Of a stretch of 36,883 nt of DNA, positions 1 through 36,883 are shown one piece after another. The stretch is from positions 1 through 36,883 of the forward strand of contig JANPJS010000196.1 of NCBI GenBank assembly GCA_031425655.1, in the 5' to 3' direction. Source of the DNA: Abditibacteriaceae bacterium. Its GTDB lineage: Bacteria > Armatimonadota > Abditibacteriia > Abditibacteriales > Abditibacteriaceae. The notes under the pieces are model-generated. The model ran no database searches, was not told the DNA's origin, and saw nothing but the letters and a program-made list of their open reading frames with translations. Position numbers and translations under genes: made by a program. Within the stretch, counting starts at the first letter, position 1, and each line of letters opens with the position of its first letter.

Positions 1-115
1 GATCGTGGCTTAACTCCGGCAGCAAGCGCGATAATCCGGTCGCGGTGGTGGCCCCGAAGGACGACAACAGGTAATCCGTGTAAAGGTCGAGCAGGCGTAA
101 GTTGTGCTTGGTCAT
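1..115 (-). CDS. IS701-family-like DDE transposase, N-terminal part (runs off the window's left edge)
   Basis: Manual minus-strand translation from ATG at 115 gives MTKHNLRLLDLYTDYLLSSFGATTATGLSRLLPELSHD, matching the LDLYTDYLxxSFGxTTATGLSxLL..SHD N-terminus I recognise from IS701-type transposases. Not in the supplied ORF track. Confidence 0.8.
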   Translation of the reverse strand, partial: MTKHNLRLLDLYTDYLLSSFGATTATGLSRLLPELSHD

Positions 116-159
116 CAGCTCTTCAGTTTCGCTACCACAAACCAACCGCGTAAGATGAG
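1..159 (-). mobile_element. End of an IS701-like insertion sequence; putative terminal inverted repeat at about 148-159
   Basis: Minus strand reads CTCATCTTACGC about 45 bp upstream of the transposase ATG, and base composition switches to AT-rich right after 159. The other end lies outside the window. Confidence 0.65.
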
Positions 160-584
160 TGAATAAAGAGCATAATCTGTGTCATTATCGCATCACTTGG
201 ACACTGGCCTCGCAAACCATGCTATTTGCAACCTTCTTCCTTATTAAGATTAACAAAGGTGGCATGAGCGATATTGTCGAAGTTATGTCGTGGTTGATTC
301 CTTCCATTGCGATTTTAATCATCATTTTGGAAACGGCAGGTATTTTCGGTGCAGTCAGTATGATGGAAATCTTTGAAACCGAACGCACTAAGCACATAAA
401 GAAGCTAAACGCAATTTTTAATACACAGATTCCTGATACAGGAGTCGAGCGCATGGGAATTTTGAAATACACAAGAACTTTTGGGAAACTGTCATATTAC
501 GCGGTTCCCCTTTTGCTGATTGTGGCTTGGGTTGTTTTGTTGGCTACCCGCTTCCAAATAGGGTTTTCCATAAAGGGGTTCTAA
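159..584 (+). pseudogene. AT-rich membrane-protein gene cassette, probably 5'-truncated by the IS
   Basis: ORF with about three hydrophobic segments. Its GTG start sits exactly at the IS junction. Visibly AT-rich and followed by an attC site. Confidence 0.55.
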
Positions 585-629
585 AATAGGAACGGCGCAC
601 ATCAAAAAGGCTGTGCGTCGTCAACAGCC

Positions 630-713
630 ACACAACAAGGCGCTGCACCCGACCGCCTACAGTCCGCTCGTTCCTCGCTCCCTTTCGGCGGCGGGTGAGC
701 TTGGTCGTTAGGC
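630..713 (+). other. attC integron cassette recombination site
   Basis: R'' ACACAAC (630-636), spacer, imperfect palindrome CTGCACCCGACCGCC...GGCGGCGGGTGAGC, and R' GTTAGGC (707-713, fits GTTRRRY). 84 bp, located between two + strand ORFs. Confidence 0.88.
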
Positions 714-744
714 CGCAGGGACATGGTCATCTAAAAGGAATCTT

Positions 745-1393
745 ATGCGAGTTGTTTTCTTGCTTGCACTGTGTTGCGCGATATTTCCGGCAAACTCCGT
801 TTTGGCGGCTGAGACTGATCCTCAAGAACTCGCCAAGCAAGCCATAAAAACTGTTGGCGGCAAAGACAAGCTTTTGAAACTGTTTCGGTTTCGTGAAAGA
901 GTTCTCGTTACTGAGACACCAGCGCCGCCGGTAACGAAAGACGAGAAAGGCAACCGTATTTCGGTCGTGCAGGTTGCTGGCGACTGGTGGATCGGCACTG
1001 CGAAGCGAGACAAGGACAAGGTGCGTGTTCTTTGCTGGGCTTGGAGCCTCCGCATCTTCCTCGACCCTAAGTCCAAGATTCAGACAGTTCCAGACATCGC
1101 GGTGGGTAACAAACCTGCGCTTGGCCTGCGAGTGACCGAGTCCGTCAACGAGCCAATTGACTTATTCTTCGATAAGGAGACGAAGCGTCTCGTCGCGATT
1201 GATTACACCGATACTCGGCACGTCTTTAGTGAGTGGAAGAAGACCGAAGATGGCCTCGATTACCCATCCCACGTGGTCGGTTTCCGCTTCGCGGACCGTA
1301 AGGCCGGGACACTCAAAGAAAAGCTAATGGTATCAAACAGATATTCTTGAGCTTACACCTCTTAAGGAGCTGCCCCTCGAACTGAAACAGTAG
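745..1393 (+). pseudogene. Secreted hypothetical protein (cassette gene) with a frameshift near 1325
   Basis: RBS AAGGA and signal peptide. ORF 745-1350 ends in KLMVSNRYS; removing one base in AAGCTAATGG gives KQWYQTDILELTPLKELPLELKQ-stop at 1391-1393, next to the second attC-like element. Confidence 0.6.
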
Positions 1394-1489
1394 CGCCGGC
1401 AAACGTCGGGGCATGAATCGTTTTTCCTGCTTGCAAACCGTCGGTGCCCTGCCGTTGCCGAAGCCGTTGCCGAACTTGGTTCGTTAAAT
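1381..1489 (+). other. Degenerate attC-like site
   Basis: Arms CGGCAAACGTCGGGGCA and TGCCCTGCCGTTGCCG, ending GAACTTGGTTCGTTAAAT (GTTRRRY at 1483-1489), similar to the 3' end of the first attC. Contains a 12-bp tandem duplication GCCGTTGCCGAA (1451-1474). The left core site is poor. Confidence 0.45.
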
Positions 1490-1529
1490 AAAACATCCGC
1501 CCTCATTTCTCGTGAAGGCGGATGTTTTT
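1490..1529. terminator. Bidirectional intrinsic terminator
   Basis: AAAACATCCGCC...GGCGGATGTTTT hairpin with A/T tails, between convergent genes. Confidence 0.75.
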
Positions 1530-1552
1530 GGTTTCGGTGCGGCGTAAACACG

Positions 1553-3091
1553 TTATTTTTTCTCGTAATCGCTGTCGTTGACCCAGCCGGTTTGCAGCTT
1601 TTCGCCCGCCATAAAGCGCTCGTAGAAGCCGACGTGACCTTTGTTGGCGTGCAAATATTCGTTAAAAACGTGGCCGCGCCCTTCCATGCGCGGGTCGCCT
1701 TGTGCGCGCAGTTCGCTTTCCATTTTGGCGCGCAATTTGGCTTGCAGAGCGGCGATTTCGGGCTTTCCGGCCATGTTGTCGATGCAATCGGGGTCGGTTT
1801 TGAGGTTGTAAAGCTCTTCGCCGGGGCGCAGGCCAAAACAGAGCGCCCAAAATTTATCGGCGGCGTCTTTGCGGTGCGCATCGAGAATGAAGGTTTTGGT
1901 GGCGCCCGCGTCGCAATCGAGATAGCCGGTTTCGGGATTTCCGGCGGGCCAGCGTTCCGGCTCGAAGTTGCGCACATACATCCAATTGTCGTGCGCGATG
2001 GCGCGCGTGGGGTAGCCCCAATCGTGCGGGCGGCCAATGTCGGTGCGTTCCTTGCCCAGCAGCACGAAATCGCGCGCGGCGGCTTTTTCGCCGCGAAAAA
2101 CATCCGTCAGGCTGCGGCCTGTTATTGAGGCCATGCCGCTTTTTTCGTGTGACAGCCCCGCCAATTCCAAAACCGTCGGCGCGATGTCTATGAAGCTCAC
2201 GAAATCGTTTTCGGCGCGTCCCGGCCTGGCAATTCCCTTCGGCCAGCGCATCGCCAGCGGGATGTGGTTGGCGTTTTCGTAAGCGTTGCCTTTCACGCGC
2301 GGAAACGGCATTCCGTGGTCGGACGTGACGAGAATCAGCGTGTTGTCCAGTTCGCCGCGCTTTTCGAGTTCGGCGATCATGCGGCCCAGATGATTATCGA
2401 AATGCTCCACTTCGTAGGCGTAGTCCAGCATGTCGTGGCGCACGGTTTCGTTGTCGGGCCAGTAGCCGGGCACGCGATCTACGTCGGAGATTTTTTTGCC
2501 GCCTTTGGCCGCGCCGGAGCCGAATTCGTAACCGCGATGCGGCTCGATGGCACCATACCAAAAGCACCACGGCTTGCCCTGCGGAGCGGCGTTGAGAAAA
2601 TCATTGAAATTCGCCGCGTAGTCGTTGTTGCTGATTTCGGGCGTGGGCGGCGCGGCTTTGCGCGCGTTGAACGGCTTGCCGGTCATCTGGCGCGGGGTGC
2701 CGTCGGCGGTTTTGGCCACGCCCGGCCCCCAACCTTTGAGCGTGTGTCCGGTGAACCAGCCGTTTTCGGCCAGGGCCTCCATCCAGCCTTTGAATTCCGG
2801 CGGAAAGTAGCAAACGTGATTGGCGGCGTCTTTGAGCTGCCACGAGTTGCGTCCGGTCAGCAAACACGCGCGCGACGGCGCGCATTTGGCGTTGGGCGTG
2901 TAGGCATTTTTAAAAAGCAAACCTTCGCGCGCCACTCGGTCGAAGGCTGGCGTTTGCACCCAGCGCGTGCCATAGGCCCCGGCGTGCAAGCCCCAATCGT
3001 CGGCCACGGCGATGAGAATATTCGGCGGCGCGGCGTGCGCTGGAAGCGTGGCGGAAAGGGCGGCGAGCAGGAGCGGAGTGCGTGTGTTCAT
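1553..3091 (-). CDS. Sulfatase (Cys-type; N-sulfoglucosamine sulfohydrolase-like)
   Basis: Signal peptide, [16 protein letters not shown] (CxPxR), [19 protein letters not shown]. Confidence 0.92.
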
Positions 3092-3107
3092 ATCGGAATT
3101 GTTTGGA

Positions 3108-3696
3108 CTAAGCGGCGGCGGTTTTGGGGCGCCGCGTGTCCGAGGTCGGAATCCATGCGCTATTTTGAATGGCTTGCAGGCGTTTTACTTCACCGGGGCG
3201 CTGCGTCATTTGCCACTGGCCTTTCTCCTCTTGGAAAGGCGGATTACTAAAAACCTCGAAATTCTGCACCAATCCTCGCACCGGCGGCACGACTTTGTTT
3301 CGCTCCCAGCGCAGGCTCCATGTGGAAAACTTCACCCGATACCAGCCGCTCACCGGAAGATTGAAGCGGTCAATTTGCAAGCCCTTCGGCTGGTGCGCCC
3401 CGATGACTCCGGTCAGCACCGCGACGGAGTCCGCATCCGCGTCGAAATGCGCCGCCCGGTAGCAGTTCCCAAAATCATCACGAGGATTGCCCACAACACT
3501 CGTCGAGAGGCCGGACGCGAGTTCGAGGCCTTTGAGCGGAGCCGCGTTGTGAGTGGCGATTGCACTGCGCGCCGTGCCCTGACGCGCCGCCGGTTCGCGC
3601 CATGTTTTGTTTTCGGGAGCCAACGAGGGCCGTGATGGTCGGCGCCGACAGTGCGAATGCACAATGCAGCGCAGATTTGGGTTGGAGTGTTTTCAT
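3108..3696 (-). pseudogene. Degraded gene remnant, possibly an internal fragment of a DUF1592/DUF1588-type protein
   Basis: Signal-peptide-like start MKTLQPK (3696) is in a different frame from the protein-like segment ...HQPKGLQIDRFNLPVSGWYRVKFSTWSLRWE. Family assignment is weak inference. Confidence 0.3.
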
Positions 3697-3857
3697 GGGT
3701 TTGTCTTCCTTGCCGCACATGATTTAACAGGCGTCACCTCAATCGCGCGTGGCGTCGGGCGCGCCTTTCACGACACACAATTTTGATGCCCAGAGGCGGA
3801 CTTCCTAAACAACAAAGTTGCGAATTCATCGGTGTCCGGACTGCGCGAACGGTAACA

Positions 3858-5408
3858 TTAGCGCTTTGTTTCAGGTGCGGGCGTCGCTTCGAGGCCGGCA
3901 TCGAAATACTGCCCGCCTCCAGTCTGGCGGCACTGGACGGCCAGCAGATGCTTGCCCGGCTTCAGCAGCGCGGCGGCGGCGGCGTTGAGGGGAAACGATT
4001 GGTAGGCGGCGTTGAAGCCGGGCAGTTTCGCGGCCAGCACGCCGTCGAGGTAAATCTCGGCGTTTTCGTCGAAGTGTGCGGTCAGCGCGAAGTCCATGAA
4101 GTTACCGGCGGGCATTTTAAACTCGCGGCGCAGCCAGATGTCGGGGCTGTGCCACGGCGTGCGCGGTTGGCGGGCGATGTTTGGCTCCAGAGTGCCAAAA
4201 GGCGCGGGCGCGGTTTGCCAGGCCGCGTCGTCGAAGCCGGGCTTGTGCCAGTCGTCGCCGGGTTTTTCGGTGGTCATGCGCCACGAAACGGCGGTTTTTT
4301 CGGCGGTCGGCACGATGGTCATCGGCTCTGGCGGCGCGGTTTTGCTGACGCCGGTCACGAAGCGAATCAGCGCCGCCTCGCGCGATTTGTAGGGCGTGCC
4401 GTCGCGGTGCAGCACGTCGTGTTGCCACAGCGCCGGTTCAGGCGCGTTGCGCGGCGAACCCCACGGAAAATAAGTCTGGGTGCGGCCCGCCACCAGTCCC
4501 CAATGCCAGCAGCCGATTTTGCGCTCCTTGAAAAGCGGCAGAATCGCCTCGAAGGTGTTGCCGCCCTGACGGAGCAGCCATTCGGTGCAAAACACCGGGC
4601 GACCCGGCGCGGCACAGATTTTGAGCTTGGCTTCCATGCCCGCGCGGTCGTCGTAGCCGTGAAACGAGATCACGTCGGAGAGTTCCATCATGCGGCGCGA
4701 AAACGGCGAGTTGAAATCGGTCCACGGCCCCACCGTGAGCGGCTGCGTCGGCTTGGCGGCGCGTGCCCACTCGAAGGCGGCTTCCATCAGCGGCTGGCTT
4801 TTGTCGCCCATGCCGGAGTTGCCCGGCTCGTTGTAAACATCCCACACCACCACGCGCTTGTCGTCGGCAAAAGCGCCCACCATGTCGGTGACGTAGTTTT
4901 GCAGGCGCGGCCACGCCGCTTTGTCGGTGATCATCGCCAGTGGCGGGCTGGAAACCCATTAGCTGTTATGCACGCCCGGCTCCGGGTCGGGTTGTTTGCC
5001 GACAGCGGCCACGCGCCCGGCGAAGTTGCAATCGTCCAGAAGAACCGGCATCACGTTGATGCCGGTTTTTTGCGCGATGTCTAAAAAGCGGGCGAAGCGC
5101 GTTTTCAAACCTTTGGCGTCGGCTTCCCACACCACGAAATTCAGAAAAACGCGCACCGTATTGTAGCCCAGAGCTTTGGCATAGCCCAGTTCACGCGCAA
5201 TGCAGGCTTCGTCAAAAGATTCGGCCTGCCACATCTCGATGTCGTTGACAGCCGTGCTGGGCAGAAAATTGCAGCCCACCAGCCACGGCTGCGCTTCGTG
5301 CCAGCGCGCGGCTTTTTCGACTGTCCAGCGCGATGCGGCGGGTTCGGCGGCGTGAAGCGTCGTCATGCTCATCAATAATCCGGCGCATACGGCCAGTATT
5401 AATTTCAC
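3858..5408 (-). pseudogene. GH5-like (clan GH-A) glycoside hydrolase with C-terminal jelly-roll domain, split by an in-frame TAA at 4959-4961
   Basis: ORFs 4959-5408 and 3858-4934 share a frame: PGVHNS*WVSSPPLAMITDK. Motifs WDVYNEP (acid/base) and CTEW (nucleophile); C-terminal WLRREF...HFDENAEIYLDG module. Confidence 0.85.
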
Positions 5409-5411
5409 GGT

Positions 5412-6584
5412 TCATTTCGGGTCAAGTGGCGCAGCCGTATCGCTGTTCGCGGTTTTGTCACGCGCTTGCGCTTGTGCGCGGATTTCTGTCTTGGCTTGTT
5501 GCAAGCGCTCCGGCCAGAGGAACTTCGGCGCGGTCGCCGGATCGTAGCCGGCCATGTGGCCGGTGAGGCGGGAGGCGGGCTTGGTATATTTCAGAACCGT
5601 GTCGCCAAAGACCTCGCGACAGAGCGCCGCCAGCCCGGAATCGTATTCGATAAGCAACGCGCGCGTGTTCACATGATTATGGTCGTGGTCGTTCACCCGG
5701 TTGTTGTCGAACCACGATTGCACGCCTTCGGCAAAATATTCGTGACGATTGACCGAGGCGTATTTGCCCTTCCACAAGCCGGCCTTCATCGCCGCGTCGA
5801 AAGCGGCCTTCAGCCGGCGGTCGAAGGTCGCGTCCACGTTTACCAGGCCGCGCAGGTGGATGTTGTGCGCGAACTCGTGGATGAGAATGCACTCTTTTTC
5901 ATACGGATCGCCGGGGTAGCCAAGCAGGTTCTCCTCGGCGACGGAACAATACGGATCGGTTTCACTGCCGCCAAGTCCGCGTGCGCGCGCATCCCAATAA
6001 TCCTTCGGCGCCACGGTTTCAAATCCCGGCACTTTGGCCGCGCCCAACCGCGCGAACTCCGGCAGATCGGTGGTGTATTCGCCGTGCGCCATAATGCACA
6101 TCCGCGCGCCGCTTTGGATCATCGCTTTCAGCACGTCCGGGCGCTTGGCGAGCATTATTTCCACCAAGAATGCGGCTTCTTTGAGCGCGTAGGGGTTCAC
6201 TTTGGCCGAGGCGACGATGGGAAATCCATTCGCTTTTACCGTTTGCGTGTAGAACGCAGGCACGCCGCCCTGGCCCTGAGAATCGAAGCGAAAACCCTGC
6301 ACCGGAACCACGCTGGTAACCGTCGCCTTCGCGTTGCCCTCTGGCCCCACGATCTCGAAACGATGACCGAGCGTGGTGCTGATGACCGTATCCCTTCCGG
6401 GAGCGACGGAGCCATTCGGCACGCGCTCGGTGGCGGACTTGAGCCAGAGAATGTCTATGGCCTGACTGCTGCCGTTAATGATCTGCAAGCGGGGCCGCAC
6501 CGGCGCGGGCGCCTCGTCCGCCGGCAATATTTCCAGCGGCGCGAGCAGCCCCAGAGCTACAAAAAGCAACATTGCGTGTTTCAT
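5412..6584 (-). CDS. Secreted zinc metallopeptidase (HEXXH...E) with an N-terminal VHL-beta-like domain
   Basis: Signal peptide; LQIINGSSQAIDILW...VAPG...TTLGHRF (VHL-like); RGLGG, EENLL, HEFAH (5865-5879), EYFAE. Confidence 0.8.
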   Translation of the reverse strand: MKHAMLLFVALGLLAPLEILPADEAPAPVRPRLQIINGSSQAIDILWLKSATERVPNGSVAPGRDTVISTTLGHRFEIVGPEGNAKATVTSVVPVQGFRFDSQGQGGVPAFYTQTVKANGFPIVASAKVNPYALKEAAFLVEIMLAKRPDVLKAMIQSGARMCIMAHGEYTTDLPEFARLGAAKVPGFETVAPKDYWDARARGLGGSETDPYCSVAEENLLGYPGDPYEKECILIHEFAHNIHLRGLVNVDATFDRRLKAAFDAAMKAGLWKGKYASVNRHEYFAEGVQSWFDNNRVNDHDHNHVNTRALLIEYDSGLAALCREVFGDTVLKYTKPASRLTGHMAGYDPATAPKFLWPERLQQAKTEIRAQAQARDKTANSDTAAPLDPK

Positions 6585-6617
6585 GGTGGTGTTTGCGGCT
6601 TGCTGCTGAGAAGCCGC

Positions 6618-7268
6618 TCAAATCGCCAAAACCGGCACATCGGTCGGGCCGTCGCCGGTGATGTGGAGCACTTTAGCATCGGCGTCGAGAACCACAGTTC
6701 GCTCTTTCTCGAATCGCATTCCTTCGGTCGTGGTGGCGGCGAAGTTCTCGGAGAAGGTGAGTTTGAGAGTGACGACGTGGACGTTGTTGAAAGTTTTGCC
6801 GTTGAGCTTAAATTCCTTGTGGAGTTTCACGCCGGCCTGGTAGTCGAGGCGGCTGGACGGCTCCGAGTAGCGATTGAAAGTTTGCTTGCCATATTTCTCC
6901 ACCAAGTCCGAATAATAGGCGACGGCATCGCCGGTGATGGCGAAGGGAATGCGGATGCCGAGTTGTTCTTGATACCACCAAACCTTGTCGCCCTGCGGCG
7001 CGCCTTTTTCGCCGGCGGCTTTGCCCAGCGCTGCTTTTTCTGGCAGCGCCGCTTCGGCAGCGGCGATCATGGCGGACTGCTGCTTGTCGGCGGCTTCGCG
7101 GCGGATGATGACCTGATGTTTCGCCGGGTTGGCCGGGAAGTTTTTCGGCTTGGAGTCGGGCGTCTGGGCCGCGTTGGCGGTGCCGGAAAACGCGACCGAT
7201 GCCAGAAGCGCGGCGGCCAGACGGGGCAAGGCGAGGAGCAGGCTTTTTTGCGGGCGGGTGATGTTCAC
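6618..7268 (-). CDS. Secreted hypothetical protein
   Basis: GTG start with AAGGAAG RBS, signal peptide ending ANA-A, co-oriented in the cluster. Confidence 0.7.
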   Translation of the reverse strand: MNITRPQKSLLLALPRLAAALLASVAFSGTANAAQTPDSKPKNFPANPAKHQVIIRREAADKQQSAMIAAAEAALPEKAALGKAAGEKGAPQGDKVWWYQEQLGIRIPFAITGDAVAYYSDLVEKYGKQTFNRYSEPSSRLDYQAGVKLHKEFKLNGKTFNNVHVVTLKLTFSENFAATTTEGMRFEKERTVVLDADAKVLHITGDGPTDVPVLAI

Positions 7269-7431
7269 GGTGCTTCCTTTGAAAAATGGAACTCAGACAG
7301 GGCGTTTTCGCATCGAGACAAACGAAGCGCACCTGTTCAAGTTGGCGCGCTTCTGACCGGATAATCCGTGCTCGTGTTCCCAGTGCGCTTTTTGCTGCTT
7401 CCAGCTAACTGCGGATGATTGGTGCGATACC

Positions 7432-7761
7432 TCAAAGGCACCGGGGCATCTCTGGACGACGATTTTTCTGGTTGATGCGGTTGATCAAACTCCAATTCCG
7501 CGACGGTTTATCAGGCGAGGCGTCGGCGGGTTCGCGGGCCGGCAAATCGTAGCGCGTGAAGGTAAGGCTTTGCGAGGCGAGCTTATCCACATGCGGCGTT
7601 TGGATGTGCGGATGGCGCATGAATCCGTAATCCGTCCAGTGGTGATCGTCGGAGATAATTATCACGATGTTCGGGGGCGCTTTAGCTGTGGGCGGCGCCT
7701 GCGCAGCGAGAAGCGTTGCCGGCGCGATTAACAAGGCTGCGAGAGCAGATTGCAATTTCAT
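7432..7761 (-). pseudogene. Truncated sulfatase (N-terminus only)
   Basis: Signal peptide plus PPNIVIIISDDHHWTDYGFMRHPHIQTPHVDKLASQSLTFTR. Similarity ends near 7550, before the CxPxR motif. Confidence 0.8.
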
Positions 7762-7784
7762 AGTCTGGATAGCCTCTCGATGCT

Positions 7785-8651
7785 TCAATTGCCATCCAAT
7801 GCAGCCAGCCAGCCCAGCGAAACTAAAAATTCATCAGCAGCCTGCAAGGTTTCGGTGCGATCCGGCGGCGCGTTGAAAAAGCCGTGGCCTTTGCCCTCGA
7901 AGAACTTCGCTTCGCAACGCGCACCTGCGACGGTCATGGCGCGCTGAAATTTCTCAACAGTCGCAACCGAAATCAATTGATCGCGCGTGCCCAGAAACAC
8001 AATCGCCGGCGGCGCGCCGGGCGCGATGTTGTGCGCGGGTGAATACTCTTTATAACGCTCTTTCACACGCTCATAACCATACTCTCCCGGCCCGTTATCG
8101 AACACAGGATTGAACAGCATTAAGGCCTGCGGCTTAGGCGAAATTGTTAAATCATCCTTCGCATCGTCCAGCCCTGCGATTAATGCTGTGCAGGCCGCTA
8201 AATGGCCGCCCGCCGAGCCGCCACCCGCCGCGATACGCTGCGGGTCAACACCCAACTCTGCCGCATGAGAACGCACCCAACGCATCGCCGATTTGGCGTC
8301 TTGAATACAAATCAGTGGCGGCTCACCGTCCTTAGCCTTGAGCAGGCGATATTGCACCTGAATGCACACCAGGCCACGCTCCGCAAAGTGCTGACTTTGC
8401 GCGTTGAACTGCGATGGCGTGCCCCCTACCCAGCCTCCGCCGTGAAAGAAGACAATCGCAGCGCGGCGATCTGTGGCTTGAGAATCCTGCGGCTTGAGAA
8501 TCCATAAACGCAGCTCCTGCTCGCCAACTTTTTTGTAAACCTGCGGCACACCGACCGGCATCAGAGTCGCTTTTGCAGGCGCGGCCTGTGTTTGTGAGAG
8601 CAGCATAAACAAGACACCGAGTATCGGCAGAAACGCCGTGACGAATTTCAT
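7785..8651 (-). CDS. Secreted alpha/beta hydrolase (HSL-like carbohydrate/acetyl esterase)
   Basis: HGGGW, GGSAGGHL (GxSxG), GTRD, GKGHGF; start overlaps the upstream sulfatase stop (ATGA). Confidence 0.9.
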   Translation of the reverse strand: MKFVTAFLPILGVLFMLLSQTQAAPAKATLMPVGVPQVYKKVGEQELRLWILKPQDSQATDRRAAIVFFHGGGWVGGTPSQFNAQSQHFAERGLVCIQVQYRLLKAKDGEPPLICIQDAKSAMRWVRSHAAELGVDPQRIAAGGGSAGGHLAACTALIAGLDDAKDDLTISPKPQALMLFNPVFDNGPGEYGYERVKERYKEYSPAHNIAPGAPPAIVFLGTRDQLISVATVEKFQRAMTVAGARCEAKFFEGKGHGFFNAPPDRTETLQAADEFLVSLGWLAALDGN

Positions 8652-10234
8652 GAGCGGGCCTTTGGTTTGGCGTCTTTGCGCCAGATGCTGACCGGAGTTG
8701 TATTGGGTTGCGGCGCGCCGGGAGTCGAGCGGCCATCGGCGACGTATTTTTCCAGCAGCCTGGTTAATCGCCCCACAATTTCGGGATGCTCGGCCTGCAC
8801 GTTTCGCGTTTCGCCAATATCTTTCGATAGATCATAAAGCTGAATCGGCGGCAGGTCGCGTGCGGACTCCGTGTTGGGTTTGGGCGCGCTCCAACCGCCT
8901 GAATCGGGGCAAAGCTCCAGTTTCCACTGGTGCTGTCGAATCGCAAACGAGCCGTTAATCGAATGATGCACGATGGCTTCACGCACCGGCTTATCGGCGC
9001 GGCCTTCGAGAATCGGTAGAATGCTTACGCTGTCTTCGGCTGCATCATCGGGAAGCTTCTCCCCAAGAATGTCGGCGGTCGTGGCGAACAAATCGTTGAG
9101 GCAAATCAACTGGTCGCTTTGTGTGCCCGGCTTGACACGGCCCGGCCAACTGGCGATGAAAGGAACGTGATGCCCGCCGTCAAAAATATCGGCTTTAGTG
9201 CCGCGAAACAGGTAACTGGGATTGTGTCCCTTGTCCAGCAATTCCGGGAATTTCGCTTCCGGCGAGCAGCCGTTGTCGCTGGTAAAGATAACCAGCGTGT
9301 TTTGTGCAATGCCATTCTTTTCCAGTGCGTCCAGAACCGCACCCACCGTCGCATCGGTCTGCATCACAAAATCAGCATACGGGTTGAGGCCGCTTTTACC
9401 CTGCCATTCGGGAGAAGGAACAATCGGCGTGTGCGGCGCGTTGAGCGGCAAATAAAGGAAGAAGGGCGTGCCTTTTTTGGCATCCGGGGCGCGCTGTTCA
9501 ATATATTCGGTGGCTTTGCGCGTTAAGATGGGCAGCACGTTCATCGCTTCAAAGTCGGGTGCGCTCGGCCCTTTGCGTGTTGCTCCACCGGGCCGCCCCA
9601 GCATCATCGGAAAAGATTTGTCTTCGGTGGGCTGAGCCGTGACGCGATCATTTTCGATGAAGGTGTAAGGAACCATGTCCAACGATGCTGCGATACCAAA
9701 ATAGTAGTCAAAGCCGAGGTTATTTGGGCCACCCGCAATGGGCTGAGTAAAATCCACGCGCCAGCCGGCAGGCCCCGCTTCAATGCCGTCCGTAAATGGC
9801 TGTGTGTTCTCTTTGCGCGCCCACCCGAAACCCAGGTGCCATTTGCCGATGCCCGCCGTGTGATAACCGCGCGTTTTCAAAAACGACGGCACGGTTAGCC
9901 GCCCTTTTTCAATCAGCGGCGGACTCATGCCGCCTATCACGCCATTTTTAAGGCGCGAACGCCAGTTATATCGCCCGGTGAGAAGGCCGTAGCGAGTCGG
10001 GGTGCAAACCGCTGAGCTGGAATGCGCCCCGGTGAACATCATGCCCTGCGCTGCCAAACGATCACAGTTGGGCGTGGCGATTTTACCGTTGGGATTAAGA
10101 CATTTCACATCGCCGTAGCCCAAATCGTCACAGAGAATATAAACGATGTTCGGCTTGGCGGGTGCGGCCTGTCCCAGCGCGGCATGAGCCGAAACAGCGC
10201 CCAGCATGAGTAGCGGCAGTTGACGTTTTTGCAT
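8648..10234 (-). CDS. Arylsulfatase A-like sulfatase (Cys-type)
   Basis: PNIVYILCDDLGYGD, CTPTRY, GKWHLG, TSDNG. Start placed at ATG 10234 after GGAG. Confidence 0.93.
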   Translation of the reverse strand: MQKRQLPLLMLGAVSAHAALGQAAPAKPNIVYILCDDLGYGDVKCLNPNGKIATPNCDRLAAQGMMFTGAHSSSAVCTPTRYGLLTGRYNWRSRLKNGVIGGMSPPLIEKGRLTVPSFLKTRGYHTAGIGKWHLGFGWARKENTQPFTDGIEAGPAGWRVDFTQPIAGGPNNLGFDYYFGIAASLDMVPYTFIENDRVTAQPTEDKSFPMMLGRPGGATRKGPSAPDFEAMNVLPILTRKATEYIEQRAPDAKKGTPFFLYLPLNAPHTPIVPSPEWQGKSGLNPYADFVMQTDATVGAVLDALEKNGIAQNTLVIFTSDNGCSPEAKFPELLDKGHNPSYLFRGTKADIFDGGHHVPFIASWPGRVKPGTQSDQLICLNDLFATTADILGEKLPDDAAEDSVSILPILEGRADKPVREAIVHHSINGSFAIRQHQWKLELCPDSGGWSAPKPNTESARDLPPIQLYDLSKDIGETRNVQAEHPEIVGRLTRLLEKYVADGRSTPGAPQPNTTPVSIWRKDAKPKARS

Positions 10235-10383
10235 ATCTTTCTCCATGCCTTTGTGCCTTGATTTTACTCGGTGCCGGCGCTGCCCGGCCACTCATCGAAA
10301 ACGCGCTATCGCGCTCAGAAGGGCAGAGAAAAGTAAGCCCAAAAGAAGTGGCTGCTTAGCCAATTTCGGCTTTGGTTCAATAG

Positions 10384-13300
10384 TCACCCGGTATTCCAGA
10401 GCCGCTCTAACAAGACGCCCATTTCCAAATCCATGCGTTGCAACTCTTCACGATCAAACGGCTGAAAGTCATTCTTTCCGAAAAAGGCTTCACTGGTTTC
10501 CGCAAAGTATTCTTTGGCATCGCTCATAGCGTAAGCGCGGCCTCGAACCTTGTTTTCACCAGTCCATCGTTCGACATCGTTGTAACTGCCGCTTTTTTTC
10601 GCTCGCTCATAAGCCGCTGTAATTTCAGGATGGTCGAAGCCTAATGTCTGGTCATGAAAAGCGTGGGCGAGTTCGTGGAGCGCGAGCATTGGCATGCGCC
10701 GGCATTCACGCTCGAAGATTGCGATATTGGTGAATTCGATAGCCTTTGCCATCACCGGATTACGGTTGTGTTCGCGCAGCCAATCAGCACTCGGATGATA
10801 CTCGGCTTTAGGCGCGCCGTAGTCGGCGTGATGAGGATTGAACCAGAGCGCAACGCGATGCAATCGGGTGAGTGCCGAGCGCGGCACAACTTTATTAATT
10901 TGCGCCAGTTGACCGCGCAAAAGTTCTATGGCTTTGCCTGTTTCAGCAGGGCTATCTCTGAGCAAATCCTGGTGGATATGGAGCGTCCACCCTTCGATTT
11001 CTTGATCCGTATGAGTGGCTTGTTTTACAGCCGCGTTGGAAGGCGCTATCGCTGTCGGGTTACCCCTGACAATTGGTGCCGCCCCAAGATCAACCCAGGT
11101 CGTTTTATTGTGCAGCGGGATTGTATAAGCCTCACGCTCAAAGACCAGTTTCGTTGTCGGGCGATAGGTGCCGATGCCCGGCAGCTTCGCCGGTTGCTCA
11201 ATGCGTAGCCGCGCTTGTTTTGTGTTCGGCGTTGCAGCAGAGAGGCCGACGCGCACCACGCCGGTTTTGGCGTTGATTTCCACTGTCTGAAAAGTGCCGC
11301 CATCAAGCGTTAGCCACAGGCCGCGCGGCGCGATGTAAACACGTTTGCGGAACGAATCGAGGATTTGCACCTGCACACGATTACCACTGGTCTTTGCGTT
11401 GCCGCCAAACGCCTGCCAGCCAAAGTCAGGGTGGTTAATGATATAAGTCGCGGTATTATGCGCGTGGCCAAAGAAGTTCTGCGCATAGTCGCCCGAATAC
11501 GGATCCCACTTCAGGCTGCCGGGGAAAGAGTGAAAAGCGGCGGACGCAAAGCCGTCCTGATCAATGTTGGTAAGAGCGCCCATGGTGCCGCCATAGCCGA
11601 CGAGCAGCAGATAAAAATCATCGGGATGCTCGCGGTATTCGGACAGAACAGGAATGGCATTCAGCCCTGAACCATAGTGATGAATCTGCCGCTCGATGCG
11701 GCTGATTTTGCCGCCGTAAAGAAAGTCCCAGTAGCGACGCGCGTTGCCGTTGTAGCCCCAGTGCGGGAGGGTCGGCATATAACCGAGAATTGAGTTGAGC
11801 GACACCTGCGCTTTTTCTTCAAAGCCGAAGTATTTGCACCAGGCATAAACCTCCTCCTGCCCGGTCGAATCCCACGCCATTTCGCTGCCGAATGGATACT
11901 CTTCACGGCGCCAACGGTCGGCGCGCTCTTTCATGCGCGCTTCGAGGGCAGTGGCTTTTTCGCTCCAGCCTTCGCGCTTCAAATCGCGCAGCACGTCCAG
12001 AAAAATATCGCCTTCCATCATGCCGAGTTCTATCCAGCCAACGCGGCGATTGCCATTCGCGTCGCGGCTGGTGGCGAACATGATCGTCTCATAGGCTTGA
12101 TTTAAATACCAGTCCCATGCGTGATTTTTAACGAGACCTTCGTGGTTGCGTGCGACTTGATAAAGCGCCCAATAGGCTGCGATGACGTGCGGGTAATTGT
12201 AGCCGCGTCCAATTTCTTCCGAGTGTTTTTTGTTCCAACTCGTCCACGATTTCCAGTTGAGTTTCGAGTCGTATTCAAAGCCCGGCACAAGCGCCGGTTC
12301 GTAAAACATCAGGCTCTTGCGCACACCATATTTGTTAGGGCCGTCGCTGAGATGCAGGCCACCCCACAACACGCCGTCCACGAATTTCTCATATTTCGCT
12401 ATCTGCTCCTTATCCGGTTGGCCGAACTGCTTCATGGCGGCGGTAAGCCACGACGAGCCGCCTTCATCGCCTAATCCGGAAATCCACACGCGGCTGTCCT
12501 GCTCCACAATTTTATTGGCCTCGCGGTCATAGCTCATTACCGATGGGCTGCGGCCAAACGGATCACCGGCTTTCTCAAACCACTGACGCGTCATCAGAAA
12601 ACGGCCCAGGTCGCTTACAGCCTGCGCCGCCGGTTTGGTGACGTAATAGTTGACCGATTGCTTAAGTCCATCCGCATAAGTGATGGTCAATCGCGCACGT
12701 CCCCACTTCGCGCCGCGCAGTGTGACGGCCTGCCAGCCTTTGCCGGCCTTGCTGATTTTGAAACTGAGTGCTCCCGCCGGCTCAACCGCCAGCGATTGTG
12801 CACGCGCGGCGTAGCGCAAAAACAGCTTGCCTTCGATATCCTGCGGCAAAACGTAGCCGGGAATGCCCACTGCGACGGGACGACGCGCCGCCGCGAGAGT
12901 GTTTTCAATTTCACGAATGCTCGGCGACAGCAAAAACTTCAAGCCATAAGTGCGGCTTTCGCCGGGCGCTAAAAGCGCGCGGCTTGGCGTGTTCCACGGC
13001 GTGGCGTCTTTCCATTCGTTTTCGGCATAGGCCGCACTGTGCGGCATCCACGCGAACATTCCTTCAAAGGTCTGGTTGGGCCGCATCGGTTCCGATAGCG
13101 GCAGGTAAGCCTCGAAAGGCGTGCCCCTTTCCGGCACAACAACCAGCGCCGGGCCTTTGCCCGAAAGTCGTGTCACCTGCAAATAACCGGCGTCCTGCCC
13201 GATGTAGGGATCAGAGAACGAACAGATCTCATGCGCCTGCTTAAGATTACGCCCGGTGATAATGTTGTTAAAAACAAGAGGAATGCCGAGTGCGCCGATT

Positions 13301-13812
13301 TGCAGCGGGCGGGCGCTTTTGTTTTTTAACGTAAAGCGCAGCGCTAAACTTCCGTTGTCCAGCACCCAGATTCGCGTAATCTGCAAAGGACAATCGGCAG
13401 GAAGAGTTGGCGCCAAGTCCGCAGCGGCCAGAGCGCCTGCCACCGGCAATGGAGTTATAGGTTTACGCACGGTGGCAGTCGAAAACTCGCGCCATGCGCC
13501 TGTTTCGCCTTCGCGCACCCGCAGAGTAATATCGCCCAGATGATGAAAACCATTGGCCGCACGCTCAGCCAATTTATCAGCGGGCGTAAAGTCAAAACCA
13601 CCGACGCCTTTAGGCTGCAATGCCGCGACAGTCTGCGATGCCGTTGATAATTTCAGGCTGAACTGCGGCGTGTCGTATTCAGAAACACCCTGCGCCAAGC
13701 CCAGATGATCGGGCGGAGTTGGGGCTGGGCTTTGGGCCGAAGTGGGGGCCATAAAAGTGATATTGAGAACCAAGGCACTGACTGCCGTTATTCTCCGGTA
13801 TATGTTGTTCAT
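10384..13812 (-). CDS. DUF5695-family putative glycoside hydrolase fused to a C-terminal HEXXH zinc metallopeptidase domain
   Basis: DUF5695-like motifs YPFGSEMAWDSTGQEE, HWGYNGNARRYWDF, ERQIHHYGSGLN. Linker, then HELAH (10663-10677) and EYFAE in the last ~210 aa. Confidence 0.8.
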   Translation of the reverse strand: MNNIYRRITAVSALVLNITFMAPTSAQSPAPTPPDHLGLAQGVSEYDTPQFSLKLSTASQTVAALQPKGVGGFDFTPADKLAERAANGFHHLGDITLRVREGETGAWREFSTATVRKPITPLPVAGALAAADLAPTLPADCPLQITRIWVLDNGSLALRFTLKNKSARPLQIGALGIPLVFNNIITGRNLKQAHEICSFSDPYIGQDAGYLQVTRLSGKGPALVVVPERGTPFEAYLPLSEPMRPNQTFEGMFAWMPHSAAYAENEWKDATPWNTPSRALLAPGESRTYGLKFLLSPSIREIENTLAAARRPVAVGIPGYVLPQDIEGKLFLRYAARAQSLAVEPAGALSFKISKAGKGWQAVTLRGAKWGRARLTITYADGLKQSVNYYVTKPAAQAVSDLGRFLMTRQWFEKAGDPFGRSPSVMSYDREANKIVEQDSRVWISGLGDEGGSSWLTAAMKQFGQPDKEQIAKYEKFVDGVLWGGLHLSDGPNKYGVRKSLMFYEPALVPGFEYDSKLNWKSWTSWNKKHSEEIGRGYNYPHVIAAYWALYQVARNHEGLVKNHAWDWYLNQAYETIMFATSRDANGNRRVGWIELGMMEGDIFLDVLRDLKREGWSEKATALEARMKERADRWRREEYPFGSEMAWDSTGQEEVYAWCKYFGFEEKAQVSLNSILGYMPTLPHWGYNGNARRYWDFLYGGKISRIERQIHHYGSGLNAIPVLSEYREHPDDFYLLLVGYGGTMGALTNIDQDGFASAAFHSFPGSLKWDPYSGDYAQNFFGHAHNTATYIINHPDFGWQAFGGNAKTSGNRVQVQILDSFRKRVYIAPRGLWLTLDGGTFQTVEINAKTGVVRVGLSAATPNTKQARLRIEQPAKLPGIGTYRPTTKLVFEREAYTIPLHNKTTWVDLGAAPIVRGNPTAIAPSNAAVKQATHTDQEIEGWTLHIHQDLLRDSPAETGKAIELLRGQLAQINKVVPRSALTRLHRVALWFNPHHADYGAPKAEYHPSADWLREHNRNPVMAKAIEFTNIAIFERECRRMPMLALHELAHAFHDQTLGFDHPEITAAYERAKKSGSYNDVERWTGENKVRGRAYAMSDAKEYFAETSEAFFGKNDFQPFDREELQRMDLEMGVLLERLWNTG

Positions 13813-13821
13813 TTAAGGTTC

Positions 13822-16800
13822 TTATCGATTGGAGATACGACCCGTATAAAAGTCATCCAGAAGTTGATAGGCTTCCGCATCATAGGCGCGCAATCCCTCC
13901 GGGCCGCTCTCTGGTTTGGGGCCAGTCATGTTTAAATCGCCGTGCGTGCCGAAATACCACATGGTCAGTTCGGCGAAAAACTCGCTTTCATTAGAAGCAG
14001 CGTAAGAGCCTTTCCACAAACCCTTCTCCAGCGAGCTGCGATACTGTTCGCGGATTTTTTGGCGCACCGCCCCGGACATGCCTTTGCCTTGAATGTTATG
14101 CGCAAATTCGTGAACGCAAATATCACGGCCTTTGTAGCGGTCTTCCGGCAGGCGCAGCAGATTTTCTTCACCGCATGAAGTCAGCAATCCGCCCAAGCCG
14201 CGCGTGCGCTCATCTACGGTGAGCTTGCCGTCATAGATTTTCTTGCCTTTGAGATGCTGATGTTCTGGCAAATCGGACGTGACTTGATTGCGCCCGATGA
14301 TGTGTAGTTCAGCGCCCGCCTGCTTCAAATTCGCGCGCACGTCCGGCAAATGGCGCAGCATCATATCCAGGCGATGGTGAGCCTCATAAAGCGCTTTATC
14401 ATCCACGTCTTTGTGCGCCTTAATGGCAATGCCTTCGTAGTCCAGTCTCTTGCTGAAGAACTCTTTTTCCGGCGGAACGATTTGCGTTATCGGTGTCAGT
14501 TGGGCGCGGATGATACGGATGCCAAAGATGGCCGCGATTTCGTTGCCGCCCGTTGCCTCAAAGCGCACCGTCACTTTTTTCTTGCCTTGCACGCGCTCGG
14601 CGGGAATGTCGTATTCCACGTCGTAAAAACGTGCCGGAAGCTGTCGCTCCACTTCTTGCGAGGCGAGGCGTTGACCGTCCAGCAGAATGTCAAAGGTGCG
14701 CGGGCGCCATTCATCGCTGTTGTAAGTCGCCACCAACTTCATTGCTTGCCCTGCCTCTACCGGCATATCGAAGGAGAACCATTTTTTACCGCGCCGTCCG
14801 GGCCGCCCGGCAACGCGCGCCGGTTCGGTTTCTTCGCCCTGCTGATGAAAATCGCGCTCCGGCTGCATTTCGCCCGGCTGCACAAAGCTAACCGTAGCCG
14901 CTTCGAGTTGGCGCTGGCGTTCGCGTGCGGCGGCGATTTTGGCAGCTTCAAGTTTCCAACTTTCGGGTGTAAACAAATCCCAGTAAACCGCATAGGTGCG
15001 ACCGTGCAGGCGATAAAACGGCACCAGTTCTACATCGCGTTCGCGTCCCACACCCACGCTGCGGAAAACTCCGCTTTTTCCGGGCACCGCTTGAAGCCAT
15101 TCTGCTGGAAGTTGGCCCGCTGCAACGAAGACCGGAATCTGCTTTTGAATTTCTAATTGCGCCTTATCATCACCCGCTCCAAGATCACCGGCCAAGACCA
15201 GGGGGCCCCACATAATAGCGGCAAGGTTTGGATTGTCCGGCACCGCCTCAAGATGCAGCGCTTTCGGCAGCGTGAGTGCGATGCTGTCACCACTTTTCCA
15301 GATGCGATTCAGTTCGATATAGGAGCCGGGAGCGGAAGAAACCTTCACGGCTTTGCCGTTCACTTTTAACGCAAAGCCGTTTCCCGCCCACGACGGGCGT
15401 CGCAGCGACAGAGTGAATTTCTTTGGCGCAGCTAATTGAATTTTCAATGTAGCGTTTTGACCTTCGGGAAAATCCGTTTCCATCGTCAGTTGCGCGCCCT
15501 GCGCTTGCCAGTTGACAGTTGATGGCGCATATAAATTCACCCACAAACGGCCCGGCACTTGGTAGTAAATGCCGTTGCCGTGCAGCGCATGACTTTCCAT
15601 GCCGGTGCCCACGCAGCAGGTGAAGTGATTCTTCATGTCCTGATATTCGTGGCGCACCCCGCGTCCGACCGGCACCATGTAACAACTGCGTCCGGTTTCG
15701 GGGTCGAGCGAAGCCAATACATGATTGAACAGCGCGCGCTCGTGAAATTCGGCGTAGCGAATATCGGGCTTCAATGCGAACAACTCACGCGTTAGCTTCA
15801 GCATGTTGTAAACATTGCAGGACTCCGCCGTGCGCCCATCCACGCGCTCGCCCAGTTTGTCGGGTGGGCCAAAATACTCGTCTTTGCCGTGCCCGCCGGT
15901 CGCGAAACTGTGATGATGAGCCACGCGCTCCCAGAAGAATTTCGCCGCCTCGCCATCGGCGGCCTCGCCCGCATAAACATAACGCGCCAGTGAACCAACC
16001 AGCTTTGGCACCTGCGTGTTGCCGTGCAAACCGGCGAGTTTATCTTCGCGCTTTTTGAGAGGATCAAGCACCGCGTGATGCTCGAAGCGGCGCGAAAGTT
16101 TTAACCAGCGTTCATCGCCCGTATCGGCGTAAAGGTCGGCCAGCACCTCGTTCATGCCGCCAAACTCGGTGTTGAGCATCTTCTGCGTTTGTGCCTCGTC
16201 GAGTCGTGACAAGATGCCTTCGGCCCACTGGGCAAACTTGATTTCTACCAACAGCGCATCGCGGTTTCCGGTGTAACGATGGGCATCACGCAGGCCGGCG
16301 TAGATTTTGTGCAGCACATACCAGGGCGCCCACAATCCGTTTAAATCGAAGCCGCCCGACTTTATTTCACCACGCGCCACCTCGTTGAACTTTTCGCGCC
16401 CTCCGGCCAGCGCGCCCAAATAGCCGGCGCCGTTTTTGTCCTGCACTTCGTGCATCTCGCGCACTAAGTAATCGGCGCGCTCTTTAAAACGCGTGTCACC
16501 TGTGGCGGCATACATCAGGCTGACCGCCGACAGGTAATGTCCGGCGATGTGCCCGGTTAAATTCTTGCCATCACCGTCCCAACCGCCGTAAGGTGCGGCT
16601 TTGGCTTGTAGTCCCGCGCGTTGGCGAAAATAGGCCATCATGCGGTCGGGTTCGAGTGAAAGTAGATAAGCGCCATCTACATCTTGCGCGCGTTTTAGCG
16701 GCCCACCTGTCAGGCGCACAGCAGATAGAGGCAAAGGTTTGGCGGCATACGGCACTGCGTTTACAACAGGCGCAGCAACGAGTGGACTGGACATGATAAG

Positions 16801-16905
16801 AGAGTAAATGAAAGATGCTGCCAGTGCGAAAAACTGATTAGCAAGCCTTCTCACCAGCGACATCTCCGATGAAGTCATGGTATTAGAATCTTGTAAAAGG
16901 CTCAC
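13822..16905 (-). CDS. GH127/GH146-type beta-L-arabinofuranosidase fused to a C-terminal HEXXH zinc metallopeptidase domain
   Basis: GHIAGHYLSA, EFGGMNE, HGNTQVPK, ESCNVYNMLKL, FTCCVGTGMESH. C-terminal RGLGG, EENLL, HEFAH (14098-14112), EFFAE. Exact start uncertain. Confidence 0.88.
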   Translation of the reverse strand: MSLLQDSNTMTSSEMSLVRRLANQFFALAASFIYSLIMSSPLVAAPVVNAVPYAAKPLPLSAVRLTGGPLKRAQDVDGAYLLSLEPDRMMAYFRQRAGLQAKAAPYGGWDGDGKNLTGHIAGHYLSAVSLMYAATGDTRFKERADYLVREMHEVQDKNGAGYLGALAGGREKFNEVARGEIKSGGFDLNGLWAPWYVLHKIYAGLRDAHRYTGNRDALLVEIKFAQWAEGILSRLDEAQTQKMLNTEFGGMNEVLADLYADTGDERWLKLSRRFEHHAVLDPLKKREDKLAGLHGNTQVPKLVGSLARYVYAGEAADGEAAKFFWERVAHHHSFATGGHGKDEYFGPPDKLGERVDGRTAESCNVYNMLKLTRELFALKPDIRYAEFHERALFNHVLASLDPETGRSCYMVPVGRGVRHEYQDMKNHFTCCVGTGMESHALHGNGIYYQVPGRLWVNLYAPSTVNWQAQGAQLTMETDFPEGQNATLKIQLAAPKKFTLSLRRPSWAGNGFALKVNGKAVKVSSAPGSYIELNRIWKSGDSIALTLPKALHLEAVPDNPNLAAIMWGPLVLAGDLGAGDDKAQLEIQKQIPVFVAAGQLPAEWLQAVPGKSGVFRSVGVGRERDVELVPFYRLHGRTYAVYWDLFTPESWKLEAAKIAAARERQRQLEAATVSFVQPGEMQPERDFHQQGEETEPARVAGRPGRRGKKWFSFDMPVEAGQAMKLVATYNSDEWRPRTFDILLDGQRLASQEVERQLPARFYDVEYDIPAERVQGKKKVTVRFEATGGNEIAAIFGIRIIRAQLTPITQIVPPEKEFFSKRLDYEGIAIKAHKDVDDKALYEAHHRLDMMLRHLPDVRANLKQAGAELHIIGRNQVTSDLPEHQHLKGKKIYDGKLTVDERTRGLGGLLTSCGEENLLRLPEDRYKGRDICVHEFAHNIQGKGMSGAVRQKIREQYRSSLEKGLWKGSYAASNESEFFAELTMWYFGTHGDLNMTGPKPESGPEGLRAYDAEAYQLLDDFYTGRISNR

Positions 16906-19481
16906 TCTTTCCAGATTTCCAGTTCGCTCACGCCACTGCGGGCTTTGTCTTTGTGTGTAAAAACCACACGCAATTTTGAAGTGACGACTTTATCGAAGCG
17001 CACGCTGTTTTGGGCGCTGCCGGTTGGCAGAGCCGGCGTTTTTATCTGGTTGGCGGCATCGCGCCATTCGCCACCAACAAAGACCTGCACATTGTAACTT
17101 TCAGGCGGCTGCACACCGCCTCGGTCATCGTAGATGTAAAGCTCAGCGCGCGCTATTTCTTTCGGAGTCCCGAAGTCCACTTCCAGCCAGTCGGTTGGTG
17201 CCGGAGAGCCGTAACTTGTCCAGCGGTTCACAGGGTTCGGCAAGAAATTGATCTTGCCGTCAATGGCACTTTTGGGCACACCGCCGTAAACATCGTGAAA
17301 TGAAGCGGTCGCTTTGGGAAAGTCAGTTCCTGCTGCGTTGTAGGCGACGTTACCGGGCGGAGGCGCGGGCGCGCTGTAAGGCAAGGCACCATCGCCCCAG
17401 GCCTCGATTTCGGAGAGGCCGGTAAAGCCGCCCGGCGCGTGGGTGAAGGCAACGCGCAGTCTGGTAATCTCGCGCGGCGCGAATTGCACCACATTGAAGC
17501 GATGGCCCATCGGCTGAGCGGGGGCGCGTTGCTGTCCGGGAATAGCCTGCCATGCTGTGCCGCTGAAGAATTCGAGTTCGTAACTTTGCGGCGCCACGAT
17601 TTCTTTGCCGTCATCCAAAAATGCCAGTTTCACGGTGTCTATGCGGCGCGGCATACCGAAATCTATTTCAAGCCAATCGGTTTTGTTGGGTGAGGCATTT
17701 GTCGTCCAGCGATTCGGCGGATGCACGGTATACCAATAGTTGCCGTCATTCACTTTGTTGAGCGGCGTTTTGGAATTAGTGAATGAGGCCGCAAGGCGCG
17801 GGAAATAATCGCCGTCGTTGTTCACGGCATAATTGAGACGAACAGGTTTGGCCGCTTGCCGTGGCACTGCGGGCAATTTCGCGGTGATTTTGCCAAGCGT
17901 TTTACGCGAAGCGATTCTTTTGCCGTTGATTAGCACCGTCAATCCTGCGCCTTTGCCGTAGCGCTTCCCGTCTTTATCCCAGATAATGCTGAGACGTTGT
18001 CCGCGATAAGGCACATCATCGAGTGCAAACCACGGCCATTCGGCAGGAGCCAGTGGGTCAATTTCAAGCACATTATCGGCACGGGGTTTCAGACCGACAA
18101 GGCCCGTAATAAGCAGATCATTAAAGCTGCTGTGAAAGTAATGCTCGCTGTGATTGTAAGCGTCGTGAAACTCAAAGGAGCCGGTATCGGGATGGAGCGC
18201 TTCGGCGAGATAAGGCTGGCCGTTTTTGCGATGCGACTGCGAAAATATCCGCAGCAGCTTCACATAATCGGCGCGTGTGACGACTTTTTGATCGTAGTTT
18301 TGCAGCAGGTTTGCCAGGGCTTTCAGCGTTTGAGAAGTGGCAAAAGGCCACGATTGGCCACTCCACCAGCAACAACCTTTGGCCAGCAAAAACTGCGGGT
18401 CGTTGCGCTCCAGCGTCGTCGGGCCAAACGGTGCATAAAAGTATTTTTCGTCCATCAAAAACTTCCAGGCCGATTCATAACCGGCATCCGGCAGATTGAA
18501 CTGCCACGGAATATAAGCGTGTAGTTCGCGCCCGTGCGGGTCACCTGCATATTTGCCCGACTGATAAGTTAAGGTGCCTTTTTTAACGACATTGCCGTCT
18601 TTGTCTTTTTCCTCACGATGCGACATCGGGAAAAAGAACTCGCGTTTTGGATCCCAGAGCAGCTTCTGTAGATTTGTTTTCAACGCCGCCGCTTTGCCTT
18701 CATAAATTCGTGCCGTTTCCGCATCGCCCGCCAGACGCGCAATACGCGCGATGGCCAAAGCATCCGCCCACATATACGCGTTAAAACCGGGACGATAACC
18801 GGGCGCGCCACGCAAAATGTCCGTCGTCTGGCGGCTGTTGATGTTGAACTCCATGCCGTCGTCGTGACCGTTTTGCCAGAACAAGCCCACTTCGGGAACG
18901 AACTGGCGCTTCTCCCAGCCTTCGTAGTTTTTCACCATGTCGGGCAGCAGATTTTTAACAAGAGCTTCATTGGGATGCACCAAGTTCGCGGCCCAGATAC
19001 CATCGGCCAACCAGGTTCCATAGTTGCGCGGCTGCGCGCCGGGCGTGCGGAACCAGTAGCGCGCATAATCGCGGGCATAAGCGGCATCGCGCAGCCAGCG
19101 CACTTCGTAAAACTGGTGCCCCGCCGGACAGCTAATCGCGCCGTAAGCGCCGCTCCAAAAGGGCCGGTCTATGAACTCGGTGAAGCTGTAGCCGCTGTTC
19201 GGCGACCCGTAAGTCAGGTGCTTTGTGATGAGTTCCCAGCGGTAATAGTAGGTCGTGACGATGTCGGCATCCGGGCACTCGAAAAACGGGATGTTCGATT
19301 TATACCAATCGAAATCGCGGTTATCCCAAAAGGTTTGAGCATCCAGTTGCTTTTGCTTATCGAGAAGTTGCGCTTGGGTTGGCATAGTGGTGCCCAGCGC
19401 AACGGCGCCCGCCAGAGCAGCGCCCTTCAAGATTCGTCCGGCGATGCTGCCCGACCAATTGCATTTAATTCTGTTATTCAT
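16902..19481 (-). CDS. (alpha/alpha)6 glycoside hydrolase (MGH1/GH63-like fold, GH142/GH121-like) with two F5/8-type C (discoidin/CBM32-like) domains
   Basis: NIPFFECPD...YYYRW, ISCPAGH...EVRWLRD, DDGME, CWWSGQSWP, YFHSSFNDL; two WLE(I/V)DFG discoidin repeats. Start at ATG 19481 after AGGA. Confidence 0.8.
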   Translation of the reverse strand: MNNRIKCNWSGSIAGRILKGAALAGAVALGTTMPTQAQLLDKQKQLDAQTFWDNRDFDWYKSNIPFFECPDADIVTTYYYRWELITKHLTYGSPNSGYSFTEFIDRPFWSGAYGAISCPAGHQFYEVRWLRDAAYARDYARYWFRTPGAQPRNYGTWLADGIWAANLVHPNEALVKNLLPDMVKNYEGWEKRQFVPEVGLFWQNGHDDGMEFNINSRQTTDILRGAPGYRPGFNAYMWADALAIARIARLAGDAETARIYEGKAAALKTNLQKLLWDPKREFFFPMSHREEKDKDGNVVKKGTLTYQSGKYAGDPHGRELHAYIPWQFNLPDAGYESAWKFLMDEKYFYAPFGPTTLERNDPQFLLAKGCCWWSGQSWPFATSQTLKALANLLQNYDQKVVTRADYVKLLRIFSQSHRKNGQPYLAEALHPDTGSFEFHDAYNHSEHYFHSSFNDLLITGLVGLKPRADNVLEIDPLAPAEWPWFALDDVPYRGQRLSIIWDKDGKRYGKGAGLTVLINGKRIASRKTLGKITAKLPAVPRQAAKPVRLNYAVNNDGDYFPRLAASFTNSKTPLNKVNDGNYWYTVHPPNRWTTNASPNKTDWLEIDFGMPRRIDTVKLAFLDDGKEIVAPQSYELEFFSGTAWQAIPGQQRAPAQPMGHRFNVVQFAPREITRLRVAFTHAPGGFTGLSEIEAWGDGALPYSAPAPPPGNVAYNAAGTDFPKATASFHDVYGGVPKSAIDGKINFLPNPVNRWTSYGSPAPTDWLEVDFGTPKEIARAELYIYDDRGGVQPPESYNVQVFVGGEWRDAANQIKTPALPTGSAQNSVRFDKVVTSKLRVVFTHKDKARSGVSELEIWKE

Positions 19482-19519
19482 AATCACTTTCCTGCTTCCC
19501 TGCCCTGCTGCGAAAACTC

Positions 19520-22500
19520 TTATTGGACTTCGGCCCACGTCACGCGCTTTTCGCCACTCACAATCCACACGCAGCCGCGCACCGCCACATCTTTGTCTTG
19601 CCACTGTTTATCAGTGGCGCCGGCCACGGCCTGCGTCATCACTTTGATCTGTGCGCCGCCATCGCTCAGCGTGTAGAAATCAGGCGCCACAGCAGTGATT
19701 TTTCCGCTCACCTTAACTAACGTTCCTTCGTCCTGCGCTGATAGATCAACAACTTTAAAGGGTTGATAGCCAGTCTTTGCAGAAACCGTCACCGTCTCCG
19801 CGCTGGAATAAGGCGTTTCGTTGCTCTGCGCTGACAGATCGCGCATCTTGAAGCGATAAACATAGTCGCCGGCGGGCAGCGGCGGAGTTTTAAAAACAGG
19901 CTGCGAAATCCAGCCGCTATCGGGGCCGCCGCCCTGCGCGCAATGGAAGAAATACTCCACCGGCTCGCTTTCGATAATTGGGCTGTCATTCTCGCCGCGC
20001 ACGCCACGCGCCTTCATAACCAGTGTGTTATCGAGCATCGCTAACGGATAGGTCTGCCACTCGCCAATGCGATAGCGCGCTGGCGCCGAGTCATCGCGCG
20101 CTATCGCACTTTGCGGCGCCGAAATTGGGCTGGGCGCGCCGCCCGCAACGCGCGCCTGCACCGTGTAGCTTTGCCGTGCGCCTGCGGTGACTTTATCGGT
20201 AAATGTCGGGCTGCTCTGCCACGCGCCGGGCGCGGCTTTATCGCGAGCGAAGCGATATTCCACATTTGGCGCATCAACTTTGGCCGCCGTCATACGAATC
20301 GAAGTGGCGTTTAAGCCGCGCGGGGCAATTGCAAACTTCGCCGTTGCAACTTTAGGTAGCGCGGGAATCGTCACGTTGACCGGCGTAGAAGCATAAACTG
20401 CGGGGTTATTCTTGCGGCGAATTTTGCAGATATACGAGTAAGTTTTGCCCGGCTCAACAGTGCAGTCCGTCCAGCGATTGGTGCTCATCCATCCGCTGTT
20501 GATACCACTTTTGTCTATGCGGCCAAAACGATATTCTACACCTTCAAGATTGGGCGGACGTTGTGCCGACATTACCACTGCTCCATCCACCTCGCGCGGC
20601 GTCTGCAAGAACTTAGGCATTATGGCAACGGGTGATTTCGCAGGCGGCGCCTCTTCAACCGGCACGGCGTTGCGGTTTTTTAAGGCTCCGGCTAATGTAG
20701 CGATAAGCGCTGGTTCTTGCGCAAGAGAATAGACGCGGAAATCTGAAATCAAGCCTTTGAAAAAGCCGCCGCGCGCGCCGCGTCCGAGAAAGGTCACCTC
20801 GTTGTTGCTTTGCGTGTTTGGCCCCAGCACCGCTTCGGGACGCAATGTGCTTTTGGTTTCGGCCATCGGTTCCCCATCCACATAAAGCGTGGTGGTATCG
20901 CCTTTGAAAGTCACTGCGATATGCGTCCAGCGGTTCAGCGGCAACGCATTTGGCGCACTGAGCGATTCCGTTGTCACGCCATCGCTTACAGAAAATTTCA
21001 ACTTCCCGCCAGCATCCTGTGGCGTGAGCGAAAGATATTTTTTGCCGCCGTCGCCAAAGTGCAAAAGCTCCTGACCCGCGCCACCTTCCCATTTGGCCCA
21101 CAGCGCATAAGTTGTTTCTTTGAAATCGGCCACGTCGCGGCGCAGTTCCACATATTGATTGACACCGTTAAGTTGTAGCGCGCCGGGCAGCTCTTTTTCA
21201 TCGAGTTTCACGGTGCGTGGCGCGCCCATCAGATAGCCGTGCAGCACGCCGAAATGATCGCGCGCATAAATTGGGCCGGGGCGATCAAAGCGAAAGTGGC
21301 AGTAGATGCCGCCGATGTCAGGCCGGCTATCCGCATATTTCTGGTCGGTGCCCCACACCCAACCGCTAAGCAGTTGTTTGGTAATGTTGGCGCCGTTGGC
21401 ACAGTCGCCTTCTTTAATGGCGTAGCCGCTTACTTTGGCGCCGCCAAAATCGGCAACTGCGCCTTTGATGGTGGCATTGCCGGAAGCCTCACCGCGATCC
21501 AGCAGAAAGGCACGTTCCAAAACGCGAGCATTTTCCGATAGCTTCCATGAACCTTGAACCGTCGCCCAATCGCGCACTTTGGCGTTGCCAGCAACTTCGG
21601 CACGTTCGCGCACCAAAGCATGGCCACTAAGAAGAGCGTTGTCTTTTACAACAGCGTTTTCCATAGCTGCCGCAAAATCTTCAAGGCGCGCGTTGCCCTG
21701 CACCTGCGCGTTGCCTAATACCATCGCGTCTGGGCCAATATAAGCCGTGGGCGCCACTTTGGCGCTGTCCGCCACAAAACCGCCGCCGTTGGGATGTGCT
21801 TTACCTGCCACATTGGGCCGCGCCGGCTTCGATTCATAAGGCCCGGCTTTGGTATTGAGGAAAGCGACTTCATAAGCCTGCGGCGATAATGGCAAATCGG
21901 AAATCAGAGGATGTGAAAAGCCCTCGTAAGGCATGAAATCGGGCGTGGCCGCCACACAAAGATAAAGCCGATTTTCATCGCTGGAAAGCGTAATAGTGTT
22001 TACGCCGCCATTCCACGTCGCGCTGTAGCGGGACTCGCCATTGTCATTGACCGCTACCAGTGTCGCGCGCCAATCGGAGCGGCGCTGCACATCCCACAGA
22101 GGCTTGAAATCTATAGAAACCGCGTAACCGCCACCGTTTTTGCCGTTGAGCGCGATGGGCAGGACGTTGAAGCCACCCTGCATCGGCGCGTGCGCGAAAG
22201 GCACACGATACCACTTCGTATCGCCCTGACGGCGCAGCAATTCGGTGTAGGCGCGGCGATAGATTTCTGTAAAGGGGTCACTGGTGCGCGGGCTGTGTTT
22301 TTGAAAATACACCTGCCGCTCGTAATCCCACATCACATTGCGCGCCGACATTTTGCCGATAGCATCTTTGGTGGCGTTGTAAGAATCGGGCGCGTGCGCG
22401 GTGTCGAGACGCGCGACGGCATCCCAGAAATATTCAGCGCCTTTTTGCTTGTTGCCCTTAGCGCCTTTCCACAGCTTGCCGTAAAAGCCAGGGCCGTAAG

Positions 22501-23221
22501 CCGGGGTTTCGCGGAAGTATTCGTAGATCTGCCAGCAGTCGTAGTAGTTGCGGCCATGCGGCAGCGAAAGAAACGGCTGCGTGCCAACAGCGCCAGGGCC
22601 GGAATAGGAGTTGATAAATTGAAGCTGCACCCAGTTGGCGCTGGCCTCGTGCCACATCCCATCCCACGGCGTATCGTTGAAGCCGCCCATGTTGATCATC
22701 GCCGTATGCCCGTATTCATGCGGCGTGGCGCCCGACGGCGGATCGAAGGCCAGATAGGTCGGCGGGAGGGCGAAAATCGGATAACCCCAGTCATCCATCG
22801 AACCCCACGCACCACCGGCCCAGATGCCGGTGTTGTTCATCATCAGGTTGACGCGCTGCCTCTTGGCCTTCGTATCGGAGATGGCCGAGCCGCCAACTGT
22901 GGGAATACCCAGCCCGCCCTGCTCGACGGGGGCGTGATAAAGCCGCCAGACGCGCTCCAGCATTTGCAGATTGCCCTGCGCGATTTGCTCCGTCACGCGA
23001 CCGAAATCAGCGTTTTCGTTGGCGTTCTTGGCGACGCCTTTGCCCCAGAAGATGCGAAAATGCTCTGACCTTCGAAAGTTATATTGCGGATCGTCGCTTT
23101 TGAACTTGCGCTCGTTATCCTGCCAGAGAAGATTGGCATCCGGCGCATCCTGTGCATCTTGCGCCAGGACTGGTAAGCCGCTGAGCGCATTCAAAAGGGC
23201 CAACAAAACAAATCGTTTCAT
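19520..23221 (-). CDS. Svx/AvrXca-like (DUF6055) secreted metallopeptidase with left-handed beta-helix, LamG, three Fn3-like repeats and a C-terminal OB-fold-like domain
   Basis: SEHFRIFWG, HEYGH (22706-22720) then WHEASANW; HPNGGGFVADSAKVAPTAYIGPDA hexapeptide repeats; WTHIAVT..LYVDG (LamG); three VEY(R/F)F...W modules. Confidence 0.78.
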   Translation of the reverse strand: MKRFVLLALLNALSGLPVLAQDAQDAPDANLLWQDNERKFKSDDPQYNFRRSEHFRIFWGKGVAKNANENADFGRVTEQIAQGNLQMLERVWRLYHAPVEQGGLGIPTVGGSAISDTKAKRQRVNLMMNNTGIWAGGAWGSMDDWGYPIFALPPTYLAFDPPSGATPHEYGHTAMINMGGFNDTPWDGMWHEASANWVQLQFINSYSGPGAVGTQPFLSLPHGRNYYDCWQIYEYFRETPAYGPGFYGKLWKGAKGNKQKGAEYFWDAVARLDTAHAPDSYNATKDAIGKMSARNVMWDYERQVYFQKHSPRTSDPFTEIYRRAYTELLRRQGDTKWYRVPFAHAPMQGGFNVLPIALNGKNGGGYAVSIDFKPLWDVQRRSDWRATLVAVNDNGESRYSATWNGGVNTITLSSDENRLYLCVAATPDFMPYEGFSHPLISDLPLSPQAYEVAFLNTKAGPYESKPARPNVAGKAHPNGGGFVADSAKVAPTAYIGPDAMVLGNAQVQGNARLEDFAAAMENAVVKDNALLSGHALVRERAEVAGNAKVRDWATVQGSWKLSENARVLERAFLLDRGEASGNATIKGAVADFGGAKVSGYAIKEGDCANGANITKQLLSGWVWGTDQKYADSRPDIGGIYCHFRFDRPGPIYARDHFGVLHGYLMGAPRTVKLDEKELPGALQLNGVNQYVELRRDVADFKETTYALWAKWEGGAGQELLHFGDGGKKYLSLTPQDAGGKLKFSVSDGVTTESLSAPNALPLNRWTHIAVTFKGDTTTLYVDGEPMAETKSTLRPEAVLGPNTQSNNEVTFLGRGARGGFFKGLISDFRVYSLAQEPALIATLAGALKNRNAVPVEEAPPAKSPVAIMPKFLQTPREVDGAVVMSAQRPPNLEGVEYRFGRIDKSGINSGWMSTNRWTDCTVEPGKTYSYICKIRRKNNPAVYASTPVNVTIPALPKVATAKFAIAPRGLNATSIRMTAAKVDAPNVEYRFARDKAAPGAWQSSPTFTDKVTAGARQSYTVQARVAGGAPSPISAPQSAIARDDSAPARYRIGEWQTYPLAMLDNTLVMKARGVRGENDSPIIESEPVEYFFHCAQGGGPDSGWISQPVFKTPPLPAGDYVYRFKMRDLSAQSNETPYSSAETVTVSAKTGYQPFKVVDLSAQDEGTLVKVSGKITAVAPDFYTLSDGGAQIKVMTQAVAGATDKQWQDKDVAVRGCVWIVSGEKRVTWAEVQ

Positions 23222-23247
23222 ATTCGGTCTCCAGAACTCTCTTTCAA

Positions 23248-25851
23248 TTACTTCTTTTTGGCCGGAATCCTTATTACATTCACCGAATAGGGCGGCAGCG
23301 TCACACTCAACTGCGGCGCGACGGCAAGAGGAGGCAGTTGCTGCGGCACGATACGGCGCGGGTTGTCGAGTGAGTTCTCGTCATCGGGCCTGGCCGAACT
23401 GATAACCGTGTGTTGCGCTGTGCCGCCCATCGTGCCGCCATCGAGTTGGATTTCGGCACGCATAGGCTGCGAGAAATAATTGGTGGCGCGCAACACCACA
23501 GTGCCGTTTTTGTGGTCATAGCCGGCGTTGGCGAAGAACTGCGGCAGATATTCGGCGCTTGCGTCCGATACCGCCTTGCCGTCGAGGAACATTTCAGCTT
23601 TGTTGCGGCTCAGCACAAGGCTGATCTCATACCAGCGCTGGTCTTCGATTTTGCCCGGCGTATTTTTGCCGCCGCGAAAGGCCGCGCCTTCGGGCTGCCC
23701 GCGATCTTGAATCGCCGAAAATGTGTTGCCCGCCGCGCCATAATTGCAAAACAGGAAGCGGTTGATGTCGGAGGCGTTGAAAAACATCAAAAAGCCCTCG
23801 GCGCCGCCCACACGACGCGCTTTGACTGTTATTCTTCCGGTCTTAAACTCCGGCGTTTTGAGAAGTAGCATCGCCGGGCTGTGACCGTTTTCGCTCTGAC
23901 GCAAAACGCCGTCCTGCACCTGCCATTTACCGATACCGGGCGTTTGACAGTTATCGAGATTCGCAAAATCGTCGCTGTAGACCAGCTTGTTTTGCTCGTC
24001 GTAAACGCGCAGTTCCTTGAACTCGGTTTGCGTGTTCCACGCGCCAAGACCGAACTGGCCGGCCATCAAGGGGCGCGTCGCGTCTGGTTTAGGCTGCACT
24101 TCGACGCCCGTCGCAAGGTTTACGTCGGGACGGGTTTCGTTGAAAAGTTTCTGCACATAATACGAAGCGTGCGCGAAGCTGCGGGCGCTGTCGAATTCAA
24201 TAAGATTCACGCCCCAATCTCGCTTGTTGACGTTCGCCAACAGCGGCGCATAAGAAGCCAGTTTCACCAGATCACCATTGCGTTCCAGCATCATCAAATA
24301 CACCGAATCATCCATCGCCGCGCTCCAATCGCCGGAGTTGTGGTGGTGCGCGTATTCCCCGACGTAGACAGTCCATGGGGTGCGCTTGTATTTGTCGAAA
24401 TAATCGAAGTTGGTGCGAATCCAACCGGATGGTTTGTAGGAGTGCTCGTCCACCATGTCGATGTTGGCATCACCGGCACGATCAATGGCGCCTTGATTGA
24501 GGCCGCTCCAAAACATACTCATTATGACGGTGATGTGCGGATATTTCGCTTTGATCGCGCTGCGAAACTTCACATAGTAGTCGCCGTAAAGCGCGGGAGG
24601 ATGTTCGTTGCCGATTTCCACATATTTCAAGGGAAATGGGCGGGGATGGCCCATTTTTGCGCGCACTGTTCCCCATTTGCTGTTGACCGGCCCAATGGCG
24701 TATTCGATGGCGTCCAGAGTTTGCTGGATCACCGGTCCGATATCGCCGAGCGGAACGTTATTTTCGGGATGCGCTGTCATGCCCGCAAAAGCAACATACA
24801 TGGCGTCGGACTTGATATCTTCGCAGAACTGCAAAAACTCGTGATATCCAAAACCGTCGGTGGAGCGGTAGCCCCAGTAACCCCACTGGCCGGGACGTTC
24901 CTTTGGCGGCGCCACCATGGTGCGCCAGTCGGGTGCCTGCTCCCATGAAAAACCTTCGACATAGCACCCTCCGGGGTAACGCACGAACGAGGGCTTGTAA
25001 TCTTCAAGATACTGCGCCAGGTCGCCGCGCAGTCCGTTCGATTGATTTTTGTAGGTCGGCCCAAACAGCGAAACCCAATCTACCTGCAATGCGCCCTTAC
25101 CACGAAACGACAAGACCAGGCGCCCTTTACCATCGGTGCCGCTGGCCCTGAGCGCCGCCTTTAAGCGCTTCCACTTCGCGCCGGGTTTGATTTTGCCTAT
25201 GTCCTGGCTGGCTAAGACCTTGCCGTTGGCACTTTCCAGCGAAGCCACGACCTGGCCCGCGAAGGTTGCGGAGCGGAGGTGAAATTCCAGGTTATAGGTA
25301 GTGCCGGCCTGCACATTGATGCCCCAGTAGCCGCTGTTGACCAGCGCCACACGTCCGGCAGCGGCATTTATCGTAAGCGCCAGGGAACGACTCGATGCTT
25401 TGTTCATCGGGTTGGCATCGGTGATGTTCATTTCGCCCTGCGCGCCGCCCTCATTTTGCAGCGACCAGCCCAGGAGCGCCCGTTGGGGATCCCATCCCAT
25501 GCCCATGTGCCAGGGCCATGGCATATCCCATTTTTCCTTAGGAACACCGGGGGGCAGCTTTTCCAACTCCATTTTGAGCGTGCCGTCGTCTTTTTTGACC
25601 AACTTTAAACCGGGCGGCAGCACGCCTTCTTCAAAGCTGCGATTCTGAATCAGTTCGCCATAAAGGCCGCCATCAAAGGCATGGCTGATCTCCTCCAGGA
25701 AAATGCCGTAAAGTGTGGGAGGAACCGGCGCTTTTTGTTGCTGCAAATTCACACGAACCGCCACCGAAGGCGCCTGTGCGAGGGCAAAATCAGGAGCGGC
25801 ATATGGTAACACCAAAGCCGTGGAGCACAGCATAAGAACAGGGAACTTCAT
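23248..25851 (-). CDS. Alpha-L-arabinofuranosidase (GH51)
   Basis: YGIFLEEISHAFDGGLYGELIQNRSFE, RYPGGC, EIGNE, DEHSY, YVGEYA, ASYAPLL; inserted beta-sandwich in the C-terminal domain. Confidence 0.93.
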   Translation of the reverse strand: MKFPVLMLCSTALVLPYAAPDFALAQAPSVAVRVNLQQQKAPVPPTLYGIFLEEISHAFDGGLYGELIQNRSFEEGVLPPGLKLVKKDDGTLKMELEKLPPGVPKEKWDMPWPWHMGMGWDPQRALLGWSLQNEGGAQGEMNITDANPMNKASSRSLALTINAAAGRVALVNSGYWGINVQAGTTYNLEFHLRSATFAGQVVASLESANGKVLASQDIGKIKPGAKWKRLKAALRASGTDGKGRLVLSFRGKGALQVDWVSLFGPTYKNQSNGLRGDLAQYLEDYKPSFVRYPGGCYVEGFSWEQAPDWRTMVAPPKERPGQWGYWGYRSTDGFGYHEFLQFCEDIKSDAMYVAFAGMTAHPENNVPLGDIGPVIQQTLDAIEYAIGPVNSKWGTVRAKMGHPRPFPLKYVEIGNEHPPALYGDYYVKFRSAIKAKYPHITVIMSMFWSGLNQGAIDRAGDANIDMVDEHSYKPSGWIRTNFDYFDKYKRTPWTVYVGEYAHHHNSGDWSAAMDDSVYLMMLERNGDLVKLASYAPLLANVNKRDWGVNLIEFDSARSFAHASYYVQKLFNETRPDVNLATGVEVQPKPDATRPLMAGQFGLGAWNTQTEFKELRVYDEQNKLVYSDDFANLDNCQTPGIGKWQVQDGVLRQSENGHSPAMLLLKTPEFKTGRITVKARRVGGAEGFLMFFNASDINRFLFCNYGAAGNTFSAIQDRGQPEGAAFRGGKNTPGKIEDQRWYEISLVLSRNKAEMFLDGKAVSDASAEYLPQFFANAGYDHKNGTVVLRATNYFSQPMRAEIQLDGGTMGGTAQHTVISSARPDDENSLDNPRRIVPQQLPPLAVAPQLSVTLPPYSVNVIRIPAKKK

Positions 25852-25898
25852 AAGAGGTTATCCGGTGAAACGTTGAAACTTCTGAGGTGCGTCAGCTT

Positions 25899-26975
25899 TT
25901 AAGCGGTTGTGTTCAAAGCGAACTTCCACAGTTGCGGTGTCCAGTCGCCGCTTTGCCAGCCGTCCCTGGTGGCGAACTCGCGCACACGCAATTCCTTCGC
26001 ATCAATTTCGATGTGAAGGAAAGCCTGCGTCGGGCCACCAAAATGGCCGGCGTTATCGGCGTTTAAAAACGGCACGCCCTCAGCGGCGCGTTCATCTCTG
26101 GTGCCGTTCCAGCGCGCAATTTTTCGCACGTGCGTGTGGCCGCAGAGCGTTGCAGCGACACGATACGGCTTTATGGTCTGGTAAAAAGCCTGCGCATCGC
26201 CGTAATCCCACTCGTTATGGATGACTTTGTCGTCGGGCACCGCTTCGGAATAACGATGCACGTCCACGTGATGCACAAGGACAATCGGGCGACCGCTGGT
26301 GCCGACATGCTCGGCCAAATCTTGTCGCAGAAATGGCAGGCTTCCAAGAGGTGCATAACGGCGCTTGCGGGTTATTTCGGGTGCGTCACCTACGGTAATT
26401 CCCAGTGCGACGAAATGCACGCCGGCCCAATCCCACGAATAGTGCAGGCCGTTTTCGGAAATGTTAACTAAGCCTTTGCGGCGCTTGTTGCGCGCTTTGA
26501 TTTCGGGAATCACTTCGCCGCCACCGTGCGGGCTATCATGGTTGCCATGCACTTCGCGCACCGGCCAGCGCAGCTTGCCATCGCCGCCGTTTAGTCCATA
26601 ATCCGCCAGAAATGCAGCCAGTTCGGTCGGCACCATCTTCAATTTCGGCCCGCCCTTATCGCCGTTATCTATGATGTCGCCATCATGGACAACGCCATGT
26701 GGAATCGGAACGATGCCGCTACCGGCAGCAGCGGAGATAGCGGTTCCCGGCAGTTTGTTAAGCCATTCAACAAGCCGCGCGTTATAGAGAACTGAAGTCT
26801 CATTCATCTTAGAAAAATCAGCCTCATCGGCGCAGTAGTGCGTGTCACCAACTAAGAAAAACGAAGCGATATCAGGCGAAGGGCTTAAGCTCTCATCGGC
26901 AAAGGCACGAACAGGCAAACCAAGGGCAGCAGCAGCGAGCGCAGCGTCGCAGATAAATTGACGGCGTGTTGACAT
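25899..26975 (-). CDS. Calcineurin-like metallophosphoesterase with a Tat signal
   Basis: STRRQFI twin-arginine signal; GDTH, GDIIDNG, GNHD, HH, GHTH motifs. Confidence 0.88.
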   Translation of the reverse strand: MSTRRQFICDAALAAAALGLPVRAFADESLSPSPDIASFFLVGDTHYCADEADFSKMNETSVLYNARLVEWLNKLPGTAISAAAGSGIVPIPHGVVHDGDIIDNGDKGGPKLKMVPTELAAFLADYGLNGGDGKLRWPVREVHGNHDSPHGGGEVIPEIKARNKRRKGLVNISENGLHYSWDWAGVHFVALGITVGDAPEITRKRRYAPLGSLPFLRQDLAEHVGTSGRPIVLVHHVDVHRYSEAVPDDKVIHNEWDYGDAQAFYQTIKPYRVAATLCGHTHVRKIARWNGTRDERAAEGVPFLNADNAGHFGGPTQAFLHIEIDAKELRVREFATRDGWQSGDWTPQLWKFALNTTA

Positions 26976-27039
26976 GATTTTGCGGTTAACGGAGCGGTGA
27001 ACCGATGCATCGGGATACATCGGGATGCAACCTTGCCGC

Positions 27040-27145
27040 AGCCTCCATTTTGAGCGGTATTTGCAGTATATTCTTAATTTCGTTAGGTCTTCTTGCAGTT
27101 TTTAACACATTTCTTGCTTTATCCTCTTGAAAACTTTCATTTTTT
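27040..27145. promoter_or_regulatory. AT-rich divergent promoter region with candidate AraC-type direct repeats
   Basis: TTCTTGC at 27090 and 27111 (21-bp period) and TTGCAGT at 27061 and 27093, between the divergent AraC gene and the enzyme cluster. Confidence 0.4.
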
Positions 27146-27979
27146 ATGACCACGCTTCATGTTTCTGCTCATGGTCTGCGCCGCGAGGAAACTGCGGGTT
27201 TTATCATCGACAGGCCTTATGGTTTAGGTAATTTTTTGCTGGTGCGTTTTCACTCGCCGATGGAAGTGCTGACAGGCCAGGGCTTAGTCTTAGCCGAGCC
27301 GGGTTGCTGCGTTCTTTTTTCGCCGGGACACCCGCACTGGTATCGCGGACGGGCAGGCGCCTGGGTCAACGATTGGATGCATCTCGAAGGCGGAGCCGTC
27401 GCTGAAATGGCGGCGCATTATACTTTGCCTCTGGACACGCTATTGGCCTGCGGCGACACACGCTTTTTGCCGCGAATATTTGAGGAGATTGCGCACGAGC
27501 AGCACCATGCCGAAGACAATTGGGAAGAAGCTGTCGAATTACTGGTGCGCCAACTTTTGTTGAAGCTGGGGCGCTCGCTCGGTGATTCGGCAAGACGCTT
27601 TTCGCCTGCCGAAGCCCAGCATCTCCCAGCGTTGCGCGCCCTGCGGCGACAGGTTCACGAGCAACTGGCGAGGCGTTGGACAGTGGGCGAAATGGCCGCG
27701 AAAATTGGCCTCAGTCCATCACGCTTTGCGGCGTTGTATCAACGCTTTTTTGCCATCAGCCCTATAAACGACTTGTTGCGCGCTCGTTTGCAGCACGCCG
27801 AAAACCTGTTGACAAACCGCGCCATGTCCGTGAGCGAAGCGGCCCGGCAGAGCGGCTTCGCAAGCGTGCATTATTTTAGTCGCGTGTTTCATCAACGCAT
27901 CGGCTGCGCGCCAAGTGACTACCACCGGCGTGGCAAACCTCAACTGCTACAGTCAGCTAAAGATCGCGGCGGGCCTTAG
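27146..27979 (+). CDS. AraC-family transcriptional regulator
   Basis: N-terminal cupin-like ligand domain (WMHLEG); C-terminal double HTH (WTVGEMA...LSPSRF...SGFASVHYFSRVF...GCAPSDY). Confidence 0.95.
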   Translation: MTTLHVSAHGLRREETAGFIIDRPYGLGNFLLVRFHSPMEVLTGQGLVLAEPGCCVLFSPGHPHWYRGRAGAWVNDWMHLEGGAVAEMAAHYTLPLDTLLACGDTRFLPRIFEEIAHEQHHAEDNWEEAVELLVRQLLLKLGRSLGDSARRFSPAEAQHLPALRALRRQVHEQLARRWTVGEMAAKIGLSPSRFAALYQRFFAISPINDLLRARLQHAENLLTNRAMSVSEAARQSGFASVHYFSRVFHQRIGCAPSDYHRRGKPQLLQSAKDRGGP

Positions 27980-28055
27980 TGAGCCGTCGTGTCGCACCAT
28001 GCCGAAATAACCTACTCAAAGCCGACGATGATTAAAGCGGCGAATAGAGCATATT

Positions 28056-28238
28056 TCATAAGCCAAGTAGCTTAAGGTGTTTTAGCTTGGACTCGGATGC
28101 GTCCAGATCAGGCAACAGTGCGCCAAACGCCGCGAAAGCGGCCAAAGTGCCGAAATCATAGCGCATAATTTCAGGCGGCAAAGGTGCGAGAATCCAGAGT
28201 GCGCTAACTCCGAAAAACGCATGAGTCGGCCACGTCAT
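28056..28238 (-). pseudogene. Truncated YdjM-like metal-dependent membrane hydrolase
   Basis: MTWPTH...GALLPDLD N-terminal motifs with a GAGG RBS; stops after 60 aa, before the HRGxTHS motif. Confidence 0.7.
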
Positions 28239-28405
28239 ACCACCTCTTTCTTCAAAGCCTTATTACCAAAGGAAATGGCTCCGCACTTCGGCTCGATGGA
28301 TTCTGAACCTAAAAACAGGAAAGTTTCTTCGATTTGCAAGTCAATTCCGGCGAAGAAAAACTCGAACCAAATTGGTTCGACATTACGATGGCGCGGGCAG
28401 TCTTT

Positions 28406-29200
28406 CTATACATTTAGGCCGAACTTGTCCGTGCCTTCGGATGCGGACATTTGTGTTTTCGGCAAGTCATCTTCCGTGAGATTGTAAAACGACAGTTCCC
28501 CTAAGCCGTCTGACCGCCATTCGATGCCCGCGAAAACCAGCCGTAAAAGCTGCTGTAATTCATGCGGTGTCAGTTCATCGGCGACCGCCGCTGCATTGCA
28601 TAATGCTGTCCACAACGCGGCGGCATCGAAGCCGTCAGCCTGCGGCACTAACTGTTCCGTCAGGCAGCGCCGTTGCGCTTGCAGCCGGTCACGTTCCGCT
28701 TTAAGGGCATTGGCCCTGTCGTTCAACATTTCCAAAAGTGCGTCGCCTACGTTGCCGGAACTAATGGACTCGACCAGTTTTTCGCTTTGGCGCTGATTCT
28801 CCCGCAGTCCGGCATTGGTCAAGGCCAGTTCATCCGTCATCGGCTTTGACGACTGAACGTAATTATGCCACGCCTGTGTGATGGCCTGCGCCAGTGTTTC
28901 CAGCGACGCCGCCAAGCCGTGCAGCAATTCTATAACGGAGGATTCGACCTCACCCGCCGGAACACGATTCCGGTGGTCACACTGCGAACCATCCCTTTTT
29001 GCCCGCGAACCATGATAATACCGATAAAAGTTCACAGCAAGGCGACGCTTGGCCGGCTTTTTCTTGGTGTCATCGGGCGACATGGGATGACCACAGTGAG
29101 CGCATTGCATAATCCCATGTAACACGAACCGATGCCCGGTTTGGTTGTCGCCATAGTGCCTTAAACGGCAGGAGTTGATAGAGTGGGATAAAGCCTCCTG
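28406..29200 (-). pseudogene. Large serine recombinase, C-terminal remnant (Zn ribbon plus coiled coil; catalytic domain missing)
   Basis: QEAL...FVLHGIMQCAHCGHPM...YRYY...CDHRNRVPAGEVE, coiled coil, LQQLLRLVFAGIEW. An in-frame stop just upstream (~29216-29218) and no resolvase domain. Confidence 0.8.
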
Positions 29201-29240
29201 TTTGCTTTTTCGTGGTTAGGGGTAAAAAACCCGCTGACCC

Positions 29241-29269
29241 TTGCCAGAAACGCCAATTTTCGCTATCTT
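29241..29269 (+). promoter_or_regulatory. Sigma70-like promoter of tRNA-His
   Basis: TTGCCA-17 bp-TATCTT, ending 12 bp upstream of the tRNA. Confidence 0.65.
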
Positions 29270-29281
29270 TTCTTTGCACAT

Positions 29282-29359
29282 GGCGGATATAGCTCAGCTG
29301 GTTAGAGCGCTAGATTGTGACTCTAGAGGTCGTGGGTTCGAGTCCCATTATTCGCCCCA
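29282..29359 (+). tRNA. tRNA-His (GUG)
   Basis: Cloverleaf: G-1, acceptor GCGGATA/TATTCGC, C73, encoded CCA; anticodon arm CTAGA-TTGTGAC-TCTAG; T arm GTGGG-TTCGAGT-CCCAT. Confidence 0.97.
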
Positions 29360-29362
29360 AAC

Positions 29363-29398
29363 AAAAGCGGGAGTCCTGAATTCAGGACTCCCGCTTTT
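29363..29398. terminator. Bidirectional terminator (perfect 36-bp palindrome)
   Basis: AAAAGCGGGAGTCCTGAA|TTCAGGACTCCCGCTTTT between the convergent tRNA and S41 genes. Confidence 0.88.
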
Positions 29399-29412
29399 TC
29401 GTTTCAAATTTT

Positions 29413-30807
29413 TCAATTCGGGCGTGCCGCGACGGCTGCACCTGCTACGCCGGCTTTCTCCTTGATCAAGGCAATCGCCTTGTTCAATTGCTCGCCGCGT
29501 CCGGTGGCGTCGTCTTCGGTCGAAGCTTTCACCACAACGTCGGGCGCGATACCCTTTTCGCTGATGTCGCGCTTGGCCGGCGTCAGATATTTCGCGGTTG
29601 TGATGACAAGAGCGCCGCCGTTTTTCAAGTCAACCAAGACTTGCACGCTGGCTTTGCCATACGAATGTTCGCCGACAACGGTCGCCAAACCCTTGTCTTT
29701 CAAAGCGCCCGTGATGATCTCCGCCGCCGACGCGCTGTAATTGTTAATCAGCACGATAATCGGCATTTTCAGGTTGAGAAAGCGTCCACTTTCGGCGTTG
29801 AGCGAGCGTTCCTGCCCGGTGCGTTCGCGCGTATAAACAATCGGCCCGGTTTGCACGAAACGGCTGCCGATGTCTACGGCTACGTCCAGCAAACCGCCGG
29901 GATTGTTACGCAGGTCGAGAATGATGCCTTTGGCGGGGCCGGCGCCGTCCGGGCCTTTTTGCGCCGTTTGCAGCGCTTTGGTCATTTCGGCATCGCTTTT
30001 CTTATTGAATTCATCAAGGCGCAGCCAGGCGATGCGGTCGGGCAGCCAGTCGAGATGGACGGGATGCACTTCGATGATCTCGCGCAGCAGCGTGATTTCA
30101 AAAACCTTGTAAGCGTTTTCCGGCTTGACGGTTTTATCGGTCGAGCGGCGCTCGATTTTCAGTTTCACCGGTGTTCCCCGGTCACCTTGAATAAAGGCCA
30201 CAGTGGCCTCCACGCTCATGTCGGCGGTGGAACGGCCATTGATTTCAAGAATTACGTCATTTTTCATCACACCGGCTTTGATGGCAGGGCCGCCCTCCAG
30301 CGGCTCTACGACATAAGGCCGCGAAACATTGAAAGGCTTAGAGGCCGGACTGCCCATGTAATCGTCTTTGATGTCAATGCGCGCTCCAATTCCGGTGAAT
30401 TCTGCCTCGTTGCCCTTGTTAAATTCCTCGTATTCTTTAGGTGTCATAAAGCGCGTGAAGCGGTCGCCGAGCGAGCGAAGCATCCCGCGAATCGCGCCAT
30501 AGGTGATTTCCGTGTCATCCACTTCGGTCTTGACGAAGTTTTCTTTAATGGCACGACGCACTTCCTGCAAAGTTTCGTAAGGCTTGAGGTCGGGCTTGTA
30601 GGTTTTCGGCCCCGCGGCGCCGGCTGTGCTGCCGGCAAAACGCTCGAAAACATCCGCCGACGCGGTGCGCAGAGCCGGAATCAACGGAGCGTCGGTTTTT
30701 TCGCGCACTTGATAGCCGGCGCCAAAGGCAACGCTCATCGCCAAAACGAGCATCAGAATTGTGCCGGCGCGCCCACGATTGGGCTGGTTAAGAGGTGATT
30801 CGTTCAT
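29413..30807 (-). CDS. ctpA: Carboxyl-terminal processing protease (S41A, PDZ)
   Basis: GIGA (PDZ), DLRNNPGGLL, SASAAEI, SYGKASVQ, GIAPD. Start at ATG 30807 after AGGAG. Confidence 0.93.
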   Translation of the reverse strand: MNESPLNQPNRGRAGTILMLVLAMSVAFGAGYQVREKTDAPLIPALRTASADVFERFAGSTAGAAGPKTYKPDLKPYETLQEVRRAIKENFVKTEVDDTEITYGAIRGMLRSLGDRFTRFMTPKEYEEFNKGNEAEFTGIGARIDIKDDYMGSPASKPFNVSRPYVVEPLEGGPAIKAGVMKNDVILEINGRSTADMSVEATVAFIQGDRGTPVKLKIERRSTDKTVKPENAYKVFEITLLREIIEVHPVHLDWLPDRIAWLRLDEFNKKSDAEMTKALQTAQKGPDGAGPAKGIILDLRNNPGGLLDVAVDIGSRFVQTGPIVYTRERTGQERSLNAESGRFLNLKMPIIVLINNYSASAAEIITGALKDKGLATVVGEHSYGKASVQVLVDLKNGGALVITTAKYLTPAKRDISEKGIAPDVVVKASTEDDATGRGEQLNKAIALIKEKAGVAGAAVAARPN

Positions 30808-30981
30808 GCTTCTCCTGCGTGCTATGCTTCGTGCCGCAAAAGTTTGCATGGCCGAAAATCATCGCACGGGTTACTCCAAATTTTAGCAATTGCGAGGCGG
30901 TTTGAATAGCAAAAGCGTGCAAAACCGTCCGGCTTCAGACGTGAAGCGCCCACCCTCGTTGCCTGATTCTGACGTGCCTTA

Positions 30982-31185
30982 GAAGCTGTCTGAGAATTCG
31001 TCAAAACCTCAAATCGAATATTTTTCAATAGGACGCGGAGCTTCGCTACGCGGAAACGGCTTTGATTTTAGCGGTTTTAACGAACGAAATCCGCGAAAAT
31101 CCGCGCATGAAATCTGCGCAGCGAAGCTCCGCGTCCTATTGAAAGCGGCTCAACTCAGGATTGATAGTTATTCTCAGACAGCTTC
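30982..31185. mobile_element. MITE (204 bp) with 16-bp TIRs and a TTA target duplication, IS5-family-like
   Basis: GAAGCTGTCTGAGAAT (30982-30997) and ATTCTCAGACAGCTTC (31170-31185); TTA on both flanks; internal 32-bp inverted repeat at 31023-31054 and 31113-31144. Confidence 0.8.
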
Positions 31186-32631
31186 TTAGCGTCCGCGAAG
31201 ATAGCGTTTTGGATTAACCGGTTTGCCGTTTTTGCGCACCTCGAAGTGCAAATGCGAGCCGGTGCTCCAGCCTGTCGAGCCGACGTTGCCGATATATTGC
31301 CCGGCGTTCACGTTTTGACCGGCGGCCACGCTCAGCTTGCTGGCGTGGCCGTAAAGTGTGCAAACCCCGTCGCCGTGATCCACGATAACCGTGTTGCCAT
31401 AGGCCTTTTTCCAGCCGGCCCACAGCACGGTGCCCCGCCGCGCGGCGCGAAACGGCGCGCCGTGTTTGGCGGCTACGTCGTCGCCCGTGTGCAACTTCCG
31501 ACGCTGCAAAATCGGGTGAAAACGCATTCCAAAGCGCGAACTTAAGCGCCCACGCACCGGCATTGCCCACGCAGACGAGCTTTCGTTGCCGTGGTCGTGC
31601 CCCTCGTGCCCGGATTCGGTGGAAAGGCTGTCGCGCAAAGTGCCGCCGTCGGCGGAATCGGCGGGGCGCATCGCGTTGTAATACGCCACTTCACGAATCG
31701 GCATCGGCGCCAGATTGCTGCCCGAAAGCGGTGCCACGCCACGCTCGGCGCGGCGCCCGCGAAAGCGCGAGGCACGCGGCACAAACGCCCGGCGCGACTG
31801 CGCTTGCTGGGCGGCCAGAGCAGCTCGGCGTGCGGAAAGCTCTCCGATCATGCCTTCGATTTCGCGCGCCGATTGATCCTGAGCGTTGGCGTAAGACAGC
31901 AAAGCGAAGCGATTGGAATTCAATTCCCGTAGCGCGTGTTCCTGCTGCGCGGCGACCGAAGCGACACGCCTAAGCTGACGGTTGGCCGACGAAGCAAGCT
32001 GGCGGCGCTCGTTCCACTGGGCCATCAGGATGTTCTGTGTGCGCTCCAATTCCTCGCGGTCGGCTTGAAGCTGCTCTTTGAGATCGGCGTCGCGCGCGGC
32101 CACGCTGTTGAAATAATAAGCGCGGCGCGAAAGTTCGGTCAGGCTGCGTGCGCTGAGCATGAGCTGCAAATAACCCAGACGCCCGGTGCGCTGCATGGCC
32201 GCCAAACGCTGTCCCAGCAAATGCCGATGCGCATCGTAGCGTTTGGTCGCAACCTGCACGCGACGCTGCGTGATCACGATTTTCGCTTCGGTGCGGCGTA
32301 GTTGATGCGAAAGGTTTTCATGAACAGCCGTGGCCCGCAGGAACTCCCTTTGCGCGTCTTCGAGGCGATCCGCGATGGTGTTGGCCTGCCTTCCCATCGA
32401 AGCGGCGCGTCCACGCGCGCCCGCCGCCGCGTTGTGCTTTTCGGCGCGTTCGCCCCACAGCGAGCCGATAGCGTCACGAATGCGACTCAGAACTCCGGCC
32501 TGCACCGGCAGGACAAACCCGCTGCTGATGACAATCGTCGTCGCGGCAACAAAGAGCCACCGAAACGAACGGCGCGAGCGAGGCACAGATGCAACAAGCG
32601 AGGTTTCGCGGCGAAGAAAATGTTTAGACAT
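31186..32631 (-). CDS. M23-family peptidase with N-terminal coiled coil (EnvC/MepM-like)
   Basis: Long coiled coil; SSRFGMRFHPI, HTGDD (HxxxD), YGNTV, STGSHLHFEVR (HxH). Start uncertain. Confidence 0.92.
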   Translation of the reverse strand: MSKHFLRRETSLVASVPRSRRSFRWLFVAATTIVISSGFVLPVQAGVLSRIRDAIGSLWGERAEKHNAAAGARGRAASMGRQANTIADRLEDAQREFLRATAVHENLSHQLRRTEAKIVITQRRVQVATKRYDAHRHLLGQRLAAMQRTGRLGYLQLMLSARSLTELSRRAYYFNSVAARDADLKEQLQADREELERTQNILMAQWNERRQLASSANRQLRRVASVAAQQEHALRELNSNRFALLSYANAQDQSAREIEGMIGELSARRAALAAQQAQSRRAFVPRASRFRGRRAERGVAPLSGSNLAPMPIREVAYYNAMRPADSADGGTLRDSLSTESGHEGHDHGNESSSAWAMPVRGRLSSRFGMRFHPILQRRKLHTGDDVAAKHGAPFRAARRGTVLWAGWKKAYGNTVIVDHGDGVCTLYGHASKLSVAAGQNVNAGQYIGNVGSTGWSTGSHLHFEVRKNGKPVNPKRYLRGR

Positions 32632-33015
32632 AGCGAAATCGCGGGACTCAGGCGTTAAACAGCAATTAACAAGTGAGTTGATTTTATCTAAACCGCTCAC
32701 CTTACGCACGGTGCTATGCCTCCATGGTTTTTCAACGGGAAGGCGAGAAGAGATTTGAGTGCTGTGGACGGGCGGACATCCACATTATCTGTTGGGTTTG
32801 CGCTTGGATATTGAATGAGGGCTGTGTTCAAGCCGCTTTTTCGCCTCGTCAACGCTCTCAACACTTCCCGACTTCCCGTTCTTTCCGTCGAAAGCGGTGA
32901 GACCGCGTAAGGGGGGTAAACCGAACGCCGACGAAAACTATTTTTCGGCGCAACGCCGGACACTTTTGGCAAGCTGCGTTAAGATTCGATAAGAACTTTG
33001 CGAAAGGAACTCATT

Positions 33016-33672
33016 ATGCAACGAAAAATTATGCTGCGTAACGCAGCCGGACTGAGCTTATTAGCCTTAGCAGGCTGCGGCTCACAGCCCGAAGAACCGG
33101 CTGCGGTATCCACCACGACCACAACCGTCATCACCGCGCCGACAAGCGCACCGTCTACGGTCGTCGTGCGCTCGGCGCCGCCGATTGTCGTGTCGGGAGG
33201 CGACAAAACGGCCCCGCCGACCAAAATGGCGGCCAAACCGACGGCCAAACCAGTTGTCGTCGTCAAACCGACGCTGGCACCCAAAAAGACAGCGCCCCCG
33301 AAAGTGACTGCGTCGTCTGCGGGAAAGCTCGGCCCAATTCCCAAAAGCACGACAATTCTGATCTCCGAAGACATGAAAATCGGCGTCGGCCCGGAAGCGC
33401 AAGCCGGCAAAAAAGTCATCGTGCATTACACCGGCACACTCACCGACGGCACCAAGTTCGATTCGTCGCTGGATCGCGGCACGCCCTTCGATTTCACACT
33501 TGGCGCGCAGCAAGTCATTGCCGGCTGGGATCAGGGCGTGGCTGGCATGAAAGTCGGCGGCAAACGCCGTCTTATTATCCCTTCTGATATGGCCTACGGC
33601 CCCAGCGGTCAAGGCTCCATTCCGCCCGATGCCACGCTGGTTTTCACCGTCGAGCTTCTTGGCGTGGAATAA
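33016..33672 (+). CDS. FKBP-type peptidyl-prolyl isomerase lipoprotein
   Basis: Lipobox LAGC, Pro/Thr/Lys-rich linker, [25 protein letters not shown]. Confidence 0.95.
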
Positions 33673-33696
33673 AGCTTAACGGGCGGGGCTTGCGCC

Positions 33697-33853
33697 CAAT
33701 GGCATTAAGTTAAGCGATGAAGAAGCGTAACTCCCCTCCCTCCGGGAGGGGTTGGGGGAGGGCAAGACGGCGGCTTTGCCGCCGTCAACCCCCACCTAAC
33801 CTCCCCCGTAGGGGAGGAACTACGCGTCGGAACGCCTTAACTTAATGCCATTG
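33697..33853. mobile_element. MITE (157 bp) with perfect 18-bp TIRs and a 10-bp target duplication, IS4-family-like
   Basis: CAATGGCATTAAGTTAAG (33697-33714) and CTTAACTTAATGCCATTG (33836-33853); GGCTTGCGCC on both flanks (33687-33696, 33854-33863). An extra right-TIR copy lies at 33903-33920. Confidence 0.82.
33724..33825. repeat. Inverted doublet of a C/G-tract REP-like repeat inside the MITE
   Basis: GCGTAACTCCCCTCCCTCCGGGAGGGGTTGGGGGAGGG and an inverted copy flank a GACGGCGGC-TTT-GCCGCCGTC hairpin. Confidence 0.75.
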
Positions 33854-33953
33854 GGCTTGCGCCTCCTTCCAAACAAAGCCGGGCTTTGAAAAACCCGGCG
33901 TTCTCAACTTAATGCCATTGGGCTATCGCCCAAAACCTACTCCTAAAAAACAG

Positions 33954-33988
33954 AAAAGGAGCGTTGCTTAAAGCAACGCTCCTTTTTT
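33954..33988. terminator. Bidirectional intrinsic terminator
   Basis: AAAAGGAGCGTTGCT-TAA-AGCAACGCTCCTTTTTT between convergent genes. Confidence 0.88.
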
Positions 33989-34001
33989 GTTTTAGGCTTG
34001 G

Positions 34002-36641
34002 CTACCGAGCGATCATCGCGCCGCTATCGCCGGAAAGCGTGGCGCCTCCGGCTGACTTGAGACCTTGCCACGAGACCGTTACCTTATCGCCGCTTCGCAG
34101 CGTGCCTTCGGGCAGCAAAAGCGTGACGGTATTGTCGCCCAACAAACCGGTGCTGGAGATGCCCACCGCGCGCCCATTAACTTCCACACTAAAGCGGTCG
34201 AATTCGCTCACGCTTTGGGCATCGAGTGCGCCGTCGAAGGACAAGCGAATGAGATCGTTGGCCGCATCTACCGAAGCCGTAGACAAGTTGACCGTCGCAG
34301 GCGTCGAGACATAACTTCTTACGGGCGGAGCCGCGACTGAACCGGCTCCCCACGACGGCGTAGTGTCGTTGGCGCTGTTTACGGTCAGCATGGTCGTCAG
34401 CGTGGCCGGTTCTCCAGCTTTGCCGAGAGTGGCGATTTCGTTATCGCCGCCACCGCGTGTGGTGGTGAAAGCGATGCGGCTGCCATCGGTATTAAAACAC
34501 GGCGAGCTATCGGTGGCGCTGCTGGCGGTGATGCGCTTTTGGTTGGCGCCCGTGTTGTCCATCGTGAAAATCTCGTATTGTCCATTGAGGCGATTCGACT
34601 GAAACGCGATTTTGCTGCCGTCGAAGCTGAAATTCGGCTTGGAATCTATGCCGGCGCTCGTGGTCAGGCGCTTAAGTCCCGTTCCATCGGCGTTGACTTG
34701 ATAAATATCGTCGTTGCCGCCGCGATTCGAGTGAAACACGATGACTTTGCTGTCGGCGCTAAAGGTTGGATGGTCGTCCGCGCCTGCACTGTTGGTCAAG
34801 CGGAGCGCCGTCGTGCCGGTAACATTCGTCACATAGATTTCAGCGTCACCGTTGCGCGTTGAAACGAAAGCGATGCTGGCGCCATCCGGCGAAAGCTGCG
34901 GTTCGTAATCACTGGCGCTGTTCGTGGTCACACGCACGGCGTTTTGGCCGTTGGCATTCATACGATAAATCTCGCGGTTGCCGTTGCGGTTGGACGAAAA
35001 CACAATCGTGGATCCGTCGCGGGCCAGCGAAGGCATATCATCGGTCGCGGGATTGTTGGTTAACCGCGTCTGATTGGTGCCGTTGCCGTTCATAATATAA
35101 ATTTCGCTGTTGCCGTCGCGGTTCGACATGAAGGCCACTTTGCCGGCTCCGGCGGGAACCGGGGTCGGTGTCGGGCCAACCGTCGGGGTCGGGGTCGGGC
35201 CGGGCGTCGGGCCGGGCGTTGGAGTCGGGCCGGGCGTTGGGGTCGGGCCGGGCGTCGGCGTCGGGATTGTCGTGTTACTCAGTTCGACATCAAGCGAATA
35301 CATTTGCACGTTGTTAACCGCACCGCCGGTGACTCTCACGAAAAATGGGCCGGTGGTAGCCAAAGTGACGTTGGAAATAACCTCGTTTTGCCCGGCAGGA
35401 TTGACGTTGGCGCTGCCAAGCACCGTCGTGCCGTTGGTAGCAAGCAATTCCACTCCGAGGTCGTTAATCGTCCGAGTATCGAACGGAGTGCCCGCCGTGC
35501 AAGAACCGTCGTTATTTTGCGGGCCTTCCAGAAAAGTGGCGCCCGTGGGACGCAGAGTAATCGTGGCTCTATTGCCGGTGGTAGTCGCGTTAAAACGATA
35601 GACGTCCACATCGTTCGGGCCGTCAATGCTCAGCGAGTCCGTAGTGAGCCGGACAAGGCCCAGCGTGCCGAGATCGAACGCATTGGCCGGAGTATCGTTA
35701 TTACGAGCCGGCGTCTTTTCCAGAGCATCGCCATAACCGCGCTGCGCGCCCAGAATATCGTCCAACTGCGGGCCATCGAAGGCGACGGAAACAAACGGCT
35801 CCATCAGTTTGGTTTGATTAACGGGGCAAGTGTGATTCAAGGCCAAACCATGACCATGTTCGTGCGATAAGACGTTGCGCAGTCGCAGCGAGTTATTGGC
35901 CAAGTTACCGTAAAACGCGCCGTCGGCGGTGTCAATCACCATGTCGCCGGAATTCGGGAAAAAGTTATAGGCTAAGATACCGCTGGGGCCATCAATCAAG
36001 TGGCCGCTGATGCGCACATCGGCGCGCACGCCAACCACACCGGGAGTGTCAATAAAAGACGCACCATCGTCATTAGGCTCGAACACATATCTAATACCGG
36101 TAAGCGCGCTCCAACGGTCGAAAATCTGTTGAAACAGCGGCTGCCACACCGCTTGACTCCCATAAATCCCGTTCAAAAATGCTCTGAGATCGCTGGGCGC
36201 AGGGGCTTCTCCTGCCGAACCGGGAATGACAAGTCCATCACCCACGATACTCCACGTTAAGGTAATGGGCGTGCCTCTCGTGATGCCGCCTCCATCGGTG
36301 GCCGTCGTAGTCCAACCTGCGCCGAGCCGAAAATAAGCCAGATTACCGTCGGGGCCGTAAAGCCGATCCATGACTCCCGCCGCATAAGCCGGATTAGTGC
36401 CCGGCGCGAAACAAACATTAGGCAGCAGCGGTGTTTTATCTGCGCGCCCACTGGCTAATGGACGAAGAGAGCGATTGAGAGTGGACGGCACCGCCGTGGA
36501 TTGTGCCGGAGACACCGCTGGAGACACAGGCTGGGACACCGGCGGAGTGCCGCGCCCAATCAAACAGACGCCGGCGCCTAACGTCAACAAGCTGGCCGGC
36601 CACAACAAGCGGCGGCCCAATTTTGAAACAATAGTCCTCAT
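34002..36641 (-). CDS. Secreted matrixin-like metzincin protease with PPC-like domain, PT linker, TolB-like (PD40) beta-propeller and C-terminal Ig-like domain
   Basis: HEHGHGLALNH (HExxHxxGxxH variant) with Met-turn KLMEP; D-VDVYRF PPC-like; (PTPTPG)n; repeated FSxDGxxIxFxSNR. Confidence 0.88.
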   Translation of the reverse strand: MRTIVSKLGRRLLWPASLLTLGAGVCLIGRGTPPVSQPVSPAVSPAQSTAVPSTLNRSLRPLASGRADKTPLLPNVCFAPGTNPAYAAGVMDRLYGPDGNLAYFRLGAGWTTTATDGGGITRGTPITLTWSIVGDGLVIPGSAGEAPAPSDLRAFLNGIYGSQAVWQPLFQQIFDRWSALTGIRYVFEPNDDGASFIDTPGVVGVRADVRISGHLIDGPSGILAYNFFPNSGDMVIDTADGAFYGNLANNSLRLRNVLSHEHGHGLALNHTCPVNQTKLMEPFVSVAFDGPQLDDILGAQRGYGDALEKTPARNNDTPANAFDLGTLGLVRLTTDSLSIDGPNDVDVYRFNATTTGNRATITLRPTGATFLEGPQNNDGSCTAGTPFDTRTINDLGVELLATNGTTVLGSANVNPAGQNEVISNVTLATTGPFFVRVTGGAVNNVQMYSLDVELSNTTIPTPTPGPTPTPGPTPTPGPTPGPTPTPTVGPTPTPVPAGAGKVAFMSNRDGNSEIYIMNGNGTNQTRLTNNPATDDMPSLARDGSTIVFSSNRNGNREIYRMNANGQNAVRVTTNSASDYEPQLSPDGASIAFVSTRNGDAEIYVTNVTGTTALRLTNSAGADDHPTFSADSKVIVFHSNRGGNDDIYQVNADGTGLKRLTTSAGIDSKPNFSFDGSKIAFQSNRLNGQYEIFTMDNTGANQKRITASSATDSSPCFNTDGSRIAFTTTRGGGDNEIATLGKAGEPATLTTMLTVNSANDTTPSWGAGSVAAPPVRSYVSTPATVNLSTASVDAANDLIRLSFDGALDAQSVSEFDRFSVEVNGRAVGISSTGLLGDNTVTLLLPEGTLRSGDKVTVSWQGLKSAGGATLSGDSGAMIAR
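35157..35265 (-). repeat. Coding Pro-Thr tandem repeat linker
   Basis: PTPTPGPTPTPGPTPTPGPTPGPTPTPTVGPTPTPVP. Confidence 0.9.
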
Positions 36642-36750
36642 TAAGAAACTCCTCTGAAAAAGTCAGACTTATTTTGACCATTTTCGCGGCATTTCTACCG
36701 CTTCAGGTCTGCTGGTTATTCTGATGGCAAAACGCGCATAAGTCAGTAAA

Positions 36751-36857
36751 GCCCCCACCCTGCCTCCCCCGGAGGGGGAGGAGTTACGCTCGAAAAGGCC
36801 AAATGTGGCTTTCCAAGAGCGTAGTTCCCCTCCCTCCGGGAGGGGGGAGGGGAGGGC
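36751..36857. repeat. Second inverted doublet of the same REP-like repeat
   Basis: CCCCCACCCTGCCTCCCCCGGAGGGGGAGGAGTTACGCT ... AGCGTAGTTCCCCTCCCTCCGGGAGGGGGGAGGGGAGGGC, matching the units at 33724-33825. Confidence 0.78.
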
Positions 36858-36883
36858 AATTCTACCTATGCAAGCGGGCTAAT

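What the first reader, a model, noticed from the sequence alone, without database searches (positions are those of the whole stretch)
13822..14500. GH127-type enzyme with an in-frame C-terminal zinc-peptidase domain paralogous to the stand-alone peptidase
After the usual end of the GH127 accessory domain (...IFGIRIIR) the ORF continues ~225 aa. This part aligns by eye with 5412-6584: TSDLPE/TTDLPE, RGLGG, EENLL, HEFAHNI, GLWKG, E(F/Y)FAE. A glycosidase-peptidase bifunctional protein is not an architecture I recognise for this family.
Basis: partly seen in the sequence, partly recalled or inferred. Interest (0 to 1): 0.75.

Follow-up and report, generated by a model that had tools for sequence, protein, structure and literature searches.

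The report
Arabinose-stripping enzyme fused to proline-type peptidase
One gene joins an enzyme of the family that removes arabinose sugars from plant glycans to a zinc peptidase whose predicted shape is closest to proline-proline-cutting enzymes, and because its relatives sit among hydroxyproline-feeding genes it likely both strips and cuts hydroxyproline-rich cell-wall proteins such as extensin, a backbone-cutting step for which no enzyme of this family has been tested.

Summary
The fusion is real. ORF 13822-16905 (-) is one 1027-aa frame, bridged at the junction by contigs of three runs and fused in two genomes of the same genus and in other phyla. The glycosidase half is GH146 (closest to BT0349), not GH127 proper. 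The 224-aa tail has a full zincin site (HExxH, Tyr, Glu). Its confident model (pLDDT 97.7) matches Pro-Pro endopeptidases best (Z 15-17), but it fails PPEP membership tests. The stand-alone peptidase at 5412-6584 is a distant paralog (37%), not the source of a recent duplication. The family context points to hydroxyproline-rich glycoproteins: 77 of 120 long relatives are fused to arabinofuranosidases; neighbours include Xaa-Pro and DPP-IV-type peptidases, peptide transporters and 4-hydroxyproline epimerases; 101 of 383 relatives carry a VHL-type domain with the hydroxyproline-pocket residues largely kept. Best reading (0.6): an exported enzyme that likely removes arabinose from hydroxyproline and cuts the Hyp/Pro-rich backbone. 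Against: nothing is assayed, the domain also fuses to unrelated enzymes, and no 4-Hyp epimerase was found in this genome. The architecture recurs in metagenomes; my ten paper searches found no description.

The parts
13822..16905 (-). Fused gene, 1027 aa from the first GTG (probable start 17 codons later, followed by a signal-peptide-like stretch judged by eye): GH146 beta-L-arabinofuranosidase + PPEP-fold zinc peptidase
   Evidence: database copy P0005 starts at residue 18
14509..16722 (-). GH146 part: (alpha/alpha)6 catalytic domain 62-442, beta-sandwich 454-547, DUF4986 (below cut-off), DUF6805 666-799; acid/base E343, zinc/nucleophile set E361, C363, C430, C431 kept
   Evidence: Pfam; PDB 5OPJ E 8e-157 over residues 30-799 and alignment to 8K7X; motif positions; residue roles from PMC10850190 passages
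13825..14496 (-). Zinc peptidase domain ('Z'), residues ~804-1027: H932, E933, H936, Y968, E975; joined by a linker of only a few residues
10384..13812 (-). Next gene (9-nt gap): DUF5695 (54-904) followed by a second, more distant zincin ('Z2', HELAH at 1046, Y and E with the same spacing as Z)
   Evidence: contig X1 record 1 spans 10485-14169
16902..19604 (-). Upstream gene overlapping the start: six-hairpin glycosidase closest to the C-terminal part of 5MQR ('beta-L-arabinobiosidase' in PDB; recalled as BT1020 GH142 module) with two F5/8 domains
19520..23221 (-). DUF6055 / Svx-AvrXca-like gluzincin peptidase (HEYGH motif) with LamG domain; Svx is proposed in print to cut extensins
   Evidence: NF040510 E 2.4e-39, below cut-off; PMC10815107 passages; PMC9266454 abstract
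23248..25851 (-). GH51 alpha-L-arabinofuranosidase
5412..6584 (-). Stand-alone zincin of a distant subfamily, with a degenerate N-terminal VHL-like domain (residues ~33-87)

Best explanation
The gene encodes one chain with a GH146 arabinofuranosidase domain and a zinc peptidase domain whose predicted fold is closest to Pro-Pro endopeptidases, and it likely works as an exported enzyme that removes beta-linked arabinose from hydroxyproline and cuts the Hyp/Pro-rich backbone of extensin-type glycoproteins for food. Shown: the fusion, both intact active-site sets, the fold match of the model, and the family's gene neighbourhoods. Inferred: export; that GH51 and the upstream beta-arabinosidase shorten the arabinan chains; that GH146 takes off the last Araf from Hyp; that Z (with the Svx-like peptidase and Z2) opens the backbone at or beside Hyp/Pro-Hyp/Pro bonds using zinc on H932/H936/E975, base E933 and oxyanion Y968; that DPP-IV-type and Xaa-Pro peptidases, a POT transporter and Hyp catabolism finish the job. 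The order of the two steps is open; since BT0349's jelly-roll cap is said to exclude polymers, backbone cutting may come first and hand short glycopeptides to the tethered GH146.
For: Fold: model pLDDT 97.7; Foldseek's listed ranks 1-40 are all PPEP-1/2/3 entries, best E 7.5e-7; VIA-align Z 17.1 PPEP-2, 16.7 PPEP-3, 15.6 PPEP-1, against 12.2 for lethal factor and 9.8 for 3dl1. Site: H-E-H-Y-E set intact in 362 of 387 aligned stretches. Fusions: 77 of 120 best long relatives carry GH146/GH127/GH51/GH43, in either order, against 2 of 120 for Z2; the GH146+Z label needs at least 4 changes on the tree. Split form: in G021, G023, G012 and G006 the GH146 ortholog and Z are separate adjacent genes. 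Neighbourhoods of 80 loci from nine named phyla: 44 with GH146/127 or GH51 (union counted by hand); 27 with DPP-IV-type or Xaa-Pro peptidase, POT transporter or Hyp-catabolic genes (28 minus one self-hit, L077); 5 with a proline-racemase-family gene whose best NCBIfam model is 4-hydroxyproline epimerase, about 0.25 expected. Genomes: 24 of 33 Z-positive genomes have PF05544 against 23 of 168 others; in the window's family the same 6 of 18 have both. VHL beta domain in 101 of 383 relatives, keeping W88 (89/107), Y98 (59/107), S111 as T/S (103/107), H115 (88/107), W117 (100/107) (pocket residues from PMC6650433 passages). GH146 members XeHypBA1 and Bll4HypBA1 act on Araf-Hyp (PMC10850190 passages). 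This genome has a cis-3-hydroxy-L-proline dehydratase above cut-off beside DPP-IV-like and M24-like genes on C231.
Against: No activity was measured. The PPEP S1-pocket Trp (Trp120 of PPEP-3) aligns to V/I/F/L, His145 to K/R, and the S-loop is about four residues shorter, so Pro-Pro specificity cannot be read off the fold. 43 of the 120 long relatives are fused to other things, among them kinases, amidohydrolases, GH31, sulfatase, alpha/beta hydrolases and PQQ propellers. 36 of 80 loci show no arabinofuranosidase (some are short contigs). PF05544 was not found in G000 itself (97% complete, 327 contigs), nor close matches to G002's Hyp dehydrogenase or aldehyde dehydrogenase. Only 1 of the 5 epimerases passes the NCBIfam cut-off. 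The closest solved relatives of this GH146 and of the upstream gene act on pectic arabinan and RG-II (PMC10850190 passages; BT1020 recalled). The fused protein itself has no VHL domain. Genomes and loci are kin, so the enrichments overstate.
Confidence: 0.6

Rival explanations
1. Z is a glycopeptidase that needs the sugar: it recognises arabinosylated Hyp and cuts next to it, acting before the GH146 domain, rather than cutting bare Hyp/Pro bonds.
For: The family has many near-invariant polar residues around the edge strand and active-site helix (D95, R97, R99, E110, N112, D119, R120, D125) where PPEPs have hydrophobic pockets; fusion partners are overwhelmingly arabinofuranosidases; BT0349's cap is said to exclude polymers.
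Against: VHL partners keep a pocket for free hydroxyproline; many members occur in loci with only peptidases and Hyp genes. The positions of the polar residues in the cleft were not inspected in 3D.
Confidence: 0.15
2. Z is a general proline-rich-peptide (or collagen-fragment) endopeptidase, and its fusion to GH146 reflects shared operon position and frequent gene fusion in these bacteria, with no substrate hand-over; the GH146 works on pectic arabinan.
For: Fusions to many unrelated enzymes; the sister family Z2 is fused mostly to sulfatases, esterases and DPP IV; orthologs work unfused in G021, G023, G012; GH146 BT0349 acts on arabinan oligosaccharides.
Against: Arabinofuranosidase partners are 77/120 for Z but 2/120 for Z2; repeated independent fusions in both orders; Hyp epimerase linkage.
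Confidence: 0.17
3. Z is a non-catalytic peptide-binding module (like the N-terminal domain of lethal factor) that only steers partner enzymes to Pro/Hyp-rich substrates.
For: Inactive copies exist in tandem proteins, e.g. the first copy of P0001-P0004 and P0007; it is attached to many enzyme types.
Against: This copy and 362 of 387 aligned stretches keep all five catalytic residues; most members stand alone or with only a VHL domain.
Confidence: 0.06
4. The fusion is an assembly or stop-loss artefact.
For: The genome is a 327-contig assembly; some relatives are unfused.
Against: Junction bridged by contigs of three runs; fused in G001, G002 and in 29 further database proteins of the same order.
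Confidence: 0.01

Closest known systems
Pro-Pro endopeptidases PPEP-1, -2, -3 (M34 clan; PDB 5A0P, 6FPC, 9G0J)
   Same: Whole-domain fold (Z 15-17, 179-193 residues aligned, rmsd 3.1-3.6); HExxH, third-ligand Glu and oxyanion Tyr at the same spacing; conserved GxGG edge strand and TxxP motif.
   Different: 15-20% identity; S1 Trp and His145 equivalents not kept, shorter S-loop; found in Abditibacteriota, Verrucomicrobiota, Planctomycetota and others, whereas PPEPs were reported in two Firmicutes orders (PMC8610288); context is feeding on glycoproteins, not release of the cell's own adhesins.
GH146 beta-L-arabinofuranosidase BT0349 (PDB 5OPJ); XeHypBA1, Bll3HypBA1, Bll4HypBA1
   Same: Full-length match over residues 30-799, E 8e-157; zinc/cysteine catalytic set kept; same C-terminal jelly-roll domain.
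   Different: Carries an extra 224-aa peptidase; belongs to a subgroup with 60-90% identity among Abditibacteriota and Verrucomicrobiota proteins for which I found no characterisation.
Xanthomonas and Bifidobacterium Hyp-arabinoside degradation clusters (HypAA, HypBA1, HypBA2)
   Same: Set of alpha- and beta-arabinofuranosidases in one cluster; the Xanthomonas cluster has an adjacent prolyl oligopeptidase pseudogene, and the authors expected proteases to degrade the stripped protein (PMC6085000 passages).
   Different: Those studies cover only the sugar chain; here an endopeptidase is built into the glycosidase and up to three zinc peptidases lie in the cluster.
Svx/AvrXca gluzincins
   Same: Secreted zinc peptidases proposed to cut extensins; a relative lies two genes upstream, and distant Z relatives are fused to DUF6055 in G087 and G056.
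   Different: Z has a different fold match (PPEP-type) and no acyltransferase-like domain.
Anthrax lethal factor catalytic domain / Pfam ATLF (PF07737) and MtfA-type M90 (PF06167)
   Same: Same fold clan (Z about 12 and 9.8); sporadic weak Pfam hits in the family.
   Different: Weaker match than PPEPs; no toxin architecture; host is an environmental bacterium and the context is catabolic.

Membership tests
GH146 | Closer to BT0349/Bll3HypBA1 than to GH127 enzymes | tested here: met
   E 8e-157 (5OPJ), 1e-62 (8K7X) against 9e-22 or weaker for GH127 chains
GH146 | Zn-binding Glu/Cys/Cys/Cys with Cys nucleophile and Glu acid/base | tested here: met
   E343, E361, C363, C430, C431 align with the 8K7X and 5OPJ motifs; roles from PMC10850190
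GH146 | beta-L-arabinofuranosidase activity | not testable with these tools
   needs assay
GH127 (strict sense) | Groups with HypBA1/BT1003 rather than GH146 | tested here: not met
   only partial, weak matches to GH127 chains; the Pfam PF07944 hit covers both families
PPEP (Pro-Pro endopeptidase) | PPEP fold | tested here: met
   on a predicted model
PPEP (Pro-Pro endopeptidase) | HExxH + Glu ligand + oxyanion Tyr | tested here: met
   H129/E130/H133/Y165/E172 of the domain align with PPEP residues
PPEP (Pro-Pro endopeptidase) | Sequence similarity at E <= 1e-25 to PPEP-1/2 (threshold of PMC8610288) | tested here: not met
   single sequence: no PPEP hit at E <= 10; profiles: E 0.16-0.9
PPEP (Pro-Pro endopeptidase) | S1-pocket Trp (Trp120 in PPEP-3) | tested here: not met
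   aligns to V94; column holds I/V/F/L/R; sequence alignment only, numbering offset inferred
PPEP (Pro-Pro endopeptidase) | S-loop Pro/Lys-Arg/aromatic and S1' His | tested here: inconclusive
   region is gapped; family has P then F/Y nearby; His145 aligns to K/R; no residue-level superposition available
PPEP (Pro-Pro endopeptidase) | Cleaves Pro-Pro bonds | not testable with these tools
   needs peptide-library assay
Pfam ATLF PF07737 / Peptidase_M90 PF06167 | Score above the curated cut-off | tested here: not met
   M90 16.3 bits against 26.2; no ATLF hit at E <= 0.01

The most novel reading that the evidence does not exclude
Z defines a widespread, unnamed family of hydroxyproline-directed endopeptidases of the PPEP fold: the missing backbone-cutting enzyme of bacterial extensin decay, which cleaves Hyp-Hyp (or Ara-Hyp) bonds, is aimed by VHL-type hydroxyproline readers, and here is fused to the enzyme that removes the last arabinose, making a single-chain 'extensinase'.
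Probability: 0.4. Interest if true: 0.85.

Novelty: new variant of a known kind. Interest (0 to 1): 0.72.

Why it matters
Bacterial removal of the arabinose chains from hydroxyproline-rich glycoproteins is worked out (PMC6085000, PMC10850190), but the papers I read only expect or predict a protease for the Ser-Hyp4 backbone. This finding names a concrete, small, confidently modelled candidate family (2375 clusters at 50% identity with E <= 0.001) that has no Pfam model of its own, and extends the PPEP fold beyond Firmicutes adhesin release to nutrition. A Hyp-directed protease would also be a useful reagent for mapping plant and algal wall glycoproteins. The fusion makes the link directly testable in one protein.

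Tried and rejected
Single-sequence structure prediction failed (pLDDT 37.5) and was not used. phmmer of the single domain against PDB gave only chance hits. The wide VIA-align search could not be run, so folds that Foldseek ranks low were not examined. A maximum-likelihood tree of 228 rows did not finish; the FastTree of 143 rows left out most stand-alone and most distant members, and no one-clade test was run. One search used out-of-frame queries and was replaced. The cluster-based count of 47/80 arabinofuranosidase loci includes at least one locus pulled in by a shared esterase domain (L040), so I quote the direct count 44/80. The promoter scan gave no excess over shuffles (8 against 9.9). 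No RNA holder was listed. DUF5695 has no solved relative by sequence, so its role stays open. I first took the upstream gene for GH121; its best PDB match is 5MQR instead. A recent duplication from the stand-alone gene was rejected (37% identity, distant branch). No complex prediction was run, as an enzyme-substrate pair is not suited to it. Earlier findings by sequence, by place and by the first word search returned nothing.

Full report
Observation. The minus-strand ORF 13822-16905 is one frame of 1027 aa. Pfam places the GH127/146 catalytic domain at 62-442, a beta-sandwich at 454-547 and DUF6805 at 666-799; the last 224 aa have only a sub-threshold M90 hit. That tail (here 'Z') matches the stand-alone ORF 5412-6584 at 37% over 183 aa, E 3e-33. 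The junction is bridged by an identical contig of run X1, which may be the source sample, and by gap-free contigs of a related strain in X2 and X3, from one other study. The fusion is one open frame in G001 (91%) and G002 (84%) of the same genus. It is real.

The glycosidase half is GH146. The best solved match is 5OPJ (BT0349) over residues 30-799, E 8e-157, then 8K7X (E 1e-62); GH127 chains match only in part. The acid/base Glu and the zinc/nucleophile Glu-Cys-Cys-Cys set are kept (E343, E361, C363, C430, C431; roles from passages of PMC10850190). The same passages say that the GH146 enzymes XeHypBA1 and Bll4HypBA1 act on Araf-Hyp, that BT0349 acts on arabinan oligosaccharides, and that BT0349's jelly-roll cap appears to exclude polymers.

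The peptidase half. With a 108-row alignment the model reaches pLDDT 97.7, pTM 0.93. Foldseek's listed ranks 1-40 are all Pro-Pro endopeptidases. VIA-align, a second look at Foldseek's top 1000, gives Z 17.1 (PPEP-2), 16.7 (PPEP-3), 15.6 (PPEP-1), about 12 for lethal factor and 9.8 for 3dl1. HExxH, the oxyanion Tyr and the third ligand Glu align with PPEPs and are intact in 362 of 387 aligned stretches. It is not a PPEP by the published definition: sequence similarity is far below the 1e-25 threshold, and the S1 Trp aligns to V/I/F/L (PMC8610288 first part and passages; PMC12828418 passages and the section on substrate recognition). So it works like a PPEP in chemistry, with a different specificity pocket.

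Size and architecture of the family. A full HMMER scan found 2375 clusters at E <= 0.001 and 165 at E <= 1e-30; 1436 short relatives were found among 1906 candidates. Among the best 120 of 160 long relatives, 30 are GH146+Z (one is this protein), 5 are Z+GH146, 13 involve more distant GH146 or GH127, and 25 involve GH51; with four GH43 fusions that is 77 of 120. The other 43 include DUF5695, kinases, amidohydrolases, GH31, alpha/beta hydrolases, DPP IV and Xaa-Pro aminopeptidase. On a FastTree of 143 rows the GH146+Z label needs 7 changes, at least 4 forced by well-supported branches, and the window's stand-alone peptidase sits on a long distant branch. In G021, G023, G012 and G006 of the same family the GH146 ortholog and Z are separate neighbouring genes; in G018 they appear joined across a frameshift.

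Neighbourhoods. The best 80 of 166 GTDB loci come mostly from Verrucomicrobiota (38) and Planctomycetota (16), also Acidobacteriota, Abditibacteriota and Armatimonadota. 44 of 80 hold a GH146/127 or GH51 gene. Clustering the neighbours and naming one representative each shows recurrent DPP-IV-type S9 peptidases, M24 Xaa-Pro aminopeptidases, POT peptide transporters, and a proline-racemase-family gene with FAD oxidoreductase, DHDPS-like and aldehyde dehydrogenase genes, the usual 4-hydroxyproline pathway (recalled). 27 of 80 loci hold at least one of these, 9 of 80 a Hyp-pathway gene, 5 of 80 the racemase-family gene; all five score best as 4-hydroxyproline epimerase, one above cut-off; about 0.25 would be expected even if every genome had one. 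Across 201 genomes of the phylum, 24 of 33 with Z have PF05544 against 23 of 168 without; in the window's family the same 6 of 18 have both (kin are not independent). 24 of the 33 also have DUF6805, as do 48 of the 168 others. Of 16 loci fetched for more distant Z members, one (G195) lies inside a full Hyp operon with DPP IV, M24 and GH146, two are fused to DUF6055, one follows DPP IV and M24, one follows a POT transporter, and the rest show no such context.

VHL domains. 101 of 383 fetched relatives carry a VHL beta domain (profile match to human VHL chains E about 1e-6). The residues that form VHL's hydroxyproline pocket (PMC6650433 passages) are largely kept: W88 89/107, Y98 59/107, S111 as Thr or Ser 103/107, H115 88/107, W117 100/107. 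The fused protein has none; the stand-alone paralog has a degenerate one, and a DPP-IV-like gene on C108 has an intact-looking one. Earlier notes of this scan report the same pocket on bacterial peptidases; they agree but are not independent evidence.

The window's cluster. On one strand with gaps of -84 to 47 nt lie a metallophosphoesterase, GH51, an Svx/DUF6055 peptidase, a beta-arabinosidase closest to 5MQR, GH146+Z and DUF5695+Z2; the order is kept in G002, with one extra gene. Svx is a gluzincin predicted to cut extensins (PMC9266454 abstract; PMC10815107 passages). Z2 is a separate PPEP/ATLF-like subfamily (hhalign 88%), fused elsewhere mostly to sulfatases, esterases and DPP IV; none of its best 120 long relatives has DUF5695 and only 2 have an arabinofuranosidase-type partner.

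Against. No function is measured. The genome shows no PF05544 and no close match to G002's Hyp dehydrogenase and aldehyde dehydrogenase, though it has a cis-3-hydroxy-L-proline dehydratase above cut-off beside DHDPS-like, DPP-IV-like and M24-like genes; the assembly is 97% complete in 327 contigs. The glycosidases could serve pectic arabinan. The domain also fuses with unrelated enzymes.

Mechanism and odds. Most likely an exported two-function enzyme for hydroxyproline-rich glycoproteins: arabinose removal from Hyp plus backbone cleavage at or beside Hyp/Pro (0.6). A sugar-dependent glycopeptidase (0.15) is a close variant. A general Pro-rich or collagen peptidase fused by proximity (0.17) and a binding-only module (0.06) remain.

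Novelty. Ten full-text searches listed no paper whose title or abstract start describes this fusion or family; (GH146 + extensin + peptidase) returned none; I saw only listings for most hits (25 of 171, 20 of 53). The library lacks most subscription papers, including the 2023 Bll4HypBA1 study, and I opened no supplements, which could hold gene-cluster figures. PMC6085000 (passages) expects proteases to degrade stripped glycoproteins and notes only a prolyl oligopeptidase pseudogene; PMC4454575 (passages) lists only general peptidases. I rate it a new variant of known kinds: an unnamed PPEP-fold family in a new role and a new architecture. Interest 0.72.

Noticed in passing
window 10384-13812 (-): DUF5695 carries its own C-terminal zincin (Z2). 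Complete DUF5695 orthologs in G021 and G023 lack it, G001's is cut by the contig end, G002's is broken, and none of the best 120 Z2 relatives has DUF5695, so this second fusion looks rare. Other DUF5695 proteins carry Z plus an apparently inactive Z and a VHL-like domain (P0006, P0008-P0010).
   Followed up: partly
window 3858-5408 (-): A GH5-like gene is split by one in-frame stop at 4959-4961; the two ORFs align in one frame to an intact homolog (42%) that lies next to the 4-Hyp epimerase in G002.
   Followed up: partly
window 5412-6584 (-); L115:5279-10100: In G002 the ortholog of the stand-alone peptidase follows DPP-IV-like and M24 genes; in this genome those two genes (91% and 87% identical) lie on C231 beside the 3-Hyp dehydratase.
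   Followed up: partly
G000 C108:51843-54419 (L132): DPP-IV-type peptidase with an inserted VHL-like domain that keeps W, Y, T, H, W of the hydroxyproline pocket.
   Followed up: partly
G000 C140:8218-8958 and C172:3282-6467: Two more Z2-type zincins in the genome, one stand-alone and one N-terminal in a 1062-aa frame.
   Followed up: no
window 28406-29359: A recombinase zinc-ribbon fragment lies next to tRNA-His at 29283-29359; the catabolic genes to the left may be an integrated island.
   Followed up: no
P0046, P0056, P0062, P0064, P0065: Ser/Thr protein kinase + Z + VHL proteins: possibly a sensor for Hyp peptides or an intracellular use of the module.
   Followed up: no
L018, L048, L073, L116: Tandem Z proteins with one active-looking and one degenerate copy recur near POT transporters and DPP IV.
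   Followed up: no
window 6618-7268 (-) and 7432-7788 (-): A 216-aa exported-looking protein without a Pfam match, and a short ORF that by eye resembles only the start of a sulfatase.
   Followed up: no
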